The translations under genes were made by a program, and so were the position numbers. Below the pieces are notes generated by a model, which was not told where the DNA came from, searched no databases, and saw nothing but the letters and a program-made list of their open reading frames with translations. Below are positions 1 to 64,000 of a stretch of DNA of 64,000 bases, piece after piece. The DNA is taken from NCBI GenBank assembly GCA_020633995.1, contig JACKCO010000004.1:310243-374242 (forward strand), read 5' to 3'. Source of the stretch: Campylobacterota bacterium (GTDB lineage: Bacteria > Babelota > Babeliae > Babelales > RVW-14). How positions within the stretch are numbered: the first letter of the stretch is position 1; each line of letters begins with the position of its first letter.

Positions 1-1029
1 AAAAATATAGTGATAAAGATAGGAGCTGTGCTCCTCATGGGGTTTCTGTCGTACCAAGAACCACATGTTAATAGTTGGTTTTACATTGGTTTTTTTTGTA
101 AAGGATGTAGCCAGTTCTGCAAATAAAGTATCCAATATATCTTTTTTGTACATGCCTTTTGGATACTCTGTTGTATATTTACCCGTTGCAAGAAAATTAC
201 TTATTGCGGAATGAAAATTGGGGTCTATATCTAACGATTTTATTTTTTCAAAGTTTTCTATATCAAAGCCCACGACACGATTATCTCTAAAATCAATGTA
301 ATAGTTATAAACTGTAGGTACATCGATGACATCAAAACTATGGCTTTTTTTAACTTCTGGCTTTGCTAGCATTTCGTAAACAGAATTGTACCAGTTGAGG
401 GTGAGCTTGTTACCAAACTGATTTTTAAAAATAGTAGTACGCTCAAAATCTTGCTCTACAGGCTCGATGAAGTTGAAACCTATATTTTCATACCCAAGAA
501 TTTCCAGGCCTTTTGCTAGCAAATATTGTTGTAAAAAATTGACTCCAGCACCAAATGACGTGTGTACTATAGTTTTCTGAGTTTTTGGGGGGAAATTGTT
601 ATTAAGCTGGGCAAGCTGTGTGAGTATTATTTTTATACGGTCAATATTTGTTAAGCTTTCACAGGTACACCAATTAAATGTTACAGGCTCATTTTTTCCT
701 GTTTTTGTTTGCGTGGTGATTATAGCGCCGTTATTATGTTTAAGCGTTAAAACACAGCTGTTTCTTTTGTGATGAGATTTTCGTTCGGTTTCACGTAAAG
801 CCTCCTTGAGTACCTTCCATAATTCTTTTCTATGGTCCTGAGTCAGAGATATAAATTGACTTTGATCAGCCAGCATAGCTGATGTGTCTTCAAGATCCGC
901 GTTACATGCATCGGCGTCTGTGCGGTTAACAACCGGTTCATACGTGAAAGCGTCAGTTCCGGCAGCTTTGATGGTATAATTTTGTATGCTTAAAAAAATG
1001 AGTGTTGTGAGTAATAATTTTTTTTGCAT
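1..1029 (-). CDS. Secreted hypothetical protein, C-terminus cut by the window edge; paralog of 1031..2764
   Basis: ATG at 1029, one nt after the stop of the upstream gene. My hand translation (MQKKLLLTTLIFLSIQNYTIKAAGTDAF...) stays open down to position 1. It is absent from the ORF track because there is no stop inside the window. WCTCESLTN..IVHTSFGAG..FNFIEP..KKSHSFDVIDVP aligns with the neighbour's WCSCPSLSN..IVHTTFGPG..IQMIEP..KKSHSFDIIDLP. Confidence 0.6.
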   Translation of the reverse strand, partial: MQKKLLLTTLIFLSIQNYTIKAAGTDAFTYEPVVNRTDADACNADLEDTSAMLADQSQFISLTQDHRKELWKVLKEALRETERKSHHKRNSCVLTLKHNNGAIITTQTKTGKNEPVTFNWCTCESLTNIDRIKIILTQLAQLNNNFPPKTQKTIVHTSFGAGVNFLQQYLLAKGLEILGYENIGFNFIEPVEQDFERTTIFKNQFGNKLTLNWYNSVYEMLAKPEVKKSHSFDVIDVPTVYNYYIDFRDNRVVGFDIENFEKIKSLDIDPNFHSAISNFLATGKYTTEYPKGMYKKDILDTLFAELATSFTKKTNVKPTINMWFLVRQKPHEEHSSYLYHYIF

Positions 1030-1030
1030 G

Positions 1031-2764
1031 TCAGATCTCACTAGCTAGTGTTTGCATAAGTCGCAGCATTTTGAGTTTGAGCAGCTGCAACATGTTAGTT
1101 AGTTGATTTATGGCTTGAGTTGCAAAATCTGCTGGAATTTCAAAATCAGGCAAGATTTTACTAAAGTCGTCGTAAAGTTCTTGAGTTGGATAAAAAGAGC
1201 CTTGCGAGTAATGAATTTTTTGGTTATTTGACTCAAAGACGATTGCGTTGTTTGATATTTTATTCTGCTCAACCAAGTACGAATATTCTCCATAAATAGA
1301 GCGATGTAATTGAACAGAGAGCGTGGATTGTGGTTCATGTTTTTGTATAAATTTTTCAAATGTTTCTATAACAGATTGAGTCACCTGAGTTTGTGACTTG
1401 CTTTTATTGTTTATGAATGCTGTGCGTGTTAGTTTTTTTAGTTCTTCAAGTTGTGCTGCAGAAAGAAGAGTTGGTTCTGGTTCTTCTTCATCTTCTTCAG
1501 AAGGAATTTCAAAGAATAGGTCTTTGCCTGATAAGGTATTGTTGATTCTAGCATGTATCAAATCATACCCATTTTGTTCATTAATAAGTGTAACGCAACA
1601 AAAAAGGTCATAAAGGGCACTAACTGTATCGCTTTTCGTATTCTCTTGATGTATTTGAAGAGTAGTTATGGTATCAAAAATGCGAGCAAAGCTTATTTTT
1701 TCATATTCACTTGTAAACAGTTTATTAAAATTTTCTTCGGTTAGATTTTTTAAGGTCTCATTGAATTTGTTATTTTTAGAAAGGCTTGATAGTGCATTAA
1801 GCACACGAGCCCTACTTGCAATCGCGTCTGCACTAGCGTCTTCGTCTGTAAGATTGTATTCTGCTACGAGATAATTTTGGTTGGTACCATCACCTTCGAG
1901 TAGCTTGTAAATGTCTGCAGACTCTTCGTCATTAAGCTGTATATTTTCTGCTAGCTGTTGAATTGTTACGAGTTGTGACGGTGTATAGTTTTGCTCTATA
2001 GAACTTTCATAGTCTGTTGGGAGATCAATGATGTCAAAACTATGACTTTTTTTGGTGGTATCTTCAGCCTTAAGGCTGTAAACATCTGGGAAATGTATGA
2101 GCGTAACCTTCTTGTTTTCATCTGCTGAGAGTAGCGCTTGTATCTTGTCAGTGGGCGGTTGTGCGGGTTCAATCATCTGAATGGTAATGTTTTGGTAACC
2201 AAGTATTAACATACCCTTAATCAAAAGGTACAGTTGCGCGCCTTGCCCCGGCCCAAAGGTAGTATGGACAATAGCAGGTGTTGAGTCGGGTGGGAATGTT
2301 GTGTTGAGTGCGTTAAGTTGTTTGAGCGTTGTTTCAACGCGCATAACGTTTGAAAGACTAGGGCAACTGCACCAAGCTATCCCGTTATTTGCCGGTTCGT
2401 TCGGAAGCTGGATGTTAATACGCGTTAGGTATCTGTTAGGATTATTATAGTCAAAGTGTTCATCTGTATCAGTAAAGTCGTCATGTGTGGGAATAAAGGT
2501 ATAGGGTTGCTTAAAAATTTCTTTTAAAAATGTCCAAAATTTTTGTTGTCGATCTTGACTAAGCGATGTGTTGCTGATTATTTTAGCGATTTGAGTAAGT
2601 TCGTATGCGCGTGCCGTATAGTTTGCTTCATAGGTAAAGGATTTCTTATCCAAGTCAATTGCTGGATCAAAGGTTATGGTGCAAAGCAAGCTTTGTCCCA
2701 GTCCAATCAAGACGAGAGCTAATAATGTGTAGCGAGATAGTGAGTGTCCCCTAGTATTTTTCAT
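1031..2764 (-). CDS. Secreted hypothetical protein (577 aa) with a possible Rossmann/methyltransferase-like core and a C-terminal LKLKM helix
   Basis: Long ORF with N-terminal signal peptide MKNTRGHSLSRYTLLALVLIGLG. Paralogous to 1..1029. C-terminus is NMLQLLKLKMLRLMQTLASEI. Confidence 0.6.
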   Translation of the reverse strand: MKNTRGHSLSRYTLLALVLIGLGQSLLCTITFDPAIDLDKKSFTYEANYTARAYELTQIAKIISNTSLSQDRQQKFWTFLKEIFKQPYTFIPTHDDFTDTDEHFDYNNPNRYLTRINIQLPNEPANNGIAWCSCPSLSNVMRVETTLKQLNALNTTFPPDSTPAIVHTTFGPGQGAQLYLLIKGMLILGYQNITIQMIEPAQPPTDKIQALLSADENKKVTLIHFPDVYSLKAEDTTKKSHSFDIIDLPTDYESSIEQNYTPSQLVTIQQLAENIQLNDEESADIYKLLEGDGTNQNYLVAEYNLTDEDASADAIASRARVLNALSSLSKNNKFNETLKNLTEENFNKLFTSEYEKISFARIFDTITTLQIHQENTKSDTVSALYDLFCCVTLINEQNGYDLIHARINNTLSGKDLFFEIPSEEDEEEPEPTLLSAAQLEELKKLTRTAFINNKSKSQTQVTQSVIETFEKFIQKHEPQSTLSVQLHRSIYGEYSYLVEQNKISNNAIVFESNNQKIHYSQGSFYPTQELYDDFSKILPDFEIPADFATQAINQLTNMLQLLKLKMLRLMQTLASEI

Positions 2765-2854
2765 GCCCCGTACCCTGAATAATATTTTTCCAAATATAAA
2801 TATGTTGCATAGTATTATTGTATACCAGGTAGCTTTTGCATTGCAATAGTATTT

Positions 2855-2879
2855 ACAACTGGCCTATTGGGCCAGTTGT
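2855..2879. promoter_or_regulatory. Perfect 10-bp inverted repeat in a divergent intergenic region (candidate operator or 5' structure)
   Basis: acaactggcc-tattg-ggccagttgt, between divergent genes 2764(-) and 3094(+). No flanking T-run, so it is not a terminator. Confidence 0.25.
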
Positions 2880-3093
2880 GGGTAGTGCATGAAAAAAGCC
2901 TAAGTTACGCAAGGAAACGTTGATTTGGGCGCAGGATAGCAGCTTTATACACTTTTTAGCTTGTCTATTTACTTCTCCTGACCGAGTGGGTATAACAGGT
3001 GTAGGCTATGGTAATAAAATCCCCAATTTGGGGATTATTTTTATAGTGCTTGAATGCCCAAAAAGGGCTTACATAGGGAGAAAGGAAGCGGTT

Positions 3094-3654
3094 ATGAGTA
3101 GTAATGCCAAGCAGGGGGGCGAAAGGACCAGCGTCGCCTGGTTTGCGTTGTCAAATTTGATAGCACGTAAGGAGAAGGAAAAGGCGCTCAACGTCTTTCG
3201 GTTGCTGGCACATTCTTTTGATGATCGTGCTTATACGCTGCAGATAGAAGGTGATATCTTGTGGCATCTTGATGACTATGACCAGTCGATTGAACGGTAC
3301 AAAAAAGCTGCATTTTTGTACCAAAAGGAAAAACGCTTGATCAACGCGATTGCAATCTACGAACATATGCTCAGTATGAATGAACATAACGACGAAATTC
3401 TGGCTCAATTGATTTATTTTTACCTACTTGCTGATTTGCAGGATAAGTTTGAACAACGTTTTGAGCTGCTAGCCCAGCGCCAGAGTAAGCATCAGTTTGA
3501 TGAACAAGTGTTGCTAAAGTTTGCAAAGCTAATAGCCGAAACGCTCAACACCCCAGAGCGGGAGCAAACGCGTGCTTGGGCAATACAAACGATGAAAAAA
3601 GTGTGTCAACACCATGCACCCGATTTGATGCAACATTTTTTACAAAATCATTGA
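3094..3654 (+). CDS. TPR-like helical repeat protein
   Basis: ATG at 3094 preceded by gggagaaaggaag. The track ORF starts at an upstream TTG (2920). Repeated A/Y/L helical pattern (YKKAAFLYQKEKRLINAIAIYEHML). Confidence 0.45.
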   Translation: MSSNAKQGGERTSVAWFALSNLIARKEKEKALNVFRLLAHSFDDRAYTLQIEGDILWHLDDYDQSIERYKKAAFLYQKEKRLINAIAIYEHMLSMNEHNDEILAQLIYFYLLADLQDKFEQRFELLAQRQSKHQFDEQVLLKFAKLIAETLNTPEREQTRAWAIQTMKKVCQHHAPDLMQHFLQNH

Positions 3655-6600
3655 GATAGCAATGCCCTCTTGTTCAAGCTCCTTGAGTTGATCAATCGAG
3701 TAAGATATCTTTTTCTGCGCATGGAGAGCGAGCAAGTTCTCGTTTTCATGAAAGCGCAATGTTAAAGGACTGCCGCTACCTTGCTGCTGGCAGAGTGCTT
3801 TGATTTTTTCAAGCGTGCGCTGCGATGGTTGTCTGGGTAGTGTTAATGTAACATGCTGCTTTGTGTTTTGTTCATCGAGTAAGCTGTCAATGGGTATGAG
3901 CTCTTGCGCCTTAATTTTACACTTGTTTTGTGCGGTAATATCTAAGTTGCCCTTGATGACAAAAACGTTGTGCTCATCCAGGAGCTGCTCAACTTTGGCA
4001 AACAAAGAAGGGAAAATAATAATTTCGGCATGCCCAGAAAAATCTTCACATTGCATGAAGGCCATGCGGTCGCCTTTTTTGGTGGTTATGACTTTATGAC
4101 TTTGTGCAAGCCCACAACAGGTTACCGTTGGTTCACGCAGTGAGGTGATGTTTTCAAGGAGTTCAAGCGTCTTTGCAAATGGTGTGTGCTCAAGCCATTT
4201 AACAACGGGATAACTTTTGAGAGGATGTGAGCTGAGGTAAAAGCCAACAACTTCTTTTTCTTTTTCCAGTTTTTCTTTGTCTGGAAAGTCATCGAGCAAC
4301 GCAAATGTGTAGCGCTGGCCTTGTTCGTTTTCATGGACTTGTACACCGCCACCAAACAGTCCCATTTGCCCTGTTTCGGCAGCCTTTTTGTACTCTTGTG
4401 CCATGTTGATAATTTTATCAAGCTCTGCAATTTTTTGTGCTCGATTGCCAGGTAGGCTGTCAAAAGCTCCAGCGTAAATAAGGCTTTCAAGCACGCGTTT
4501 ATTGGCAACGCGCAGGTCTATGCGTTTACAAAAATCAAGCATGTCAGCAAATGGTTTTTTGCCTCGTTCGGTGATAAGGTTTTCAAGGGCTGCATGCCCA
4601 ACATTTTTAATTCCCTCAAGCCCAAACCGCACACCATCTTTGCTGGCAGTAAACGACATTTCAGATTCTGCAATTGATGGTGGTAGCACAGTAATGTGCA
4701 TGTCACTCATTTCTTGTAGATAGTTGGTCATTTGGTCTGGATTGTGTGTTTCAAAGGATATCAGAGCTGCCATAAACTCGTGGGGGTAGTTTGCTTTTAA
4801 GTACGCCGTGTGGTAGGCAATAAGCGCATATGCTGTTGAGTGTGACTTATTAAAACCGTACCCGGCAAAATAAGCCATCAGGTCAAAAAGTTCTGCTGCT
4901 TTTTTTTCGTCAAAGCCTTTTTCTTTTGCCCCAGCAACAAATTTTTCTTTTTGCTCTGCCATTACTTCGGCTTTTTTCTTACCCATGGCACGACGTAAAA
5001 TGTCAGCAGCACCTAGACTGTACCCTGCAATGGCTCCAGCGATTTTCATAACCTGTTCTTGGTAAACGATAACGCCATACGTTTCTTTCAAAATAGGCTC
5101 AAGCTCAGGGAACATGTACACAATTTCTTTTTTACCATGACGACGATCAATAAAGTCGTCCACCATGCCAGATCCTAATGGTCCCGGCCGGTAGAGTGCG
5201 TTGACGGCGATCAGGTCTTCAAACTTGTCTGGTTGCAGGCGACAGAGCACATCTTGAATCCCACTGGATTCAAATTGGAATACGCCCTTCGTTTGTCCTT
5301 TGCACAGAAGTTCAAATGTCTTAGGGTCATCCAGGGTAAGCTGATCAAGATCAATAGTAACGCCATGATTTTGTTTGATTGCTTTGAGTGCATAGTCAAT
5401 GACGGTTAAGTTTTTTAGCCCCAAAAAGTCCATCTTTAAAAAGCCAATAGCCTCAAGTTCAGTCATCGCATACTGAGCAACAAGGTCATGGGTTTTGGGT
5501 GGAATGTAAAGGGGCAGGCAACCAGCCAACGGCTCAGGCGAAATAACCAGTCCGGCAGCGTGCTTTGACGCATGGCGTGTGACACCCTCAAGTTTAAAAC
5601 AGATGTCAATGAGACGCCCAATTTCAGGGTTGCTTTCAATCAAGCTTTTAAGGCGGGGCTCTTGTTCGATGGCTTCTTTGATTGTTATTTTGAGCTGGTC
5701 AGGAACAAGGTCGGTAATTGCGTTTGAATCTTGAAAAGGAAAGCCAAGGACGCGGGCAACGTCTTTGATCACGCCCTTTGCCATCATGGTACCAAACGTG
5801 ATGATTTGACAGACGCAGTCATGACCGTATTTGTCTTTAACGTAGTTAATCACTTCTTCGCGTCGGTTTATGCAAAAATCGATATCAAAGTCAGGCATGC
5901 TGACACGCTCAGGGTTAAGAAAGCGTTCAAAGAGTAAGTTATATTTGATAGGGTCGACGTTAGTGATTTGCATTGCCCATGCAACGAGCGACCCGGCACC
6001 AGAACCGCGCCCAGGGCCCACAGAAATATTTTGTTGTTTTGCCCACTGAATAAAATCACTAACAACCAGAAAGTAGCCAACAAAACCCATCTTAATGAGC
6101 AGATCCATTTCAAGCTTAAGTCGCGTGTCGTATACTTCGTGTTTGTCAGCAGGAATAAGATTGCCATTTTTTAGGCGTTGCAGTCCGTCCTGGCATTGCC
6201 TGGTAAAAAAGCTTTCTTCGTTATAGCCTTCAGGTACAGGAAACGCAGGAAAAAAAAGTTTGCCAAATTCGAACTCAAACTCACACATGTCTGCGATTTT
6301 TCCTGTATTCCAAATCAGATCTTCTCGTTCAGGAAAAGCGTTAAGCATTTCTTGTGTGCTGCGCACATACGCCTGACATTCACCAAAACTGTAGCGGTCA
6401 GGGTCGGACAAAAGTCCTTTGGTTTGTACTGACAGGAGTACTTCGTGAGCTTCTTTGTCATCATGGCATAGATAGTGCGCATCCGATGTTGCAATACAGT
6501 TGATGTTATTTTTTGCACTGTATTCAAACAAGAGTTTGTTCGCAAGTGCTTGTTTTTCAAATGTTACAGGTTGCAACTCAAAATAAAAACGATCACGGCC

Positions 6601-7092
6601 AAATACGTCTACAAACCACTCTATGCGAGATTGTGCCTCATCATAATTTTCTTCTTGCAGCAGTGACGGTATATGTCCCCCCACACAGGCAGTGGTACTG
6701 ATCAAGCCTTCGCTGTATTTTTCAAGCATTGCATAGTCAATACGGGGCTTAAAGTAGTACCCCTGTTCATACGACATTGCCATGAGCTTGCACAAGTTTT
6801 GATAGCCAACACGATTCTGGACAATCAAGATGAGGTGAAAATACTTATTTTTTGCATCTTTGATAGTAATGTCTGGGCAAAAGTACATTTCAGCACCAAG
6901 AACAGCCTTAAGGCCTTCTTTTTTTGCCAGTTGAAAAAATTTAACGGCACCAAAAATATTGCCATGATCTGAAATGCCAACGGCCTTCCATTCTTGTGTT
7001 TTTGCATGTCTGACAAGGTCGGGAACTTTGATCATACCGTCAAGAAGTGAATATTCAGTATGAAGATGAAGGTGGGTAAAGTGTTTGCTCAT
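3640..7092 (-). CDS. dnaE: DNA polymerase III alpha subunit
   Basis: 1150 aa. N-terminal PHP motif HLHLHTEYSLLDG, polymerase core (PDFDIDF, GLLKMDFLGL-like FLKMDFLGLKNLT) and a C-terminal OB region. Confidence 0.95.
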   Translation of the reverse strand: MSKHFTHLHLHTEYSLLDGMIKVPDLVRHAKTQEWKAVGISDHGNIFGAVKFFQLAKKEGLKAVLGAEMYFCPDITIKDAKNKYFHLILIVQNRVGYQNLCKLMAMSYEQGYYFKPRIDYAMLEKYSEGLISTTACVGGHIPSLLQEENYDEAQSRIEWFVDVFGRDRFYFELQPVTFEKQALANKLLFEYSAKNNINCIATSDAHYLCHDDKEAHEVLLSVQTKGLLSDPDRYSFGECQAYVRSTQEMLNAFPEREDLIWNTGKIADMCEFEFEFGKLFFPAFPVPEGYNEESFFTRQCQDGLQRLKNGNLIPADKHEVYDTRLKLEMDLLIKMGFVGYFLVVSDFIQWAKQQNISVGPGRGSGAGSLVAWAMQITNVDPIKYNLLFERFLNPERVSMPDFDIDFCINRREEVINYVKDKYGHDCVCQIITFGTMMAKGVIKDVARVLGFPFQDSNAITDLVPDQLKITIKEAIEQEPRLKSLIESNPEIGRLIDICFKLEGVTRHASKHAAGLVISPEPLAGCLPLYIPPKTHDLVAQYAMTELEAIGFLKMDFLGLKNLTVIDYALKAIKQNHGVTIDLDQLTLDDPKTFELLCKGQTKGVFQFESSGIQDVLCRLQPDKFEDLIAVNALYRPGPLGSGMVDDFIDRRHGKKEIVYMFPELEPILKETYGVIVYQEQVMKIAGAIAGYSLGAADILRRAMGKKKAEVMAEQKEKFVAGAKEKGFDEKKAAELFDLMAYFAGYGFNKSHSTAYALIAYHTAYLKANYPHEFMAALISFETHNPDQMTNYLQEMSDMHITVLPPSIAESEMSFTASKDGVRFGLEGIKNVGHAALENLITERGKKPFADMLDFCKRIDLRVANKRVLESLIYAGAFDSLPGNRAQKIAELDKIINMAQEYKKAAETGQMGLFGGGVQVHENEQGQRYTFALLDDFPDKEKLEKEKEVVGFYLSSHPLKSYPVVKWLEHTPFAKTLELLENITSLREPTVTCCGLAQSHKVITTKKGDRMAFMQCEDFSGHAEIIIFPSLFAKVEQLLDEHNVFVIKGNLDITAQNKCKIKAQELIPIDSLLDEQNTKQHVTLTLPRQPSQRTLEKIKALCQQQGSGSPLTLRFHENENLLALHAQKKISYSIDQLKELEQEGIAISMIL

Positions 7093-7250
7093 GATTTCTT
7101 ATTTTTTTCTTTGGTGCCCTGTGCTTGGGTAGGCTAAACTGTCTTCCTGCCATTAACAAGCTCGCAGTATAGTCCAACTTTGCCTAAAAGTTGAGTGCGA
7201 CGGAAAAGATCCCTTATTTTAAGGACAAAAGGAAAAATAAAAAAGACGCT

Positions 7251-7278
7251 TTGCAAGAGATTGAACTCAGGCTATACT
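7251..7278 (+). promoter_or_regulatory. Putative sigma70-type promoter for the CaCA gene
   Basis: ttgcaa (7251-7256), 16-nt spacer, tatact (7273-7278), about 78 nt upstream of the ATG at 7356. Confidence 0.35.
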
Positions 7279-7355
7279 TAACAGCTCGTGGGTTAGGTTA
7301 TCAAGACGATGCATGAAAATGTTTTAAATTAAGCCTTTTTACAGGAAAGTGCCAT

Positions 7356-8342
7356 ATGGATTTTGCGCTGGCTACGCACCTAGTTTGCGTAGCGGGGGGA
7401 TTGGGAGTTCTTTGGTGGTCTGGAGATCTAGTAGTTCATTACTCAGTGGAAGTTGCTAAGGCCTTTGGCCTGACGACATTTTTCTTGGGCTTTATTGTCC
7501 TTGCAATGGCAGCAGACGTTCCTGAACTTGCTGTTGCGCTGACTTCCGCGTTTCAGGGGGTCAGTGAAGTTTCTGCGGGCAACTTGATAGGTGCTAATTT
7601 TACCGACATTGCCTTGGTCATCGGCTTGACGCTTTTGCTTGCCGGTCGGGGCATTTCCGTGTCAGAGTCTGACCGCCGTAAATTGTTGCTTATGCTTTCT
7701 CTTACCGCTTTCGTTCTCATGATTGGTTTCCTCGTACAACCACTCACGCGAGTGCATGGTGCTATGCTGATTGGTGTCTACGTAGGCCTTATGGGATGGA
7801 TGTGGAAAAATCGACATGAACACGACATGCTTGACGAGGAAGTAACAAGCATTACACACGATGTTGAGCAGCATCCTGATACATTTTTAAAATCACGCTG
7901 GGGGCTTGTACTCAAATTAGTTGCAAGTCTCGGTCTTGTGATGGGTGTTTCAGAAATTATTGTTTACTCAACCACTGAGGTAGCAAGTTTGCTTATGTTG
8001 CCGCTTGAGACAATAGGGTCAACCATTCTTGCCATTGGAACATCACTGCCAGAGCTTTCATTGAGTCTTAGTGCGCTGCGCCGCAAAGAATATAGCCTGG
8101 CAATAGGGCCAACGCTTGGTACCGTATTTGAACAAGGCACACTCATTATGGGCCTACTAGCCTTATTTTCAGGCAAACCAGTAAATCTGGCTGGCCTTCA
8201 TGCGCAGTTTTTCTTCATGCTTGCGGCCGTCGTTGTGATGTGTATTGCACTGCTGCGTGATAGTAAAGTTCCTCGTCAAACAGGTTTTGCGCTTATCAGT
8301 CTGTTTGTGCTGTACTTTGCGTATCACATTAATATGGCATAA
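7356..8342 (+). CDS. Na+/Ca2+ exchanger (CaCA/YrbG) family membrane protein
   Basis: Two alpha-repeat motifs, GNLIGANFTDIALVIGL and GTSLPELSLSL. Polytopic and hydrophobic. Confidence 0.75.
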   Translation: MDFALATHLVCVAGGLGVLWWSGDLVVHYSVEVAKAFGLTTFFLGFIVLAMAADVPELAVALTSAFQGVSEVSAGNLIGANFTDIALVIGLTLLLAGRGISVSESDRRKLLLMLSLTAFVLMIGFLVQPLTRVHGAMLIGVYVGLMGWMWKNRHEHDMLDEEVTSITHDVEQHPDTFLKSRWGLVLKLVASLGLVMGVSEIIVYSTTEVASLLMLPLETIGSTILAIGTSLPELSLSLSALRRKEYSLAIGPTLGTVFEQGTLIMGLLALFSGKPVNLAGLHAQFFFMLAAVVVMCIALLRDSKVPRQTGFALISLFVLYFAYHINMA

Positions 8343-8371
8343 GATATATCAAAGCTTATCAAATTTTTTGA

Positions 8372-8423
8372 GAGATTCCCGATGGGCACTCACGAAAGTA
8401 GCCGTCGGAAATCTCTTTTTTTT
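8372..8423 (+). terminator. Intrinsic terminator built from a GAAA-loop hairpin repeat module
   Basis: gagattcccgatgg/ccgtcggaaatctc 14-bp stem (two T-G oppositions) with inner cac-gaaa-gt, followed by T8 (8416-8423). It lies 30 nt after the CaCA stop. Confidence 0.7.
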
Positions 8424-8497
8424 ACTCTATCTTTCTTGCTTAGAGGAAGAGTGAAATTTCTGTAGGAACCGTTTTTTTGTCTGTTGCCGCGATTGAA

Positions 8498-8788
8498 TTA
8501 TTCAACCTGTAGTACGTCTGAGCTGATGCAAATCCCCCCGTACTTATTGATGAGTGGGATTGCAAGCGAGGTTAATTTTTCAGCTCCTTGAGCAGAACAA
8601 ATAACCATGATGTAGCTATTTTCACATGTTTCATCAAGGCCTTGTCCATCATGAACCCCGCTTTCGCCTCGGCCGTTAACGCCATTAATGATTGTGTAGC
8701 CAGGCAGGGCGAGCTGTTCGATAAGCATGATAACGTAAGGAAGTTGGACAGCTTCTACAATGATTTCTATTTTCTTCATAGCATTCAT
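8498..8788 (-). CDS. sbtB: P-II-like SbtB-family signalling protein, copy 2
   Basis: 96 aa. KKIEIIVE..PGYTIINGVNGRGESGVHDGQG..KYGGICISSDVLQV aligns with my recollection of cyanobacterial SbtB (GYTVMNTGGKGSRN..YAGIIYICSAEVL). Paralog of 9044..9331. Confidence 0.6.
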   Translation of the reverse strand: MNAMKKIEIIVEAVQLPYVIMLIEQLALPGYTIINGVNGRGESGVHDGQGLDETCENSYIMVICSAQGAEKLTSLAIPLINKYGGICISSDVLQVE

Positions 8789-9043
8789 AAAAAAGGCCCC
8801 CAGGGGTTATGAAATGACTTTATCTGCTGTCATAGCAATGCCCATGGTAAGATTGCTACTCATAATTCCTTCTCAGTCTTATGTAGCTTATGATTGTTTG
8901 TCTATGGGTGAAGCATAAAAAAATTGAGTACAAAAAAGCGATATTTTTTTAAAAGAGATCTGATTTATAGGGGGAAAGATTGCAATTTTTTTGCGTGCCT
9001 ACTGCTGGGATTTTTTTTAATTCGGAGTTAACTTTTAGGATAG

Positions 9044-9331
9044 TTAGATTTGCTCAACGTCTGAGCTTACACAAATGCCACTATATTTTTCAAGAATAGG
9101 CTTAATATTTTTGATCAGTTCTTCAGCTTGTTTGACCGAGCAGATGACGATTATGTAGCCATTTAAATACGTACCGTCAAGCCCTTGCCCGTCCTTTAAT
9201 CCCCGGGTTCCGCGTCCGGAGACGTCAGAGACAACCGTGTAGCCTGGTAAATTAAGTTCATCAACTACTTGCGTGATGTGTTGAATCTGTACATCTTCAA
9301 CTATGATCTCAATTTTTTTTAACGGTGACAT
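9044..9331 (-). CDS. sbtB: P-II-like SbtB-family signalling protein, copy 1
   Basis: 95 aa. Starts 19 nt downstream of the SbtA-like permease. Same P-II-like pattern (PGYTVVSDVSGRGTRGLKDGQG). Confidence 0.65.
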   Translation of the reverse strand: MSPLKKIEIIVEDVQIQHITQVVDELNLPGYTVVSDVSGRGTRGLKDGQGLDGTYLNGYIIVICSVKQAEELIKNIKPILEKYSGICVSSDVEQI

Positions 9332-9349
9332 ACGTTCCTCCCCCTGTGG

Positions 9350-10324
9350 CTATGACAAGACTTTGCTAATAATATAAAAATACAATGGCAACCCGAATGC
9401 TATGTTGAATGGGAAGGTGATTCCCAGTGCCATTGGAATGTAAATTCCAGGGCTTGCTTCAGGGATGATCAGACGCATAACGGCTGGTACAGCGATGTAA
9501 GAAGCGCTAGCGCATGAGGCGCACAATAGAAGACAATTGCCTTTGCTGATACCAAGTAGGTATGAAAGTGTGATAATTGTTATGGCATTGATTAGCGGAA
9601 TACAAAGAGCAAAGCAGGAAAGGAAAAGGCTATTGGCCTTCAGCTCCCACATTCTTTTTGCGGCTATAATTCCCATATCGAGCATGAAAAAACTGAGCAT
9701 GCCTTTGAAGATATCGCTGGTAAATGGCTTGAGTGCTGTAAATCCATGTTCGCCGGCAATTATACCCACAAGAAGGCTGCCGAGCATAAGATATACTGAC
9801 GAGTTCAAAAAAATTTCACGCATAGCATGAGCCTGCTGAGCAGATTTTTTTTCTTGTTTTTGTGGATTATAGACGTGATAAAGGTAAAGCCCAGACATGA
9901 TGGCGGGTGACTCAATCAGGGCCATAGCTGCAACCATGTAACCACCAAACGGTATGTTGAGTGAATACAAAAAGTTTGCAGCGGTTACAAATGTTACCGC
10001 ACTCCCTGCTCCGTATGTTGCCGCGATTGCTGCAGCATCATGTATTTTTACTTTTTTTCGTAAAATGAAAAAGGTATAAAATGGGGTTAGAATTGATGCC
10101 CCGATAGCCACCATGATGGTGCGCATGATGTTGAGCGTTATGCCCGCCTTACTCAGCTCTACGCCTCCATGAAAACCGATAACAAGTAATAGATAGAGTG
10201 ACAAAAATTTTGCAAGTGACTTGGGTATTTCTAAATCAACACGTAAAAATGATGCACCCATCCCAAGAAGGAAGAAAAGGATTGGGGGATTGGTCAGATT
10301 AGTAATTATAATATTTCCGTCCAT
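9350..10324 (-). CDS. sbtA: SbtA-like (DUF897) sodium-dependent bicarbonate-transporter-family permease
   Basis: 324 aa, about 10 TM segments. NPPILFFLLGMGASFL and AATYGAGSAVTFVTAANFL resemble SbtA segments. Classic sbtA-sbtB gene order. Confidence 0.7.
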   Translation of the reverse strand: MDGNIIITNLTNPPILFFLLGMGASFLRVDLEIPKSLAKFLSLYLLLVIGFHGGVELSKAGITLNIMRTIMVAIGASILTPFYTFFILRKKVKIHDAAAIAATYGAGSAVTFVTAANFLYSLNIPFGGYMVAAMALIESPAIMSGLYLYHVYNPQKQEKKSAQQAHAMREIFLNSSVYLMLGSLLVGIIAGEHGFTALKPFTSDIFKGMLSFFMLDMGIIAAKRMWELKANSLFLSCFALCIPLINAITIITLSYLLGISKGNCLLLCASCASASYIAVPAVMRLIIPEASPGIYIPMALGITFPFNIAFGLPLYFYIISKVLS

Positions 10325-10417
10325 GATAGCACTCTAATTTTTTGGTTGATTGTTGTAATAGGTCACTCATAAAGGATAAATGGATAGAACAAAAAAGCGA
10401 GATTTTTTTTACGAGTT

Positions 10418-11152
10418 TTAATTTATAGAAGAAAGATCGCAAAGTTCAAAGGTGAAGGGGAAAATATCGCTGTTTTTGTTTACCCATTTTTTGTACTCTT
10501 CTGGGGCGTATTCTTTAAAGAAATCAAAAACAAGCACTATAATGCGGGGGGACTTACTTTCAAAGGCAAAATCAAGCAGGTTGCTACCAGACTGGTCTGT
10601 GAACTTAATAAGAAAGTTTTTTATATTGTCTTTACTTGAGAAGAGTCGGAGAGTGTTGAGTATATAGCAAACTTCATCAAAACATTGATTTTTTAAGGCT
10701 TGGTAGAGCCGGTTGTCTTCAATCGATATTTCGGTAGCTGAACTGGGTAAAGCAAATGCCATGGCGCTCCATCCCATATGGATAGATGGATGCCTACGTC
10801 TGTAATAGACTACATTAGTTATGTCTTGTGCAATGTGAACTAAGTAATCTAGTGGAATATTTAATTTTTCCATTTCCTTAAGCAAAGCATAAGCAATATT
10901 GGGTTTGTTTTTAGCAAGTGCCAGGTCAATAGGAGTAAAGTTGAATAGGCGAGTTTGCAGGAGTGTCATTAAAACGTGCTGGGATAGATCAGAACATAGC
11001 TTGCTAATTTCTTCAGCATCTGTTGCATCATCAGCACTATCTACAGTGTTATGGAGTAACTCGTAGTCAATTTTAGGTCCTTCTGCAATCAAAGAAAAAG
11101 AGCAAGAGAGCAACGCTGTGATTGTAAAAAAAGTGGTAAGTAGAGTATTCAT
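10418..11152 (-). CDS. Secreted ankyrin-repeat-like protein
   Basis: Signal peptide MNTLLTTFFTITALLSCSFSLIA. Degenerate ANK-like units (TPIDLALAKNKPNIAYALLKEM; SNLLDFAFESKSPRIIVLV). Confidence 0.45.
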   Translation of the reverse strand: MNTLLTTFFTITALLSCSFSLIAEGPKIDYELLHNTVDSADDATDAEEISKLCSDLSQHVLMTLLQTRLFNFTPIDLALAKNKPNIAYALLKEMEKLNIPLDYLVHIAQDITNVVYYRRRHPSIHMGWSAMAFALPSSATEISIEDNRLYQALKNQCFDEVCYILNTLRLFSSKDNIKNFLIKFTDQSGSNLLDFAFESKSPRIIVLVFDFFKEYAPEEYKKWVNKNSDIFPFTFELCDLSSIN

Positions 11153-11154
11153 TA

Positions 11155-11550
11155 TTATTCAACTTTCTCAGGTCTATTATCTTGCAAATGAGGGCAGCGT
11201 TCAAGAATTCTATCTCTGATTGTAGTACTGAGTGACTCGTAATTTTCAAGAAGCAGTGGTATGCCTAGGTTATACATTATAAGAGCTAAAAGTGCTGCTG
11301 ATTCTTTTTTATCTAAGTCTACTGCGATTTCAAAGGGGGTTTTGTTTTGTTCGTTGTTCCTGTCTGTAAGAAGTACTTTTAGTTTGCCAGGATCCTTAAT
11401 ACTAATAATCTTTTGCTTGAGAGCATGGTGACAACTTGTATCTTTTCTCCATGTTTCAATAGTTATGAGAATTTCGTTTTTTGCATGTACGCTAGTTACT
11501 AACAACATCAGGTAAATAAAAAAATATTGTCTAAAATATGGTTCTCCCAA
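11155..11550 (-). CDS. Small secreted ankyrin-repeat-like protein (TTG start)
   Basis: AGGAGG (11561-11566) lies 10 nt upstream of TTG at 11550. This yields the signal-like N-terminus (M)GEPYFRQYFFIYLMLLVTSVHA. The track ORF start at 11721 would overlap the upstream gene by 107 nt. ANK-like NKTPFEIAVDLDKKESAALLAL. Confidence 0.45.
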   Translation of the reverse strand: MGEPYFRQYFFIYLMLLVTSVHAKNEILITIETWRKDTSCHHALKQKIISIKDPGKLKVLLTDRNNEQNKTPFEIAVDLDKKESAALLALIMYNLGIPLLLENYESLSTTIRDRILERCPHLQDNRPEKVE

Positions 11551-11614
11551 GGGTATCACTCCTCCTGATTTTAAATAAACTTTCTTTAGCCTATAAAAAA
11601 AACATAGAATAAAT

Positions 11615-12205
11615 CTAGGATTTAGGAAAATAATCTTGAGGGAGTGTTTGGTGTGCATGGCACCCAAGGAGAATAAGAAAGTATAAAAAAGTGGAATTAT
11701 TATACTCTTGTGCTGCTGCAATCAGTTGTGGTTCGTATGCATGTAACATTGGCTCTATAGCCGCTTGTTCTGTTTGCAGAAAGAGTGCACTAAGCGCTAT
11801 TTTTATTGAGGTGTCTTCTCCCTCTTCTGCTAGGCTAGCAATACCACCTTGGCTATTTATTTTTTGAAGGTACCCTATCAATAAGGGGTCAAACTTTTTC
11901 TTGATTCCTACTTTCTGTATAACCTGGTAAAGAATGCGTGCTTGCTTGATGCGAGCATGTAAGAGTGCATGCTCGAGGGGGGTGTGGTTTTCATGATTGC
12001 GATGCTCCAACAACTTTATTAGGATATCTTTGTCATGGGCATATTTTTTGATTTCTTCGATGAGCACATTTTCTTCGAGAGGAAAAAACGTGCTTTGGTG
12101 TAAGGCGTTGTTGCCTTTGTCATCAGTAATTACTACGGTTTTTGCCAGAGCAGCAGTACATATAAAAAAGATAGCAAGAAGTATTGAGCTTGCCGTTCTT
12201 ACCAT
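11615..12205 (-). CDS. Secreted ankyrin-repeat-like protein
   Basis: Signal peptide MVRTASSILLAIFFICTAALA. DDKGNNALHQ and NHTPLEHALLHARIKQARILY resemble the ANK consensus. Confidence 0.5.
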   Translation of the reverse strand: MVRTASSILLAIFFICTAALAKTVVITDDKGNNALHQSTFFPLEENVLIEEIKKYAHDKDILIKLLEHRNHENHTPLEHALLHARIKQARILYQVIQKVGIKKKFDPLLIGYLQKINSQGGIASLAEEGEDTSIKIALSALFLQTEQAAIEPMLHAYEPQLIAAAQEYNNSTFLYFLILLGCHAHQTLPQDYFPKS

Positions 12206-12246
12206 AACTCTCCTTTCTCCAAATAATTAATGTAGACTCAAATGAA

Positions 12247-12272
12247 AAGGGCGCCTATCAGAAGGCGCCCTT
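12247..12272 (-). terminator. Intrinsic terminator after frr
   Basis: 9-bp GC-rich stem aagggcgcc/ggcgccctt with an 8-nt loop. The minus strand continues ttttcattt. It lies 7 nt after the frr stop. Confidence 0.55.
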
Positions 12273-12278
12273 CAAAAA

Positions 12279-12863
12279 CTATACGGTTTTAATTTCAGCT
12301 TCTTTTTTGTCGTGAATCCCATCAATTGTCTTGATGAACTCATCAGTTACTTTTTGTAAAAGTTCACTGAGCTTTTTGGCAAAATCTTCTGAGATAATGC
12401 GTTTTTTTTCAGCATCTCTGAGTTCGTTATGAAATTCTTTACGAACGTTACGGATGCCTATTTTTGCTTCTTCGGTTTTTTTACCAACAAGCTTAACCAG
12501 CTCATCACGACGAGATGCACTCATTTGTGGTAGTTGAATGCGAACAAGCTCGCCATCGTTGATTGGTGCAGCGCCAAGATCTGATGTTGCAATTGCTTTT
12601 TCAATTTCACCGATAATGCTTTTATCCCACGGTTGAATGGTAAGTAAACGGCTCTCAGGAGCTCCCAGTGTTGCCACCTCACGCAGCGTCATTAATTGCC
12701 CGTAACATTCAACGCGAATGTTTTCAAGGAGTGCAATAGTAGCACGTCCGGTGCGCAGCGATGCCAGTTCCTTCTTAAAGTGTTCAACTGGTTTTTCCAT
12801 ATCTGTGCGTAGAAGCTTTTCAAAGCTTTTGTTATCACCTTCTGAAAATGCAATTTCTTTCAT
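12279..12863 (-). CDS. frr: Ribosome recycling factor
   Basis: 194 aa. LRTGRA..LLENIRVECYG..PWDKS..IRNVRKE are typical RRF motifs. pyrH-frr synteny. Confidence 0.9.
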   Translation of the reverse strand: MKEIAFSEGDNKSFEKLLRTDMEKPVEHFKKELASLRTGRATIALLENIRVECYGQLMTLREVATLGAPESRLLTIQPWDKSIIGEIEKAIATSDLGAAPINDGELVRIQLPQMSASRRDELVKLVGKKTEEAKIGIRNVRKEFHNELRDAEKKRIISEDFAKKLSELLQKVTDEFIKTIDGIHDKKEAEIKTV

Positions 12864-12875
12864 AGTAGGTATCCT

Positions 12876-13577
12876 TTACTTATCTTCGGTTGTAATTATT
12901 GAACCGTATGTTGGGTTGTTTGCAGCATGCTCAAGTGCATTGTCGTTAAAAACATTAAAAACACGGATTGGTAGGTTATATTCTTGGGCCAGACTGATTG
13001 CAGTCAGATCCATAATGCCGAGTTTTAAATCGAGCCCTTCTTGATGCGTTAATGTTTTAAGTGCTTTACTCTTTTTGTTTTTATTGGGATCACCATCATA
13101 GACGTAGTCGACGTTTGTTCCTTTCCACAGTTGTTTTGCGCCCACCTGTAGGCTGCGCATAACAGCGGTAGTGTCAGTCGTGAAAAACGGATTGCCGGTG
13201 CCACCAATGAAGATTATGACCTGATTGCTTTCCAGTGCGAGCCGAAGGCTTTGTGGCCCAACTTGAGGAGCAATGCTTGGCAGTGGCAGTGCAGAAAGCA
13301 AACAGGAGCTAACATCAAGCTGTGCCAAAAAATCATGGAGCATGAGGCCATTGCTCACGGTTGCCAACATTCCAATGGTGTCAGCCGTTGGTTGTTGCAA
13401 GCCAAATTGTACGCCTTGGCTGCGAGCTCTAAAAAAATTGCCGCCACCAATGACAACGCTAACCTGATGTGTTTGGCTCAGTGTTTTAATTTGCTGAGCA
13501 ATTGCACGAGCAGGAATCTCACCATCTTTGCGTGGTGAAAAAATAGTGCCACTCAGTTTGAGCAGTATACGTTCCAT
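12876..13577 (-). CDS. pyrH: Uridylate kinase
   Basis: 233 aa. ILLKLSG..VVIGGGNFFR..GTGNPFFTTDT motifs. tsf-pyrH-frr order. Confidence 0.9.
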   Translation of the reverse strand: MERILLKLSGTIFSPRKDGEIPARAIAQQIKTLSQTHQVSVVIGGGNFFRARSQGVQFGLQQPTADTIGMLATVSNGLMLHDFLAQLDVSSCLLSALPLPSIAPQVGPQSLRLALESNQVIIFIGGTGNPFFTTDTTAVMRSLQVGAKQLWKGTNVDYVYDGDPNKNKKSKALKTLTHQEGLDLKLGIMDLTAISLAQEYNLPIRVFNVFNDNALEHAANNPTYGSIITTEDK

Positions 13578-13594
13578 AAATAACGTCCAGGTCG

Positions 13595-14476
13595 TTAGCG
13601 ACCAACACCAAAGCGAACAAAACGTTTGATAGAAATATTCAGGCCAGTTGTACGACCAATTTCTTTAAGGTATTCTTCAATGCTTTTTTTATCATCTTTG
13701 ATAAATGCTTGGTGAAGAAGGCAAACATCTTGGTAAAACTTTTTAAGTTTTCCGTCAATAATTTTTTCGAGAATATTATCTGGTTTACCGCTTGCTTTAA
13801 GTTGTTCGCGTGCAATGTCACGTTCTTTTTCTACAACTGAACTGTCGAGTTGGTCTGGTGTAATGCACATAGGTTTGGTTACAGCAATTTGCATGCAAAT
13901 GTCTTTTGCTGCTTGTGCTACAGTTTGTGCGTGCTCGCCAACTGGCTTGTCAGTTGCAAGTTCAACAAGTGCGCCAACGGTTGAGCCTGCGTGAATGTAG
14001 TTGTTAACAACGCCATTACCTTCAACTTGGTAGCGGACAAATGAGCCAACCTGAATGTTTTCGCAAATTTTTGCACACAGCTCGTTAAGTTGATCTTGTA
14101 CGGTCATCGCTTCATTATTAAACATTGGCTGCTTGTTGAGCGCTTCAACATCTGCAGGATTTTTCTCGTTAATGTGTTGTGCAATTGCCTGTCCAAAGTT
14201 TTGCATGTCTGTAGTGTTTGCAGAAAAGTCTGTTTCGCAAGTGACGTGTACAAGACTACCAGAGGTAAAGTCGTCAGCAACGTATCCTTCAACGCGTCCG
14301 TTATCAGCGGTGTTTTCAGATCGTTTTGCAGCAACGGCGGCACCTTTTTTACGAAGCAGCTCAATTGCTTTTTCAAGATCGCCGTCAGCTTCGGTTAATG
14401 CTTTTTTGCAGTCCATCATGCCAACTTGTGTTTTCTCGCGTAATTCTTTAACCAGATCCATGGTAATTTTAGACAT
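13595..14476 (-). CDS. tsf: Translation elongation factor Ts
   Basis: 293 aa. N-terminal UBA-like LVKELREKTQVGMMDCKKALTEADGDLEKAIELLRKKG. Confidence 0.92.
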   Translation of the reverse strand: MSKITMDLVKELREKTQVGMMDCKKALTEADGDLEKAIELLRKKGAAVAAKRSENTADNGRVEGYVADDFTSGSLVHVTCETDFSANTTDMQNFGQAIAQHINEKNPADVEALNKQPMFNNEAMTVQDQLNELCAKICENIQVGSFVRYQVEGNGVVNNYIHAGSTVGALVELATDKPVGEHAQTVAQAAKDICMQIAVTKPMCITPDQLDSSVVEKERDIAREQLKASGKPDNILEKIIDGKLKKFYQDVCLLHQAFIKDDKKSIEEYLKEIGRTTGLNISIKRFVRFGVGR

Positions 14477-14630
14477 TATAAATAATCTCCCTCAGCTGAT
14501 CGGTATTAGTATTTGATAAGACATTAGAATAACAATAAATCCCAATAGAAATATTATTTTCTGTTTTTAAAACTTTTAACATTAGTTTGCCAAAATCATG
14601 CAATTTTACAACAGGAGTAGCGAGTTTATT

Positions 14631-14659
14631 TTGACAAAATCGCGTTAAAACTTTATGCT
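14631..14659 (+). promoter_or_regulatory. Putative sigma70-type promoter for rpmF-plsX
   Basis: ttgaca (14631-14636), 17-nt spacer, tatgct (14654-14659), about 70 nt upstream of rpmF. Confidence 0.4.
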
Positions 14660-14728
14660 CGTTACTTAATTATTTCTTTTGAATTTTATTTTGCAAGTTA
14701 TTTTTATATTGCAGGGAGAATTTTAACC

Positions 14729-15019
14729 ATGCCAGTTCCCAAACGGAAAGTATCGAGATCACGTAGAGATAAGCGTTCTGCTAACAAAGGGTTAAGCTAC
14801 AACGCTGCAAGTGTATGTCAAACATGCCAGTCACCAGTTAATCCGCACCAAATTTGCTATGGCTGTGGTTACTACAAAGGACGTAAGGTGTTGCGTACCA
14901 AGACCGATCGCATGTATGAGCGAGGTCAAGCACGTCAAGCACAGCGAGATCAGGGGCAGGCTGCAGGCCTAGCAGCTGAGTCTGTTCAAGAGCCAACGTC
15001 ATCATCATCTGAAGAATAA
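14729..15019 (+). CDS. rpmF: Ribosomal protein L32 with an extended acidic/Gln-rich C-terminal tail
   Basis: MPVPKRKVSRSRRDKRSANK plus CxxC..CxxC zinc ribbon (CQTCQS..CYGCG). About 40 extra residues after the conserved core. Confidence 0.85.
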   Translation: MPVPKRKVSRSRRDKRSANKGLSYNAASVCQTCQSPVNPHQICYGCGYYKGRKVLRTKTDRMYERGQARQAQRDQGQAAGLAAESVQEPTSSSSEE

Positions 15020-15047
15020 TGCACATAACTGATCCGCGTTAGGTGAT

Positions 15048-16016
15048 ATGATAGCGCTTGATGTTATGGGCGGTGATTTTGCACCGGATCCAGTTATTGC
15101 TGGCGCATTGCGAGCCGCAAAGCAGTCGGTGCCGCTTGTTTTAAGTGGCCCAGCTGAGCTCATTAAGCAAAAATGCAGTGCGCTTGATCCAGGTTGGCAG
15201 CAGTACAACATACAAATCATTGATGCAGATCAAGTTATTGAAATGGATGAAGAGCCTGTCTTCGCGGTTAAAAAAAAGCAAAATGCTTCGCTTGTTAAAG
15301 CGGTAGGCGCTGTTCATTCCAAAGTAGCGCAGGCAGTTGTTTCAGCCGGTAATTCAGGTGCGCTCATGGTCGCGGCGACGTTGTTGCTTGGTAGACAGGA
15401 AGGGATTGCCCGTCCTGCGATTGGTGGATTTTTGCCAACGCAAAAAGGAGAGGTATTTGTCCTTGACTTAGGCGCCAACGTTGTATGCAGGCCGGATTAT
15501 TTTTTACAATTTGCTCATGTAGGACAAAAGTTTTTGCGAGCGAACGTCGCAATAGATGCTCCTAAAATCGGGCTCCTTTCTAATGGGCACGAATCTTCAA
15601 AGGGGACACCGGTTCTCAAACAAGCATATCAAGATTTGCAAGCGGCGTATGGACAGTCATTTATAGGTTATATAGAGCCGGGCGATGTACTTGCGCATAA
15701 GGTCGACATGGTGTTGTGTGATGGCTTTGTAGGTAACGTATTGCTTAAGACGGTAGAGGCAATGGGTGCTGTGTACACAGGATTTGTGCATGAGTCGATT
15801 GCGGGAGAACAGGATCAACAAGCAAAACATACGCTTATCAATTGGCAAGCACGATTTGACAAAGAGCTTGATGCAAGGTTAGCATTTAAGCGATGTGGAG
15901 GTGCGCTGTTACTAGGGGTACAAGGAAACGTTATAGTGTGCCATGGCAATGCAGATGCACAGGCGATTGAACGAGCGTTGCTGTTTGCACAAGGTATAGT
16001 AAACAAGGCTAGTTAA
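15048..16016 (+). CDS. plsX: Phosphate acyltransferase PlsX
   Basis: 322 aa. IALDVMGGDFAP N-terminus and GNSGALM motif. rpmF-plsX synteny. Confidence 0.9.
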   Translation: MIALDVMGGDFAPDPVIAGALRAAKQSVPLVLSGPAELIKQKCSALDPGWQQYNIQIIDADQVIEMDEEPVFAVKKKQNASLVKAVGAVHSKVAQAVVSAGNSGALMVAATLLLGRQEGIARPAIGGFLPTQKGEVFVLDLGANVVCRPDYFLQFAHVGQKFLRANVAIDAPKIGLLSNGHESSKGTPVLKQAYQDLQAAYGQSFIGYIEPGDVLAHKVDMVLCDGFVGNVLLKTVEAMGAVYTGFVHESIAGEQDQQAKHTLINWQARFDKELDARLAFKRCGGALLLGVQGNVIVCHGNADAQAIERALLFAQGIVNKAS

Positions 16017-16040
16017 GATAAACAATTCTTAGGAGAGGCT

Positions 16041-16775
16041 ATGGATTTTTCACATTTTCACATTGTTGAATGGTTTGAGCGTGCGCTTGATGCTTTAATT
16101 GCGCAGTGGAAAAAAGTTTTATTAGCTGCGGCAGTTGTGGCAGTTGTGGTAGCAGGATATTTTGGCTATCAATGGTATTTTGCACGTATGCAGCAAAAAG
16201 CTCACTATGATTTGATGCAGGTCGTTAAGGTTTTTGAGGGTAGAATTTCACGTAAAAAAAGTGCGGATGATAATTCCGATATACCAGTGTTTGCCTCTTC
16301 TGATGAAAAATGGCAAGAAGTAGAGCGTGTGTGTGATCGTGCGTTCGAGCAAAATAAAGGCTCCGGACTTGCAGGCATTTTTTTAACCTACAAGGCTGAC
16401 GCGTTGCAACGACTTGATAAGCCAGAAAAAGCAATTGAAGCTCTCAGTCAAGCAATAGAGCTTATTAAAAGCCAGGAACTTAAAGATTTTTACAGCATTA
16501 AAAATGCACTAGTAAAAATTGATAGTGGCAATGAGCGCTTCAAGCAAGAGGGTGTGCAAACACTTGTACAAGCAGCACAAACACCACATCACTATGCTCA
16601 TGAGCAAGCGCTGTATCATGTAGGGTACTATTTCTGGACGGAAAAAGATTTTGCTCAAGCAAAAAATTACTGGCAAGAGTTGTTAGTAAAATATAGCGGA
16701 AAAGATTCACCGCTACAGTCTGGTTATGCAGACTTGGTCAAACCAAAACTTAAACTTATCAGCGCAGACTTTTAG
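16041..16775 (+). CDS. Membrane-anchored TPR-like protein (YfgM-like architecture)
   Basis: A single N-terminal TM (LLAAAVVAVVVAGYFGYQWYF) followed by helical repeats. Confidence 0.4.
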   Translation: MDFSHFHIVEWFERALDALIAQWKKVLLAAAVVAVVVAGYFGYQWYFARMQQKAHYDLMQVVKVFEGRISRKKSADDNSDIPVFASSDEKWQEVERVCDRAFEQNKGSGLAGIFLTYKADALQRLDKPEKAIEALSQAIELIKSQELKDFYSIKNALVKIDSGNERFKQEGVQTLVQAAQTPHHYAHEQALYHVGYYFWTEKDFAQAKNYWQELLVKYSGKDSPLQSGYADLVKPKLKLISADF

Positions 16776-16793
16776 CATTACAGGGAAGAGCTG

Positions 16794-18218
16794 ATGAGTA
16801 CCAAAATGAGCGCGGTACGTGTACGTTTCGCGCCATCTCCAACAGGTTTTTTGCATATTGGCGGGCTTCGTACCGCCATTTTTAATTGGCTTTATGCTCG
16901 CCACCATGGCGGGCAATTTTTGCTTCGCATTGAAGACACCGACCTCGAGCGCAGCAAAGATGAGTTTAAAGATGCTCAGCTTGCGGCCCTTGAGTGGATG
17001 GGGTTTTCATCAGATGAACCATTAGTGTATCAACGAGCGCGTCAGCGTGACCATCTCCAGGCAGTGCGTGCATTGCTTGCAAGTGGTAGAGCGTATCCAT
17101 GTTTTTGTCAGCCCGAAAAAGCAGATGAAGTGGTGAGTCGCCTTGAACACGGAGTTGGGAAAAAATATGACCGCACCTGTCGAGGTAAGCCGTTTTCAGA
17201 TGATGATCTGCAAAAACCGCATGCTATTCGTTTTGCTTTGCCAGAAGATGCTACAACGGTAACGTTTACTGACAAGGTATTGGGGGATATTACAACGGAG
17301 TTTGACCAGTTGGATGATTTTGTCATTGTTCGTCGCGATGGCTCTCCGGTGTACAATTTGTGTGTGGTGCTTGATGACGTGTTCATGCGCATTACACACG
17401 TTATCAGAGGGCAGGACCATGTTTCTAATACACCCAAACAAGTGTTGTTGTATCAGGCACTTGGTTTTCAGGTGCCTCAATTTGCTCACATCCCGCTTAT
17501 TCTAGGAGCTGATGGGAGCAAGCTGAGCAAGCGGCACGCGGCTGTTTCAGTCGACCACTACCGTGAAAAAGGATACTTGCCAGACGCGTTGTGCAACTAT
17601 CTTGTGCGTCTTGGCTGGGCGCATGGTGACCGTGAAGTTTTCTCTCGCGAGGAGTTGATACAGCTTTTCTCACTTGAGCATGTTGGTAAAAGTGGGGCCG
17701 TTTTTGACGGGGCAAAGCTTGATTGGCTCAATGGTTTGTACATGCGCGAGCTAAGCGCTGCGCAGCTGATTAAGTGCATTGCTGTGCTTAATCCAGAATA
17801 TCATCAAGCTTTGCAACAGGCATGGCCGAAAAATCTTGATCAGCTTATTGACTTGTACAAAGCACGAGCAACAACGCTGTGTGATTTGTACAAGCAGGTA
17901 TATTTGTTCTCACAAGATCCACAATCGCTTGATACGGGTTTAGCAGGAAAATGGCTAACTCCAAACACACAAAAATTACTTGGTGATTTTGTAAAAGATC
18001 TTGCAACTGTTCCAGTTGGGGACCTGGAGGCAATTAAAACATTAGCTGCGCGCCTCTGCCAGCAGCATGATGTAAAACTTGTTGCGTTGGCACAGCCTCT
18101 TCGTTTAGCGTTAACAGGAGGGACTGCAAGTCCTGGGGTTTTTGAGATGATTGCATTGTTAGGTTTTGATCGAGCCCAGGTGCGCATTCAAAAATTAGTA
18201 CAAAAGCTTACACAGTAA
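16794..18218 (+). CDS. gltX: Glutamyl-tRNA synthetase
   Basis: 474 aa. Class I HIGH (PSPTGFLHIGG) and KMSKS-type (KLSKRH) motifs. Confidence 0.92.
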   Translation: MSTKMSAVRVRFAPSPTGFLHIGGLRTAIFNWLYARHHGGQFLLRIEDTDLERSKDEFKDAQLAALEWMGFSSDEPLVYQRARQRDHLQAVRALLASGRAYPCFCQPEKADEVVSRLEHGVGKKYDRTCRGKPFSDDDLQKPHAIRFALPEDATTVTFTDKVLGDITTEFDQLDDFVIVRRDGSPVYNLCVVLDDVFMRITHVIRGQDHVSNTPKQVLLYQALGFQVPQFAHIPLILGADGSKLSKRHAAVSVDHYREKGYLPDALCNYLVRLGWAHGDREVFSREELIQLFSLEHVGKSGAVFDGAKLDWLNGLYMRELSAAQLIKCIAVLNPEYHQALQQAWPKNLDQLIDLYKARATTLCDLYKQVYLFSQDPQSLDTGLAGKWLTPNTQKLLGDFVKDLATVPVGDLEAIKTLAARLCQQHDVKLVALAQPLRLALTGGTASPGVFEMIALLGFDRAQVRIQKLVQKLTQ

Positions 18219-18261
18219 ATGCGTGCAGGGGGGTGTCGGCACGTCTGCTCGGAGGAATATT

Positions 18262-19227
18262 ATGAAAGTTGGTATGATTTTTCCTGGCCAGGGGTCTCAG
18301 TTTCTTGGCATGGGTAAAGAAATTTATGATCAAGAACGCTTGGTACAAGAATTTTTTGAAGAAGCATCTATGTGCTTGGATCAAAATTTTGTACGTCTTT
18401 GTTTTGCCTCATCAGATAAAGAACTTCGTGAAACGGTCAATGCTCAAACATCAATTTTTTTGGTGAGTGCATCGTTGTATGCATTGCTTAACAAAAAGTA
18501 TAACATAACGCCAGACGTTGTTGCTGGTCACAGTTCTGGTGAATATGCAGCAATTTTTGCTGCTGGTGGTATTAGTTTTCCGGATGGGTTGTACCTGCTC
18601 AAAAAACGGTCACTGTTTATGGATGAGGCAACACGCAAATTTCCGGGCAGCATGGCTGCGGTGCTCGGGCTTTCTTTTGACAAGTTGCAGCGCTTGTGTG
18701 AGCAGTATGACCAACCAAATTCAATTGAGCATGTGCTTGAAATCGTCAACTATAATACGGCCGATCAGCTTGTTATTTCTGGCACAAGTCCAGAAATTGA
18801 AATGGTTACACATGACATCAAGGCGGAGCGGGGCAAGGTGATACCCCTCAACGTTGCCGGAGCGTTTCATTCACGACTGATGAAAGAGGCTGAAGCACAT
18901 TTTGGTATGTACATGGTTAAAGTTGATTTTAAGGATTTGGCTGTTCCATTGGTTAACAATGTGCAAGCACGTATTGTCAAAAATAACGAAGAAATCAAAC
19001 AGTCGTTGGTGCAGCAAATGAGCGGGCATGTGCAGTGGTGGCCATCGATGCATCATTTTCAAAAATGTGATTTGATCATTGAGGTTGGCCCTAACGTAAA
19101 GTTGTCAAAAATGTTGAAGCGTGTATGGCCAGAAAAAGAAATTGTTTCATTTAATACAATGGACGATCTGAAAAAGATTTTACGCTACTTTGGCAAAGAG
19201 ATAATTCATGAAGACAATCAAGAGTAG
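18262..19227 (+). CDS. fabD: Malonyl-CoA:ACP transacylase
   Basis: ATG at 18262 with ggagg 7 nt upstream. The track ORF begins at an upstream alternative start. FPGQGSQ and GHSSGEYAA motifs. Confidence 0.9.
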   Translation: MKVGMIFPGQGSQFLGMGKEIYDQERLVQEFFEEASMCLDQNFVRLCFASSDKELRETVNAQTSIFLVSASLYALLNKKYNITPDVVAGHSSGEYAAIFAAGGISFPDGLYLLKKRSLFMDEATRKFPGSMAAVLGLSFDKLQRLCEQYDQPNSIEHVLEIVNYNTADQLVISGTSPEIEMVTHDIKAERGKVIPLNVAGAFHSRLMKEAEAHFGMYMVKVDFKDLAVPLVNNVQARIVKNNEEIKQSLVQQMSGHVQWWPSMHHFQKCDLIIEVGPNVKLSKMLKRVWPEKEIVSFNTMDDLKKILRYFGKEIIHEDNQE

Positions 19228-19951
19228 CGAACCTAAAAATATTATCGTCACGGGTGGGCTGCGTGGTATTGGCTATGCCATTGCGTGTGGGCTGACGCAG
19301 CGTGGCGATCGCGTCTTTATTTTTGACTGTGCACCGTCTGATGATCAGCATGTTAGTCAGCTTGCCGGCTTGGGTATTGAGTATGTGCAAGTTGATGTTG
19401 CTGACGCAGTTTCGGTAAAGGCAGGCTTTGAACATGTCTGCGTCCAGCTGGCAGATCAAACACTTGATGGGGTGGTTAACAATGCTGGTATCACCCGAGA
19501 TAATTTGGCAGTGCGTATGAGTGAGGCAGACTGGGACCGTGTGTGTGCGGTCAACCTCAAAGGAACATTTTTATGTTCTCAGCAAGCGCTTGCACGTATG
19601 GTTCGTCAAAAAAAATCATACATTATCAACATTGCCTCCATTGTTGGCATCAAAGGAAATGCTGGTCAGGCTAACTATGTTGCCAGCAAGGCAGGTGTTA
19701 TTGGCTTGACTAAGTCACTTGCACAAGAGTATGCCAAACGTAATGTTCTTGTTAATGCCATTGCTCCCGGATTTATTACAACGCCGATGACTGATGTGCT
19801 TTCTGATCAAGTTCGTGAAAACATTTTAAACTACATTCCACTCAAACGTTTTGGCAGTCCAGAAGATGTAGCCAACCTTGTGCTTTTCTTGACGTCTGGT
19901 CGTGCTGACTATATCACTGGCCAGGTGGTTGAAGTTGCTGGTGGAATGTAA
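19208..19951 (+). CDS. fabG: 3-oxoacyl-ACP reductase
   Basis: 247 aa SDR. TGGLRGIG, NNAG and YVASKAG catalytic motifs. Overlaps the fabD end by 20 nt. Confidence 0.9.
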   Translation: MKTIKSSEPKNIIVTGGLRGIGYAIACGLTQRGDRVFIFDCAPSDDQHVSQLAGLGIEYVQVDVADAVSVKAGFEHVCVQLADQTLDGVVNNAGITRDNLAVRMSEADWDRVCAVNLKGTFLCSQQALARMVRQKKSYIINIASIVGIKGNAGQANYVASKAGVIGLTKSLAQEYAKRNVLVNAIAPGFITTPMTDVLSDQVRENILNYIPLKRFGSPEDVANLVLFLTSGRADYITGQVVEVAGGM

Positions 19952-20001
19952 TGTCTCTTCCAGAGGTGCTACTTTTTTTATCATGGGCAAAAACTACCGG
20001 C

Positions 20002-20095
20002 GTCATCCTCTGACCTGTCCTCTTGCTTGACAAGGGGATTGACCAGAGGATCTAGATCTCCGACCCCCACTTTCGTGAGGGCTGCCGGGGATGAC
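20002..20095. repeat. Two adjacent hairpin modules (one nested; one GAAA-loop type, minus orientation)
   Basis: gtcatcctctg[acctgtcctcttgcttgacaaggggattgac]cagaggatc (20002-20052), then gatctccgacccccactttcgtgagggctgccggggatgac (20055-20095). Confidence 0.85.
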
Positions 20096-20131
20096 CCTTG
20101 CTAAGAGACTAAAGCTATTTATTAAAGAAAG

Positions 20132-20644
20132 TCACTTCTTTGGTAGCGCCTCAATTGAATATTCATGACCTGTGTAATCAAAAAACTTGATTAGATCATT
20201 GTTTGATATGGTCACCGTCATATCATTTCTGAGTGGGTGATAGTTTACCTGTTCATGCTGCATCATCTCTTCATCCAAAATAACACGGACCATTTTTTGG
20301 GTATCGTTGATCACTGCAAACGGGCAAACTGAGCCGGGTTTGATGCCTAGATAGTGCATGAGATAGTCGTCGTTAGCAAACGATAAGTGCCCAAGTTCGT
20401 ACTGCTTTTGAAATTGTTTGAGGTCAAGGCGTGTGCTGTCGAGCATAACAACCAAAAAAAATTGATCTTTTTTATTTTTTAAAAAAAGATTTTTGCAGTG
20501 AGCACCTGGTAGTTTTGCTTTTAAAAATGATGCCTCGTCGGCGGTAAAGACTGGCTCATGTGTTGTGTTGGTGTAGGGGATGTCAAGTTGTTCAAAAAGC
20601 GCGAATAATTCTTGCTCTGCGTTGTCGTGGAGTGTGTGCTGCAT
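20132..20644 (-). CDS. YbaK/ProX-type aminoacyl-tRNA deacylase domain protein
   Basis: 170 aa. HCKNLFLKNKKDQFFLVV..GIKPGSVCPFAVIND..NYHPLRNDMT matches the PrdX/ProX pattern I recall. Confidence 0.75.
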   Translation of the reverse strand: MQHTLHDNAEQELFALFEQLDIPYTNTTHEPVFTADEASFLKAKLPGAHCKNLFLKNKKDQFFLVVMLDSTRLDLKQFQKQYELGHLSFANDDYLMHYLGIKPGSVCPFAVINDTQKMVRVILDEEMMQHEQVNYHPLRNDMTVTISNNDLIKFFDYTGHEYSIEALPKK

Positions 20645-20699
20645 GATTTGGTTCCTGGTTAGATGGTTACTATTTTTAGCGTTTAAGATATCAAGAATA

Positions 20700-21235
20700 T
20701 GGTGGGAGCGCTAGGTTTGCATGGATCCCGGCTCGTATCCCCTTGTCAAGCACGAGGACAGGCTTGGGATGACGACAAGGGGTTGTAATGCTGTACAACA
20801 AACGGTGTCTTCCTGCACCATGTGCTCTGCTGACGTCATCCTGAATTTATTTCATTGTTAACTCAAATCCAACAAAAAAGGTGTCATCCTCGAGTCCCAT
20901 CGAGGATCTCGTTTAAAGTGCTTTTTATTGATCAGTAGCAACGATTAGTAATGAAAATAAGATTCCCGATCGGTGTCGGGAATGACGCCTATTCAATCGC
21001 ATATGATTTGACAAGTAGCACCTTGATCAGAGTATCGTTTCAGCATCTAGCTAAGTAAGAGAGAAAAGATCCTGAAATAAATTCAGGATGACGTGAGGTA
21101 TAGCCCATGCCAACACTCCCCCTTGTCCGATACCGATCAGGGCATCCTGAACTTATTTTCCTCCTAACTAAATTTCTTAATATACGATTTTTTCCTACAA
21201 AGCCTGCAATAACTGTAGCCTTGTACATGCTGTTA
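20700..21235. repeat. Intergenic cluster of hairpin repeat modules
   Basis: Examples: 20723-20776 (nested), 20883-20908 gtcatcctcgagtcccatcgaggatc, 20961-20988 gattcccgatcggtgtcgggaatgac, 21069-21092 gatcctgaaataaattcaggatgacg. Confidence 0.85.
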
Positions 21236-21341
21236 TGTGCACAAAAGTGGTAAAAAATTATGAATGCGGTATGCTTATATGGCCTTAAGGCACGAAAAAA
21301 GTAAGGATGTATTGCACCCTCAATTGTTAGGAGATTTTACC

Positions 21342-21590
21342 ATGGCTTTCTCACAAGAAGATACGCTTCAAAAAATAAGCGCAATTATCGCAGAAAAATT
21401 AACTATTCCAGCACAAAATATCACCTCAGAGTCTACCTTTAAAGATCTTGGTGCAGACTCACTCGATATCGTTGAAATCATCATGGGATTTGAAGAAACT
21501 TTTGGCATCGAAATTAAAGATGAAGATGCGGAAAAAATTAAAACAGTTGGTGAGGCGGTAACGCTTATCCACGCTGCACGAACCAAATAA
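21342..21590 (+). CDS. acpP: Acyl carrier protein
   Basis: ATG at 21342 after ttaggag. [10 protein letters not shown] phosphopantetheine-attachment motif. 82 aa. Confidence 0.92.
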
Positions 21591-21601
21591 TACGGCTTGC
21601 T

Positions 21602-22873
21602 ATGACCAAGCAGCATGAGGTTGTTGTAACAGGCATTGGGTTAGTAACCCCGCTGGGCAATGACACACAAACAACGTGGCGCAATGCCATTGCTGGCAAA
21701 TCCGGCATTGTTGCGCTTCAGTCAGACGAATATGCTCAGCAACCACATGCAATGGCAGGGTTGGTGCGTGGTGAGCAAGAAGCGCTTGATCATCTTGTTA
21801 ATGCAAAAGATCAAGCACGCAGTCATCGATTTATGCATCTTGGGTTGCTTGCGGCCCATCAAGCACTTACTGATGCCGCACTGTTGGATGCAGACCAAGC
21901 AGTACGTGACCACATTGGTGTGTACATGGGCGTCAGCGTTGGTGCGCTTGACGTCATTTGCCAGTCGGCACTACAGGCAGACAAAGACGGTCACCACCGC
22001 CGCGTTTCGCCCTTTGCGCTGCCCAAAGCAATTACCAACATGGCACCAGCCTGGGTGAGTATGCAATGGGGTTTGAAGGGGCCGGTGCTTGCGTTTGCAA
22101 ATGCCTGTAGCTCAAGTTCAGATGCACTCGGTTTTGCATTTCGCGCTGTGCGTGACGGATACGCTCCCTACATGCTTGCTGGTGGCAGTGAGAGTTGCAT
22201 TACACCGCTTACGCTTGCAGGGTTTTACAACATGCGTGCGCTTTCTCGTTGGCCGGGCGCTCCTGAGCAGGCCAGTCGTCCGTTTGATCAAAAACGTTGT
22301 GGATTTGTTATTGCAGAAGGTGCTGCTATGCTTATGCTTGAGCGTGCAGAGTCTGCCTATGCACGCGGTGCAACTATTTACGGTACTATCAAAGGGTATG
22401 GTGCAACCAGTGATGCATTTCACATGACGGCAATGCAGCCAGATGGGCTTGGTGCGCAACGCGCCGTTTTGCAGGCGCTTGATCAAGCTGGACTGCAACC
22501 AACAGACATTGGTTATGTCAATGCGCACGGCACCTCAACGCCGATGAATGATGCAACTGAGTCAAAAATGTTTAAACGGGTGTTTGGCACTTATGCTGAC
22601 CCTGAGCAGAAAAATCACGTTCGTGTAAGTAGTACAAAATCAATGACCGGGCATATGCTTGGTGCAGCTGGTGCTGCTGAGGCTGCATTTTGTTTGCTTG
22701 CACTTCATAATGGCGTATTGCCGCCGACTATTAATTTAGACACGCCTGATTCGGCTTGCGAGCTGGACTATATTGCAAATGCTGCCTGCACGCTTTCTGT
22801 TGAACATGCGCTTTCTACCTCCTTTGGTTTTGGTGGTGGTAATGCTGCGCTTGTGTTTGGTAGGGGCAACTAA
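21602..22873 (+). CDS. fabF: 3-oxoacyl-ACP synthase II
   Basis: 423 aa. Active-site ACSSS, HGTSTP and GHMLGAAG motifs. Confidence 0.92.
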   Translation: MTKQHEVVVTGIGLVTPLGNDTQTTWRNAIAGKSGIVALQSDEYAQQPHAMAGLVRGEQEALDHLVNAKDQARSHRFMHLGLLAAHQALTDAALLDADQAVRDHIGVYMGVSVGALDVICQSALQADKDGHHRRVSPFALPKAITNMAPAWVSMQWGLKGPVLAFANACSSSSDALGFAFRAVRDGYAPYMLAGGSESCITPLTLAGFYNMRALSRWPGAPEQASRPFDQKRCGFVIAEGAAMLMLERAESAYARGATIYGTIKGYGATSDAFHMTAMQPDGLGAQRAVLQALDQAGLQPTDIGYVNAHGTSTPMNDATESKMFKRVFGTYADPEQKNHVRVSSTKSMTGHMLGAAGAAEAAFCLLALHNGVLPPTINLDTPDSACELDYIANAACTLSVEHALSTSFGFGGGNAALVFGRGN

Positions 22874-22948
22874 ATTATAACGGAGATTCTGAAGCGATAT
22901 TTTGATTGCGTTAGAGAGATCCTGAAACGATACTCTGATCAAGTCAGA

Positions 22949-23314
22949 GCACATGGTTCAGCATGGCGTCGAGAAGAGTGCGTGATTCAGGATGACGTCG
23001 GTCGGGGAGTGTGTAGTTAAGGATGACGTCAGGAGTGCAACTTTTCCGTCGGGAACGACAAATTTTTTGTATGCCAATTCTCCAAGCAAGGTGTTCTTAA
23101 AAAAAGAAATGTTACTCTGAAATAGAGAGACGTTGCCTTAAACTCGGTAGAAGCATTCTGCATTTGGTAGATGCACCCTGAGTCGAGAAGACGTCACCCT
23201 GGGGGTGAGAGGTGTCACTCTCAGTTGAGGGGGGCATTCTGAGTCGAGAGAACAACGTACCTTGAACTCGGTAGACGTCACCCTGAATTTATTTCAGGGT
23301 CTTCTTGATAAAGA
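22949..23314 (+). repeat. Long direct repeat R1 flanking the GIY-YIG pair (31-nt tandem units plus a ~20-nt degenerate array plus a hairpin)
   Basis: Near-identical to 24335..24712. It ends in gtcaccctgaatttatttcagggtc (23277-23301). Confidence 0.85.
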
Positions 23315-23338
23315 TTGTTAGTCGAGGATCATCTGACT

Positions 23339-23623
23339 ATGGCTTTTTATGTTTATATTATGGCAAACAAACCACGTGGGACTTTGTACATAGGAGTTAC
23401 CAATAATTTATCACGTAGAGTTTGGCAGCATAAGCAAAAGACCCTAGATGGTTTTTCAAAGAAATATAATCTGACACGTCTTGTCTGGGCTGAAAAAATT
23501 GAATATGGCCAGCAGGCTATCGCTCGTGAAAAGCAATTAAAACGTTGGCATCGTGAGTGGAAAGTTAATTTGATTGAGTCTTTAAACCCAGAGTGGGATG
23601 ATTTGTACTCCACGTTAGTGTAG
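23339..23623 (+). CDS. GIY-YIG (URI-domain, COG2827-type) nuclease, copy 1
   Basis: MAFYVYIMANKPRGTLYIGVTNNLSRRVWQHKQ..REKQLKRWHREWKVNLIE shows the GIY-YIG core with conserved R and E. ATG at 23339, gagga 10 nt upstream. Confidence 0.85.
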   Translation: MAFYVYIMANKPRGTLYIGVTNNLSRRVWQHKQKTLDGFSKKYNLTRLVWAEKIEYGQQAIAREKQLKRWHREWKVNLIESLNPEWDDLYSTLV

Positions 23624-23747
23624 ATCCTGAAACGATACTCTGATGAAAATAGAGATCCTGAAACGAGTTCAGGATGACGTCTTTTCGTTCAGGATGACGT
23701 CATGTAAGGATAGGTGAATGTTGCGTTCTTCTGTGTGGAGGAGATTT

Positions 23748-23912
23748 TTACTCTGAATCTGGTGGTAGATGCACCCTGAGTCGAGAAGACGTCACCCTGG
23801 GGTGAGAAGGTGTCACTCTCAGTTGAGGGGGGCGCTCTGAGTCGAGAGAACAACGTACCTTGAACTCGGTAGACGTCACCCTGAACTTGTTTCAGGGTCT
23901 TCTTGATAAAGA
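23748..23912 (+). repeat. Middle copy (R2) of the ~20-nt degenerate repeat array plus hairpin
   Basis: Same unit series as 23140-23314. It ends in gtcaccctgaacttgtttcagggtc and the shared leader sequence. Confidence 0.8.
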
Positions 23913-23936
23913 TTGTTGGTCGAGGATCATCTGACT

Positions 23937-24230
23937 ATGGCTTTTTATGTTTATATTATGGCAAACAAACCACGTGGGACTTTGTATATTGGTGTTACAA
24001 GTAACCTTGCTCAAAGAGTTTTGCAGCACAAACAAAAAAAGGTGTCTGGCTTTACGCAAAAATATAATCTTTCTCAGCTTGTGTGGGTGAAAGTTAGTCT
24101 TTCTATGCAAGAGGCAATTACGCTTGAGAAACGCTTGAAGAAGTGGAACCGAAGCTGGAAAATGGAGCTCGTAGAATCAACGAATCCCAACTGGCAAGAT
24201 CTATCTCATGTGTTATTTAACATTGATTAA
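23937..24230 (+). CDS. GIY-YIG (URI-domain) nuclease, copy 2
   Basis: MAFYVYIMANKPRGTLYIGVTSNLAQRVLQHKQ..LEKRLKKWNRSWKMELVE. The first 50 nt are identical to copy 1, then it diverges. Confidence 0.85.
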   Translation: MAFYVYIMANKPRGTLYIGVTSNLAQRVLQHKQKKVSGFTQKYNLSQLVWVKVSLSMQEAITLEKRLKKWNRSWKMELVESTNPNWQDLSHVLFNID

Positions 24231-24236
24231 AATCTA

Positions 24237-24271
24237 GATCCCCGATGGGACTCGGGGATGACCCCTTTTTT
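24237..24271 (+). terminator. Hairpin module acting as a likely terminator of GIY-YIG copy 2
   Basis: gatccccga-tgggac-tcggggat, then gacccc plus T6 (24266-24271), 7 nt after the stop. Confidence 0.5.
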
Positions 24272-24334
24272 ATTGGATTTAACTTTACAGCAACACTCTG
24301 GACAGTTGTAAAACAAGTTCAGGATGACGTCAGG

Positions 24335-24712
24335 GCACATGGTTCAGCATGGCGTCGAGAAGAGTGCGTGATTCAGGATGACGTCGGTCGGGGAGTGTGT
24401 GGTTCAGGATGACGTCGGTCGGGGAGTGTGTGGTTCAGGATGACGTCGAGGGGCGCAACTTTTCCGTCGGGAACGACAAATTTTTTGTATGCCAATTCTC
24501 CAAGCAAGGTTGTTCTTAAAAAAAGAAATGTTACTTTGAAATAGAGAGACGTTGCCTTAAACTCGGTAGAAGCATTCTGCATTTGGTAGATGTACCCTGA
24601 GTCGAGAAGACGTCACCCTGGGGGTGAGAAGGTGTCACTCTCAGTTGAGGGGGGCATTCTGAGTCGAGAGAACGTACTCTGAACGAAAAGACGTCACCCT
24701 GAATTTATTTCA
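24335..24712 (+). repeat. Long direct repeat R3 (gene-less copy of R1)
   Basis: Collinear with 22949..23314 apart from one extra 31-nt unit. It ends in gtcaccctgaatttatttca. Confidence 0.85.
24372..24456 (+). repeat. 31-nt tandem repeat, about 2.7 units
   Basis: ttcaggatgacgtcggtcggggagtgtgtgg starts at 24372, 24403 and 24434 (partial). The R1 equivalent at 22986-23038 has one unit fewer. Confidence 0.85.
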
Positions 24713-24774
24713 CTACCGTTCAAAGTGTTATTTTATTCTTATAATACTATATTTTTTAGTAAACATTTTTTTCT

Positions 24775-24960
24775 GGGGGGTCATCCCCGAGGCCCATCGG
24801 GGATCTCGCTTGAAACACTTTTTATTGATCAGGCCAACGATTAGTAATGAAAACAAGATTCCCGATCAGCTCCCGTGTCAAGCACGAGCACATGGTTCAG
24901 GATGACGACACGCAAGTGCATGATCCCCAAAAAAAATCCCCACAAACAATTTAAGCCTCC
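24775..24960. repeat. Hairpin repeat cluster (composite ~110-bp unit also present at 20883-20990)
   Basis: gtcatccccgaggcccatcggggatctcgcttgaaacactttttattgatcag..cgattagtaatgaaaacaagattcccgatc parallels 20883-20975. Confidence 0.8.
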
Positions 24961-25018
24961 CTGACCAGGAAGGTCAAGAAGGCTTAAAAGGGATTGGGTT
25001 GTGTGTCTTAGATGAAAG

Positions 25019-26329
25019 TTATTTTGTTAATGCAGCTCTGACAGCATTAACAACACTTGAAGCATTGTTTGTTACTGTAGGAACGATGTTCTTAACAGCT
25101 TCGAGTGCAGCACCACTGCGAGCAGCAGCTTGAGCGGTAAGGTTGCTCATAGCAACAGGAGCAGCGGCACGTGCAGCAGCAAGAGCAGCTATAACACCTG
25201 CAGTTGTTGGCATGCTAACGGTACCAAGTGCAACTGCGGTTGCAGCAGCTTCTGTTGCAAAACCTAGAGCACCAATACCAGTCAACGTACCAGCAAGCTT
25301 AGCAGCTTTAGTAGCGTTTTCTTGAAACTTTTCAAGCATTGTTGGTTCTACTACTGGAGCAATTGGAGCTTTAACAACAAGACCTTTAACAGCTTGTGCA
25401 AAGCCTTTAATGCTATCAAGGTTTGCGTAACCAAGACCAGCAGCAGCTATAACAGCAGCAGCAATTGCTTTTTTCTTGTGAGTTTTAACTTTGTTAGCTG
25501 TCCAGTTATAACCAGCTTTAACTTTACCAGTTGTCCATTGACCAGCTTGAGCAAGTTTGTCTTTTTTCCAGTAACCAAGACCAGCAGCCACAAGAGCAGC
25601 TGAAGCGATACCAGCATTTTTAGCTGTTACATATTCAAGACCAGCTTTACCAAAGTCAACACATGCTTGCTTGCTTGGCACAAAACCAGCAACTTTGCCC
25701 AGAGCGTTGGTAGCATTTTCTTTAGTTGCAACAGCCCTGATAGCATCAAGATTTGTGTAACCAAGGTAGCCAAGACCAGCAAGACCAGTAGCCAATGCTG
25801 TGTTTCTTACAACGTGGCTGTTGTTTTCAAGAGCAGCAATAAGAGCATCCGTGATGTGTTGCTTTTCGTTAGCTGCATTTTTTGAGTAAGCCTGTGTGAT
25901 GTTGTCAATGTAGCCAGCTTTAATTTTGTTCACAACAGTAGTGGTGAGTGCATCAACGTTGTCGAGTTTTGCAGTTTTACATTTGTTTTGAAAACCCTTA
26001 ATAACTGACGCCATACGTGGAACAAAACTACCTGACTTTGAAACATAACCAACTTTACCGGTCATTAAGCTTTTAAAGTTGTCAAGTCTTGTTGGATTCG
26101 TTTCCTTGTTGGTAAAGGTAACTTGAAGACCATCTGCTAATTCTTGTAAGAACTCGCCATCTTGCTTGTTTTCTGGTTTTTGTTGAGCAAAGTGTTCTGC
26201 AACGCTTGCAACAACTGTGTTGTTACTTGTGCAAATGTCTTGTCTGCTTTGTGTAACAGTAGCACTAACGTTTGCAAACAAACCAACTGCAATAACAGCA
26301 GCCATGATTTTTTTGTTAGGTGTAACCAT
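25019..26329 (-). CDS. Ala-rich secreted or membrane-associated protein with AGLGY repeats
   Basis: 436 aa. GGAGG Shine-Dalgarno. Signal peptide MVTPNKKIMAAVIAVGLFANVSA. Three (L/A)AGLGY(x)NLD/KKD repeats. Confidence 0.7.
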   Translation of the reverse strand: MVTPNKKIMAAVIAVGLFANVSATVTQSRQDICTSNNTVVASVAEHFAQQKPENKQDGEFLQELADGLQVTFTNKETNPTRLDNFKSLMTGKVGYVSKSGSFVPRMASVIKGFQNKCKTAKLDNVDALTTTVVNKIKAGYIDNITQAYSKNAANEKQHITDALIAALENNSHVVRNTALATGLAGLGYLGYTNLDAIRAVATKENATNALGKVAGFVPSKQACVDFGKAGLEYVTAKNAGIASAALVAAGLGYWKKDKLAQAGQWTTGKVKAGYNWTANKVKTHKKKAIAAAVIAAAGLGYANLDSIKGFAQAVKGLVVKAPIAPVVEPTMLEKFQENATKAAKLAGTLTGIGALGFATEAAATAVALGTVSMPTTAGVIAALAAARAAAPVAMSNLTAQAAARSGAALEAVKNIVPTVTNNASSVVNAVRAALTK

Positions 26330-26670
26330 AATAATAATCCTCCATAATGAAGATAAACCTACATTTACGTTTGCGCATGATCACATTAACTAACGCAGTT
26401 AAGGTGCAAGGTGAGGCTAGATAGTTTATAAAATACTACGCTTGATTACCGAGCTCCTGTAACAGCGACGTATTTTGCACCTCTAGACTGAGACCTCTCA
26501 TGTGCTATTTGCAATAGTAAATCAATAAAAAAATAGAGTCAAACGCACTTAGTAATTTTTTATTGATATTGCGCAATTTTTTTAAGAGATTTGCCAAACA
26601 AAAAAAAGTATATATACTCAATCGCACCATTGGTTCGATGTTTTATCGTTTTGCATGCAAAGGACGGGCT

Positions 26671-27570
26671 ATGCAAAAAAAATATGATCACCATCGTACA
26701 TCTCAAATTCAAACTGTAATTACATTTCTAATCGTAATTAATTCTCTGTGTTATACCAGTTTTATTATGAGTCAGGTGCAAGCTGGCCACGCGGAGTACG
26801 TGTGTCAAAAGTGTGGGTTTCAACAAAAAAAAGAGCTTGATAGTAGAGCGGCTCATACAGAGCACGTTGCGCAGCATCGTGCAGAGCAACAAAAAACAGA
26901 AAGCCCCAAGCAGCATTATGCCTATTTTCAGTCATTGCTGAGCCCTCGAGTGTGTAAAAAGTATGATCCACTGCACCCATTGGTCAGGCAGGTGCTTAAC
27001 CTGAGTTGTGCTGGCAGTGTGGCCGGGGGGCTGAGTTATGGTAGCTGTATGCTGCTTCGCGTTGCGGCCCGTTACTACTTGGATCAGCCTACAGGAAGCG
27101 TTAATCGCGATGCTGGCTTGCGCCAAGAGTTGGGCGACGAGCTTGCCCGCTGTCTTGACCAATGGGATGGTACGTCTGGCAGCGATACACCACGAACTCG
27201 ATCTGGTAGCAGGCCGGAGCGTGCAAAGCGGCAAGCACAGCTGCGCATGAAAAAAATGAACGATTTAATCGCCCTTGCAGGCGTACTGGTGTGGGTGGCT
27301 GGCACCGTGGGGATTATGTTTTGGCTCAATCGCAAAGGTGAGCCGCAACGGGAGAGCGCTGTGCAGGTGCTTGAGCGGCTTATGGACCAGTGGCTGCTGC
27401 ATCGCCCCTTTGTGCCCGAGCAGTTTGTGCAGCGATGTGACCAGCTGCATACAGCCTACCAGACGGGCAATGGGTGTTTGCAGCTGAGTGAAGATGAGGC
27501 TGAGGCGTTGGTTAAACAGATGGTGATGGTGTGTTTGGAGGCAGAGGCCGATTTTGCTACTAAATGCTAA
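26671..27570 (+). CDS. Hypothetical membrane protein (GC-richer than its surroundings)
   Basis: Start chosen at MQKKYDHH (26671). It has hydrophobic segments (TVITFLIVINSLCYTSFI and LIALAGVLVWVAGTVGIMFWL). Its 3' part is duplicated at 30179..30430. Confidence 0.55.
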   Translation: MQKKYDHHRTSQIQTVITFLIVINSLCYTSFIMSQVQAGHAEYVCQKCGFQQKKELDSRAAHTEHVAQHRAEQQKTESPKQHYAYFQSLLSPRVCKKYDPLHPLVRQVLNLSCAGSVAGGLSYGSCMLLRVAARYYLDQPTGSVNRDAGLRQELGDELARCLDQWDGTSGSDTPRTRSGSRPERAKRQAQLRMKKMNDLIALAGVLVWVAGTVGIMFWLNRKGEPQRESAVQVLERLMDQWLLHRPFVPEQFVQRCDQLHTAYQTGNGCLQLSEDEAEALVKQMVMVCLEAEADFATKC

Positions 27571-27653
27571 GTTAACTTTACATATAGTTCTGCTAGAAGC
27601 AAAATGTGCGCAATGCACGGATGAAAAATGCTTACTGATCGGCAAAAATACTG

Positions 27654-27700
27654 CATCCTTGTAAATTGGAATTAGGCTTTTCAATTTACAAGGATGTTTT
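27654..27700. terminator. Bidirectional intrinsic terminator between convergent genes
   Basis: Perfect 15-bp stem catccttgtaaattg/caatttacaaggatg with a 13-nt loop. tttt follows on the plus strand and tattttt on the minus strand. Confidence 0.6.
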
Positions 27701-27819
27701 GTCAAAGGTAAGTTTTGGATAAAAGAAATATTGTTTTTAGCCAAAAACTTACATGATGCAATGATGTGTTTGTTATACTGTCAGGGACGGCTTGTCACTA
27801 AGCCTTGGTTTGCCCTAAT

Positions 27820-29379
27820 CTACAAACCCCATACCTGAATGGTCCATTTTCCTTGTTGCTCAGTTCGGGTAAAAATTTTGTCATCCCAGCTTTTACCCTC
27901 ACTACGGTCAAAAACAACCAAGTGCCCCTCAGTTGCATTGTTGGCGTCCATGTACTCGGCTGTTTGCAGCAGGCCGTCCGGAACTGTTTTGGCACTGTGT
28001 GCAACTTTAAGCTCGATGACGATGCGCTGCTCTTTCCAGCCGACTAAAATATCAAGCCGTCCCCGGCCAAGGGCATATTCGCGGTGGATGGTGCCACCAC
28101 CGTTAACCACACGCTGCAAAAATGCCATAAGCAGTAGGTGAGGTCCAGCCTCTTTGTAGGCAAAGCGCTCGAGCCACATTTCTGAATTTTCGCGATAAAA
28201 TTGGGTGAAGCTTTCAAGCAGCTTTGTCATATTCAGCTGCCCATCTTCATCAACATACCAGGCAGTTTGCTGTGTGAGTGAAAGCTGTGTGGTGTAGGTG
28301 AGCTCGCGTGGAATCACTTCTTGATAGATTGGGTTTGCAATATCAAGCCCTTTGTTACGTTTACAAATTAGGCCAAGGTCAAGCACATACTGCACGTCAT
28401 CGGTCGGAAAATCTTGCGGTCGAGTGGTTCCGTTGACAATGCTGTCAACGATTGCCCGCACACGAGGCTCGCGCAATTTATCAACCAGCTGGTCAATATG
28501 CGTATCTCGACGCTGGATGAGTATTTCTTTGCTGCGCTCGATAATGTCTTTGGTAATTGTTTGTGCTCGGTCCGTCACATCACGAAAACATGCTTGGTAG
28601 GCCAGAGCATTGACAAGCCATGGCTGGCCTTGCGTCAGGTGTTGGACATACTCAATTGCATCATCAGTAAATTTTTGTCCTGTCTCGTGCGTGTGCTGGC
28701 AGAGCAAGTAGCGTGTTTGGGCTAGGCTAAAATTTTCAAGGGTAAGGCTTTCGGCCTTGATGTTAAACGCGCTACCACCCAACACCGTTGCCTGTGCACT
28801 GTCAGACCAGATGCGGTAGTCGCGCACATCACGCACACCCACCAAACACACAGCCTGAGGGAAAAAGCCTGGTCTGCTTGCATAGCCAGCACGCAGCTGA
28901 CGCAACACGGAAATGAGTGTATCGCCAACCAGAGAGTCAATTTCGTCAATGAATAGCACGATTGGCTTGTCTGAGTTGGCTGACCAAAATTGTAAAAAAT
29001 CTGCAAGATTATTACCCGAGATCATATCAGAGGTTTTTGTTGTCTCTTCCAGGTGGAGATAGCCAACATCTTGTTGGCCAAAATAGAGACTGATAGCATT
29101 TTTAATAGCACGCATGATGGTAAACATCGCTTGTTCAACGTCACTGCGCGCGGCCTGCGCGGCTTCAATGTTGACGTAAAGCGCTTTGTATTTGCCCTGC
29201 TGGTTTAGCTCTTTAACAAACTGGACCATACCCGTGGTTTTCCCGCTTTGACGCGGTGCATGCAAGATAAAGTATTTTTTTTGCTCAATGAGCTGACGTA
29301 CTTGGTTATCATTAAATCTATCTGGTACAAAATAGTGATCTGCTGGATTAATTGGGCCTGCGGTATTGAAAAATTTCAT
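27820..29379 (-). CDS. AAA ATPase fused to a C-terminal PD-(D/E)XK nuclease-like domain
   Basis: ATG at 29379 after aaggag. MKFFNTAGPINPADHYFVP, Walker A APRQSGKTT, Walker B LFIDEID. C-terminal GRLDILV..VIELKV (D..ExK). Confidence 0.8.
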   Translation of the reverse strand: MKFFNTAGPINPADHYFVPDRFNDNQVRQLIEQKKYFILHAPRQSGKTTGMVQFVKELNQQGKYKALYVNIEAAQAARSDVEQAMFTIMRAIKNAISLYFGQQDVGYLHLEETTKTSDMISGNNLADFLQFWSANSDKPIVLFIDEIDSLVGDTLISVLRQLRAGYASRPGFFPQAVCLVGVRDVRDYRIWSDSAQATVLGGSAFNIKAESLTLENFSLAQTRYLLCQHTHETGQKFTDDAIEYVQHLTQGQPWLVNALAYQACFRDVTDRAQTITKDIIERSKEILIQRRDTHIDQLVDKLREPRVRAIVDSIVNGTTRPQDFPTDDVQYVLDLGLICKRNKGLDIANPIYQEVIPRELTYTTQLSLTQQTAWYVDEDGQLNMTKLLESFTQFYRENSEMWLERFAYKEAGPHLLLMAFLQRVVNGGGTIHREYALGRGRLDILVGWKEQRIVIELKVAHSAKTVPDGLLQTAEYMDANNATEGHLVVFDRSEGKSWDDKIFTRTEQQGKWTIQVWGL

Positions 29380-29469
29380 GATTTTTAGATCTCCTTGATC
29401 GTGTAGAAACATAAAGCATGAGTATAGCATATGGCCTGTACCCAGCCAAACGTTTGTCGGGGGCGGCTA

Positions 29470-30178
29470 TGCCGTTATCTGTACCCACATTAGTATTACC
29501 ATGGATACCGGCTCGTGGGCCGGTATGACGAGTTGGTAGGGCCAGCATGACAAGTACTTGGAGATGATTTCCCTTAATGAAAATAAGATTACCGATCGAA
29601 GTATTGTACGTCGATACAAAGGACTATGCAATATAATCAGATCCTGAAACAAATTCAGGATGACGTCATGAGTATAAAATAACGTCATCCTGAACCATGT
29701 GCTCTGACTTGATCAGAGTATTGTTTCAGGATCCATAACTAGTCATTCCACCCCAAGGGGAAAACAATGGACCCTGGATCGGAGTCACTACTGTCCAAAG
29801 TGTTTTGAAATAATCTTTTTTGAAGGTGCATGCTATTACCCCTTAGGTCGCCCCCGGCTTGGTCGGGGGTCCAGATAATGGTTAATCAAGTTCTGGATTC
29901 CCGCCGAGCCTGCCCTCTGACTTGATCAGGGGGTCACTGCAACCCACGAGCCATTACTGTGCGTGATTTTCATATAAATTGTAGCACTACTACTTGTGGG
30001 TCAAGTTTGCGATACCTCAACTCGTCGCTCCGGGCTTGATCCGGAGTCCATAGGTCAAATCTACGCTTTACTTCCGTGCTCGTGTGGATACCGGCTCGTG
30101 GGCCGGTATGACGAAGTGCGGTATATATTTATTGATCTTGGCCCCGAAGCCTGGAGGGAGTCATCCCCGACTTCGATA
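29470..30178. repeat. Dense hairpin repeat cluster including a truncated MITE-like copy
   Basis: 29503-29532 ggataccggctcgtgggccggtatgacgag. 29640-29667 and 29682-29733 are inverted tgaa-type modules, the second one nested. 29790-29915 is homologous to 60366-60485. Confidence 0.85.
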
Positions 30179-30430
30179 GCTTGCCCGCAGTCTTGGCCAA
30201 TGGGATGGTACGTCTGGCAGCGATACACCACGAACTCGATCTGGTAGCATGCCGGAGCGTGCAAAGCGGCAAGCACAGCTGCATACAGCCTACCAGACGG
30301 GCAATGGGTGTTTGCAGCTGAGTGAAGATGAGGCTGAGGCGTTGGTTAAACAGATGGTGATGGTGTGTTTGGAGGCAGAGGCCGATTTTACTACTAAATG
30401 CTAAGTTGACTTTACATATAGTTCTACTAT
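30179..30430 (+). pseudogene. Duplicated, internally deleted 3' fragment of gene 26671..27570
   Basis: Matches 27141-27244 joined directly to 27449-27596. The 204-nt in-frame deletion is bounded by cagctgc microhomology. An in-frame TAG lies just upstream, and the only ATG in frame is at 30250. Confidence 0.8.
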
Positions 30431-30464
30431 GTGCTAAGTTGACCTTACATATAGTAGTGAAAGG

Positions 30465-31634
30465 GTGAGTATGATTATTAATAGAAATTTTTGGCAGGCG
30501 TTAATAGAAAGATCCTGGAAAGAGCGGAGTGTTATTTGGTTAATGGGTGTTAGACGGGTTGGTAAGACAAGCTTATGCCAGAGTCTTGATAACATTGAGT
30601 ACTTTGATTGTGAGAGCCCTAGGGTTAGGCAGATGCTGGTAGATCCTGAAAGTTTTCTTGAGGGGCAAGAAAATACACGGGTTGTACTCGATGAAATTCA
30701 TCGTCTTGATAATCCCTCAGAGGTTTTAAAGCTCGCTGCGGATCACTATCCCACCGTTAAAATTATTGCGACAGGCTCATCAACGCTGGGTGCTAGTGCA
30801 AAATTTAAAGACACGCTAACGGGTCGAAAGATTGAAATTTGGCTTTCGCCTATGCTTTTTCAAGATCTTGCTTTGTTTGGTAACACTGATTTGAATCACC
30901 GTTTTCTATTTGGTGGGTTACCCTCTTTTTTTACAGCAAAACAAGTCCCTGAAAAGTATTTTCAGGAATGGATTGATGCTTACTGGGCAAAGGATATACA
31001 AGATATATTCAGTATTGGTAAACGCTTTGCATTTCAAAAGTTTGCCGAGCTATTGCTGGCAAATAGCGGGGGGCTTTTTGAGGCAACTCGATATACGGCA
31101 CCTTGTGAGGTGAGCAGGGCGACCATCTCTAATTATCTGAATGTTTTGGAAGAAACGTTTGTTGTGCATGTGTTACGGCCTTTTTCAACGCATAAGCCGA
31201 CCGAGATTGTTATGGCTCCAAAGGTGTATGGGTTTGATACCGGCTTTGTATGTTATGCGCAAGGTAAAACAGCGTTAAGAGCAGAAGATGTAGGCTTTAT
31301 GTGGGAGCATTGTGTCTTGAATGAAATGCTTGGTCGACTTCAAATGCGGACGGTTCATTATTGGCGTAATAAAAGTGGGCATGAGATTGACTTTGTTATT
31401 CAACATCGAAAAAATAAGTCGATTACTGCCATAGAGTGCAAATTTCTTATTAATCAAGATGCGATTGCTCTTAAAGCACTGATTAAAAATTTTACAAGTT
31501 TCAGGCGTCACTATCCAATAGGAGAAAATATTGTTGTGGCTAGCAATATTGAAAAGATGTTTAAAAGAAAAATTGATGATATTACCATTACGTTTCTAGC
31601 GCCTGACGATCTTATCGACTTACTGGATCAATGA
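30465..31634 (+). CDS. AAA ATPase (COG1373-like, AAA_14 plus DUF4143 architecture) with a nuclease-like C-terminus
   Basis: 389 aa. Walker A GVRRVGKTS, Walker B VVLDEIH. C-terminal GHEIDFVI..ITAIECKF (D..ExK-like). Confidence 0.75.
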   Translation: MSMIINRNFWQALIERSWKERSVIWLMGVRRVGKTSLCQSLDNIEYFDCESPRVRQMLVDPESFLEGQENTRVVLDEIHRLDNPSEVLKLAADHYPTVKIIATGSSTLGASAKFKDTLTGRKIEIWLSPMLFQDLALFGNTDLNHRFLFGGLPSFFTAKQVPEKYFQEWIDAYWAKDIQDIFSIGKRFAFQKFAELLLANSGGLFEATRYTAPCEVSRATISNYLNVLEETFVVHVLRPFSTHKPTEIVMAPKVYGFDTGFVCYAQGKTALRAEDVGFMWEHCVLNEMLGRLQMRTVHYWRNKSGHEIDFVIQHRKNKSITAIECKFLINQDAIALKALIKNFTSFRRHYPIGENIVVASNIEKMFKRKIDDITITFLAPDDLIDLLDQ

Positions 31635-31639
31635 GGTGT

Positions 31640-31960
31640 ATTATTACTGAGCATATTTATTGATCTTGGCCCCGAAGCCTGGAGGGAGTCATCCCCGAGC
31701 CTGCTCTCTTGCCTGCCTTGGGGGCATCCCCGACTTCGAGCCTGCCTTCTTGCTTGACAAGAGGGTCATCCCCAATTCCACACGCTTGTCATCCTCGGAC
31801 TTGATCTACACGCTCGTCACCCTGGACTCCGATCCAGGGTCCATTTTTGAAGATCACATCTAAAACCTAGGTGAGCATTCTCATGGATACCGGCTCGTGG
31901 GCCGGTATGACGAAGTGCGGTGTATATTCATGGATGCCGGGTCCTCCCCCCCCGACAGGC
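31640..31960. repeat. Hairpin repeat cluster
   Basis: 31650-31700 is homologous to 30128-30175. 31812-31845 gtcaccctggactccgatccagggtcc. 31885-31915 ggataccggctcgtgggccggtatgacgaag. Confidence 0.85.
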
Positions 31961-31962
31961 AA

Positions 31963-31997
31963 TAAAAAAAGAGGCCCCGTTTCCAGGACCTCTTTTT
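31963..31997 (-). terminator. Bidirectional intrinsic terminator after the lipoprotein gene
   Basis: The aaaaaaa run, the aagagg..cctctt stem and tttttt lie 20 nt downstream of the stop at 32017. Confidence 0.55.
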
Positions 31998-32016
31998 TAC
32001 CTAATTTCGTACTTTG

Positions 32017-32445
32017 TTATTTTATGCCTAATAGGTTCTTTAAAGCTTGCTGCTCGGGACTGTTTCCTTTTTGTGCCCATGCTACCAGTGTTTGCATGTC
32101 TTTTATGTCATTTTTAGCTGCAGTAAGCGTTGCCGGATCATTGATGTCTTTAACCACCTTAATTTCATCATCTGGATCAGATGGATCTTCAACAAATTCT
32201 ATTACATTTAAGAGTCCAGCAATAGTAGCATAAGTTGCTTTTTTTGCATCATCACTCTTTCCCGCCAACCCTGCCGCTTCTTTTAAGGCGACGTCGTTAA
32301 ATGCACGGTCTCTAATTTTTAGGTGTGTTAGTAACCTTTCCTCTTGTGTCTTAGTGTTAATATCACCGGCGTTATGTTTTCTGCCGTCACATTTTATAAA
32401 GAAGCAGGAGGCAAGTGCTAGTAGTAGATAAGTAGTTTTATTCAT
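32017..32445 (-). CDS. Lipoprotein (hypothetical)
   Basis: ATG at 32445. MNKTTYLLLALASC has a lipobox (L-A-S-C). It lies 36 nt after the giant upstream gene. Confidence 0.65.
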   Translation of the reverse strand: MNKTTYLLLALASCFFIKCDGRKHNAGDINTKTQEERLLTHLKIRDRAFNDVALKEAAGLAGKSDDAKKATYATIAGLLNVIEFVEDPSDPDDEIKVVKDINDPATLTAAKNDIKDMQTLVAWAQKGNSPEQQALKNLLGIK

Positions 32446-32480
32446 GATAAGTTCCTTTCTCAATTTTAGGTCTGGCAATT

Positions 32481-35400
32481 CTATGCGATGACTTGTAATT
32501 GTGTGCCAATTTTTTCAAGGTACATTCCTCTCTTCTTTTCATTAGTACCTGCTGTTGGAAACTTTTCTTTTATTTTTTTGCCCAAATCATCTATTTTTTT
32601 TCCAATGTCTGCTGCATTTCCATTATTAAGGATAACATAATGATCTTTGATTGCTTCATCGAAATCAGTTTTTTTGTTATAGATATCATCTTTATTTTTA
32701 CCTATAGCAGTATTGAATTTCTCACATATTTCTTTCCCAAGATCATCTAGAGTAGCATTATTGGCAGCGTCAACATCAAAGGCGGTAATGTCAAGGGACA
32801 GAGCAATATTATTAATTTGGGTTAAAGTACCTACGGGGTCTGCTTTGAACACAAGCACGGTGTTAGTAGCGCCGCCGCCGCCGCCTCCGCCGCCGCCACC
32901 AGCGCCACCAGCGCCTCCGCCTCCGCCAGCGCCGCCTCCGCCGCCGCCGCCTCCGCCGCCAGCGCCTTTAGCAGGTAGAGTTCCAACTGCTGCAATGGCT
33001 GCATCGATGCCGCCTAAGTCAAGGCCAAGGATGGTATTGATAGCTGTTGCCTTAGCTTTGGTTATAGCAGTGTTAAGTGCCTCAATGTCTGTTTTGTCAA
33101 AATCTGCATCGGCTGCTCCAGGATTTGCTTTATTTGCAGTAAACCAGTCACTTAGGCTAGTAGCACCATCACTGGCTGTTTTGTTGGCAGCATTGATCAC
33201 ATCGTTAAACGCATTGAGTGCTGCACTAAGTGAACCATCACTAAATGGTGGGGCCTGTAGTGCATTGGTTATTGGTTGAAGTGCTGGATTAAGTCCTGAA
33301 AGATCTTTGTTGCCTAACTCTGTAATGAGTGCTGTAACTTTGCCACCAAGTGCTGCAGGATCATTGTTCAACAGATTAAGTGCTTGTCGTTGTTTTATAG
33401 CGTCTGCTCCTAAGATTGCTTGCGCATCTGCGCTTACAGCCAAGTCTTTCAGTGCAGTGTGTACTGCAGTTCTTGTCTTAGCTAGTTTAGCTATTTTTGC
33501 TTTGGCGTTTGCTACCAATTTGTCTGCAACGGTTTTGGCAAAGGTTTGCTTTGTTGGATCAACTGCTGCATTCAGTCCGTTAAAGCCTGTTATGCTTGCG
33601 TAATGGGCAAGTGCTATATTTGCATCAGCTGCCTTGCCATAGACGTCAGTAATAATTTCTGCTTTTTGTGTATCGATGTAGTTTTCATACGCTGTTTTGC
33701 TTGTTGGGACAGCGGCAATGCTGGTATCATATTCTGTTTTTACCTCAGCATTGGTACCAGCTTTGACTGCTGCTAGTTTGGTATCAAAGTTTTTGATGAT
33801 ATCTGTGTGACCATTGCCATCGATGAGTGACTTTTCGATGTGTGCGTTCATAATGTTTTTGAGAATGTCTTCGGTAGCTGCTGCGTCTGCACTGTCTTTG
33901 ATTGCTTGTATGAACGCTGCGTTTGGATAAATATCATGGCCAGCGATATCAGTGTCATCTGCAGGATTTTTGTAAAATCCGTATAGTGCTTCAATTGCGG
34001 CATGTTGTGTTGCTACAGAAGCGTTTTTGCAATTAGCTTCGGTTGGATTTTTGCTTACTTGTGCCAAGTCATGAAGTGCTTGAACAAGTGGATCGGTTAA
34101 GCGTGCGCTTAAGTCGCTGTAAGCAGGCAGTGCGTTAGTGACAATGTTAGCGTCGTCTTGGTGATGCCATGACATGGCGCTGAGTGCTTCTAAGATATTT
34201 TTTTGTGGATCAGAAGCTGTTCCAAGCCAGGCTCTAAATGTTGCAGTCATTGTCGCCCACCAACCTGAACCGGATGTGCCAAGTCTTTTATTGCTGATTT
34301 CAAACAAAATCGCATCACGTAAAGAGCTTGTTGGCGCGGTGTCACTAACGATGTCTTTTAAGCGCTTGACGACTTGTTTTGAAGTGTTGGCGTCTGCAAG
34401 ATTGAAAATGTTGTCATACAAGTTGTAGTTGTTGAAAAGCTGGCTTGTCCACTTAGCACGGTTTGGTGCACCTGCAATGGTGAGTGTATGGTAGTCTTCA
34501 GCGGCTTTTTGAACGGTATTGATATTCAGCTTCAAGATATTGTTTGTGAAGTAGGTAAAAACTTCTTGTTTAGATTTACCCATGACATTTGGGTTTGTAC
34601 CACTTAAGTCAACTTTAGCTCCTACCACCCCTGGTGTTGGGTAATTGTACAGCAGGCTGTCAAGGGTTTTTGTCATGGCAGGGCTTTTTGCTGCTTCAAA
34701 TGTTGTTCCTGGAGCGTCGTAGGCATCTGCCAACGCGAAGTGCTTGTGGTGTTGGTGCTCCATGAGTTTATCAACAATGGTTTCAAGAGAGTTTTTGACT
34801 GTTGCTGCTTCAAACTTATTTGCCGCGAATGCACCTTCAAAATTACCTAGTTTGCCAGTATTAGCAGTGCGGGCGTCCTTGACTTTTTTAAAAGCGAGGA
34901 GAAGGTCGAGGTGTTTTTTAGTGGTTGGTTCGTCTGTTGCCGCTGCAACTGGCCCAGGAGCAAGTGGTATTGCTTGGTTAACAAAAGTAGTGAGTAGACT
35001 TGCAGGAGCTGCGTTATTCGCTATGTTAGTAACGCAACTGATTGCGTCATCATTTGCCAGAACTTCTAGCATGTTGTTTGCTTCACCTGCTAGACCATGG
35101 GTTCCAGACGCATGAATATTTTTTATATCAGCATGATGTGCTTTAACAATTTTGACGAGTGCTGATGCGTCAGCATCGGCTTTGAAGGTTGCAGCAACGT
35201 GGAAAGGGCTTTTGTTAAATTCATGCAGGACGTCGTTGTTTATAGCTTCAGCAGCAACCTCTCTCAACGCAGCTAGTGTTGCATCTTTGACTGCGGCAGC
35301 ATCTGTCTCATCTGGTGCAGCGGCTATAATTTTTCCAAAAATTTCATTAGCAAAACCCTTGGTGTCTTTCATTAATTCTGTAATATCTGTATGAGCGGCT

Positions 35401-36224
35401 TTTAGTGCATCATCAGCGCCAGCCTTGAAAAATTTCTTAGATTCTTTCTGGTCAGCTGTTGTTAGATCAGCTTTGATTGCAGTCCACAATGCATCTTTTG
35501 CTGCAGCGCCTGTTGGTGCTGGTGGAGATGCGATTGGTGCGAGCTTGGTAGCAATTTGGGCTACCAGTGGTGCAGCTCCGGTAACACTGCTTACGTTTGG
35601 ATTGATAGATGAAATGAGTTTAGGGTTAGTGTGCGCGAGGAATTTAGTTGCGTCGGCTGATTTTTGTGTATCGCGTCGTACGCCATCACTTTTGAATGAG
35701 TCAGGTGCGAGTAATTTTTTTGAAAGCCTTTCCAGCGCTTGTTGAAACTGAGTGTATGCTGTTAACACTTTTTGAGCATCTGCTTGTGAGGGTGAGGTGT
35801 TAATGAAGTCATCCATTTCGCTGGCGATTGTATCGATACGAGCATTAATTTTACCTGCCCAGCTGTTTGAGTATGGATTTGCAGCTGTTGGCGTGAAATT
35901 AATACTCGTCAGTGGCAGGCCAGCACCACTAGCGCTCTTGTACTTTTTAATGATATTATTTTCGGCCGTTGCATCGTCGATGCCGGCAAGCATCCCATCG
36001 ATAGCGGTGACTGTATCGAGTAGTTCTGTTTCGATGTCATCCGCACCTTTTTTATCGATATCTGTTGCTGTTTTCTCAAGGCGTGCATCAGCGTCCTTGC
36101 ATAATTTGCTAATTATTCCAAAGTTCCACGCCGCGGCTAATGGACTGAATGAGCATAGACTGATGAGCAACGTCAGAAATGTTGCGATTGTCGCGTAGCG
36201 TGCTCTTACTCCTGTTTGCTTCAT
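32481..36224 (-). CDS. Giant Ala/Lys/Asp-rich secreted surface protein (1247 aa) with a poly-Gly tract
   Basis: Uninterrupted 3.7-kb ORF. Signal peptide ..ATFLTLLISLCSFSPLAAA. No domain that I recognise. Confidence 0.8.
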   Translation of the reverse strand: MKQTGVRARYATIATFLTLLISLCSFSPLAAAWNFGIISKLCKDADARLEKTATDIDKKGADDIETELLDTVTAIDGMLAGIDDATAENNIIKKYKSASGAGLPLTSINFTPTAANPYSNSWAGKINARIDTIASEMDDFINTSPSQADAQKVLTAYTQFQQALERLSKKLLAPDSFKSDGVRRDTQKSADATKFLAHTNPKLISSINPNVSSVTGAAPLVAQIATKLAPIASPPAPTGAAAKDALWTAIKADLTTADQKESKKFFKAGADDALKAAHTDITELMKDTKGFANEIFGKIIAAAPDETDAAAVKDATLAALREVAAEAINNDVLHEFNKSPFHVAATFKADADASALVKIVKAHHADIKNIHASGTHGLAGEANNMLEVLANDDAISCVTNIANNAAPASLLTTFVNQAIPLAPGPVAAATDEPTTKKHLDLLLAFKKVKDARTANTGKLGNFEGAFAANKFEAATVKNSLETIVDKLMEHQHHKHFALADAYDAPGTTFEAAKSPAMTKTLDSLLYNYPTPGVVGAKVDLSGTNPNVMGKSKQEVFTYFTNNILKLNINTVQKAAEDYHTLTIAGAPNRAKWTSQLFNNYNLYDNIFNLADANTSKQVVKRLKDIVSDTAPTSSLRDAILFEISNKRLGTSGSGWWATMTATFRAWLGTASDPQKNILEALSAMSWHHQDDANIVTNALPAYSDLSARLTDPLVQALHDLAQVSKNPTEANCKNASVATQHAAIEALYGFYKNPADDTDIAGHDIYPNAAFIQAIKDSADAAATEDILKNIMNAHIEKSLIDGNGHTDIIKNFDTKLAAVKAGTNAEVKTEYDTSIAAVPTSKTAYENYIDTQKAEIITDVYGKAADANIALAHYASITGFNGLNAAVDPTKQTFAKTVADKLVANAKAKIAKLAKTRTAVHTALKDLAVSADAQAILGADAIKQRQALNLLNNDPAALGGKVTALITELGNKDLSGLNPALQPITNALQAPPFSDGSLSAALNAFNDVINAANKTASDGATSLSDWFTANKANPGAADADFDKTDIEALNTAITKAKATAINTILGLDLGGIDAAIAAVGTLPAKGAGGGGGGGGGGAGGGGGAGGAGGGGGGGGGGATNTVLVFKADPVGTLTQINNIALSLDITAFDVDAANNATLDDLGKEICEKFNTAIGKNKDDIYNKKTDFDEAIKDHYVILNNGNAADIGKKIDDLGKKIKEKFPTAGTNEKKRGMYLEKIGTQLQVIA
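32871..32966 (-). repeat. Imperfect (GGN)n trinucleotide tract encoding about 32 Gly/Ala residues
   Basis: gccgccgccgccgcctccgccgccgccaccagcgcc... on the plus strand. The protein reads GAGGGGGGGGGGAGGGGGAGGAGGGGGGGGGGA. Confidence 0.9.
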
Positions 36225-36405
36225 TATGTAACTCCCCCGTATTATTTGAGATTATGTATTGTTAATTCTACCAAACTTATACATTGTACTATTATCATGG
36301 TAGTAATTAATAATTCAAATAGTCAAGTCTTTTATTTGTTTTTTACATATAAAAAGCGGGGATTAAGAACATTCCCCGCTTTTTTGCCTGTTACTACGTT
36401 ATAAT

Positions 36406-38061
36406 TTAAAATGCAAAGCCCATTTTGCCCCAAACGGTGTAGCGCTCAAGGTCAGCATTTGATGAGGCAAATTCATATGACGCACCAATGGCAACACTTG
36501 AATGGAGGCCGCACATGCTGAACACATAACCCAGCGAGCCACCAAGGGTGTGGGTGAACAGAGCCGGTGTTCTGGCTGCTTCAACATCCAGGACATCACG
36601 GTTGATCATCAGTTCTACAGCGTCTTCTTCTAATGGGTTGATTGTTAGAAAACCTGGAATAGCTTTAGGCAGGGCATACTTGTCATCTTCCCAGTGCTTG
36701 AGCCAAACAGACTCTTTGTCTTTCCAGAACATATTGTAACCAGCATCAACCACAAAACCTCCTGAACAAAATGAAAGTGATGCAAGCGCGTCAAACAAGC
36801 TGCCTGGTTTTACACGCAGGTCGGTGGTTAGCACATTAGCAGCTGGAAAGAGTGGAGTGCCTGCTGGTGCATTAAGCTTGCCGATAGCAAAATAATGGCT
36901 GAATGGCATGCATTTGAGTGACAGGGTACGAGTTTCAGTTTTTTCAGCTAAGTAGCGGTAGTTAGCAACTAAGTGACCATCTACGCGGCCATTTTTGTTG
37001 TGCCATAGGCGGCCACTAACCTCAACGTTGGCATTAAAGCTGATGTGGCGACCGTTACCATAAATTGGCTCAAACAGATATTCGCCACGTACTTTGTTAC
37101 CTGTTGGCGCGGTGATACCAGCGCTGATAAAGACGTGTGCATTTTCTTTATGCACAACTTTGTAGCCCAGCATGAGGTCTATGTCGGCAACACCCAGCGC
37201 GCTGCGGCGGCAATCAATTTTTGCATGAGTGAGCGGGCAGAGCATTTCTCTGTTTTCAGGATCTCCAGAGGCATCAAGAGCTGGGTCGACATTGCGTACA
37301 CGGCCAGCAAAAAAGTCATGAGCACTCCACTCGTTGAGTGGTAGCTGTGTGAATTTTGCTTTTTGTTCTGGTAGGTCGCAACTGTCATCACATGGGCAGT
37401 CAGTGTCAACTGGGCAGGCTGGTGTTGGGCACGCTACCGGACATGGGTCGCAGCTGTCGGTTTTGCATGCGCCTTTTACATTCTTGCCGGTGCGAGCACG
37501 CATACTGGTGGCAACGTGCACGAGCGGCATGCTCATTTTAAAATAGAGCCCGGTAAATGGATGCATAATGTCTTGCATCAAATCAAGACGAACACCGTAG
37601 CTTTCGTGTTGTGGTTTCCAGGTGAGTGTTGTGCGAAGTTCTTGGCTCGTTGGTGCAAAGGGGTTGGTTGGTATAATGCGACGATCGTCAATTTCAGCAC
37701 CTTCTGCTGGGGTAATAGTAGCTGCTGCACCATCGGGATCTACGATAGTTCTCGTGTTGTCAAAGCGAATGCTGTTTGTTTTTTTGCAGCGATCGATGTT
37801 GCATTTTTCAATGCCAAAATATCCTCCCGTTTCACGGGTATTTTGTGATTGCTTGTAAAATGGTGTGATTTGAAATTTGGTGTGATGCGAATCTTTTTTA
37901 TGCGTGTGTTTGTGCCACGTGAAGTATTCAGTCATGAGGTCATTGATGTCGGGGCGCGTTGCCATGTATGTTTTGCCGGTATGGTCATCGCTGCCTGCAA
38001 AAAGTGTGCCCGCACACATAACTGCAACCAAAAGCGCATGTACAAAAGATCTATGCGTCAT
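36406..38061 (-). CDS. Outer-membrane beta-barrel protein (MOMP-like), paralog 1, with a Cys/Pro/Asp-rich insert
   Basis: 551 aa. Signal peptide. C-terminal ..WGKMGFAF (terminal Phe). Alternating beta-strand pattern. Paralogous to 40708..42414. Confidence 0.75.
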   Translation of the reverse strand: MTHRSFVHALLVAVMCAGTLFAGSDDHTGKTYMATRPDINDLMTEYFTWHKHTHKKDSHHTKFQITPFYKQSQNTRETGGYFGIEKCNIDRCKKTNSIRFDNTRTIVDPDGAAATITPAEGAEIDDRRIIPTNPFAPTSQELRTTLTWKPQHESYGVRLDLMQDIMHPFTGLYFKMSMPLVHVATSMRARTGKNVKGACKTDSCDPCPVACPTPACPVDTDCPCDDSCDLPEQKAKFTQLPLNEWSAHDFFAGRVRNVDPALDASGDPENREMLCPLTHAKIDCRRSALGVADIDLMLGYKVVHKENAHVFISAGITAPTGNKVRGEYLFEPIYGNGRHISFNANVEVSGRLWHNKNGRVDGHLVANYRYLAEKTETRTLSLKCMPFSHYFAIGKLNAPAGTPLFPAANVLTTDLRVKPGSLFDALASLSFCSGGFVVDAGYNMFWKDKESVWLKHWEDDKYALPKAIPGFLTINPLEEDAVELMINRDVLDVEAARTPALFTHTLGGSLGYVFSMCGLHSSVAIGASYEFASSNADLERYTVWGKMGFAF

Positions 38062-38329
38062 TGTCTTTCTCCTTTTCCCATCTACAAGGTCTTAAACCTT
38101 TACCTTTCTCTTCTACACATGATCAGCAGGGCATGTTTGTCGATGGGTGCATCATGTTAAAACAAACCACGCCGCACGCTGTTTCTTGTTTTGAGTTAAG
38201 CGTAGACCACAACAGGGAAAAGAATCAAGAATTTTGTCACATGTTTTTAATTTTTTTTAGAAGCGTTATGGTTGCGGTATTTTGCGGGGTTTGGTTTTGT
38301 TTTTTTGGATGTGTTTTTATGAGTTATGA

Positions 38330-39008
38330 GATTTTCGACCCCCACTTTCGTGAGGGCTGTCGGGGATGATCCCCTGATCAAGTCAGAGGATATGCAAATC
38401 TACCTCGTCACCCTGGACTCCGATCCAGGGTCCATTTCTAAAGAATAAACGCATCGTACATAACATATGAGTGTCACAATGGATACCGGCTCGTATCCCC
38501 TTGTCAAGCAAGAGGACAGGGCCCGGTATGACGAGTGCGAGAGGCTATAATTTTTTTGAGTCATCTCGGCCTTGTTGTTAACTCAAGAAACAACAAAAAA
38601 GGAGTCATCCCCGAGTCCCATCGGGGATCTAGATTTTAATCAATGTTAAATAACACATGAGATAGATCTTGCCAGTTGGGATTCGTTGATTCTATGAGCT
38701 CCATTTTCCAGCTTCGGTTCCACTTCTTCAAGCGTTTCTCAGATACTGATAGTGTAACAAAAAATAATGGTGTAACAATTAAACAAGATCCCCGATGGGA
38801 CTCGGGGATGACCCCTTTTTTATTGGATTTAACTTTACAACAATACTTTAATTAGGGTGACGACATCTTGAATCAGGGTGATGACATCTGTTATTGCTGC
38901 GTGGCGAAAATATCTCTCGGAGAATTAAAGAATTGCAACCGACAAGATTGCACACAATAAAAAAGTTGTCATTCCCGACAGCCCTCACGAAAGTGGGGGT
39001 CGAAAATC
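38330..39008. mobile_element. ~680-bp segment bounded by 40-bp inverted repeats, containing a GIY-YIG gene remnant and hairpin modules
   Basis: 38330-38369 is the reverse complement of 38969-39008 with 1 mismatch in 40 (hand-checked). Confidence 0.45.
38603..38741 (-). pseudogene. Remnant of a GIY-YIG nuclease gene (3' ~105 nt) with its downstream hairpin
   Basis: Reverse complement of 24125-24262 (tgagaaacgcttgaagaagtggaaccgaagctggaaaatggagctc..cattgattaaaatctagatccccgatgggactcggggatgac) with few changes. Confidence 0.8.
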
Positions 39009-39080
39009 TAAAAAATTGAAACAGGTACAAAGAAATGAGGTCCCCAATAGATCCCCTGAATCCAGAAATTTGTAACTTCC

Positions 39081-40184
39081 TTAGTCACCTTCAGGCATTG
39101 ACTCTTCGGCTGGCTCTTGTTCGGTTGCTGGTTCTTCTTCCACCTCCGGCTCTGCTTGTTCTGCTTCTTCTACCTCTGGTTCTGCTTGCTCCTGTTGCTG
39201 GCCAGCAGGCGTTTCTTCTTCTGCTTCAGCTGCTGGTTGAGCCGGTTGGCTAGTATCAAGGCCAAGCGATTGGCCAGCAAGTGGTTGCGTGCTTTCTATT
39301 GGTGTTTCTTCATACACTGCTTCCGGTTCTGGTTCGTAGGCAACGCCAGTGACCTGGCCACGTCGGTTCATGTAGCGATCATAATTTCTGGTGTTGAGTT
39401 GCTCTCGAGCTGCTTTGCGGCGTTCGCGACGGTCTTGTGAGCTTGCTCGTGCACGAGCAGGGCGTTGTGTAGGCGTTGCTTGTTGCAGGTAGCGTTGTAG
39501 ACGAGCTTGGTTTGGAGCGGTTTGCATTGAGCGTGGTGGCACACCTGCGTAGGTACGCTTACGCTCTTGTGAGCGTGTTGCGCGCATGCCAATGTGTGTG
39601 ACTGAATGAGGGCGACTCGGATCTTTTCGTACGTTTTGGGCGCGTGGGTTGATGCGGCGTCCTCCAACACGGTAGTCTGCCCGCCTGCCAGCTCCACCTC
39701 TGCGTCTGCCGCCACGCTTACCCGTTCTGCTTGAGCGTTGCGAGCGTGTGCTGCGCAGCATGCGGCGTTGTGTTGAGCGTGCTTTGCTCCCACGAACTTG
39801 TCGGCCGCGCTGTCCACCACGACGACGCTCAAGCGCTGCCTGCGTTTGCTGTCCTGGCCTGCGGCCGCGTGAGGCGCGTTGCGTGCGTGCACGGCGTGGC
39901 GCACCCTGTGAGCGCAATGAGCGAAGATGAACGGCACGGTCAGGATCAGGCTCTGGTCCTGCTTGAGCATCTTGCGCCGCCTGGTCATCTTGTTCATATT
40001 CATCTACTACGTATTCGTCTTCATACTCGTATTCATCATCGGCATCATACCCTTGCTCGTCAATCACGTCACTTTCAGGCATTTGTTGGTCAGATTCTTG
40101 TTCGGCTGCAAAAAGCGGCCGTGTTGTGTGAGCAATACCTGCACAAAGCAGACAGAGCACGAGTAGATATTTTGCCTTGTTCAT
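39081..40184 (-). CDS. Secreted charge-block protein: acidic N-terminus, ~200-aa Arg-rich core, acidic C-terminus
   Basis: 367 aa. Signal peptide MNKAKYLLVLCLLCAGIAHT. It is the longest of several overlapping ORFs in this GC-rich stretch. Confidence 0.6.
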   Translation of the reverse strand: MNKAKYLLVLCLLCAGIAHTTRPLFAAEQESDQQMPESDVIDEQGYDADDEYEYEDEYVVDEYEQDDQAAQDAQAGPEPDPDRAVHLRSLRSQGAPRRARTQRASRGRRPGQQTQAALERRRGGQRGRQVRGSKARSTQRRMLRSTRSQRSSRTGKRGGRRRGGAGRRADYRVGGRRINPRAQNVRKDPSRPHSVTHIGMRATRSQERKRTYAGVPPRSMQTAPNQARLQRYLQQATPTQRPARARASSQDRRERRKAAREQLNTRNYDRYMNRRGQVTGVAYEPEPEAVYEETPIESTQPLAGQSLGLDTSQPAQPAAEAEEETPAGQQQEQAEPEVEEAEQAEPEVEEEPATEQEPAEESMPEGD

Positions 40185-40214
40185 TTATTTTCCCCCCGGA
40201 AAAGTTTTTGTCTG

Positions 40215-40640
40215 GGACCTAATCCTGCTTAGCATACCATGCGCATGAGGCGAATCTGAAGAGTTTGATAAAAAAGGCAGGTTCTGGATCCCGCCTATGC
40301 GGGAACGGTTCCCTGGGCAAGCCAGAGGACAGGCTTGGTGATGAGCCACTACTGTACAAAGCGCTGTTTGTAAAATCATATGCAATTGAGTAGGAGTCAT
40401 TCCCGACGCCGATCGGGAATCTGGGTAAAAGAGAGCTACTGGTTTGTAGCATGTTTGTGTTTGTAAAATTTTATATGAAGGGCAGGTTCTGGATTCCCGC
40501 CTACGCGGGAACGACGAGTGTTGGGTTGTTAGGCAGATACAAGATCAAGATGGCTGCTCTTGGAAAGTTAGGCTACAAAAAACTACGTCTTCCCCGACTT
40601 GATCGGGGATCCAGAACTTGAAGTATTCCTTTCAAGAAAA
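40215..40640. repeat. Hairpin repeat cluster
   Basis: 40281-40310 and 40487-40518 gttctggattcccgcctacgcgggaacgac. 40396-40421 gtcattcccgacgccgatcgggaatc. 40587-40612 cgtcttccccgacttgatcggggatcc. Confidence 0.85.
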
Positions 40641-40648
40641 AAAGCCAT

Positions 40649-40682
40649 AAAAAAAGCCGGCGCATAGGCACCGGCTTTTTTT
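40649..40682 (-). terminator. Bidirectional intrinsic terminator after OMP paralog 2
   Basis: A7 run, gccgg..ccggc stem, T7 run. It lies 26 nt after the stop at 40708. Confidence 0.65.
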
Positions 40683-40707
40683 ATCAACTAAGTTAAAGAG
40701 GCGTCAA

Positions 40708-42414
40708 TTAAAATGATACGCCAACTTTACCCCAGATACCCCAGTTGTCGTAGTTGCTGTTGCTTGAAGCCCATTCATACTGACCACCAAGACCCATCAT
40801 CAATGGATATTCCCATTCATGGAAGAAGTAACCAAGGCCACCGTAGATTTTGTTGCTAAACTGTGATGGTGTTTCTGCTACGCGTGTGTTGACGTTGCTT
40901 GAAGTAAGTTCAAGTGGTGTGCCGTCAGATTTTCTTTCTGCTTGGTTGTCTTTGCTGAAGCCGTTTGTTTGATCGATTTCAGCATTACGAGCGACCAAGT
41001 GCCAACCTTTAGGGAATCCGTCGCAACCGCATTTGAGTTTGACTGACTCTTGTTCACGGTAGTAGAGTGTGTAACCAAAGTCAAATACAAAACCGCAGTT
41101 GGTGTATGACAAGCCAAAGAGTGCGTTCACTTGGCTGCCAGGGGTTACATCAACGCCAAGGCAGGTTGACACGTTAGCAAATGGTGTTAAGCATTTGTCA
41201 CCATCTTTTGCAACAAGGTACCATGGGCTGCATGGGCGGCCAGGGCACTCAATGCCAAGCGCACGGTTTTCACAGCTTTCAAACAGGTAGCGATATTTAA
41301 CCGCGATATCAAGTTTGAGGTTGTGCTTGTGATCATCGCCCCATAGTTTGAACCATGATTTGAAATCAAAACCAACACCAAAGTGGTTACCGTTACCTTG
41401 TACGCTTTCAAACAACCATCTGCCATCTGGGTCGTTACCCGTTGGGATGGTGATTGCAAACGCAAGGGCTGCACGGTAGTCATCTTTGTAGAGGAAGTGA
41501 TAGCCAAGGCCTAAGTCGATGTCTGAAACGCCGGTTTCATCATCTGGACCTTTGCAACCGCAACGGTCGATGCGCAGTTTGCAGAGTTCTTTTTGGCAGT
41601 TTGTGTCAGCAGTACCAACTTTGTTGTCTACTTTTGCACCGCTGTAGTAGTTTTCAAGTTGTTTTTTGAGTGTTTCGTCGTCACTCTGTACAAACATGTT
41701 CATTTTATGTTCAACATGTTCAATAGTCATGTTGCCATAAAAGTACAAGCCTTTAAGGAGTTTATCCAAACTTTGGTAGTAGTCAAAGCGTGCACCATAA
41801 CGTTCTGCGTCTGGGTTTGTGCAAATTTTTGCTGTTTTATCATTAGTAGTTGAGAGTTGCTTGTTGTGATCGTGAACGATGTAGCGCCAGTCAACCGTGT
41901 CAACAGCTGATTTTGCAGCTGGAGTTGACGCCGTTGTTCCGTCGCTGGTACCATCACGCTTAACTATAGAGCCAACATCTTCTGTTTTAAATTCACAGCA
42001 GGTGCCGCATTTTGTTTTGCAGCCGGTGTTGCATTTGCATGGGTCGCAGTTGCAAGTGCCACAGCAGCTTGGATCTCTGGTGATTTCACTTCTAGTGCAG
42101 CAGCTTGAGCAGGTGCCGCAGGTGCCTGTTGAGCAGCTTGTGTCACATTTGGTGTCACATGCTTTTCCACAGCAGCTGAAGTATGTGCCGAGTTCACTGC
42201 TTGATGATGAGTCCATCCAAAATGGAACTACTTGAAAATTCGCGCCAAATTTATCTTCGGCGTGTCTGTCAATCATGCGTGCGAACGTGGTGTATTCCAT
42301 GGCCAAGTTGACATTACTTGGACGTGGCATTAAGAAGGTTTTATTGTTATGAGCGAAAACCGATGCTGAGCTAACGGTCAGCAATGCGGCTAAGAGGGCT
42401 TTTATTTTATTCAT
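40708..42414 (-). CDS. Outer-membrane beta-barrel protein (MOMP-like), paralog 2, with a ~65-aa Cys-rich insert
   Basis: ATG at 42414 gives MNKIKALLAALLTVSSASVFA. C-terminal ..WGKVGVSF. Both termini align with 36406..38061. Confidence 0.75.
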   Translation of the reverse strand: MNKIKALLAALLTVSSASVFAHNNKTFLMPRPSNVNLAMEYTTFARMIDRHAEDKFGANFQVVPFWMDSSSSSELGTYFSCCGKACDTKCDTSCSTGTCGTCSSCCTRSEITRDPSCCGTCNCDPCKCNTGCKTKCGTCCEFKTEDVGSIVKRDGTSDGTTASTPAAKSAVDTVDWRYIVHDHNKQLSTTNDKTAKICTNPDAERYGARFDYYQSLDKLLKGLYFYGNMTIEHVEHKMNMFVQSDDETLKKQLENYYSGAKVDNKVGTADTNCQKELCKLRIDRCGCKGPDDETGVSDIDLGLGYHFLYKDDYRAALAFAITIPTGNDPDGRWLFESVQGNGNHFGVGFDFKSWFKLWGDDHKHNLKLDIAVKYRYLFESCENRALGIECPGRPCSPWYLVAKDGDKCLTPFANVSTCLGVDVTPGSQVNALFGLSYTNCGFVFDFGYTLYYREQESVKLKCGCDGFPKGWHLVARNAEIDQTNGFSKDNQAERKSDGTPLELTSSNVNTRVAETPSQFSNKIYGGLGYFFHEWEYPLMMGLGGQYEWASSNSNYDNWGIWGKVGVSF

Positions 42415-42888
42415 TCGTATACCCCACAAATTATAACGTTTAACTTGTGACCTTAAAGTACCATGCACTAAAATTTTTTATACAATTTTAATTGCTTGCA
42501 AAAATAATCATGAAAATATTTGTATCGTTTTCTGCACGACCTCCTTTCCACTCAAAATGTATTCGGCACACATTGACCCTACCTAATTTACAAGGAGCTC
42601 GTTGACTTGATCAATGCGTCACCATCGCGTACATTTTCCACACTGCTTGACTTAATGAGACCAGTCAAGCGTAACGAATGTTGTTCAAGATATCAAGTCT
42701 TTTTTGTCCTCGCGTTTTTCACTTCACACTACGTTTTGAAAATTATACAAATCTCTGTAAAGTTAAATTTATATAAAAAGGTTGGACGGATGCAATACTT
42801 TTTACACAAAATTTTTTTTTGCATAAAAAAACGACGGAAAAGTAAGAAAACTTTTTTTGTTTAAAAGATTGACTGAAAGCGGGACGGT

Positions 42889-43728
42889 ATGAATGACGTG
42901 TGTGTTGTAATGCTTGTGCAAATGATAACTGAAATGTTACCAATCAGTAGTTCTGGTCATGTTATGCTTGTGTTGCACATGTTTGCGCGGTTGCATCAGC
43001 AAGCGGTTGTATTGCCTGAGTTGCTTGATGATTGTGCACACGTGAGTGCGTTGTTTGTCTATGTTATTTTTTTTCTGTGGTTGTATGCCGCGCTTATCAA
43101 GCGTGTTATTTTTTTTATGCTTACTCGTGCAAGTTGTGCCAGGCTTGCACGCATTATTGTCCATGCTGCACTTGTTGTTGGCATTGCCGATGGTGTGACG
43201 GTTGTTTGTTACGGCGTGCGTAGTGTGTTGAAAAAAAATGTACCACTCTACACGAGTGTGTGCGCACACCCGTTGAGTTTGGCGCTTGGTTTTGCGCTGA
43301 CAATGCTGGTGTTATTTTCGTTGCGTTGGCAAAAAAATGAAGCGCGTACAACGCGTATGACCTACTCTGGTGCACTGCAGCTTGGCCTTGTGCAAAGTGT
43401 TAGTTTGCTGTGGCCGGGGCTGTCACGTTTTGCATTTGTGTACACATTTTTGCGAGCATATGGGCTGCGGCGTGATCGTGCTTTTACGTGTACGTTTTTA
43501 GTCTTTTTGCCATTGGTAACTGCCGTTGCAGCGCGTGGTGTGCATGGCGGTGCGTTTGCAGCGATGCATGCGGTTGGGATGAGCAACATGTTGTTTGTCT
43601 TGACAACCTGTCTGGCTGCAGGGATCTTTTTTGTAGTTTGGCAGATGGTGCAAACCAAACGGTTGTGGTATTGTGCCTGGTACATGCTCGTGCCGTTGCT
43701 GAGCACATGTGTGTTGCTGATGTTCTGA
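42889..43728 (+). CDS. uppP: Undecaprenyl-diphosphatase (BacA/UppP family)
   Basis: ITEMLPISSSGH N-terminal motif, a PGLSR central motif, polytopic. The start codon is uncertain. Confidence 0.65.
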   Translation: MNDVCVVMLVQMITEMLPISSSGHVMLVLHMFARLHQQAVVLPELLDDCAHVSALFVYVIFFLWLYAALIKRVIFFMLTRASCARLARIIVHAALVVGIADGVTVVCYGVRSVLKKNVPLYTSVCAHPLSLALGFALTMLVLFSLRWQKNEARTTRMTYSGALQLGLVQSVSLLWPGLSRFAFVYTFLRAYGLRRDRAFTCTFLVFLPLVTAVAARGVHGGAFAAMHAVGMSNMLFVLTTCLAAGIFFVVWQMVQTKRLWYCAWYMLVPLLSTCVLLMF

Positions 43729-43812
43729 AGTATTGAAAAAGTGAAAAACGACGATGTATACTCGAAGCATATGAAACAGCGTTATAAAAAAAGTGTTCGG
43801 GGGGAGAGGAAC

Positions 43813-46254
43813 ATGAATGTAAAAGGAATGCGTTTGTCGCTGAAACAAAATGGTGTGTTAGCGTGGTCGTATCAACGTGAGATTGTTGGTGCACTGTTGG
43901 CAGCACTGCTCATGTTTTGTTTGCTTGCCTGTCTTTCATATAATGGTGCGGACAACTCGCTTTTGCATTACATCAGTGGGCATGTGCAGGTCAATAACTG
44001 GTGTGGTAGCGTGGGCGCGCATGTTGCAGCGCTCTTTTTTTATGCCTTTGGCTTGTGTGCGTATGTAGCACTCGTCTTTTTGGCATTGCTTGCCGCGCGG
44101 TTATTGCAGGGAGCACAGTTATCACGTGAAGGTGTGCGTGTGCTTGCAAGTATTTTTTCCTTAGTTGTTTCTTGTGCAGTGGTTTCACACATTGCACTTT
44201 CTTTTCAGTATCAATGGAGCGGTGGATTTATTGGCAACAGTCTCATGCAGGTGCTCCACCCAATTTTTGGTTATGGTGGGTGCAGTGTGTTGTTGTTGTG
44301 TGCAGTATGGACAAGCGCGTGTGTGTTGTTGCGGTACCCGTTAATGCCAAGCCTGCTTGCATTGTTTGAAACCATCTATGTTGGACTGTGCATGGTTGCC
44401 AGCTCACTGGTGTTTGCCGTGCTCAGTGTATGGCGGGCTGCCGTGTGGGTAACGGGCCAGTGTTTACAGCTGTGGGTGTGGCCACTGCAAGTTCATCTTA
44501 ACAACGATGAGCTGCGAGCTTTTTCTGCGCAGCACCAAGCGGCGGTAAAAATTGATGACGATCAGGAATCTCGTGCGGCTATGTTTGATTTTTTTGGTTC
44601 AACACAACAGGCGCCAGCCTCGAGACAATCTTTTCAAGAGCAACCGTGCTATGACGAGCAAAGCGAGCAAAGTGGTGAACGCTTTGCTCAAAAAACGTGT
44701 TACAACACAGGGCACGAATATCGCCTGCTGGGAACAACAATTACCATGCTGCCTAACACGCGCATTGCATGCAATTTGTTTGCTCCGCTGCTTATGCTTG
44801 AGGGTAAAAGCGTGGTGCAGCGTCTACAGTATTTATTGCGCGTTGCCGGTTCAATTGTGACCGAGCTGCCGCATCTTTCGTTGCTTGCGCAAAACGATTC
44901 AGACAAGGCACACGAAGTTATGCACGAAGCTACCAACCGTGCGCAAAAGCTTGAGGAAAAGTTAGCCTACTTTGGCGTAAAGGGTAAAGTAAGCGCCATC
45001 AAGCCTGGCCCATTGATCACCCTGTTTGAATATGAGCCAGAAATTGATAGTAAAATTAGTAGGATTACCGCACTTGAAGACGACCTTGCTATGGCACTTT
45101 CTGCCAGCAGCATCAGAACGATTGCTCCAATTCTTGGCAAAAACGCGGTAGGTTTTGAAATTGCAAACTATGTGCGTGAGCAGGTGTTTGTTTCAGAAAT
45201 TTTTAGTACTCCCGAGTTTGCCAATGCTCGTGAGGAAATGGCATTGCCGCTTGCGCTTGGTGTTGATGTGGTTGGCGGGCCAGTGATTGAAGATTTGGTG
45301 AGCATGCCGCATTTACTCATTGGTGGGGCAACCGGTGCTGGTAAGTCGGTTGGGCTGCACGTCATTTTAAATAGCATGCTGTTTACACGTTCACCGCAAG
45401 AGCTACGTTTGGTCCTGATTGACCCCAAGCGCCTTGAGTTTTCATTGTATGCGGACATCCCGCATTTGTTATTTCCGATTGTGACGCATCCATCACGTGC
45501 GACGCAAACGTTGAAGTGGATTGTGCAAGAAATGGAGCTTCGTTATCAAACGATGGCAGAGTGTGGTGTGCGTAATATGTTAGAATATCAAGCACTGTCA
45601 GCTAAAAGTCCACAAACCTATTCGCCAATGCATTATATTGTGGTGGTTATTGATGAGCTTGCCGATTTAATGATGGTTGCGGGTAAGGAAGTTGAGATAC
45701 TGATTGCGCGCATTGCACAAATGGCACGTGCATCGGGCATTCATATGATTGTTGCAACGCAGCGTCCATCAGTTGATGTTGTAACGGGTATCATTAAGGT
45801 TAACTTTCCAAGTCGCATTGCATTTCGTGTTTCAAGTAAGGTTGATTCGCGCGTTATTATTGATGGGCAGGGTGCTGAAAAGTTGTTAGGGCGTGGTGAT
45901 ATGTTGTATATGCATCCATCTACGTCTGGTATTAAACGTGTTCATGGTGCATACATTTCTGAAAAAGAAATTGAATCGGTCAACAACTTTTGGAAAGAGC
46001 AACAAAGTGTACAGTATTTAAACCTGCATGAGGTACTTAAAGCTGATGAGAGCGCCGCCTCTTCTGGTGAGTGTGATGAAATATATGAGCAGGTGCTTGA
46101 GTTTATCAAGTCGCAAGATGAAATATCAATTTCAAGGTTGCAACGCCAGTTTGGTATTGGTTTTAACCGTTCTGCGCGCATTATTGAACAACTTGAAGCG
46201 GATGGCATTATTGCACCAAGTCAGGGAGGTAAACCGCGTAAGGTTATTCGCTAG
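43813..46254 (+). CDS. ftsK: DNA translocase FtsK/SpoIIIE
   Basis: ATG at 43813 after ggggagagg. The track ORF begins at GTG 43741. N-terminal TM helices, Walker A GATGAGKSVGL, C-terminal gamma winged helix (ISRLQRQFGIGFNRSARIIEQLE). Confidence 0.9.
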   Translation: MNVKGMRLSLKQNGVLAWSYQREIVGALLAALLMFCLLACLSYNGADNSLLHYISGHVQVNNWCGSVGAHVAALFFYAFGLCAYVALVFLALLAARLLQGAQLSREGVRVLASIFSLVVSCAVVSHIALSFQYQWSGGFIGNSLMQVLHPIFGYGGCSVLLLCAVWTSACVLLRYPLMPSLLALFETIYVGLCMVASSLVFAVLSVWRAAVWVTGQCLQLWVWPLQVHLNNDELRAFSAQHQAAVKIDDDQESRAAMFDFFGSTQQAPASRQSFQEQPCYDEQSEQSGERFAQKTCYNTGHEYRLLGTTITMLPNTRIACNLFAPLLMLEGKSVVQRLQYLLRVAGSIVTELPHLSLLAQNDSDKAHEVMHEATNRAQKLEEKLAYFGVKGKVSAIKPGPLITLFEYEPEIDSKISRITALEDDLAMALSASSIRTIAPILGKNAVGFEIANYVREQVFVSEIFSTPEFANAREEMALPLALGVDVVGGPVIEDLVSMPHLLIGGATGAGKSVGLHVILNSMLFTRSPQELRLVLIDPKRLEFSLYADIPHLLFPIVTHPSRATQTLKWIVQEMELRYQTMAECGVRNMLEYQALSAKSPQTYSPMHYIVVVIDELADLMMVAGKEVEILIARIAQMARASGIHMIVATQRPSVDVVTGIIKVNFPSRIAFRVSSKVDSRVIIDGQGAEKLLGRGDMLYMHPSTSGIKRVHGAYISEKEIESVNNFWKEQQSVQYLNLHEVLKADESAASSGECDEIYEQVLEFIKSQDEISISRLQRQFGIGFNRSARIIEQLEADGIIAPSQGGKPRKVIR

Positions 46255-46401
46255 GCTTGACATCAGCGTGCTGAATTCATATCTTTTTCGTTTTTAGTTG
46301 TGGTGTAGGATTGAGAGGTCTGGTGTTTGTTATCATAAAATGTGCGTTTGGTAGTTAAGAAACTATTGAATTGTACTTGTTGATAGAATTTTTTTATGTC
46401 T

Positions 46402-46468
46402 TCCTGAACTTGTTTCAGGATCCAGACAAAGGAAAAATCATTATCTGGATGCTGAAACAAGTTCAGCA
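46402..46468. repeat. Compound inverted repeat (25-nt arms, each arm itself a hairpin)
   Basis: tcctgaacttgtttcaggatccaga ..17 nt.. tctggatgctgaaacaagttcagca. Confidence 0.85.
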
Positions 46469-46643
46469 CGACATAGTAGAAAGATATTTGTGACATTTAT
46501 CGATTGTGCTTTTTCTTCACCAATCAAGAATATTAATTGTTTTGATTGGTGGACTTACGTTATAAAAAAAGATCCCCGATTGATTCCCTTGTTAAACAAG
46601 AGGGTAGCTTTCGGAGGGGGGAACCTTTCTTTATGGAGGAACT

Positions 46644-48065
46644 ATGCAACTTGATCATGCTTTCTTAAAGGAATCATTGCCGTATGCATCTATCAGTGTT
46701 GAAGGCCAACAGCAGTGGCAAGCACGTGAAGTGACTGTTTCTATTGATAGCAGGCATGTAAAGCCGGAACAGTTTTTTGTTGCCCTTAAGGGTGCGCGTG
46801 TTGATGGAAACAACTTTGTTGCCGATGCGCTTGCGCGTGGTGCCTGTGGTGTATTGGTTGATGATGACGGTATGCGAAAGCTAGAAGCCGCGCCGGCAAA
46901 AGATCGCGTTGGCAAGGTGATTGTTCATGTGCCAGATAGCATGCAAGCGTTTGTAGATCTTGCTCGTGCATGGCGCGCCCAGCTACGCTGCCCGGTTGTT
47001 GGAGTAACGGGGTCTGTTGGTAAAACAACGACGAAAGAAATGATTCGTACCATTTTGCGCACGGCCGATTTTCCGGCATTTGTTTCGTACAAAAATTATA
47101 ATACGCTTATTGGCACGTGTTACAATTTGCTTAATGTACCCGGCAATGTTAAGGCCGCTGTGCTTGAGTTGGGTATCAGCCAGGTAGGCGAGATGCACGA
47201 GCTTGTTGATGTTGCGCGACCAACAATTGGCTTGATTACAACAGTTTCACACGCGCACCTGCAGGGCCTGGGTGGCTCTGTTACGTGTGTTGCGGCGCAA
47301 AAGCGTGCGCTCTTTGATTTTTTTGGGGGGAGCGACATTGGCATTATTAATGGCGATGTGCCATTGCTTACAGATTTTTCTTATCCTCATCCCATTGCAA
47401 AATTTGGGTTTAAAACAAAAAATCATATTCAGGCGCGCAAGGTGCGCATAGAGCGAGACAAAGATGGTAACCTTGTTACCCATTTTGCGCTCAAATGTTA
47501 CGGTAAAAAAGTTGATGTGACGATTAATGGCAATCATCCAGGGTTTGTTGTTAACGCGCTTGGCGCAGTTGCCATATCCTATTTTTTAAAAATTCCTTTT
47601 GATTTGATTGTGCGTGGCTTGCAAGCATATCAAGGATTTGAGGGACGGTTTCAATTTAAGCAGCTGAGAAATGGGAAGGGTAATTTGCTCAATGATTGTT
47701 ACAATGCAAACCCTGAAAGTATGCGTGCCGCACTGGAAGCATTTTCGCAAATCAAGGTTGCTGGTTCAAAAATTGCCGTGCTTGGCGATATGCTTGAGTT
47801 AGGGGAAAAAGAGCTCTATTGGCATCGGCAGATTGGGCGTGTGCTTGCAAAACTTGCGCCACTTGATGGCCTAATCTTGGTGGGAGAGCGTGCGCGCCAC
47901 ATAGCATCACCGCTGTTGCAAGCAGTCAACGTCGTTACCGTGGATAGTTGGCAGCAGGCACAACAAGAACTTGAGCGTATGATTGTCAAAGATGACAGTC
48001 TTGTGCTGACCAAGGCCTCGCGTGGTGTGAATCTGTCTTTGCTTGTTGAAAAGGTAAGTCTGTAG
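46644..48065 (+). CDS. murF: UDP-MurNAc-tripeptide--D-Ala-D-Ala ligase
   Basis: 473 aa. GVTGSVGKTTTKEM P-loop and the Mur ligase domain pattern. Confidence 0.88.
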   Translation: MQLDHAFLKESLPYASISVEGQQQWQAREVTVSIDSRHVKPEQFFVALKGARVDGNNFVADALARGACGVLVDDDGMRKLEAAPAKDRVGKVIVHVPDSMQAFVDLARAWRAQLRCPVVGVTGSVGKTTTKEMIRTILRTADFPAFVSYKNYNTLIGTCYNLLNVPGNVKAAVLELGISQVGEMHELVDVARPTIGLITTVSHAHLQGLGGSVTCVAAQKRALFDFFGGSDIGIINGDVPLLTDFSYPHPIAKFGFKTKNHIQARKVRIERDKDGNLVTHFALKCYGKKVDVTINGNHPGFVVNALGAVAISYFLKIPFDLIVRGLQAYQGFEGRFQFKQLRNGKGNLLNDCYNANPESMRAALEAFSQIKVAGSKIAVLGDMLELGEKELYWHRQIGRVLAKLAPLDGLILVGERARHIASPLLQAVNVVTVDSWQQAQQELERMIVKDDSLVLTKASRGVNLSLLVEKVSL

Positions 48066-48198
48066 GCTAGTTTTTTAAGGCTTGTTCTGTTCGGGAAAAA
48101 GAGCTAAGGTGAAGAGGTAATGATGTTGCGCAAGCAATAAAACAAGGAAACGCGTATGTGAGAATGGTAACTCGTCTGTAAAAAAGGAAAGGAGTGTC

Positions 48199-48741
48199 AT
48201 GAAGCTACCAGAACACGAGCATGAGGAGAGTCTGCTCGATAGTCTTGTCAGTTTACCACATAAAATATTATGCCATCACGAAATTCAAGGTTTGCCGGAG
48301 CTTGTTTTGCATGAGCTTGGCCACGACAGTTGTTTTGGCTTAAACCGGTCAATTTATATCGTTGATAATCCCGATTTTGATTGTTCACGTGGTGTGGCCG
48401 GGTATTGTAAAGATGATTGCAAGTACCACAAGCAAGATCCCTGGCAAGAGCCGCATGCCTTTCATAAAGATATGTGTGAAGCGCCATTTGGTAAGTGTGT
48501 TCGTTCGTTCAACAACAAAAGTTTTTTGCGTAATCACAAAGACGATAATGATCACACGCTTTCACCCGATGAAATTGATGCACTGTGTAAAGCGTTTGAT
48601 GTTAAAAATCCTGCCTGTTTTACCTGGAAGCAACGGCATGGTAACCACGGCATCTTAATTTTTGACGGTGGTAATGACATGCGGCTTGAAAAGCGTAAAA
48701 AAATTCTTGCAAATTGCAGCGCACTGTTAAGCTTGTGCTGA
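48199..48741 (+). CDS. Hypothetical Cys/His-rich protein containing an HEXXH string
   Basis: 180 aa. LHELGH plus many Cys/His residues. No family that I recognise. Confidence 0.4.
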   Translation: MKLPEHEHEESLLDSLVSLPHKILCHHEIQGLPELVLHELGHDSCFGLNRSIYIVDNPDFDCSRGVAGYCKDDCKYHKQDPWQEPHAFHKDMCEAPFGKCVRSFNNKSFLRNHKDDNDHTLSPDEIDALCKAFDVKNPACFTWKQRHGNHGILIFDGGNDMRLEKRKKILANCSALLSLC

Positions 48742-48742
48742 G

Positions 48743-50686
48743 CTAAAGCCTGTGTAGCACCGTTCGCATAGGAGTTTGTGAAAATGGTAAACAGGCGGTT
48801 AGTTTTTTTGTTGGGCGGCTTTGGCCGTAAGAGGGGGAGCTCATATCTTGGCACACACTAAATGGTGCGTCAGATTGTAAAAAAATCGTACTTATTTTTT
48901 TATCAGGCGATAGACAAAAGCCATCTTGTTGCTGTTCCAGCGTGATGTCTGGGCTGCAAACAAAGTTCCACATGCTTGTGTGTGTGGCAGTCTGTGGTTG
49001 CTCGTTATCATTTGTATGCTGCCACCAGTCAGTGATGGTGACGGTATTGTTGGTGATGTGTAGCTGCCGGTATGCTATTGGCAGTGTTTGTTGGCTTTGA
49101 TAGCTGTCTGATATGGTGATTGTTTGATCATTATACTCAATGTGGGGGTGTGCGGTGCTGATTTTTTGCGGCAAGACAAATAAGTCCTGTTGCCCTTTAA
49201 TGCTGTTGGTGTTGGCAAGGCCAAAGGTGTTGTGTTGTTGCCAACTTCTAAAGTGATTGCGCCATTGTCCGTGCGGTGTGTAGACAAAACTGCCAGGGTC
49301 GATAAAAATTGGCTGCCCATCACACGAGATGGTAACAGCCAATTGATCTTGATGAAAATGTCCTGATGGTTGTCTGTCTTGGTAGCTGGCATGACGAAAC
49401 GTAATGTGCCAATGCTGACCGCGTACAATGGTTATGCCAAAGTCATGATAGGTTGCAAGATTAGGCATAGTTTGTGGCTTTGTGGCTATACCAAAAACAA
49501 TTTTTCCGCTATCATCATCGCCAATGCGTGCTGTATTGCCACCATGGTCTGTGCAGTCATCTAAAAACTGCTGCATGCGCACATGTTTTACAATCAGTTG
49601 GTTTGGCATAAACGTGTGCGTGAGTGCAAAGAGTGCGCGCAGGTGGGCAAGCATTTCACACACGAGTTTGTGGTAGGCGGTTGAGCCTTCATAGCTGGTG
49701 CCTTCGCCAAAAATTTGCTGATTAAATTGATCAAGCAAAACTTGAATGTGTGTCTGATAATTCAAGGTTATGTCACCCCTAAAAAAGAGCGTAAGATAGG
49801 CGTGACCAAGCAAGTCTGCAAGGTAATGATTGTTTGGCCGGTCGCTGGTTTCCCAATTATTTTCAAGGTAGTGCAAGTGGTCATACAGGCTGCACACCAC
49901 ACGTTGCCAAAAAGTTTTTGGCAACGTTGTCTCATCAGAAAAAAGCGTGAGCGCCCAAACCATATTGATGGCACGAATGCCAACTTCCATAGGGCAGACC
50001 CAGTTGATGCCTAGCAGATATGGGTTATTGGTGATCCAGTCAGTGAGTTGTTTTTGAAATGTTTGTGCATAGCCAACGGCACGTTCTTGTTCTGCTTGTT
50101 GGTAAGCCAGCCCGAGTGTGACAAGCTGATGCAAGCGTGAGAGCTCCCAGCAGGTTTTAACATCGGGGCCGGGCATTTGGTCTTTGCCGTGTGCGCAGGG
50201 TGAGGCGGTTATACGTTGGTAAAATGCAGTTTGCCAGCTGGTAGGGCTGGTAAAACCGTGACGTGCGGCTTGGTGGTCAGTGTGCCAGTCTATCGGGCCT
50301 TGGCCAAAGGCAAATGGCTCGTATCCAAGTACTGCAATGTTGCCGTCACAAATTTGGTCTGCTTGGTCGATCAGCTCAAACGGGTCGGTGCTCAGTTCTG
50401 GCGCAAGCCTTGTAATGAGGGGGTGTGCAATGAGTTTGTGCACTATTTTTTTTGCCGGTAGGTTCTGCCAAAATTGCTCAAAGTCGGCCGAAAGGGTGTG
50501 TGTTTTTGCTACTTGGCTCCAGTGGTGTCCAGCTGAGCCTGCTAATGCCTTGGTGCGCCAGGTGTGACCAAATGTGGCTCGATGGAGGCGTGTTTTTAGC
50601 GCATTGCAGGTGCCACCTATACCGAGCTCGCGTGCTCTGCTACAATAGTATAATATTTTCATAGATTCCATGCTCCTTTTTGACAT
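48743..50686 (-). CDS. Heparinase II/III-like family protein
   Basis: 647 aa. N-terminal ..GNIAVLGYEPFAFGQGPIDWH.. and C-terminal GHFHQDQLAVTI..DPGSFVYT..HNT match the heparinase II/III-like pattern. Confidence 0.7.
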   Translation of the reverse strand: MSKRSMESMKILYYCSRARELGIGGTCNALKTRLHRATFGHTWRTKALAGSAGHHWSQVAKTHTLSADFEQFWQNLPAKKIVHKLIAHPLITRLAPELSTDPFELIDQADQICDGNIAVLGYEPFAFGQGPIDWHTDHQAARHGFTSPTSWQTAFYQRITASPCAHGKDQMPGPDVKTCWELSRLHQLVTLGLAYQQAEQERAVGYAQTFQKQLTDWITNNPYLLGINWVCPMEVGIRAINMVWALTLFSDETTLPKTFWQRVVCSLYDHLHYLENNWETSDRPNNHYLADLLGHAYLTLFFRGDITLNYQTHIQVLLDQFNQQIFGEGTSYEGSTAYHKLVCEMLAHLRALFALTHTFMPNQLIVKHVRMQQFLDDCTDHGGNTARIGDDDSGKIVFGIATKPQTMPNLATYHDFGITIVRGQHWHITFRHASYQDRQPSGHFHQDQLAVTISCDGQPIFIDPGSFVYTPHGQWRNHFRSWQQHNTFGLANTNSIKGQQDLFVLPQKISTAHPHIEYNDQTITISDSYQSQQTLPIAYRQLHITNNTVTITDWWQHTNDNEQPQTATHTSMWNFVCSPDITLEQQQDGFCLSPDKKISTIFLQSDAPFSVCQDMSSPSYGQSRPTKKLTACLPFSQTPMRTVLHRL

Positions 50687-50759
50687 GATTGAATCAAAGA
50701 GTTACGGCAAAAAGTTCCAGGTTGACTATGTTATTGTCGCCCTGATGTTTTTCTCGTCA

Positions 50760-50905
50760 CCAGGTCTGTTTTCTGGCTTTGGCTAGGCCAGATCCCGATC
50801 CAAGGCTCGTCACTCCGGGCTTGATCCGGAGTCCATTTCTAAAGATAGAACCTACTATTTTATCTGGGAAAGACGTGGCTTCCGGTTCGTAGGCAGGATG
50901 ACGAG
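50760..50905. repeat. Hairpin repeat cluster
   Basis: ccagatcccgatccaaggctcgtcactccgggcttgatccggagtccatttctaaag parallels 30024-30052 and 38407-38445. Confidence 0.75.
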
Positions 50906-51024
50906 TTTGAATTGTAAGCAACCTAACACAAAAAAATTGCAAAGCATACAAAGCGCATAAGCAGGTTGCCAGAGATAGCTTAGCATTATACTATTGCGTG
51001 ATACTATTGCGTGTGGAGAACACG

Positions 51025-52587
51025 GTGAAGCTAAAAAAATTGCCACTAGGTATACAAGTTTTTGAACAAATTATCGAGCATGACTATGTTTATGTCGATA
51101 AAACCGAATATGTTTATGCCATGATTTCTTCCGGGTCGTGCTACTTTCTTTCACGTCCACGTCGTTTTGGTAAGTCGCTGACGCTTTCAACGTTGGATGC
51201 TATTTTTTCAGGCAGAAAGGAATTGTTCAAAAACCTTTGGATTGATAAGAGTGATTGGGGATGGAAAAAATATCCTGTGCTGCGCCTGGATATGTCCAGT
51301 GTTTCCTGTCAAAATGTTCAGGCCTTTAGGCAAAGCTTAGGTGTTTGCCTTGATCTACTTGCACGTAGGCACAATATTGTTATCGACCAAAGTTGGCATG
51401 CAGGTGACAAACTTAAGGCAATTGTTGAGCAGTGTGCCAGAAAAGGTCCTGTGGTGGTGTTAATTGATGAATACGATGCGCCGCTACTACAACATTTGCA
51501 CAATATTGAAGATGCCGAGTGTATCAGGACTGAATTGCGTTGCCTGTATGCTCCGCTTAAGGATTTGCAGAAATACTTACGGTTTGTTTTTCTGACCGGG
51601 GTAAGTAGGTTTTCAAAAACATCTATTTTTTCTGGATTGAACAATTTAACTGACTTAAGCATGCATGGAACATATGCTGCGTTATGTGGGTATACGCAAG
51701 CTGAGATAGAGCATTATTTTGCAGACCACTTGGATCTCGTTGCTCAGCGGTTACGCTTGCACAAATCTGTGCTCATCGACCAGGTGAGGTCTTGGTACAA
51801 TGGATATCGGTTTAGCGCCTGCTCAGAAATTTCTTTGTACAATCCCATATCTGTTTTGTCGTTGCTTGATCGAAAAGAATTCAAAAATTTTTGGATGGAG
51901 ACTGGTAGCCCGTCATTTTTAATAAAACTGTTTGTGCAGGGGCAGCTTGCCCCCAAGGACATTGACAACAGTTGGGTAAGTGAAAGTACGCTCAGCAGTT
52001 TTGAGCTGAGCAATATTAACTTGCAAACAGTTATGGTTCAGGCTGGATATTTAACAATCAAGGATTATGTGTTTAAAAATAATCGCTCCCGCTATCTGCT
52101 TGGTTATCCAAATCATGAGGTTAAGCAGTCATTTATAGAGTGTATTATTCAAAACTTACTAAAAACTGAGCCGACGCTTGTTGAGAGTTATGCCGAGGCG
52201 TTGCGTGATGCTCTTTGCCAGTCAAGGCTAGAAAAATTTATAGATTTGTTTAAAGAGTTGATGACACAAATTCCATATGATTTGTATGCATCAACAGAAA
52301 AACATTATCAGACTATTTTTTATGTGACCTGTTTGGTTGCAGGTTTTGAGCCTATTGCTGAAGATCACACAGCGCGTGGACGCATTGATGTAACATTTGA
52401 ACACGAACATGTTATTTATATCATTGAACTTAAAATTGGTTGTAGCGCTGACAACGCGCTTGCACAAATACATGAAAAGCGTTATTACGAAAAATTCTTA
52501 AATAAAGGTAAACGGATTGTTTTGCTTGGTATTTCGTTTGATGTGCAGGCAAAAACAATCGGTGAATGGAAACAAGAAAATTTATAA
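51025..52587 (+). CDS. AAA-ATPase-like protein with a C-terminal PD-(D/E)XK (PDDEXK_9-like) domain
   Basis: GTG at 51025 after ggaga (track start GTG 50998). [35 protein letters not shown]-terminus. C-terminal [15 protein letters not shown]. Confidence 0.8.
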
Positions 52588-52601
52588 ATTTAAAGGATAT
52601 C

Positions 52602-53606
52602 ATGGCACAACAAAAGGTTATTTTAACGGGTGATCGTCCAACTGGCCCACTGCACTTGGGCCACTTTGTTGGCTCGCTGCAAAATCGACTTAAACTGCAA
52701 CATGAGGGCAAGCAGTATGTTATGCTGGCTGACGTGCAGGCACTAACCGACAACGCAGACAACCCAGAAAAAGTGCGTAACAATATTTTTGAAGTGATGT
52801 TAGATTATTTGGCTGTTGGTATTGACCCCAAGCTCAGCACTATTTTTGTGCAGTCAATGATTCCAGAAATTGCCGAACTTGCCATTTTTTATTTTAATTT
52901 GGTGACCGTTGCGCGTGTGCAGCGCAACCCAACGGTCAAAGACGAAATTAAACAGCGTGGTTTTGGCGACAGCTTGCCCGTCGGTTTTTTTGTCTACCCT
53001 ATTCACCAAGCTGCCGACATTACCATTGTCAATGCTGACCTGGTGCCGGTAGGCAGTGACCAACTGCCCATGATTGAGCAAACGGCTGAGATTGTGCGCA
53101 AGTTCAACCGTTTGTATGGGCCTGTATTTCGTGAGCCGCAGGCGGTTATCCCGCAAACGGCTGGGCGTTTGCCGGGCCTTGATGGCAAAGCAAAAATGAG
53201 TAAGTCACTGGGCAATGCTATTTTTCTTTCTGACCAGCCTGATGAACTGACCAAAAAGGTTATGAGCATGTACACCGACCCTAACCATGTGCATGTTAAC
53301 GACCCGGGTCAAGTTGAGGGCAACACGGTGTTTGCCTACCTTGATATTTTTGACCAGCGCACTGATGAAGTGGCTGAGCTTAAGGCACACTACCAGCGTG
53401 GTGGGCTTGGTGACGTGGTACTGAAAAAACGCCTTAATGAAGTGTTGCAGACATTACTTGAACCGATTAGAACGCGCCGTCAGGAGCTTGCCAAAGACCG
53501 TGGCCAAGTTATGCAGTTGCTGCAGGAAGGCACAGAACAAGCACGTGCTGTTGCCAGTCAGACCATGCAGTCGGTTAAAGCGGCGATGAAGATTGATTAT
53601 TTTTAG
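52602..53606 (+). CDS. trpS: Tryptophanyl-tRNA synthetase
   Basis: ATG at 52602 after aaagga. HIGH-type GPLHLGH and KMSKS motifs. 334 aa. Confidence 0.92.
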
Positions 53607-53624
53607 ATTTTGAATAGTCATCGA

Positions 53625-54225
53625 GCGAGCCTACCCTCTTGCTTGCTCAGGGGGCATCCGGGTTTCTTCTCGTCATCCTCTGGCTTGACCAGGGGGATAA
53701 CGATTCATGAGCAGCGTCTACAACTGTCCAAAGTGTTGAGAAAGCCTGCTGAGAAGATAGGTGGCTACGACTGACAAGTTTGCTTGCGAAAAAAAAATCG
53801 TCGTCCCCGGCTTGGTCGGGGATCTAAAAAATTAAAAGTGAAATAAATGATGTAAGGGTTGTATGATTCTTACAAAGGAGATCCCCGATCGGCGTCGGGG
53901 ATGACCCCCAGAAAAAAACGTCTATAAAAAAATATCGCATTCAAACGTAAAGTAACACTTTGGACAGTAATGGATCGGAGTCCAGGGTGACGAGATTGAA
54001 TGCTATGTTATAAGTACAAGTTGCTGCATGACGTTTCAAAGTTATGGGGAGCGTATAGCTCCCCCTCTGTTTTTTAGTGCCATGCAATGTAATACTCGTC
54101 ATCATCAAGTCCGGAGCCACGAGCCTGCCCTCTTGCGTGATCAGGGGAGTCACCCGGACCGAACACGCGTCATCAAGCTTGTCCTCTGGCTTGACCAGGG
54201 GAGCCCACGAGCCGTGATCCATTCT
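53625..54225. repeat. Hairpin repeat cluster containing a MITE-like unit (53723..53968)
   Basis: actgtccaaagtgtt (53723-53737) and its inverse aacactttggacagt (53954-53968) flank gtcgtccccggcttggtcggggatc. Also 53672-53698 and 54131-54215 cctctggcttgaccagggg-type modules. Confidence 0.8.
54046..54075 (+). terminator. Orphan intrinsic-terminator-like hairpin
   Basis: ggggagc-gtata-gctcccc followed by ctctgtttttt. It is about 440 nt from the trpS stop, so the transcript it would end is unknown. Confidence 0.35.
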
Positions 54226-54235
54226 CCTACAGCTA

Positions 54236-57013
54236 CTACTTCTTCTGCGCCTCTCGCCATTCTGCTACAGCATCTGCGACAAGTTGCTCTGCGTCGTCTG
54301 AGTGAATGGTTGGAACAAGTCTTTTTGCTTTAAATGATTTTTGGGCAAGCTCTTTCATTTGACCTCTTTGTCTTTGTATGTGCAGCTCGCCAGCTTTATT
54401 AAAATCGAAATATTCAATAGGAGCTTTTGTATCACTATAGGTTTTGAAAAGGTGTTCAAAATACCCATGAAAATCTTCACCCATAGCTAATACCCAACTT
54501 GCAACAAGTTCATTAACTTCTTTTTTATCTACCCCAGAACCTTGCAGTAACTGGTTGGTGTAACGCAGAAGATTGGCTGCTAGGGTGTCTATTTCTGTTT
54601 TGTGCTGTGAGTTGGTATAGTCTTGCTTGTCTTCATACAGGTTTTTGACTGCATTAAACTGAGCATCATCGTCTTCATCAACTTCTACACCACCCTCTTC
54701 TGGTGGTGCTTCTGACTCTTTACGTTTACGTTCTTCTTCTTCTTCCCTGCGCTCACGTTCTAGGCGTTCACGCTCTTCTTGTTCTCTGCGTTCACGTTCT
54801 TCTTTTTCTCTGCGTTCACGTTCTTCTTTTTCTCTTTGCCTTTGTTCAAAGCTCTTTTGAGTTGCAGCGGCTCTTTTTTTAGGAGCTGCTCGACCTTTTG
54901 TTTCTTGCCCCATTCTTGGGCCGCTACCGCCTGAGGGTACGCCAGCGCCGGGACTAGATTTTTTAGCTTCTGTATCTGGCTGCTTTGGCTCTTCTTTTTT
55001 CGGCTCGCTCTCTGGTTTCTTTGGCTCCGCCTTTGGCGCGCTTGCACCGCTTACCAGATACATGAGGTTGCTGAGTTTGAGTTTGGTGAGTGCTACTTGG
55101 GCAAACACTGGATCAACGTCGACGGTTTTAGGTTTTTCTGGCTCTGAAGCAGGTTCTGGTTTTTTAGTCTTCATGTTTTTTAAGGCGCTGAGAACCTTTT
55201 TAATTTGAGGTTGTATCTGTGCAATTCGTTGGGTAAGTTGTTCTGTGCTGTAGGCATCAGGTGATGCTTCAAGAAGTAAGATCAGTTCATTAACTGCTTG
55301 TATAACAGTTTGTTTCTCAGGGGACTCTGGTTCTGATTCAAGCTCTGTTAATATTGCTTTGTGTGTTTTAATATGCTTGTTTTTTAGGCTTTTCAGTTCT
55401 TCAAGCTTTTTGTTTCGTTCAACGAGTTGCTGCTCTTGGTTTCTTTGTGCCTCACGTTCGCGTTGTTCTCGCTCTTCCCTTGCACGTTGTTCGCGTTGCT
55501 CGCGCTCTTTGCGTAGACGTTCATATGCACGCTTCTCAGCTTCTGCTGCTTTGTCTTGATCTTTGGTTTTCTTCTTGTAGTCATCGTGTTCAGCTTTTGG
55601 TAGTGATGCTTTTCTTGCTTCTAGCTCGTCTGCCTTTGCTCCGTCTTCTTCAGCTACTGCAATCTTGATATCACTAAAGTTAATGGTACCGGCACCACCA
55701 AAGCCAACATAGGCGATATTTTTTATACCTTTATCTACGCGGTGCTTGAGGATCGTGTTCTCTTCGCTTGGGCTGTCGCCGTAGCCAGCGGTAATGGTGT
55801 TGCCAAAAAATTGAACCCAAAATGGATTGCTTTCGCTGTCGGCTTGTACGGCATGGTCTGCAGTGTGAACTAGTTCACTGTCTCCATGTTTAAAAATTGC
55901 CCATTTTGAGTTTTCCCATCCGCCAAAGACGATGGCATAGCCTTGCAATTCCTCTGTTTTGACGGGGTCTTGTTTTGTGGGTGAGAGCCCGACATAAAAA
56001 TCATTTTGCCCTTTGCCAACGTTAAAGGTGATCAGCCCTTGTTGTTGTTGCGGTAGCTTCCAGGATTCGTCGAATGTTATTTTGTATTCATGGTTTTTGT
56101 TTAATGCAGATAATATCGTGGGCTCTGGGGTTGGTTCAGTGGCTGGCTCCGGCTCCGTCGGTTCAGGCTCCGGCTTTGCCGATTTAGGTTCTGGTTCGGG
56201 GTGAGGATCAGTTTTTTTCTTCTCTGCTTCTTTTTTCTTTGCATCTTCAGCAGCTTTTTTTGCCTCGCTTTGTAGCTTGATTGCTGCCTCTACTTTTGTT
56301 GAGAGGTCATGTATAGTTTTTGGATCTTGAGGTTGAGCTCCTGCAAAGAAAGTGTAGGCAGTTGTTTGGGGTGCTGTGTTTTTATATTTGGTTACTCCGT
56401 CTGAATCGGTAACAGTGTCTATAACTTGGGTTTTAAACGTGTTTGGTTTCTCTTCGGTTGTCTTTTGCAGGAGGTGTGTGTTCAATTTGGAGACTAAGAG
56501 ATTATAACTTCTGTCATTGTGGATAGTTTGTATATCATTTGCTGTTATCACTTGTGCTAGCTGGTTTGCGATGTTGTTGGCCAGCGCTTGTTGCATAGCA
56601 GATTGCTTTGTTGTGACTTGAGGTAGCGTGGGCATAACTCTCTGTTGAGTCATTATAGCTCCACTATATTGTGCTCCGGTGAGAAGTTTGCATGTTAATT
56701 CAATGTATTGATTAAGCGCTGTTTTGGTTTGTTCATAAGCCGTTGTATTAGGTTTTGTTCCTGAGACCCCAAGCACGGAGCCTACGCTTTCCCAAAATCC
56801 CTTTTTTGGCTCAAGCCCTTTAAGCTCGTTGTAAAGCGGTTCTATGTTTGGGTGCCCTTTAACTTGATTGGTAATCTCTTGTACTTTTGTTTGATCGACT
56901 ATGAGCGTTACAGATTTTGGCGTACCACTAAACATGGCCCATGCCTGACCACTGAGCAAAAGCGCTAGGGCTAGTACGACAAAAAATCTAAACACGTTTA
57001 GTTTTGCCATCAT
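54236..57013 (-). CDS. Large secreted protein (925 aa): paralog-family N-domain, jelly-roll domain resembling Methyltransf_FA/FAMeT repeats, Glu/Arg-rich coiled coils
   Basis: Signal peptide ..FFVVLALALLLSGQAWA. NDFYVGLS..YAIVFGGWENSKWAIFK..FWVQF..YVGFGG. REQREREAQR and REKEERERREKEERERREQEERERLERERREEEEERKRKE tracts. Confidence 0.75.
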   Translation of the reverse strand: MMAKLNVFRFFVVLALALLLSGQAWAMFSGTPKSVTLIVDQTKVQEITNQVKGHPNIEPLYNELKGLEPKKGFWESVGSVLGVSGTKPNTTAYEQTKTALNQYIELTCKLLTGAQYSGAIMTQQRVMPTLPQVTTKQSAMQQALANNIANQLAQVITANDIQTIHNDRSYNLLVSKLNTHLLQKTTEEKPNTFKTQVIDTVTDSDGVTKYKNTAPQTTAYTFFAGAQPQDPKTIHDLSTKVEAAIKLQSEAKKAAEDAKKKEAEKKKTDPHPEPEPKSAKPEPEPTEPEPATEPTPEPTILSALNKNHEYKITFDESWKLPQQQQGLITFNVGKGQNDFYVGLSPTKQDPVKTEELQGYAIVFGGWENSKWAIFKHGDSELVHTADHAVQADSESNPFWVQFFGNTITAGYGDSPSEENTILKHRVDKGIKNIAYVGFGGAGTINFSDIKIAVAEEDGAKADELEARKASLPKAEHDDYKKKTKDQDKAAEAEKRAYERLRKEREQREQRAREEREQREREAQRNQEQQLVERNKKLEELKSLKNKHIKTHKAILTELESEPESPEKQTVIQAVNELILLLEASPDAYSTEQLTQRIAQIQPQIKKVLSALKNMKTKKPEPASEPEKPKTVDVDPVFAQVALTKLKLSNLMYLVSGASAPKAEPKKPESEPKKEEPKQPDTEAKKSSPGAGVPSGGSGPRMGQETKGRAAPKKRAAATQKSFEQRQREKEERERREKEERERREQEERERLERERREEEEERKRKESEAPPEEGGVEVDEDDDAQFNAVKNLYEDKQDYTNSQHKTEIDTLAANLLRYTNQLLQGSGVDKKEVNELVASWVLAMGEDFHGYFEHLFKTYSDTKAPIEYFDFNKAGELHIQRQRGQMKELAQKSFKAKRLVPTIHSDDAEQLVADAVAEWREAQKK

Positions 57014-57021
57014 TTTCCTTT

Positions 57022-57750
57022 TTATTTGGCACTAATTTTGTGCATGAGATTTATCATTTTTAGCTTCATAATTTGTAGCTGGGTGAGTGTTGCATCTTGT
57101 GATGGTTTTTCTGGAGTACTTTTTTTCTTTTCGGGGGGTGTTGAAGTTTGTGTCTTTTTCCAGGCTACTTTAGCATTGTTTACTTTTTCTTTTAGGTGGT
57201 TGATGTTTAAGGCCTGTGTTACATCGACTAAGTATTTTTGGTGGACAAAGTTTTGGTTGGTTGTACCTGTGAAGGATGGAAGGTCACTTGGAAACCATGT
57301 GTTCACTTTTGCTATGAATGGCTTTACAAGTTGGTTGCTGATTTTGCTTTCGTCATCATTAATGTTTTTAAGTGTTTCCTCTGTTAAGCTTATGTACTTG
57401 TTGCTTGTGAAAAATGTGGCTAACCCTGCAGAGAAAAGGCTCGGTTGTCTATCTCTAGGAATGACGATGCCTTGATGTAGTTCGCAAAAAAGTAGGATGA
57501 GATCTTCAAGAGTTTTTTTAGTTTTTGGCTGACCTGAAGACCAGGGAATCCAACTGGGGCTAACTTCAGCTATAAGCTTTTTAATCGAATCTTTTTCTAA
57601 GACGTTGTTATAAAGTGTTGTTATATCAGTGTCTGTTTTTAGGGAAAGATCAGATTCTTTCTGAGATGATTCGGCTCCCCACGCACTGCTCGTAAACAAA
57701 AAAGTAACTATTAGTACTACAAACATTGTATGGGATAACTGCTTTGCCAT
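57022..57750 (-). CDS. Secreted protein, LKLKM-tail family (242 aa)
   Basis: Signal peptide ..VVLIVTFLFTSSAWG. C-terminus LTQLQIMKLKMINLMHKISAK. Paralog of 57763..58476. Confidence 0.7.
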   Translation of the reverse strand: MAKQLSHTMFVVLIVTFLFTSSAWGAESSQKESDLSLKTDTDITTLYNNVLEKDSIKKLIAEVSPSWIPWSSGQPKTKKTLEDLILLFCELHQGIVIPRDRQPSLFSAGLATFFTSNKYISLTEETLKNINDDESKISNQLVKPFIAKVNTWFPSDLPSFTGTTNQNFVHQKYLVDVTQALNINHLKEKVNNAKVAWKKTQTSTPPEKKKSTPEKPSQDATLTQLQIMKLKMINLMHKISAK

Positions 57751-57762
57751 GGGTTTCCCTTT

Positions 57763-58476
57763 TTATTTAGCACTAATTTTGTGTATAAGATCCATCATTT
57801 TTAATTTCATAATTTGTAGTAAAGTCAGCGTTGGTTCGGTTTGTGTCTGCTTGCCATGCTCGTCATTGTATGCTTTGAGTGTTGCTGTTATTTTTTCGGC
57901 AAGACTATCTCTGGTGTTAATGCTTGTAGGGCCTGCGTGTGCATAGTAATGGTAAGCTGTCTGTGTCAGGTCTATGCCAAATGTTGTTTGTATGTTTTGC
58001 ATCCATGTGTCTATTTTGTTTGCAAAGTTTTGTGTCAGCTCATCAAGCTTACTGCCTTGTTGAAACATGTTGGTATTGTGGATCTCTGTTATTTTTGTTT
58101 CTGTTAATTCAAGATAACTGCTGTTGATAAAGAATGTAGTAATTTCTGAAGGGAGTGTGAGGGGATTTTTTTCTTTTTTTATGTGGGTACCAGTGAGGAG
58201 TGAGCAGATATGGTCAACAAGTGCTTCAAGTATTTTTTGTGTGTTACTGGTAATGGAGGTAACAAATAGGTTAGTCGGAGGGGCTTGTGCAATGAGTTTT
58301 TTCATATCTTCTGTTGCAAGCACGTCTTGCTTGAGCTGCTCAACAGCTTCTGGTGAGTTAAGGTTGAGGTCTTGTGCGGGTGGGGTTGGATCGGCTGCGT
58401 GGGAGATGGTGCCAGAGTTTAAAAGCATTGCAATTGATAAGGCCAACAATAGAAGGGAACGTGTCTTTATTTTCAT
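57763..58476 (-). CDS. Secreted protein, LKLKM-tail family (237 aa)
   Basis: Signal peptide MKIKTRSLLLLALSIAMLLNSGTISHA. C-terminus LTLLQIMKLKMMDLIHKISAK. Confidence 0.7.
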   Translation of the reverse strand: MKIKTRSLLLLALSIAMLLNSGTISHAADPTPPAQDLNLNSPEAVEQLKQDVLATEDMKKLIAQAPPTNLFVTSITSNTQKILEALVDHICSLLTGTHIKKEKNPLTLPSEITTFFINSSYLELTETKITEIHNTNMFQQGSKLDELTQNFANKIDTWMQNIQTTFGIDLTQTAYHYYAHAGPTSINTRDSLAEKITATLKAYNDEHGKQTQTEPTLTLLQIMKLKMMDLIHKISAK

Positions 58477-58699
58477 ACCACTCGTCCTTTGTTTGTGTCA
58501 TGCTCAAACAGTACCTGGATAAATCAGAGCACATAGCTCAGCAAGACATATGATTGTTATTAAAAAAAAGAATAACAATCTTATGCTGGCAGAAGTTGGG
58601 CGAAGTGGTCAATAATTTGTAGGACTTGATGTCTTTATGATGTGAACCGGGCATAGAGGCTGCAGGGCAGCATGCGTTTGTCACTGGCATGAGCCAGAC

Positions 58700-58966
58700 T
58701 TAAAAGAGGTCGGCGTGTGTGCCAGTCCTAATAAAAATGATTTCGGTGTCAGTTTTTTTGTAAATGAGAAGCCAGTCTGGCTCGATGTGACATTCCCAAT
58801 AGGTACTGTATGGGCCCTTGAGTTTATGATTACGATTTTTTACGGGTAATTTTTTTGACTCAAGTAAAGCTTGCATGATCTGCCTTATCTTGGACATATC
58901 TTTGGAGCGCTTTTTTTGGCGTTGGATGTCTTTTGTAAATTGTTTTTGGTAGATAGCTATTAACAT
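58700..58966 (-). CDS. yafQ: Type II toxin, YafQ/RelE family mRNA interferase
   Basis: 88 aa. FTKDIQRQKKRSKD..NHKLKGPYSTYWECHIEPDWLLIYKKTDTEIIFIRTGTHADLF matches the YafQ family signature. Confidence 0.85.
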   Translation of the reverse strand: MLIAIYQKQFTKDIQRQKKRSKDMSKIRQIMQALLESKKLPVKNRNHKLKGPYSTYWECHIEPDWLLIYKKTDTEIIFIRTGTHADLF

Positions 58967-58969
58967 TGC

Positions 58970-59221
58970 CTAGATGCCCAATTTCTCAAATAAATCGTCG
59001 ATATTTTTTGCTTTTACAAGATTTTTCTTTTGTTCAGTATCCTTGATTGCTTGGCATGTTGTTTTATTGGGTTTTTTTTCTGTGTAGAGGTGCTCAATTG
59101 AGTCAATGACAAGCTGCCGCATGCTTTTTCCGGTTACCAAAGCAAGAGCTTTCAGGCGTTTGTGGTCTTGTTTTGGAATATCGATTGTTAGGCGAGAAAA
59201 TTCATTCGTTTGAGGTTTCAT
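58970..59221 (-). CDS. Antitoxin, ribbon-helix-helix type
   Basis: 83 aa. RLTIDIPKQDHKRLKALALVTGKSMRQLVIDSI is an RHH pattern. Its stop lies 3 nt before the toxin ATG. Confidence 0.75.
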   Translation of the reverse strand: MKPQTNEFSRLTIDIPKQDHKRLKALALVTGKSMRQLVIDSIEHLYTEKKPNKTTCQAIKDTEQKKNLVKAKNIDDLFEKLGI

Positions 59222-59311
59222 GGTTGGCCTTTCTTTTCCTTTAATTATTCTTTACTTGCTCTTAAGTAAAGAATAACAGATTTAAAGAAATAAAGAAAGT
59301 TTTGGTAGCAT

Positions 59312-60169
59312 TTATCCTTTGAACCGGGCATAAAGGCTGCAGGGCAGCATGCGTTTATCGCTGGCATGAGCTAGTTCAAGTTCACCAACGTCAAGGGTCA
59401 CGTCTGGGTAAAAGTCGGTAAGTACGTTGGCAAGTACGGTAGGCGAAAAGCCCATCGAGTACCCGTTAAAAATAACAAAGTGAGGCTGGGGTACGAGCAG
59501 ACGTGTGCATAATTGGAGCAGCTCAAGTACGTGTTTTTCAAACTCAAAGATTTTGCCTTTGTGGCTGCGGCCAAATGAGGGTGGGTCCATAATGAGTGCG
59601 TCGTAACGCTTGCCCCGTTTAAGCTCTCGTTTGACAAAGGTTGCACAGTCGTCAATTATCCAGCGGATTGGTGCATTGGCAAGGCCACTGTTTTGGGCAT
59701 TGGTTCGAGCTTGGCTGATGCTGGGCTTTGACGCGTCAACATGGCAAACCTGTGCCCCAGCAGCAGCTGCACAAAGAGTGGCTGCGCCGGTGTAGCCAAA
59801 TAAGTTGAGAACTGACAAGTCTTTTTTGCTTTGGGTGATTGCATCAATCATCCATGACCAGTTGGCCATTTGTTCGGGAAAGACGCCAATGTTTTTAGAG
59901 CCACTCGCTTTGAGCTGACAGGAGATTGATATTTTTTTGTACTCGTACTGGAAATGCCAGTCAGGGGGTAAGCCCTTTTTATGCTGCCAAGCCCATTTGT
60001 CAGCATTGTTTTTTGCGTATGTTGCGTGTGCTTTGCTCCATTCGTGCTTGGGCAGGCGTGGTTGCCAGACGCAGTTTGTGTCTGGTCTGATGATGCGTGT
60101 TGAGCCGATTTGCTCGAGTTTGCGGCCGTGGCCAGAGTCGAGTAGTTGATAGTTTGTGTTTGTTATCAT
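59312..60169 (-). CDS. Class I SAM-dependent methyltransferase (COG1092/RlmI-C-terminal-like)
   Basis: 285 aa. LNLFGYTGAATLCAAAAGA (motif I), HVDAS, IMDPPSF (motif IV). Confidence 0.7.
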   Translation of the reverse strand: MITNTNYQLLDSGHGRKLEQIGSTRIIRPDTNCVWQPRLPKHEWSKAHATYAKNNADKWAWQHKKGLPPDWHFQYEYKKISISCQLKASGSKNIGVFPEQMANWSWMIDAITQSKKDLSVLNLFGYTGAATLCAAAAGAQVCHVDASKPSISQARTNAQNSGLANAPIRWIIDDCATFVKRELKRGKRYDALIMDPPSFGRSHKGKIFEFEKHVLELLQLCTRLLVPQPHFVIFNGYSMGFSPTVLANVLTDFYPDVTLDVGELELAHASDKRMLPCSLYARFKG

Positions 60170-60224
60170 AATTATCGTAAGGTCCTGTGTGTAGGTATGG
60201 TATTTGGGTGGCGTATGTTATTTT

Positions 60225-60595
60225 TTTGTCGTCATCCCCGAGCCTGTCCTCTGGCTTGATCAGGGGGACGATCGGGGATCTTTTTTATTTTACAGTTATT
60301 GCAAAAAATAATTAAGTTTTAAGGTGGTTTTTGAATTTTTTAGATTCCCGATCGCCGTCCATTACTGTCCAAAGTGTTTTGAAATAAGTTTTTTTGCGGG
60401 ACACACATTCCCCCCTTGGGTCGTCCCCGGCTCGGTCGGGGATCCAGATAATGGTTAGTCAAGTTCTGGATTCCCGCCTTCGCGGGAACGACGAATTTGG
60501 AATATCAAGATGCGTAACAATTCGTCTCTTTACAACTATTCTTGTATCACTTTGGACAGTAATGGACGGCGTCGGGAATGACAATTTTTTTTAGC
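60225..60595. repeat. Hairpin repeat cluster containing a MITE-like unit (60343..60582)
   Basis: 60231-60270 is a nested hairpin plus T-run. 60343-60376 and 60548-60582 are ~34-nt terminal inverted repeats with one 1-nt indel. Confidence 0.85.
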
Positions 60596-60656
60596 AAGCA
60601 AATTTTGTACGGGTAGCTATCTTAGTCTGAGTGAGAGCATATAAATTTATTAATTT

Positions 60657-61643
60657 CTAGTCATCGCTATTTACCAAGTGGTCAAGTTTGTTGAGAGGAT
60701 GTTTTTCGTCACACATTTTAGCCAGCTGCTGGTTTGAAATGTGTGTGTAAATTTCGGTGGTTGAAATTGTTTTGTGTCCGAGCAGTTCTTGAATGACGCG
60801 TAGGTCAACGCCCTGATGAAGCATGTGTGTGGCAAATGAGTGGCGGATTTTGTGCGGTGTCAGGGTACGGTCGACTTTTAAAAATTTGCGAAACATTTCA
60901 AAAATACGTTGCACTGAGCGTGTGGTAATTTTGCTGCCGGCATAGTTTAAAAAAAGGTAGGGTTCATTGTCATCTTTGAGCAGCGTTGGCCGTTCAATAT
61001 TGATGTACTGCTCAAGTTGTTTTTGTGCTTTTGCGCCAAACAAGACAATGCGTTCTTTGCGGCCTTTGCCCAAAATCCTGATTGCTCGCTCACTAAAACT
61101 GATGTCGTTAAGCCTGATGTTGACCAATTCGCTACAGCGAATGCCGGTTGCGTACACTAACTCAAAAATTGACTTATCGCGGTGTGGAAACTTGGTGGGG
61201 AGGTTGTCGTTTTTGATAGCATCAAGCAGATAAAAGATTTCATCAACGCTGAGTGTTGCGGGTAGTTTTTTGTCCAGACGTGGTGACTTGAGATTGATGG
61301 TGAGTTTAATGCCTTGGTTGTGTAAAAATTGCTGAAATGAGCGTAGTGTTGAGAGTTTGCGTGCTAGTGATGACTTACTTACCTTTTTATAAAAAAGTGA
61401 GACAGCGTAGCGACGCAAAACGGTGTCCAAATCGAGTTTAACCTTTTTCTCTTTTTCTTTAATACGCTCCCAAAAGGCACAAAGCTGGTCAAGGTCACTT
61501 GCGTATGCGCGCAGCGTGTGAGCTGAGGCATTCTTTTCAACCTCTAAAAATGATAAAAAATCTTTTACTTTTTCTTTAAACTGTGCAATATCCACAAAGG
61601 CCTCCTTGTACGTCTGCGCGTTTGTATGATAGTGACGAAACAT
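60657..61643 (-). CDS. Tyrosine site-specific recombinase, XerC/XerD family
   Basis: 328 aa. ..ATGIRCSEL.. and HKIRHSFATHMLHQGVDLRVIQELLGHKTISTTEIYTH (R..HxxR..Y catalytic pattern). Confidence 0.85.
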   Translation of the reverse strand: MFRHYHTNAQTYKEAFVDIAQFKEKVKDFLSFLEVEKNASAHTLRAYASDLDQLCAFWERIKEKEKKVKLDLDTVLRRYAVSLFYKKVSKSSLARKLSTLRSFQQFLHNQGIKLTINLKSPRLDKKLPATLSVDEIFYLLDAIKNDNLPTKFPHRDKSIFELVYATGIRCSELVNIRLNDISFSERAIRILGKGRKERIVLFGAKAQKQLEQYINIERPTLLKDDNEPYLFLNYAGSKITTRSVQRIFEMFRKFLKVDRTLTPHKIRHSFATHMLHQGVDLRVIQELLGHKTISTTEIYTHISNQQLAKMCDEKHPLNKLDHLVNSDD

Positions 61644-61664
61644 TCATCAGTGTAGACAAACCAT

Positions 61665-62387
61665 TTGGCAGATGGCAAAGCGTTTTGTTATTGGCTTCAA
61701 ACAGTCCCAACTAAGAGGAAAAGTGTGAGCGAGCATGAGTATATCGAAAAATTGATTAACCTGCTGCAAAAAAACACAAAAAGTTTTATGCAGCCGCTTA
61801 TTGACATTGTCATTGATGAGTTTGGGCACGAGCCATATCTTATTTTGATTGCATGCTTGTTGAGCTTGCGAGCAAAAGACAGTACCACCGTACATGTATG
61901 TCGTGAGCTTTTTGCTCGGGTAAAAACGCCACAGCAGCTGTTGAAGTTGCCGGTTAGTGAGCTTGAGCGCATCATTTTTAAAACGGGGTTTTACAAAAAT
62001 AAGGCAAAAGTGTTGCGTGGTGTAAGCAATGTGTTGCTTGAGCAGTATGGTGGTAAAGTGCCCGATAAGTATGATGAGCTGATCAGCATTGATGGTGTTG
62101 GGCCTAAAACTGCCAACTTGGTGCTTGGCATGGCGTTTGGCAAGCCGGCTATTTGCGTTGACACGCACGTGCACCGTATTTCAAATCGGCTAGGGCTGAT
62201 TAAGACAAAGACGGTTGAGCAGACAGAGCAGCAGCTTAAAAAGGTGTTACCACAAAAATATTGGACGGTGTGGAATCATTTGCTGGTTATGTGGGGACAA
62301 AATGTGTGCGTGCCGATTTCCCCTAAGTGTAGCGAGTGTGTGTTGAAACCACATTGTAAAAGAATTGGGGTCATTAAAAGTCGATAA
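61665..62387 (+). CDS. nth: Endonuclease III
   Basis: HhH-GPD (LISIDGVGPKTANLVL) and the C-terminal 4Fe-4S motif CVPISPKCSECVLKPHC. The start may instead be GTG near 61726. Confidence 0.85.
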   Translation: MADGKAFCYWLQTVPTKRKSVSEHEYIEKLINLLQKNTKSFMQPLIDIVIDEFGHEPYLILIACLLSLRAKDSTTVHVCRELFARVKTPQQLLKLPVSELERIIFKTGFYKNKAKVLRGVSNVLLEQYGGKVPDKYDELISIDGVGPKTANLVLGMAFGKPAICVDTHVHRISNRLGLIKTKTVEQTEQQLKKVLPQKYWTVWNHLLVMWGQNVCVPISPKCSECVLKPHCKRIGVIKSR

Positions 62388-62397
62388 AAAAGGCGTG

Positions 62398-62871
62398 CTA
62401 TTGTTTAGTATAGCTGAAAAGTTGGGTGATTATTTTGTTAATTTCTTTGGATTCTTCAACGATATCTTTGCGTATGGTTGAAACAAAATGTGAGCCCGAA
62501 TGTATGAAGTTGGCTGCTGGATGTGCTTGGCGAATGGCCTGTAGTGTTTTTAAGCCGAAGTAGATATTGAGGGGCCACCAAAATGCAAATTGGCATGTTC
62601 TAATCAAACGTGATTTTTGAGTTTTGAAGAAACTTGGCATTAAGGTTTTAGCCTTAGTTACTGCTGGGGCTGTCCGTGGATACAGGCGTGTAATTTTTTG
62701 AAGTGCTTCCGGGATAAAAGATTTCACTTTCATTGTCCAACAAAAAGCCCAGAGAAGGCTAAACTTAACCGCTCGCTCGTGTTCTTCGTGGTTGATTTGT
62801 TTTGGCGATTGCATGTTTGCGGTTTGCGCCAAGCACGCAATCAAAAGTGCCAAGGTGATACGTTTTTTCAT
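62398..62871 (-). CDS. Small hypothetical membrane/secreted protein, paralog A
   Basis: 157 aa. Signal peptide MKKRITLALLIACLAQTANM. Shares layout with 62899..63426. Confidence 0.5.
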   Translation of the reverse strand: MKKRITLALLIACLAQTANMQSPKQINHEEHERAVKFSLLWAFCWTMKVKSFIPEALQKITRLYPRTAPAVTKAKTLMPSFFKTQKSRLIRTCQFAFWWPLNIYFGLKTLQAIRQAHPAANFIHSGSHFVSTIRKDIVEESKEINKIITQLFSYTKQ

Positions 62872-62898
62872 AGTAAGCCTCCATGCCGGGGTGCGTGG

Positions 62899-63426
62899 TT
62901 AACCTTTTTTTGCACCTACTCGTTCTTTAATCCACTTACAAGTGTCAGCGCCTGTGTTGTACGTTTTTGTCCAGAAGTCGGCTATACTTGACAAGGTGCT
63001 GCGTGAAAGTGTTGCCATGTTGTCTGTTTCGATTGCTAGGTCGCGTATAGTTCTTTTTGTAAAGTTTATTGGTGGTTCATAAAATGGCGAGTTGTTGTTT
63101 TTTTTATGAGCCTGTTGCATCGCTCCCCATGTGCTTGCTGTAAAATAAGCAAGAAATGGCATTGTCATGGCTAGGCATGCGAAGTGATACGCTTTTCTTT
63201 TTAAGCCGTTTTCGTTTTTAAGTGGTTTTGAAAAAAACGCTTTGGTACTACGATAAAAGCTCAAGCTAGTTAAGAAAGAAAAGATAGCAAATTTTTGTGC
63301 AGCTTGATGTGCAGTTTCTTTCCTTTCCGTGCGAACATTTTCACCCTCATCAGAGGAAAACCAGCCAGCATGAGTTTGGTTGGTAGCAGCGACAAGCATG
63401 AGTGAGAGTAGAATATATTTTTTCAT
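62899..63426 (-). CDS. Small hypothetical membrane/secreted protein, paralog B
   Basis: 175 aa. Signal peptide MKKYILLSLMLVAATNQTHA. A central hydrophobic segment plus a QQAH/RQAH motif, as in paralog A. Confidence 0.5.
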   Translation of the reverse strand: MKKYILLSLMLVAATNQTHAGWFSSDEGENVRTERKETAHQAAQKFAIFSFLTSLSFYRSTKAFFSKPLKNENGLKRKAYHFACLAMTMPFLAYFTASTWGAMQQAHKKNNNSPFYEPPINFTKRTIRDLAIETDNMATLSRSTLSSIADFWTKTYNTGADTCKWIKERVGAKKG

Positions 63427-63511
63427 GATACCTCCATTTTGAAAAACTATATAAATGTTATTTGTAATTTAGTATTACATGGTACTATTTTCACATAGTA
63501 TCTTATTTTTG

Positions 63512-64000
63512 TCAAATGCTCTGCTGGAGCTGCTTTTTGAGTTTCCATAGTTGATCGAAAGCCTGTTTGGGGCTTAATTCATCTAAATCAAGTGATTGCA
63601 GGGACTCAAGAGCAGGGTGATATGTTTGATTGGTGCTACTGGCAGGTGTTATTTGTGTCTTTGATGCGTCTTGGCTTGCCAGGGAGGAGGTATTGAGCAG
63701 GTGTAGAACTTCGTGTGCTCGAGCAATGACTGCATCGGGCAAATGGGCAAGTTTTGCAACATCGAGTCCAAAGCTGCCCCTGGCAATACCGGGAATGATG
63801 GTGTGCAAAAAATTAAGGTGTTGGCCCTGTTTGTGACACGCCATGTGGTAGTTGGCGATGTGCGGCTTATGTTGTGCCAATGTGGTCAGCTCATGGTAGT
63901 GGGTAGCAAATAGGCAGCGGGCATTAATGGTGTCGGCGATATACTCTAAAATGGCCTGAGCCAGGGCAATACCGTCAAAGGTGCTGGTGCCCCGTCCAAC
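63512..64000 (-). CDS. mutS: DNA mismatch repair protein MutS, C-terminal part (5' end outside the window)
   Basis: My translation upstream of the track ORF reads VGRGTSTFDGIALAQAILEYI..LFATHYHELT in frame to position 64000. This is the MutS ATPase domain V signature. Confidence 0.9.
   Translation of the reverse strand, partial: VGRGTSTFDGIALAQAILEYIADTINARCLFATHYHELTTLAQHKPHIANYHMACHKQGQHLNFLHTIIPGIARGSFGLDVAKLAHLPDAVIARAHEVLHLLNTSSLASQDASKTQITPASSTNQTYHPALESLQSLDLDELSPKQAFDQLWKLKKQLQQSI

Follow-up and report, generated by a model that had tools for sequence, protein, structure and literature searches.

Clustered NGTC-tagged hairpin repeats beside small GIY-YIG genes in a 64,000-nt Babelota sequence are probable recognition sites of Ssn-family single-strand endonucleases

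The window, which is the whole 64,000-nt stretch analysed here, contains 28 intact copies of a small hairpin unit, all of them (28/28) intergenic and located between 20.6 and 60.7 kb, with extended, truncated and half units beside them. An intact unit consists of NGTC, an 8-bp stem closed by a loop of 4-6 nt, and a C directly after the stem. A regular-expression scan for GTC, an 8-bp stem with at most two G.T pairs, a 4-6-nt loop and C found 26 units, compared with 0.23 on average and never more than 2 in 100 dinucleotide shuffles. A covariance model trained on these 26 units recovered 28 at 28.8-40.9 bits, and at the same sites the opposite strand scored at most 13.6 bits. The two units added by the model have an unpaired T at stem position 1. 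The motif GTCAYCC occurs 46 times in the window versus 7.2 expected, and GATCCYSRAN{5,6}TYSRGGATGAC occurs nine times versus 0 expected. An earlier note on this DNA had described a window-wide superfamily of hairpins whose stems are constant at the base and covary at the top; this description is borne out, and all 13 clusters that it listed contain units or degenerate relatives. By its genes the window resembles part of the chromosome of a Pseudomonadota-like bacterium, and many of its ORFs are orphans.

The first cluster opens with an extended unit at 20001-20056 (+), in which CGTC precedes an outer stem ATCCTCTG/CAGAGGAT around an inner 9-bp hairpin with the loop CTTGA (fold -11.8 kcal/mol). 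The pair tctg/caga previously quoted for 20002-20052 is correct and belongs to this extended double hairpin. At 20052-20096 (-) a long-loop unit follows; it is partly decayed and encloses a GAAA hairpin (CCCTCAC-GAAA-GTGGGGG). At 20716-20776 (-) lies a degenerate extended (double-hairpin) unit whose outer stem has A.C on the tag strand, and at 20832-20857 (+) a truncated unit, GACGTCATCCTGAATTTATTTCAttg, without a right arm. The intact unit at 20882-20911 (+; TGTC, stem ATCCTCGA, 6-nt loop, tail CTC; 35.4 bits) forms a tags-outward pair with that at 20958-20987 (-; CGTC, stem ATTCCCGA, 6-nt loop; 36.8 bits). They are followed by an intact unit at 21065-21093 (-; CGTC, stem ATCCTGAA, 5-nt loop; 34.7 bits) and by a degenerate remnant at 21137-21160 (+) that has no tag and only the left arm ATCCTGAA.

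Two genes, ssn1 and ssn2, are located inside repeat clusters in the region of 22.9-25.0 kb, where modules are repeated at 88-98% identity. Half-units with tag and left arm only (TTCAGGATGACG / TTAAGGATGACG) occupy 22970-23030 (-). The first gene, ssn1 (23339-23623, +), encodes a predicted 94-aa single-domain GIY-YIG nuclease of the Ssn family (Pfam GIY-YIG E 3.8e-15). It has an intact unit on its 5' side at 23276-23304 (+; CGTC, ACCCTGAA; stem end 38 nt before the ATG) and another on its 3' side at 23651-23679 (-; CGTC, ATCCTGAA; covariance model). The second gene, ssn2 (23937-24230, +), encodes a predicted 97-aa GIY-YIG nuclease (Pfam E 2.1e-16) and is preceded by an intact unit at 23874-23902 (+; CGTC, ACCCTGAA; covariance model) and followed by one at 24234-24263 (-; GGTC, ATCCCCGA; covariance model and fold). 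Each gene is thus bracketed by inverted units whose tags face outward. A tandem array of half-units with a period of 31 nt (tag and left arm ATCCTGAA, without right arm) lies at 24318-24447 (-). The intact unit at 24779-24808 (+; GGTC, ATCCCCGA) opens a doublet of ~105 nt that is homologous to 20880-20990 and whose partner unit is decayed. The two small GIY-YIG genes, absent from the earlier note, are key to the system.

Between 29.5 and 32 kb, intact units are found at 29501-29530 (-; CGTC, ATACCGGC, tail CCA), 29637-29665 (-; CGTC, ATCCTGAA) and 29846-29874 (+; GGTC, GCCCCCGG, with two G.T on the tag strand), with an extended double-hairpin unit (outer stem ATCCTGAA, insert of 30 nt) at 29683-29737 (+). 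Two tags-outward pairs follow, one formed by 30023-30051 (+; CGTC, GCTCCGGG) and 30084-30113 (-; CGTC, ATACCGGC), the other by 31815-31844 (+; CGTC, ACCCTGGA; 40.9 bits) and 31883-31912 (-; CGTC, ATACCGGC; covariance model).

The next cluster contains a decayed unit at 38325-38372 (-) with a long loop that encloses a GAAA hairpin, the tag GATC and three A.C on the tag strand, an intact unit at 38406-38435 (+; CGTC, ACCCTGGA; 40.9 bits), and an extended double-hairpin unit at 38478-38533 (-) with outer stem ATACCGG and inner stem CCTCTTG/CAAGGGG. A third ssn copy has been deleted here. Its remnant at 38639-38740 (-) comprises the C-terminal 34 codons, 97% identical to ssn2, and is likewise bracketed by intact units, on the left at 38603-38632 (+; AGTC, ATCCCCGA) and on the right at 38784-38813 (-; GGTC, ATCCCCGA). 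A decayed long-loop unit (TGTC, ATTCCCGA...TCGAAAAT) lies at 38967-39012 (+).

Further along, the unit at 40395-40424 (+; AGTC, ATTCCCGA; covariance model) forms a tags-outward pair with that at 40489-40516 (-), which is of the canonical dRS3/NTS type (CGTC GTTCCCGC gtag GCGGGAAT CCAG). The intact unit at 40586-40614 (+; CGTC, TTCCCCGA) is the sole match to the published SRM search pattern. The tags-outward doublet at 46397-46473 (units 46397-46425, +, and 46445-46473, -) can fold as a single long hairpin in the manner of a REPIN (-27.1 kcal/mol, z -9.8). A single intact unit is present at 50808-50836 (+; CGTC, ACTCCGGG; 38.6 bits), and a second doublet of this orientation at 53799-53906 (units 53799-53827, +, and 53877-53906, -; covariance model). 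The last cluster contains an extended double-hairpin unit at 60230-60284 (+; outer stem ATCCCCGA, insert of 30 nt) and a tags-outward doublet at 60419-60493, composed of 60419-60447 (+) and 60466-60493 (-), the latter of the dRS3/NTS type GTTCCCGC-gaag-GCGGGAAT.

The sequence around the stem is highly constant. Among the 28 units the tag is CGTC in 17, GGTC in six, TGTC in three and AGTC in two, so that GTC is invariant, and the first base 3' of the palindrome is C in 28/28. The GAC(G) flank that had been described as conserved is indeed a constant one-sided flank; its precise form is NGTC, always with a C after the palindrome. The 3' tail reads CCA in 14/28 units and CTN in the other 14/28. 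Loops are of 4 nt (two units), 5 nt (13) or 6 nt (13), and five further units have structured inserts of 30-31 nt. The stem is 8 bp in all units. Across the 24 distinct rows of the training alignment, stem position 1 has A-T 17 times and G.T seven times, whereas T-A (18 times) and C-G (six times) are found at position 2. Double (compensatory) changes occur at 6/8 stem pairs (44 cells versus 13 in shuffles); the alignment was itself selected for pairing, which makes a percentage of paired positions circular, and covariation is used here only to describe the diversity of stems. The previously quoted stem-top pairs were found to be correct at 23654-23681 (tgaa/ttca), 24780-24805 (ccga/tcgg), 20883-20908 (tcga/tcga), 38407-38433 (tgga/tcca) and 60420-60446 (ccgg/tcgg, with G.T). 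The change from T-A to C-G between 20883-20908 and 38604-38629 is likewise a genuine double change; the sequences around the two sites are homologous, with 70% identity along 56 nt (repeat family D19).

We also considered the strand and the type of nucleic acid in which the hairpins would form. As ssDNA hairpins the units fold at -6.2 to -7.7 kcal/mol. Intact units in the window have 12 G.T and 0 A.C on the tag strand, and over all loci the numbers are 63 and 35, although these are not independent events since related copies share them. The inner stem of extended units retains T.G on the tag strand. Over all copies, however, the G.T oppositions do not share one strand, several decayed copies (20725, 38331, 38968) having A.C on the tag strand. 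Such oppositions, the intergenic position of the hairpins, often downstream of genes, and the mRNA stabilisation proposed for REPs of other bacteria (PMC3733652) would suit elements that act mainly as RNA, as 3'-end hairpins, mRNA stabilisers or small RNAs selected for transcript folding that tolerates G-U. We consider this improbable. Fifteen intact units are on the + strand and 13 on the - strand, most of them in inverted pairs, with no fixed relation to transcription, and no T-tract follows them. A search of the whole window with the Rfam covariance models at their gathering thresholds gave no match, and a tRNA/tmRNA scan of the window found none. An RNA role does not predict the linkage to ssn genes across phyla described below, and a nuclease that binds no RNA (PMC11893778) accounts for the conservation of the unpaired GTC and C. 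The suggestion of structure at the RNA or single-strand level therefore holds for the single strand; RNA is less likely than ssDNA because the partner enzyme that has been characterised binds neither RNA nor dsDNA and because units occur in both orientations.

The assignment of the two predicted proteins to the Ssn family comes from their sequence. The ssn1 and ssn2 proteins are 63% identical to each other and align without gaps to the N. gonorrhoeae SsnA orthologue, with 47% identity (E 1e-31) and 53% identity (E 4e-36), respectively. The Pfam GIY-YIG domain covers residues 3-77 of the 94- and 97-aa proteins, which contain this single domain. Residues Y6, Y17 and E64 are identical in the window proteins and in the gonococcal orthologue; mutation of these residues abolished the nuclease activity of SsnA (PMC11893778). 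The gonococcal reference is the only homologue in an N. gonorrhoeae chromosome and is flanked by NTS repeats. The PDB contained no relative of the GIY-YIG nuclease, and NCBIfam no model specific to it.

The association of gene and repeat was examined in 80 metagenomic loci chosen by protein alone. A unit lies within 300 bp of the gene in 60/80 loci, and on both sides in 40/80. Unit density over these loci is 3.09 per kb near the gene versus 0.11 per kb further off, a 27-fold enrichment. Within 70 nt of the gene the tag points outward in 34/41 upstream and 39/43 downstream units. With the published SRM pattern, a unit is found within 500 bp in 34/80 loci and the enrichment is 13-fold. For comparison, 71% of Ssn homologues were reported to be flanked by motifs, 42% on both sides (PMC11893778). 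In the metagenomic loci cassettes occur in unrelated contexts, and homology stops at the outward tags. A pattern scan of a genome collection detected the same hairpins, with loops CTTGT, CTTGA and TTTAT, in very diverse phyla. Under uniform composition ~140 matches to this pattern are expected by chance in the whole collection; the matches are non-random nevertheless, because 134 among the 140 matches listed have perfectly complementary arms and 97 among the 140 share three loop sequences.

Two other explanations involve different enzymes. According to one of them, site-specific recombinases, IS110-family elements or filamentous phages use the units as attachment or target sites, as reported for Neisseria dRS3; this would be the primary role of the units and the reason for their maintenance, with no relation to their GIY-YIG neighbours. 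A phage recombinase is known to target dRS3 (PMC11893778), in several genera REPs serve as IS targets (PMC3733652), and insertions into the loop could have left the nested and half units behind as scars. We regard this explanation as very unlikely, since it accounts neither for the multiplication of the units nor for their enrichment beside ssn genes; furthermore, no unit in the window is interrupted by an IS or prophage, and the sole recombinase gene (60657-61643) resembles housekeeping XerC/D. A classical REP/REPIN, moved by an IS200/IS605-type Y1 HUH transposase (RAYT), would also be a short hairpin with a conserved unpaired 5' tetranucleotide, arranged in inverted doublets and intergenic clusters. 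Here, however, the tag is CGTC-like rather than GTAG, the ~45 main ORFs scanned in the window include no Y1 transposase, and the gene bracketed by units encodes a predicted GIY-YIG nuclease; Di Nocera et al. (PMC3733652) found no adjacent transposase beside CGTC repeats in any species. The chance that a RAYT moves these units appears to us extremely small.

We believe that the modules are most probably CGTC-tagged REPs of the NTS-like or SRM kind and serve as recognition sites of Ssn-family GIY-YIG ssDNA endonucleases. The linkage of gene and repeat, the unit anatomy and the homology were observed directly in this analysis. The earlier note had found no match to known repeats, RPE among them, but the modules are built like members of the CGTC-tagged REP superfamily (PMC3733652), to which Rickettsia RPE-4/-6 and Neisseria dRS3 belong, and correspond to NTS/SRM motifs (PMC11893778), so that the claim of novelty falls. 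A literature search with the raw sequence strings of the modules returned primer coincidences only. We also dropped linkage to a GIY-YIG gene as a new finding, as it had already been reported by Chenal et al. 2025 (PMC11893778).

Ssn nucleases bind their hairpins only in ssDNA and only in one of the two strands, and cleave immediately 5' of the tag (PMC11893778). Mutagenesis has shown that the three nucleotides 5' of the palindrome matter for cleavage by SsnA and the C 3' of it for binding (PMC11893778); this GTC and C are kept in 28/28 window units. By analogy, the hairpins would form once the tagged strand becomes single-stranded. Ssn would then bind the hairpin on one strand only, as its homology to the Neisseria and Wolbachia enzymes suggests, and binding would require the C directly 3' of the palindrome. 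Cleavage would fall a few nucleotides 5' of the tag and depend on the GTC directly 5' of the palindrome. The stem top would need only to stay paired within a class, different classes probably being matched to different Ssn specificities. A constant tag, stem base and 3' C combined with a variable stem top would thus be explained by the requirements of Ssn for binding and cleavage. We infer from the characterised enzymes that those of the window cut the window units. The host-level effect may resemble the restriction of incoming or recombining ssDNA, which has been demonstrated only in N. meningitidis (PMC11893778).

The window has ~14 stem sequences and two ssn genes. Meningococcal SsnA is inactive when the palindrome sequence is changed with its structure preserved (PMC11893778). 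Because of this sequence requirement and the number of stems, two enzymes probably cannot serve all stem classes, and one has to postulate either further paralogues elsewhere in the genome or units that are dead. The occurrence of ~14 stem tops beside two paralogues 63% identical to each other may also represent a readable code of stem-top specificity.

The arrangement of the units suggests how they multiplied. Twenty of the 28 are in tags-outward pairs, of which three bracket ssn1, ssn2 and the deleted copy and seven are short doublets with spacers of 18-64 nt. We infer that the units multiplied as derivatives of ssn cassettes, the tags-outward doublets being cassettes minus the gene. A more tentative proposal is that ssn cassettes are autonomous mobile elements driven by the GIY-YIG ssDNA nuclease, with doublets and single hairpins as their non-autonomous progeny; we consider this possible but rather doubtful. 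It is suggested by the presence, in one window, of what may be three stages of the same element, namely intact cassettes (23276-23679 and 23874-24263), an internally deleted one with both brackets (38603-38813) and the seven doublets, and by the end of cassette homology at the outward tags. In PMC11893778 mobility of the cassette was raised merely as a hypothesis. If true, mobile ssn cassettes would be a transposon class with a new chemistry.

These results extend the Ssn/SRM system to variants that the published motif misses, including extended double hairpins, units with 6-nt loops and the stem tops TGAA and CCGA. Surveys of genomes with the SRM motif therefore probably undercount the family. 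The intact, deleted and gene-less cassettes together form a convenient natural test case for the multiplication of CGTC repeats. Where Ssn is to be used as a tool for ssDNA, the two diverged paralogues, together with several candidate target classes, offer ready-made specificity variants. The repeats also explain assembly breaks at these loci; in assemblies of public reads (SRR12358675, SRR12358676) the contigs with fabF are only ~1.5 kb long.

Among known systems, the NIMEs of Neisseria, bounded by dRS3 and compared here by their literature description, are likewise long mosaics between genes, made of hairpin units in alternation with other repeats, but the interleaved module sequences are unrelated. 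GTAG REPs/REPINs with RAYT likewise combine a small dedicated nuclease that recognises a single-strand hairpin with an unpaired tag, a gene located between inverted copies, and non-autonomous doublets scattered in intergenic DNA. The window modules are not members of that group: its tag is GTAG instead of NGTC, and its enzyme is a HUH tyrosine transposase, whereas the window genes predict the GIY-YIG fold and chemistry.

The CGTC-tagged REPs (CGTC-1 to -4; Di Nocera, De Gregorio & Rocco, BMC Genomics 2013; PMC3733652), which include Neisseria dRS3 and Rickettsia RPE-4/RPE-6, share with the window units the unpaired tag CGTC or TGTC, stems of 8-9 bp starting A-T, T-A, short loops, a CCA-like tail and an arrangement mainly as inverted dimers, and they too form several families in one genome and are spread over several phyla. 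Their first two stem positions are almost always A-T and T-A, and tag variants described for them are TGTC or CCTC (PMC3733652), whereas the window also has GGTC and AGTC. Their loops were described as 4-5 nt, in contrast to 6 nt in half of the window units; the window units are heavily clustered, which according to that paper is rare outside Neisseria and Wolbachia; and no dedicated enzyme was found there, whereas a GIY-YIG partner is adjacent in the window.

The closest system is NTS/SRM with Ssn (cd10448 GIY-YIG; Chenal et al., Nat Commun 2025, PMC11893778). The window differs in its stems, which are mostly ATCCTGAA, ATCCCCGA, ATACCGGC, ACCCTGGA and similar, in its loops of 5-6 nt, and in its extended double-hairpin units and half-unit arrays. 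The published pattern HGTCWYN(0-2)YYVSBRHN(0-5)WNVSBRGN(0-2)RNCYNB fits only 1/28 window units, that at 40586-40614 (0.13 in shuffles); the mismatches are at loop-edge letters and at a G before GTC, and leave the tag-stem-C architecture unaffected. At the N. gonorrhoeae ssnA locus the flanking NTS tags face the gene, whereas the window brackets face outward. The window host is uncultured, and its predicted enzymes are known from sequence. The shared features are an oriented hairpin with C directly 3' and GTC directly 5' of the palindrome, intergenic copies that number in the hundreds and cluster around genes, and a single-domain GIY-YIG gene of ~94 aa with motifs on both sides. In addition, the window units at 40489-40516 and 60466-60493 show the dRS3/NTS core GTTCCCGC-N4-GCGGGAAT-CCAG itself.

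The sequence GTCAYCC occurs 46 times in the window against 7.2 expected, and a fuller pattern of the motif 9 times against 0 expected. A scan of the window for GTC followed by an 8-bp stem with a 4-6-nt loop and a C returned 26 hairpin units, compared with 0.23 in dinucleotide shuffles, and a covariance model trained on these units found 28 in the window at 28.8-40.9 bits. Since the same 28 sites scored at most 13.6 bits on the opposite strand, the units are clearly oriented. All 28 are intergenic and lie within 20.6-60.7 kb. To the right of position 19900, 13 of the 19 intergenic regions of at least 150 bp contain at least one unit or GTCAYCC; the five regions of this size in positions 1-19900 (∼3 kb in total) contain neither. 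Without exception, the units share the GTC tag, C-G as stem pair 4, a T in stem pair 1 and a C that follows the palindrome. Double changes were found at six of the eight stem pairs, a count that describes diversity and is no independent test since the units were chosen for pairing. Folded as ssDNA, the units have energies of -6.2 to -7.7 kcal/mol. All coordinates and stem pairs quoted in the earlier note were correct when rechecked in the window.

The region 20700-21235 is intergenic, with a ybaK-like gene on the minus strand (20132-20644) on one side and acpP on the other. It holds three intact units, at 20882-20911 (plus), 20958-20987 (minus) and 21065-21093 (minus). Also present are an extended unit that has degenerated (20716-20776), a truncated one (20832-20857) and a unit remnant (21137-21160). 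The fatty-acid synthesis cluster at 15048-22873 (plsX ... fabD-fabG / acpP-fabF) is broken between fabG and acpP, the break being occupied by the ybaK-like gene, in reverse orientation, together with the two hairpin clusters at 20.0 kb and 20.7-21.2 kb. The only public contigs with the exact fabF of the window come from two read assemblies, L121 (SRR12358676) and L122 (SRR12358675); they are ∼1.5 kb long and end near fabF, consistent with short-read assembly breakage at the flanking repeat clusters. The source bacterium is probably uncultured.

In five extended units (20001-20056, 29683-29737, 60230-60284, 38478-38533 and the degenerate one at 20716-20776) an outer 8-bp stem, perfect or nearly so, encloses a 30-31-nt insert, which forms a second stem with a CTTGA loop common to all five. 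Three partly decayed units carry an inner GAAA hairpin (20052-20096, 38325-38372 and 38967-39012). Half-units made up of the tag and left arm only (CGTCATCCTGAA plus 19 nt) form tandem arrays with a 31-nt period at 22970-23030 and 24318-24447; with the right arm absent, they cannot fold into the hairpin.

The strand-level signal in the stem oppositions is modest. On the tag strand, intact window units have 12 G.T versus 0 A.C oppositions and all loci together 63 versus 35, both counts including copies related by descent; A.C appears on this strand in several decayed copies. An RNA-level role, which the earlier note had considered along with single-strand structure, may exist as a side effect, but it leaves unexplained the invariant unpaired nucleotides, the occurrence of both orientations and the linkage to ssn genes described below. 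A check of Rfam membership gave no family match for the window.

Two small ORFs, ssn1 (23339-23623) and ssn2 (23937-24230), lie inside the 22.9-25.0 kb cluster, a mosaic of repeated modules with 88-98% identity. They encode single-domain GIY-YIG proteins that are 63% identical to each other. At both genes the upstream unit is on the plus strand and the downstream unit on the minus strand, with tags outward (23276-23304 and 23651-23679 for ssn1; 23874-23902 and 24234-24263 for ssn2). A third copy consists of the C-terminal 34 codons (38639-38740), 97% identical to ssn2 and lying between two inverted units (38603-38632 and 38784-38813). Tags-outward pairs with the geometry of these ssn cassettes take in 20 of the 28 units; seven of the pairs form short doublets, spaced by 18-64 nt, and one of these doublets folds into a long REPIN-like hairpin.

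An N. gonorrhoeae chromosome (PLSDB record) has a single homologue, flanked by repeats known as NTS. The Ssn1 and Ssn2 proteins are 47% and 53% identical to it, end-to-end and ungapped, and share its Y6, Y17 and E64. SsnA and homologous proteins of CDD family cd10448 (∼94 aa) bind hairpins of this kind solely as ssDNA and on one strand, binding neither RNA nor dsDNA, and the cut falls a few nucleotides to the 5′ side of the motif; cutting depends most on the trinucleotide 5′ of the palindrome, and binding on the C just 3′ of it (PMC11893778). By homology, Ssn1 and Ssn2 would bind the tagged strand in its single-stranded state and introduce a nick on the 5′ side of the tag. A RAYT-type mechanism fails, since the tag does not fit it and no Y1 transposase is present among the main ORFs of the window.

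Several other features lie among the clusters. The segments 27140-27244 and 27442-27595 recur as duplicates at 30178-30282 and 30276-30429 (97-98% identity), the second copy (30178-30429) lacking ∼200 bp. ORF 26563-27570 overlaps the first copy in its 3′ part, and the second copy adjoins the 29.5-30.2 kb hairpin cluster. Two ATPase genes between hairpin clusters, 27820-29430 and 30465-31634, may be mobile or defence-like: one product has AAA_35 with a PD-(D/E)XK nuclease tail, the other AAA_14/DUF4143. A 1247-aa ORF (32481-36224, minus) has no Pfam match and contains GCC-rich 9-nt tandem repeats at 32862-32985. Further large ORFs without a family match (25019-26329, 36406-38061, 39081-40184, 40708-42468 and 54236-57013) suggest a lineage rich in orphan proteins.

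Outside the window, a search for an exact pattern in one genome per species gave at least 120 loci. The matches listed came from widely separated phyla: candidate-phyla-radiation bacteria, Bacteroidota, sphingomonads, spirochaetes and Melainabacteria, among others. Although the pattern demanded neither, 134 of the 140 matches listed have perfectly complementary arms and 97 have the loop CTTGT, CTTGA or TTTAT. The hairpin is thus pan-bacterial. An ssn homologue adjoins the hairpins in five of the 120 hairpin-selected loci listed, from Rhizobiaceae, Bacteroidota and candidate-phyla-radiation bacteria. We also scanned metagenomes with an alignment built from these homologues, which gave 80 loci picked by protein similarity alone. 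A unit lies within 300 bp of the gene in 60 of the 80, and on both sides in 40; there are 3.09 units per kb close to the gene versus 0.11 per kb elsewhere. For units within 70 nt of the gene, the tag points outward in 34 of 41 upstream and 39 of 43 downstream. The analysis shows linkage of hairpin and gene across phyla. The published pattern for "Ssn-related motifs" (SRM), a class broader than NTS (PMC11893778), shows 13-fold enrichment next to the metagenomic homologues, which ties this protein set to the published family.

Three related metagenomic cassettes lie in unrelated contexts, and their homology stops at the outward tags. In two of them (L161 2380-2440 and L188 4970-5030) the upstream unit is separated from the start codon by an additional segment of ∼53 nt that the third (L146) lacks. 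This segment is one unit with its tail-side flank, so the cassettes differ by the presence or absence of a single unit. The ssn cassette may be a mobile element with gene-less derivatives, a reading that the pairing geometry and homology limits fit but do not prove. The units could instead be targets of recombinases or insertion sequences, a role known for dRS3; this would leave their multiplication and the ssn linkage unexplained. The window is of interest for its intact, deleted and gene-less cassettes side by side and for ∼14 stem sequences alongside two diverged nucleases.

The earlier note had proposed a novel hairpin family. The family is real, covarying and relevant at the single-strand level, but it is not novel. 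Its anatomy is that of the CGTC-tagged REP superfamily, defined by Di Nocera, De Gregorio and Rocco in 2013 (PMC3733652) and recorded there in five phyla, with an unpaired CGTC/TGTC tag, an 8-9-bp stem beginning A-T, T-A, a 4-5-nt loop and a CCA-like tail. These REPs, among which Neisseria dRS3 and Rickettsia RPE-4/-6 were placed, are mostly inverted dimers and "apparently lack a dedicated transposase" (PMC3733652). The window units agree in tag, stem and tail; half of them have 6-nt loops. The linkage of ssn genes to such repeats is likewise published (Chenal et al., Nat Commun 2025, PMC11893778). The NTS is a 28-nt oriented element containing dRS3, CGTCATTCCCGCGMAVGCGGGAATCYRG; a motif lies near 71% of homologues, and 42% have one on both sides; and in N. 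meningitidis the system reduces transformation by NTS-containing DNA (PMC11893778). Those authors likened the NTS-ssnA-NTS layout to an insertion sequence, with domestication or mobility as their hypothesis (PMC11893778). No window unit departs from GTC or the 3′ C. The degenerate SRM pattern matches only one of the units, with mismatches at loop-edge positions and at the G before GTC. In the gonococcal ssnA locus (L203, 420-1080) the NTS nearest the gene have their CGTC tags toward it, unlike the window and ∼85% of the metagenomic loci, where tags point outward. Because of the homology to the gonococcal protein, the invariant GTC and 3′ C, and the SRM enrichment beside homologues, the window holds a bona fide Ssn/CGTC-REP system, its repeats being variants that lie beyond the current search motif.

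What the first reader, a model, noticed from the sequence alone, without database searches (positions are those of the whole stretch)
22949..24712. Tandem GIY-YIG nuclease genes, each fronted by an iteron-like ~20-nt repeat array and bracketed by ~360-bp direct repeats
Two small URI-type GIY-YIG ORFs (23339..23623 and 23937..24230) lie between fabF and a surface-protein gene. Each is preceded by the same ~170-bp module. That module is made of 7-8 head-to-tail degenerate ~20-21-nt units (gtcaccctgagtcgagaagac / gtcaccctgggggtgagaggt / gtcactctcagttgagggggg / cattctgagtcgagagaacaac / gtaccttgaactcggtagac). It ends in the hairpin gtcaccctgaaNttNtttcagggtc and an identical leader, ttcttgataaagattgttRgtcgaggatcatctgactATG. 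A third, gene-less copy of the module closes the locus. As a result the gene pair is bracketed by long direct repeats (22949..23314 versus 24335..24712). Copy 2 is followed by a hairpin/terminator module (24237..24271). A decayed copy of the gene's 3' end plus that hairpin exists 14 kb away (38603..38741). The hairpin modules belong to the same families that fill 13 intergenic clusters in this window. Taken together this looks like a self-propagating nuclease-plus-repeat unit rather than a housekeeping gene. I do not know of a described bacterial element with this architecture. The closest analogy is RAYT/REP, but with a different enzyme class.
Basis: partly seen in the sequence, partly recalled or inferred. 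Interest (0 to 1): 0.85.

Follow-up and report, generated by a model that had tools for sequence, protein, structure and literature searches.

The report
Tandem Ssn nuclease genes with hairpin repeats
The locus holds two adjacent genes for small single-strand-DNA-cutting nucleases of the Ssn family, each flanked by the hairpin repeats such enzymes recognise; this nuclease-plus-repeat system was described in 2025, so it is a new example of a known kind.

Summary
Two 94/97-aa single-domain GIY-YIG genes sit between fabF and an Ala-rich ORF. A ~175-bp upstream module occurs three times, ~360-bp direct repeats bracket the pair, and a 3' gene remnant lies 14 kb away. Ssn proteins are ~94-aa GIY-YIG enzymes that bind a directional hairpin repeat as ssDNA and cut just upstream. 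Their genes typically sit as hairpin-gene-inverted hairpin, with many gene-less hairpins elsewhere. Both window genes have that layout. Twenty hairpins with the frame GTC-palindrome-C lie in eight intergenic regions (chance about 0.1). In 129 homologue loci from many phyla the same frame clusters next to the gene in the same orientation. Local extras: the two paralogues carry different hairpin classes; a 224-bp tract around the 5' hairpin is 97-100% identical between them while the rest of the genes is 57%; the remnant is an internally deleted unit that keeps both hairpins. Self-propagation stays unproven. The MAG's four paralogues are divergent, although 25-39-bp target-duplication-like repeats flank units in six other genomes. 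Verdict: new member of a known kind, modest interest.

The parts
22917..22969 (-). Degenerate long-loop SRM-type element at the left edge of the locus
   Evidence: 94% identical to 29682-29733, a GTCATCCTGAAC...TTTCAGGATC hairpin with a 24-nt loop
22937..23164 (+). Segment A, copy 1, of the long direct repeat. It carries right-half SRM fragments (TTCAGGATGACGTC at 22986-22999 and 23017-23030).
   Evidence: (families D2, D3, D7)
23165..23276 (+). Segment B, copy 1: a weakly 21-nt-periodic run of degenerate SRM left-half units (GTCACCCTGAG..., GTCACCCTGGGGGTGA..., GTCACTCTCAG...)
   Evidence: Found only in this locus.
23277..23301 (+). 5' SRM hairpin of ssn-1, CTGAA class (GTC ACCCTGAA tttat TTCAGGGT C)
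   Evidence: The same class lies 11-60 nt upstream of Ssn genes in L053, L079, L102 and others.
23302..23338 (+). Leader with a GAGGA ribosome-binding site, shared by both genes
   Evidence: A weak promoter-like TTGATA-16-GATCAT match is also present.
23339..23623 (+). ssn-1: 94-aa single-domain GIY-YIG protein (GenBank MCB9493515.1)
   Evidence: Pfam PF01541, E 4e-15. Y6, Y17, R27, H31, E64 and N83 are conserved. Accession.
23654..23678 (-). 3' SRM hairpin of ssn-1, CTGAA class, inverted relative to the 5' one
23763..23986 (+). Homogenised tract: B copy 2, the 5' SRM (23875-23899), the leader and the first 50 nt of ssn-2. It is 97-100% identical to 23165-23388.
   Evidence: Orthologues of ssn-2 (P0002, P0003) start MSY(C/S)TYIMTNKPRGVLY, whereas ssn-2 starts MAFYVYIMANKPRGTLY like ssn-1.
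23937..24230 (+). ssn-2: 97-aa single-domain GIY-YIG protein (GenBank MCB9493516.1). It is chimeric, with a 5' end of ssn-1 type.
   Evidence: Pfam PF01541, E 2e-16..
24237..24262 (-). 3' SRM hairpin of ssn-2, CCCCGA class (GTC ATCCCCGA gtccca TCGGGGAT C on the minus strand), followed by a T run
   Evidence: The orthologous unit L051 has this class on both sides.
24323..24583 (+). Segment A, copy 2, with one extra 31-nt unit (tandem array 24340-24448)
24584..24712 (+). Segment B, copy 3 (gene-less). It ends in a half SRM (GTCACCCTGAATTTATTTCA with no right arm).
24780..24805 (+). Solo SRM, CCCCGA class, inverted partner of 24237-24262
   Evidence: (pair I1)
38595..38825 (-). Internally deleted ssn-2-type unit. 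It has a 5' SRM (38787-38812), about 45 nt of the ancestral leader, codons 64-97 plus the stop (38639-38740), and a 3' SRM (38604-38629).
   Evidence: The 3' part is 98% identical to 24125-24275. The 5' SRM plus leader aligns with the L051 unit. Also.
20883..21092 (.). Cluster of three solo SRMs: 20883-20908 (+), 20961-20986 (-), 21068-21092 (-)
29504..30112 (.). Solo SRMs at 29504-29529 (-), 29640-29664 (-) and 30087-30112 (-), plus a long-loop SRM at 29684-29736 (+)
31816..31911 (.). Solo SRMs at 31816-31841 (+) and 31886-31911 (-)
38407..38432 (+). Solo SRM (ACCCTGGA stem)
40396..40614 (+). Solo SRMs at 40396-40421 and 40586-40614. The second is the only site in the window that matches the published SRM search pattern.
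50809..50833 (+). Solo SRM (ACTCCGG stem)
53880..53905 (-). Solo SRM, CCCCGA class

Best explanation
The locus is a tandem pair of ssn genes. Ssn is a family of site-specific single-strand DNA endonucleases, single-domain GIY-YIG proteins of CDD family cd10448.

Each gene sits in the family's canonical arrangement: SRM hairpin (+), about 35 nt, gene, SRM hairpin (-). The pair is embedded in a cluster of whole and partial SRM repeats.

By homology with the characterised enzymes, each protein binds its hairpin repeat only when the DNA is single-stranded. It reads the palindrome plus the conserved GTC on the 5' side and the C on the 3' side, and cuts a few nucleotides 5' of the repeat. The roughly 20 gene-less hairpins in the window's intergenic regions are its genomic sites.

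The unusual local layout is module-gene-module-gene-module inside ~360-bp direct repeats. I infer that it is secondary. It would come from tandem duplication and gene conversion between SRM-bearing repeats. The freshest event copied a 224-bp tract centred on the 5' hairpin, replacing the 5' hairpin, leader and first 17 codons of ssn-2 with those of ssn-1.

Shown here: family-level homology, catalytic residues, hairpin frame, architecture, cross-phylum association and mosaic structure. Taken from the literature: ssDNA-specific binding and cleavage, and a role in limiting recombination of repeat-bearing ssDNA. Inferred: that these two proteins act on the CTGAA and CCCCGA hairpin classes respectively, and that cleavage at the hairpin promoted the conversion.
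For: Protein:
- Pfam GIY-YIG only, 94 and 97 aa.
- Y6, Y17 and E64, the residues whose mutation abolishes N. meningitidis SsnA cleavage, are invariant at the same numbering.
- 51-71% identity to proteins flanked by exact matches to the published NTS consensus (L003, L015).

Hairpins:
- 19 perfect hairpins of the form GTC + 7-8-bp stem (8 bp in 18 of them) + 5-7-nt loop + stem + C, against 0.12 in shuffles.
- GTC and the 3' C are the positions the paper found critical for cutting and binding.
- Of 20 hairpins (these 19 plus the one site matching the published SRM pattern), 19 lie outside ORFs of 120 aa or more, although such ORFs cover 79% of the window.

Architecture:
- ssn-1 has a (+) hairpin at 23277 and a (-) hairpin at 23654. 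ssn-2 has a (+) hairpin at 23875 and a (-) hairpin at 24237.
- In 49 genome loci, 36 of 53 frame hairpins lie within 200 bp of the gene; 14 of 17 upstream are (+) and 15 of 19 downstream are (-).
- In 80 independent metagenome loci, 66 have a hairpin within 200 bp and 41 have one on both sides; 53 of 62 upstream are (+) and 56 of 71 downstream are (-).
- No conserved neighbouring gene was found.

Literature: PMC11893778.

Mosaic structure: 97-100% identity over 23165-23388 against 57% for the rest of the CDS. The ancestral 5' end of ssn-2 is preserved in the remnant and in L051.
Against: - The published degenerate SRM search pattern matches only one site in the window (40586-40614) and none of the hairpins flanking the two genes. 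Their assignment as SRMs rests on the conserved frame and on context.
- I could not compare directly with N. meningitidis SsnA or with CDD cd10448, because neither is available in the tools.
- There is no biochemical evidence for these two proteins.
- The paper reports that changing the stem while keeping the hairpin abolishes N. meningitidis SsnA activity. The window has at least six stem classes and the MAG only four known paralogues, so some classes may have no active partner.
Confidence: 0.85

Rival explanations
1. Active selfish element. The hairpin-gene-hairpin unit is an autonomous mobile element of about 0.4 kb. Its nuclease drives copying of both itself and the gene-less hairpins, like RAYT/REP or an IS with MITE derivatives. 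This is compatible with Ssn family membership; it concerns what the system does.
For: - The architecture is IS-like, as the Ssn authors also noted.
- The gene sits in a different context in nearly every genome, and orthologues of ssn-2 have different neighbours in L050, L051 and the window.
- Direct repeats of 20 nt or more bracket the gene in 36 of 104 loci, against 0 of 339 control positions. Six of them are 25-39 bp of unique host sequence just outside the two hairpins (L012, L035, L038, L056, L070, L114).
- The window holds an internally deleted unit that keeps both hairpins, as a MITE precursor would.
- The conversion tract is centred on the 5' hairpin.
Against: - GIY-YIG nucleases are hydrolytic and make no covalent intermediate, so any spread needs host repair or replication. 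This rests on established knowledge of the superfamily.
- The four paralogues in this MAG are only about 54-78% identical, so no recent transposition burst of the gene has occurred.
- Three Henriciella species keep the gene at one syntenic site.
- No empty-site allele was found.
- The one demonstrated function is restriction of transforming ssDNA.
Confidence: 0.3
2. Incidental arrangement. An ordinary small gene was tandemly duplicated in a spacer that happens to be full of generic REP-like repeats mobilised by some other enzyme. The nuclease and the hairpins are unrelated.
For: - This genome's intergenic regions are rich in many kinds of repeats.
- Some hairpin stem classes have no cognate gene in the window.
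Against: - The same hairpin frame sits next to homologues in many phyla with a fixed orientation and spacing, and is often the only such hairpin in a 4-6-kb locus.
- Direct binding and cleavage were shown for four homologues.
- No Y1/RAYT-type gene or other recurrent neighbour was found in 49 loci.
Confidence: 0.03
3. The ~175-bp module is a cis-regulatory RNA leader, or an iteron-type protein-binding array (a replication or partition site), that controls the nuclease genes.
For: - The module lies directly 5' of both genes and includes the ribosome-binding site.
- There is a weak 21-nt periodicity.
- Folding is modestly better than shuffles, z about -2.
Against: - There is no Rfam match at gathering or at E<=1.
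- The module is absent upstream of the orthologues L050 and L051 and occurs nowhere else in the window.
- Its near-identity continues 50 nt into the CDS, which indicates recent copying and not conservation.
- No replication or partition genes lie nearby.
Confidence: 0.04

Closest known systems
Ssn nucleases with NTS/SRM hairpin repeats (SsnA of Neisseria meningitidis, NMV_0044/NMB0047; Chenal et al. 2025, PMC11893778)
   Same: - A single-domain GIY-YIG protein of 94 aa with Y6, Y17 and E64.
- The gene is flanked 5' and 3' by inverted copies of a directional hairpin with GTC before and C after the palindrome.
- Many gene-less copies are confined to intergenic DNA, clustered next to a probable surface-protein gene.
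   Different: - The hairpins have AT-richer stems (CCTGAA, CCCCGA) that the published SRM search pattern misses.
- Two divergent paralogues lie in tandem, each with its own hairpin class. The paper does not discuss paralogues.
- There is a chimeric 5' end and a local array of half-sites.
- The host is an uncultured small-genome MAG whose competence for transformation is unknown.
RAYT/REP (REPtrons; IS200/IS605-like Y1 HUH transposases with REP/BIME repeats)
   Same: - A single gene is flanked by inverted hairpin repeats.
- A conserved short motif lies 5' of a variable, compensated stem.
- Recognition is on ssDNA.
- Many gene-less copies lie in intergenic regions.
   Different: - The enzyme class differs: a hydrolytic GIY-YIG fold instead of HUH Y1, so there is no covalent 5'-phosphotyrosine intermediate.
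- The motif is GTC, not GTAG.
- The gene is about 285 bp, against roughly 450 bp or more.
Free-standing and intron-encoded GIY-YIG homing endonucleases (I-TevI, Seg proteins)
   Same: - The catalytic domain is GIY-YIG.
- The genes are small and solitary, in variable contexts.
- There are gene-conversion-like tracts next to a putative cleavage site.
   Different: - There is no DNA-binding domain or linker.
- The characterised Ssn relatives cut ssDNA at a hairpin, not a long asymmetric dsDNA site.
- The target is a multi-copy repeat and not a single allele.
UPF0213/YhbQ-Slx1-like bacterial GIY-YIG proteins (e.g. BH0048, PDB 1ZG2)
   Same: A small GIY-YIG domain protein; this is the only PDB sequence match.
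   Different: The similarity is very weak (E 0.002). It is a different CDD family, and I know of no hairpin-repeat association for it.

Membership tests
Ssn nuclease family (cd10448) | Single-domain GIY-YIG protein of about 94 aa with no extra domain | tested here: met
   94 and 97 aa. PF01541 covers residues 3-77, and only a weak overlapping T5orf172 match accompanies it.
Ssn nuclease family (cd10448) | Catalytic residues whose mutation abolishes SsnA cleavage (Y6, Y17, E64) | tested here: met
   Y6, Y17 and E64 are invariant in the alignment of 13 family members, along with R27, H31 and N83. The mutants are described in the paper.
Ssn nuclease family (cd10448) | Homology to N. meningitidis SsnA (E<1e-10) and placement in the cd10448 clade | not testable with these tools
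   Neither the SsnA sequence nor CDD is available here. Indirect support: 51-71% identity to proteins flanked by exact matches to the published NTS consensus (L003, L015).
Ssn nuclease family (cd10448) | Gene flanked 5' and 3' by SRM hairpins (NTS-ssnA-NTS) | tested here: met
   Hairpins at 23277(+)/23654(-) flank ssn-1, and at 23875(+)/24237(-) flank ssn-2. The orientation rule matches that seen in 129 homologue loci.
Ssn-related motif (SRM) | Match to the published search pattern HGTCWYN(0-2)YYVSBRHN(0-5)WNVSBRGN(0-2)RNCYNB | tested here: not met
   Only 40586-40614 matches, and none of the gene-flanking hairpins do. The pattern requires G+C-rich stems. It also misses the CTGAA class that flanks 14 other Ssn loci.
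Ssn-related motif (SRM) | Directional hairpin with conserved GTC 5' of the palindrome (needed for cutting) and C 3' of it (needed for binding) | tested here: met
   All 19 perfect hairpins have GTC + A...T stem + C, with at least six compensated stem classes. The functional positions are reported in the paper.
Ssn-related motif (SRM) | Many copies per genome, almost all intergenic | tested here: met
   20 hairpins in 64 kb against about 0.1 expected. 19 of the 20 lie outside ORFs of 120 aa or more. The whole genome could not be examined.
Ssn nuclease family (cd10448) | Site-specific cleavage of ssDNA only, not dsDNA or RNA | not testable with these tools
   This is a biochemical property, shown for four homologues in PMC11893778.
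RAYT/REP | HUH Y1 transposase (Y1_Tnp, PF01797) as the associated protein | tested here: not met
   The proteins are GIY-YIG. No recurrent second gene was found in 49 loci.
GIY-YIG homing endonuclease | Catalytic domain joined to a separate DNA-binding domain | tested here: not met
   The proteins end about 15 residues after the catalytic domain. The TIGR01453 match is far below its cutoff (22 bits against 56).

The most novel reading that the evidence does not exclude
Ssn-SRM units are, or recently were, autonomous mobile elements of about 0.4 kb, which would be smaller than any known insertion sequence. They would insert with unusually long (25-39 bp) target duplications. Cleavage at the hairpin would drive local gene conversion and generate internally deleted, MITE-like derivatives and solo hairpins. 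On this reading the window shows three stages side by side: a fresh 224-bp conversion tract centred on a hairpin, a chimeric gene, and a deleted unit that keeps both ends.
Probability: 0.3. Interest if true: 0.7.

Novelty: new member of a known kind. Interest (0 to 1): 0.3.

Why it matters
For this genome, the result explains most of the intergenic hairpin repeats in the window. It also gives a specific annotation, Ssn ssDNA endonuclease, to two genes labelled only 'GIY-YIG nuclease family protein'.

For the Ssn field, the locus offers three things:
- A natural pair of divergent paralogues side by side, each with its own hairpin class. This is a ready-made test of protein-hairpin specificity.
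- Evidence that the published SRM search pattern misses a widespread CTGAA hairpin class.
- Sequence-level hints about the question the 2025 paper left open, namely how the repeats and the gene spread. The hints are a conversion tract centred on a hairpin, a deleted derivative that keeps both ends, and target-duplication-like repeats in six other genomes.

Tried and rejected
- Structured RNA or riboswitch: no Rfam match in the window at gathering threshold, none at E<=1 in the locus, and none in 20 homologue loci apart from an unrelated cobalamin riboswitch. Folding of the module gave only z about -2 as RNA or DNA.
- Promoter and terminator scans gave weak consensus matches only.
- Exact look-ups of the two proteins found no contig. 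The fabF product occurs only on two short Logan contigs that break at the repeats, so the fabF-downstream site could not be compared between strains.
- The source genome is not in the genome collection, so no whole-genome census was possible.
- Literature searches pairing GIY-YIG with REP, YhbQ, COG2827, RAYT or MITE found nothing relevant. The query GIY-YIG + hairpin + repeats + transposase found the Ssn paper.
- The paper's supplementary files are not held, so the SsnA sequence could not be retrieved.
- The PDB sequence search gave only the distant UPF0213 protein BH0048.
- I looked for a conserved partner gene, such as a transposase, near the homologues. None was found.
- I considered an iteron or replication-origin reading and a homing-endonuclease reading. 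Both were rejected on the grounds given under the rival explanations and the membership tests.
Full report
**1. What is in the sequence**

Between fabF (21602-22873; ketoacyl-synthase domains) and a 436-aa Ala-rich ORF with no family match (25019-26329, minus strand) lie two small ORFs. They are 23339-23623 (94 aa) and 23937-24230 (97 aa). Both match Pfam GIY-YIG (E 4e-15 and 2e-16) and no other domain of substance. The two proteins are 63% identical.

- A module upstream of gene 1 (23165-23338) recurs upstream of gene 2 (23763-23936).
- It recurs again, truncated and gene-less, at 24584-24712.
- Copies 1 and 3 extend leftwards, so that 22937-23296 and 24323-24712 form 87%-identical direct repeats around the pair. 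Copy 3 has one extra 31-nt unit.
- A fragment 98% identical to the last 34 codons of gene 2 plus its downstream hairpin lies at 38591-38741 on the minus strand.

The '20-nt array' is the weakest part of the observation. TRF sees only 2.7 copies of a 21-nt period. Lag 20-21 is the best autocorrelation lag in each copy but only just exceeds shuffles. The array is found nowhere else in the window.

**2. The hairpins share one frame**

All the hairpin families of the window reduce to GTC, then a 7-8-bp stem (8 bp in 18 of 19) that begins with A, a 5-7-nt loop, the complementary stem ending in T, then C. There are 19 perfect instances against 0.12 in dinucleotide shuffles.

At least six stem classes keep their pairing through changes on both sides: ATCCTGAA/ACCCTGAA, ATCCCCGA, ATTCCCGA, ATACCGGC, ACCCTGGA and ACTCCGG.

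Of 20 hairpins (these 19 plus the one site that matches the published SRM pattern), nineteen lie outside any ORF of 120 aa or more, although such ORFs cover 79% of the window. They fall in eight intergenic regions.

Gene 1 has a (+) hairpin 37 nt before its ATG (23277-23301) and an inverted one 30 nt after its stop (23654-23678), both of the CTGAA class. Gene 2 has a CTGAA-class (+) hairpin in front (23875-23899) and a CCCCGA-class inverted hairpin behind (24237-24262).

The units of the upstream array (GTCACCCTGAG..., GTCACCCTGGGGGTGA..., GTCACTCTCAG...) read as degenerate left halves of the same frame. The TTCAGGATGACGTC motif (19 copies against 0.25 expected) is its right half on the other strand.

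**3. The same unit occurs across bacteria**

A scan of species-representative genomes returned 47 loci with homologues of 42-71% identity, from Proteobacteria, Bacteroidota, Chloroflexota, Cyanobacteria, Patescibacteria, Dependentiae-like bacteria and others. The source genome itself is not in that collection.

- In these loci plus two further distinct contigs encoding close homologues of gene 2 (L050, L051) — 49 loci in all — 36 of 53 frame hairpins lie within 200 bp of the gene, which is about 7% of the sequence. Fourteen of 17 upstream are (+) and 15 of 19 downstream are (-). Often they are the only such hairpins in the 6-kb locus.
- An independent set of 80 metagenome loci gave the same result. 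Sixty-six have a hairpin within 200 bp and 41 have one on both sides. Fifty-three of 62 upstream are (+) and 56 of 71 downstream are (-).
- No other gene recurs next to the homologues. Only three Henriciella species share synteny.

**4. This is a published system**

A full-text search found Chenal et al., Nat Commun 2025 (PMC11893778). The paper reports the following.
- SsnA of Neisseria meningitidis is a 94-aa single-domain GIY-YIG protein of CDD family cd10448. It binds the repeat NTS (CGTCATTCCCGCGMAVGCGGGAATCYRG, an oriented extension of dRS3) only as ssDNA and cuts a few nucleotides upstream. It does not act on dsDNA, RNA or the complementary strand.
- The three nucleotides before the palindrome govern cutting. 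The C after it is the most important base for binding.
- The mutations Y6A, Y17A and E64A abolish cleavage.
- 71% of homologues have at least one 'Ssn-related motif' (SRM) nearby, and 42% have one on both sides.
- 81% of genomes with more than 200 SRMs encode a homologue.
- Three further homologues cut their own repeats.
- In Neisseria the enzyme lowers transformation by NTS-bearing DNA.
- The authors point out that NTS-ssnA-NTS looks like an insertion sequence. They compare it with RAYT/REP/BIME and suggest domestication.

The window genes fit this description.
- The size and domain content match.
- Y6, Y17 and E64 are invariant at the same numbering.
- The GTC...C frame and the layout match.
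- Close relatives are flanked by exact matches to the NTS consensus (L003 at 71% identity to gene 2, and L015).

Two caveats apply.
- I could not compare directly with SsnA or cd10448. The supplements are not held and PDB has only a distant UPF0213 protein.
- The published degenerate SRM pattern matches just one site in the window (40586-40614) and none of the gene-flanking hairpins. The pattern demands G+C-rich stems.

The CTGAA class that flanks gene 1 also flanks 14 other Ssn loci, eight of them on both sides. The published pattern requires G+C-rich stem positions that a CTGAA stem lacks, as the window's own CTGAA copies show. I therefore treat the window hairpins as SRM variants, not as something else.

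**5. How the local architecture arose (inference)**

The identity between the two gene copies is very uneven.
- It is 100% over 23165-23200.
- It is 96% over 23214-23338.
- It is 100% over the first 50 nt of the CDS.
- It is 57% over the remaining 232 nt.

Orthologues of gene 2 from other contigs (P0002 at 85%, P0003 at 78%) begin MSY(C/S)TYIMTNKPRGVLY. Gene 2 begins MAFYVYIMANKPRGTLY, exactly like gene 1. In L051 the orthologous unit has CCCCGA-class hairpins on both sides and a different leader.

The remnant at 38595-38825 (minus strand) keeps that ancestral 5' hairpin and about 45 nt of that leader. It then jumps to codon 64 and ends with the 3' hairpin.

From this I conclude two things.
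- A 224-bp tract was recently copied from the gene-1 unit onto gene 2, making gene 2 chimeric. The tract extends 112 nt left and 87 nt right of the 5' hairpin.
- The remnant is an internally deleted unit of the gene-2 type with both ends intact.

The long A+B direct repeats and the gene-less third module fit tandem duplication and unequal exchange among SRM-bearing segments. Whether nuclease cuts at the hairpin promoted these events cannot be decided from sequence alone.

**6. Is it self-propagating?**

Points in favour:
- The architecture is IS-like and the genomic context varies.
- The deleted derivative keeps both hairpin ends.
- Direct repeats of 20 nt or more bracket the gene in 36 of 104 loci, against none of 339 control positions in the same loci. 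The paper does not mention this.
- Most of these repeats contain SRMs. Six, however, are 25-39 bp of unique host sequence just outside the two hairpins: L012, L114, L035 (the 3' end of the upstream CDS), L038 and L056 (the upstream terminator), and L070. These look like target duplications.

Points against:
- GIY-YIG enzymes are hydrolytic and cannot carry out strand transfer on their own. This is established knowledge of the superfamily.
- The four paralogues that, by their accession numbers, belong to the same MAG are only about 54-78% identical. They are MCB9493006, MCB9493515, MCB9493516 and MCB9493715, on contigs of 728, 542 and 112 kb.
- The Henriciella loci are syntenic.
- No empty site was found.

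I put active or recent mobility at about 0.3.

**7. Verdict**

The claim of novelty does not hold, because this is the Ssn/SRM system.

What is specific to this locus:
- two divergent paralogues in tandem (also seen in L104 and L109);
- hairpin classes outside the published search pattern;
- the chimeric 5' end of gene 2;
- the deleted derivative at 38.6 kb.

It is a new member of a known kind, of modest interest, with a useful side lead on how Ssn units move.

Noticed in passing
L012, L035, L038, L056, L070, L114 (gene at about 2000-3300 in each locus): Direct repeats of 25-39 bp of unique host sequence lie just outside the hairpin-gene-hairpin unit. They include the 3' end of an upstream CDS and upstream terminators. 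Overall, repeats of 20 nt or more bracket the gene in 36 of 104 loci against 0 of 339 control positions. This looks like target-site duplication and is not mentioned in the Ssn paper.
   Followed up: partly
window 23277-23301, 23654-23678, 23875-23899, 21068-21092, 29640-29664; loci L017, L053, L056, L079, L102 and others: A hairpin class GTCAYNCTGAA-N4-6-TTCAGNRTC flanks 14 of 129 Ssn loci, eight of them on both sides. The published SRM search pattern requires G+C-rich stems and does not match the window's copies of this class, so SRM counts based on that pattern are underestimates.
   Followed up: partly
GenBank proteins MCB9493006.1, MCB9493515.1, MCB9493516.1, MCB9493715.1: The two window proteins and two further paralogues have closely spaced accession numbers on contigs of 728, 542 and 112 kb. 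They probably belong to one small-genome MAG, labelled 'Epsilonproteobacteria/Campylobacterota bacterium'. I did not verify that label. Many window ORFs have no family match.
   Followed up: partly
L104 (360-641 and 2001-2282); L109 (1153-1422 and 1876-2145): Two ssn homologues lie close together on the same strand in two metagenome contigs, so tandem or near-tandem pairs are not unique to this window.
   Followed up: no
window 30150-30400 versus 27140-27244 and 27442-27696: An intergenic stretch repeats two pieces of the 3' part of ORF 26563-27570 (335 aa, no family match). It looks like a partial, rearranged gene copy sitting among SRM hairpins.
   Followed up: no
window 29684-29736 and 22917-22969: These are composite hairpins with the SRM frame but a 24-nt loop that itself contains a small palindrome (CTCTGA-cttga-TCAGAG). 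They are a longer variant of the repeat.
   Followed up: no
L041 3292-3318; also L049, L004, L006: The 3' hairpin overlaps the end of the ssn coding sequence, so the last residues of the protein (for example ...ILRCAQDDK) are encoded by the repeat itself.
   Followed up: no
L017 786-858 (minus strand): An AdoCbl-II cobalamin riboswitch (54 bits) lies about 360 nt upstream of the ssn homologue, on the opposite strand, in a Patescibacteria contig. It is probably unrelated to the ssn gene.
   Followed up: no

Follow-up and report, generated by a model that had tools for sequence, protein, structure and literature searches.

A probable Ssn/SRM hairpin cluster with a putative deleted ssn cassette in a Dependentiae genome

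The Locus and Its Features

The window analysed here, meaning the whole stretch of DNA at its full length of 64,000 nucleotides, contains an intergenic mosaic of repeats at 38062-39080. The mosaic lies between the gene of an outer-membrane protein and that of an Arg-rich protein. Homologues of the flanking outer-membrane protein come from Dependentiae/Babeliales MAGs and reach at most 39% identity; none represents a close relative with the orthologous locus. The remainder of the window is an ordinary bacterial chromosome, with dnaE, ftsK, fab genes, aminoacyl-tRNA synthetases, and xerC/D.

Two arms of a 40-bp inverted repeat (module A) stand in the mosaic, and between them lie the 3' end of a GIY-YIG nuclease gene (ssn) and a series of short hairpins. 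These features, together with related loci of the window, are collected in Table 1. An earlier note on this DNA had described additional hairpin modules between the 40-mers, and they are readily found: at least seven others are present in the ~600 bp, each with copies elsewhere in the window. When 38330-39010 is compared with the window by blast, its segments recur in intergenic DNA at ~20.0, 20.7-20.9, 24.1-24.8, 29.8-29.9, 31.8, 53.9, and 60.6 kb, which gives the region its mosaic character. Hairpin X, for instance, has copies at 29914-29932, 20002-20052, and 53676-53696. The host hairpin at 38479-38538 also occurs in an empty form, which is found at 29504, 30087, and 31886.

Table 1. Positions of the features of the intergenic mosaic and of the related loci in the window. 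SRM, Ssn-related motif.
Feature	Position	Strand	Remarks
Third module A copy, unpaired	20055-20094	-	Adjoins compound hairpin X, between two convergent genes
ssn-1, intact	23315-23623	+	SRM 23277-23301 (+) upstream, another SRM downstream
ssn-2, intact	23913-24230	+	SRMs 23875-23899 (+) and 24237-24262 (-)
Left arm, module A, compound SRM-like hairpin	38330-38369	SRM strand -	Triplet ATC instead of GTC
SRM-like hairpin X, ATCCTCTGA cttga TCAGGGGAT	38370-38392	-	Abuts module A; 5' triplet degenerate
Simple SRM hairpin, GTC-ACCCTGGA-ctccga-TCCAGGGT-C	38407-38432	+	Identical to 31816-31841
Compound hairpin, SRM GTCATACCGG...CCGGTATC	38479-38538	-	Second SRM 38495-38520 in loop
Downstream terminal inverted repeat of putative deleted cassette	38572-38640	+	Includes SRM 38604-38629
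3' remnant of ssn (GIY-YIG) gene, 35 codons and stop	38636-38741	-	Last 106 nt of ssn
Cassette leader (upstream untranslated region) remnant	38742-38786	-	By alignment to L049 positions ~400-452
Upstream terminal inverted repeat of putative deleted cassette	38778-38843	-	Includes SRM 38787-38812 and outer flank CAATAAAAAAGG
Right arm, module A with canonical GTC and cassette-like 5' flank CAATAAAAAAG	38955-39008	+

The Hairpin Repeats

Ssn proteins are single-domain GIY-YIG nucleases of ~94 aa, classified as CDD cd10448 (Chenal et al. 2025, Nat Commun 16:2388, PMC11893778). The Neisseria repeat associated with them, NTS, has the sequence CGTCATTCCCGCGMAVGCGGGAATCYRG and contains the Neisseria dRS3 element; its general form is described as Ssn-related motifs, or SRMs (PMC11893778). 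Binding is restricted to ssDNA and to one strand only, and the cut is made a few nucleotides upstream of the hairpin. Strand-specific cleavage of ssDNA has been shown for the Neisseria and Wolbachia homologues. Cleavage depends above all on the three bases that precede the palindrome (GTC), and binding on the C that follows it. NTS repeats are seldom located within genes and cluster beside genes of membrane proteins, and the genomes that are rich in SRMs are enriched in symbionts (PMC11893778).

The hairpins of the window are built from (c)GTC, an 8-bp stem, a loop of 4-6 nt, the complementary stem, and then C(C/T)AGAT, which is the SRM architecture. The published degenerate string, HGTCWYN(0-2)YYVSBRHN(0-5)WNVSBRGN(0-2)RNCYNB, has a single literal match in the window, at 40586-40614, and the window hairpins are therefore stem variants of that architecture. 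The literal string was replaced by a structural definition of the hairpin, with shuffled sequences as the control. Strict hairpins of the form GTC-stem-loop-stem-C number 23 in the 64-kb window, against 0.09 expected from dinucleotide shuffles, and all 23 carry the 3' C. Under relaxed criteria 26 hairpins are obtained, every one of them intergenic, with intergenic DNA making up 19% of the window. The stems covary between subfamilies, as in ATCCCCGA/TCGGGGAT, ACCCTGGA/TCCAGGGT, ATACCGGC/GCCGGTAT, and GCTCCGGG/TCCGGAGT.

Hairpins are also combined with one another. At least five convergent pairs, their members 50-100 nt apart, are present in the window. A derivation of five such pairs from ssn cassettes was considered and is not demonstrable; only the hairpins match, and the spacers do not. 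Nesting of one hairpin in the loop of another is seen at least four times, in four different host hairpins and with the constant junction CC-TGT(C/G)C (the dash marks the boundary).

The association of the hairpins with ssn genes is directly observed. Each intact ssn gene of the window is preceded by a (+) hairpin and followed by a (-) hairpin. An independent count at 49 ssn homologues reproduces the association: hairpins reach a density of 1.37 per kb in the 200 bp next to the gene versus 0.085 elsewhere in those loci, which is a 16-fold difference. Typically, the (+) hairpin is positioned 50-65 nt before the ATG and the (-) hairpin 7-40 nt past the stop. Hairpins of the same type flank ssn homologues in unrelated phyla, for example cGTCATTCCCGCgaaaGCGGGAATccag.

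The Intact ssn Genes and Their Products

The products of the two intact genes measure 94 and 97 aa from the ATG, and Pfam GIY-YIG (PF01541) is the sole substantive domain in both (E of 5e-15 and 3e-16). Ssn-2 has the catalytic tyrosines Y6 and Y17 and the metal-binding glutamate E64 at the same numbering as the positions mutated in N. meningitidis SsnA. A tblastn search of plasmid records leads to N. gonorrhoeae NZ_CP119142.1, in which a single locus is homologous (E = 2e-25), and the homology lies within the limit of E < 1e-10 that serves as the criterion in PMC11893778. BLASTP against the product of this locus gives 54% identity over 76 aa, ungapped, with an E value of 4e-33. Consensus NTS repeats flank the locus, which is presumably the ssnA orthologue. 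The record NZ_CP119142.1 is a N. gonorrhoeae chromosome misfiled as a plasmid.

A PDB search yields only a weak match, to the UPF0213 structure 1zg2 (E = 0.002), and no NCBIfam family scores above its cutoff. From homology and conserved residues, the products of 23315-23623 and 23913-24230 are assigned to the Ssn family of ssDNA nucleases, and Ssn-2 is a likely trans-acting nuclease.

The ssn-2 gene is chimeric. The 200 nt upstream of the gene and its initial 50 nt follow the ssn-1 type (90-100% identity). The rest of the gene, its 3' two-thirds included, follows the type found in the remnant at 38636-38741 and in L049, an intact cassette known from another metagenome; in 30-nt windows the identity is 77-93%.

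The Probable Deleted ssn Cassette

The earlier note had reported the 3' end of a GIY-YIG gene in minus orientation, and the translation bears this out. The interval 38636-38741 encodes EKRLKKWNRSWKMELIESTNPNWQDLSHVLFNID followed by a stop codon, and 34 of the 35 residues agree with the C-terminus of the ssn-2 product. At the level of DNA, 38595-38741 equals 24271-24125 at 145 of 147 positions. The remnant retains the residue equivalent to E64 and lacks both GIY-YIG tyrosines; it therefore encodes no active nuclease. The plus-oriented copy of a hairpin and its flank, also described in that note, is exact, with 38786-38839 identical to 24236-24289 at all 54 positions.

A complete cassette is available for comparison in L049, an ENA contig that carries an 85%-identical orthologue. 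The order of its parts is outer flank, SRM(+), leader, gene, SRM(-), and outer flank, and the ends of the cassette form an inverted repeat of ~75-84 nt. It sits between genes unrelated to those of the window: none of the genes beside the L049 cassette, or beside a further one, L001, has a homologue among those of the window.

From 38846 to 38742, the minus strand aligns with the upstream flank, SRM, and leader of L049 at ~85% identity. The deletion junction follows at 38742/38741, at a short AGAA microhomology. Past the junction, the alignment runs from codon ~62 through the stop codon and into the downstream SRM. Relative to L049, the deletion removes about 216 bp, starting where the leader ends and reaching codon ~62. 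Because the alignment continues on both sides of the junction, the remnant with its hairpin and the second hairpin copy can be read as the two ends of one cassette. By this alignment, 38572-38843 is one internally deleted, non-autonomous ssn cassette, and the inner pair of inverted repeats would be its true ends. The cassette occupies 272 bp on the minus strand, in the order terminal inverted repeat (TIR) with SRM, leader, deletion, the 106-nt 3' end of ssn, and SRM with TIR. The two inner repeats are ~65-69 nt long and ~87% identical. On the minus strand, SRM 38604-38629 also looks like the terminator of the gene.

The Rfam model RF02625, WsnRNA46, spans the whole deleted cassette at 47 bits, below its gathering score of 65.3, and has a second sub-threshold match at 20862-21005 (31 bits). 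Other weak Rfam matches near 40650, to leader and sRNA models, were judged to be terminator-like noise.

The 40-mer Inverted Repeat

The 40-bp inverted repeat that had drawn attention to the region is as described. The left arm matches the reverse complement of 38969-39008 with one mismatch, a match that none of 100 shuffles reproduces, and in the repeat search the arms reach 46 nt with 93% identity (38324-38369 and 38969-39014). Of the other copies that had been listed, the one at 20055-20094 is a true copy with three mismatches, and the sequence at 8372 is related only remotely, by structure and by the shared core CTCACGAAAGT. The two arms are thus closer to each other than to the copy at 20055, and this greater likeness could reflect a shared local origin. 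When three copies fall randomly in the intergenic DNA of the window, an inverted pair in the same segment arises ~7% of the time. The sequence match is far beyond chance, and the arrangement is not compelling.

Module A is itself organized as a hairpin of the SRM kind. Its general form is GTC-ATTCCCGAC-[AGCCCTCACGAAAGTGGGG]-GTCGAAAAT-C, with a second small hairpin in the 19-nt loop, and the inner stem-loop resembles the Neisseria NTS variant ATTCCCACTTTCGTGGGAAT. The right 40-mer satisfies the rule of the SRM triplet and 3' C (GTC...AATC). The left 40-mer reads ATC-ATCCCCGAC-[AGCCCTCACGAAAGTGGGG]-GTCGAAAAT-C on the minus strand; ATC takes the place of the GTC that is critical for cleavage, owing to the adjoining hairpin.

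The earlier note had interpreted the outer repeats as the TIRs of a formerly autonomous GIY-YIG element of ~680 bp that has decayed and been invaded by hairpin modules. Such an element would account for arms that differ at 1 of 40 positions, for the GIY-YIG remnant between them, and for the 5' flank of the right arm, CAATAAAAAAG, which is the same as that of the cassette TIRs. However, the outer arms enclose a second, complete pair of ends of ~65 nt that belongs to the remnant itself, and the flank of the left arm is another hairpin instead of the cassette flank. Simple SRMs form the boundaries of the intact cassettes, both at the two ssn genes of the window and in L049, and none of these cassettes is flanked by a 40-mer. 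The SRM strand is minus in the left arm and plus in the right, a divergent orientation that is opposite to the convergent ends of the cassette, and the arms sit ~200 bp and ~125 bp outside the inner cassette ends. The copy at 20055 stands alone, and there is no target-site duplication outside the 40-mers, where the flanks ...GTTATGA and TAAAAAA... contain no direct repeat. An origin of the 40-mers as TIRs of such an element is very unlikely.

What survives of the earlier interpretation is the decayed cassette bounded by inverted repeats. The interpretation was only partly right because, while that cassette is real, the wrong ends were named: the ends are the inner pair and not the 40-mers. The note had itself pointed out that the terminal 40-mers are hairpin modules with other copies, and that the inverted pair would likely be coincidental if such modules occurred in random orientations at this density genome-wide. 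Within the window this objection largely applies, since the 40-mers are dispersed hairpin modules, one copy stands alone, the pair diverges, and its interior is a mosaic. The flagged 40-mers are members of the hairpin repeat population, not cassette ends.

Two further observations concern the extent and distribution of the 40-mers. A single large palindrome over both pairs of inverted repeats was considered and rejected because their centres of symmetry differ, at ~38669 for the outer pair and ~38708 for the inner. The exact core of the 40-mer has no match in the genome and metagenome contig collections, among which the source genome is not included. A looser pattern gave six matches in metagenomes, all of them regarded as chance; they fall within coding sequences of high GC content that have no ssn gene in their vicinity.

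A role in transcription or at the RNA level offers another explanation for the 40-mers, in which they are kept, for example, as intrinsic terminators or attenuators of the flanking genes and their pairing is a by-product of two transcription units meeting here. Read on the minus strand, the right arm is a hairpin that runs into TTTTTT (AACTTTTTTATTG), at a distance of 72 nt from the stop codon of the Arg-rich protein gene upstream; the right arm may therefore also serve as the terminator of that gene. The outer stem pairs on the minus strand via G-T wobbles, and SRMs with the flank CCTTTTTT score as terminator-like sites. Still, the left arm is without a T-run and no gene reads into it, the copy at 20055 has no T-run on either strand, and the terminator scan did not call the 40-mers. 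As the reason for the 40-mer pair, such a role is improbable. The terminator and SRM readings are nonetheless compatible because the same hairpins can do both.

The position of the repeats might also suggest an invertible switch, or inverton, in which the ~600-bp segment between the 40-mers would control the outer-membrane or the Arg-rich protein gene. In its favour, the segment enclosed by the inverted repeats is intergenic and immediately precedes a gene for a surface protein. Yet the segment has no recombinase gene beside it, the closest gene of a tyrosine recombinase being the XerC/D-like one at 60657-61643, and no sigma-70-like promoter is present in 38000-39150, where 2.2 are expected. 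The arms are members of a repeat family with dispersed copies, and the interior is a repeat mosaic. An inverton at this site is exceedingly unlikely.

Interpretation of the Cluster

The observations are best explained by an Ssn/SRM hairpin cluster that holds one deleted ssn cassette, the flagged 40-mers being further hairpins, and we have good confidence in this explanation. In this scheme, 38062-39080 would be a cluster of SRMs of the same type as the Neisseria NTS/dRS3 repeats. Ssn-1 and/or Ssn-2 most likely act on the hairpins of the window, binding them on ssDNA and cutting a few nucleotides 5' of GTC. The part of the cluster at 38.3-39.0 kb, between genes of surface or secreted proteins, may thus serve as an Ssn target field. 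The deleted cassette would be a non-autonomous relic in which the leader and both terminal inverted repeats, each with an SRM, remain intact. It may have arrived by transposition or recombination.

The NTS-ssnA-NTS architecture is typical in Neisseria and is called "identical to" that of an IS by its authors, for whom the mobility of NTS-ssn-NTS units is a hypothesis only (PMC11893778). Three hints in the window point toward mobility: the deletion derivative with its intact ~65-nt ends, the recombinant ssn-2, and the hairpins nested at the CC-TGT(C/G)C junction. They could be explained if Ssn cassettes and single SRM hairpins were actively mobile ssDNA elements in this genome, with a hairpin inserted into a single-stranded loop in an Ssn-dependent manner. 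This is a tentative possibility that we consider doubtful on balance.

With the cluster read as above, the puzzling "TIR element" resolves to a case of the Ssn/SRM system in the genome of a Dependentiae (TM6) bacterium. The case is an instance of an already published system in a new lineage, the Dependentiae. This host probably lives as a symbiont. Within 64 kb, the window combines a paralogue of chimeric origin, hairpins nested in the loops of others, and a cassette that has lost its interior but kept its ends, and together they provide modest circumstantial evidence that Ssn cassettes and hairpins move and recombine, a question left by PMC11893778. With its numerous hairpin subfamilies and its two or more paralogous nucleases, such a genome would also be well suited to the study of Ssn-hairpin specificity and of the spread of the repeats.

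Comparison with Known Systems

The closest counterpart is the Ssn/NTS system of Neisseria, in which Ssn trims incoming transforming ssDNA and lowers recombination at loci flanked by the repeats (PMC11893778). The window shares with it a small single-domain GIY-YIG protein with Y6, Y17, and E64 and 54% identity to the product of the ssnA locus, and oriented GTC...C hairpins that stand on both sides of the gene, are intergenic, and lie near genes of surface proteins. Unlike the Neisseria system, the host is known from a Dependentiae MAG, and many stem subfamilies are found in the one genome, most of them outside the published string. Also unlike Neisseria are the two or more intact, partly chimeric ssn paralogues with a deletion derivative, and the hairpin-in-loop compounds. 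The system of the window is known from its sequence.

NIMEs, the Neisseria intergenic mosaic elements, are intergenic arrays composed of short segments bounded by dRS3 inverted hairpins of the ATTCCC-N8-GGGAAT type. The intergenic segment arrays of the window are comparable in their convergent hairpin pairs, whereas their spacers are unrelated to the Neisseria RS elements. Similarity to MITEs, the internal-deletion derivatives of insertion sequences, is found in the deleted cassette, where the terminal inverted repeats are retained at both ends and little of the coding region is left. It differs from MITEs in that no target-site duplication is seen, a single derivative is found, and mobility of the parent cassette is only putative. 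The match to WsnRNA46, a small RNA of Wolbachia, is explained by the consensus of that model, which is an inverted pair of Wolbachia SRM hairpins. Unlike WsnRNA46 itself, the match covers only the two hairpins, with a 127-nt insertion between them, and nothing suggests an sRNA.

The REP/BIME elements and their RAYT proteins (TnpA-REP, related to IS200/IS605) present a broader parallel. In both systems, intergenic hairpin mosaics are linked to a small nuclease gene, the nuclease gene itself is flanked by inverted copies of the repeat, and hairpins are recognized on ssDNA. The enzymes are of different kinds, with a GIY-YIG nuclease here and an HUH/Y1 transposase there, and the hairpins are flanked by GTC rather than GTAG. 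To our knowledge, no strand-transfer activity has been reported for Ssn. If mobility were true, the Ssn cassettes and hairpins would constitute a GIY-YIG-driven counterpart of REP/RAYT, which was raised only as a hypothesis in PMC11893778.

Composition of ssn-2 and its leader array

The Ssn nuclease gene ssn-2 (23913-24230) is chimeric. Over its first ~50 nt and the 200 nt upstream, it shares 90-100% identity with ssn-1 (23315-23623), and the remaining ~240 nt share 77-93% identity (30-nt windows) with the gene of an intact cassette on a metagenome contig (L049 479-772). The same ~240 nt match the gene remnant at 38.7 kb with 98.6% identity. The pattern implies that ssn cassettes have recently recombined or undergone gene conversion with one another.

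The hairpin-rich ssn leader (~190 nt) occurs three times in a tandem array at 23100-24720, the third copy (~24520-24715) without a gene behind it. The spacers of the array are packed with many GTTCAGGATGACGTC half-hairpins.

Neighboring genes and lineage

Paralogous cysteine-rich putative outer-membrane proteins (36406-38061 and 40708-42468) flank a secreted protein (39081-40184) whose extremely Arg-rich core lies between an acidic N-terminal region and an acidic C-terminal tail. Both intervening intergenic regions hold clusters of the Ssn-related motif (SRM). The outer-membrane family occurs in Dependentiae/Babeliales; this family and the closest relatives point to Dependentiae (TM6)/Babeliales rather than to the NCBI label of the source record, "Epsilonproteobacteria bacterium". 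Each of three AAA-ATPase genes adjoins a hairpin-rich intergenic region, and the largest hairpin cluster (29431-30464) separates two of them. An Ala- and Asp-rich protein of 1247 aa (32481-36224) carries a long poly-Gly tract (GGGGGGGGGGAGGGGGAGGAGGGGGGGGGG).

Nested and paired hairpins

At several sites in the window, an SRM of the "cttga"-loop type lies within the loop of a second SRM, forming a hairpin-in-hairpin compound. Host stems differ (n = 4) while the junction is constant (..CC|TGT(C/G)C..), and host hairpins without an insert are found at other window sites, which suggests insertion into single-stranded loops.

Coordinates of hairpin compounds, convergent SRM pairs, and AAA-ATPase genes
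Feature	Domains	Position
Hairpin-in-hairpin compound		20002-20052
Hairpin-in-hairpin compound		29684-29733
Hairpin-in-hairpin compound		38482-38535
Hairpin-in-hairpin compound		60231-60280
Hairpin-in-hairpin compound, further sites		22918-22996; 23623-23678
Convergent SRM pair		20883/20961
Convergent SRM pair		31816/31886
Convergent SRM pair		40396/40492
Convergent SRM pair		53800/53880
Convergent SRM pair		60420/60469
AAA-ATPase gene	AAA_35	27820-29430
AAA-ATPase gene	AAA_14+DUF4143	30465-31634
AAA-ATPase gene	AAA-ATPase_like+PDDEXK_9	50998-52587

Five convergent SRM pairs, spaced 50-100 nt apart, form mini-units in the window. The units at 20870 and 24770 have a common spacer, and the other spacers are unrelated; 20862-21005 weakly matches Rfam WsnRNA46 (31 bits).

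Comparison with Neisseria

Consensus NTS repeats surround the ssnA locus of N. gonorrhoeae NZ_CP119142.1 (1881119-1882573, L057), a 2.17-Mb chromosome listed in PLSDB as a plasmid. The ssnA gene of this strain looks disrupted, since its frame runs for 10 codons and then reaches a stop (L057 596-628). The mini-units of convergent SRM pairs resemble the Neisseria intergenic mosaic elements (NIMEs).
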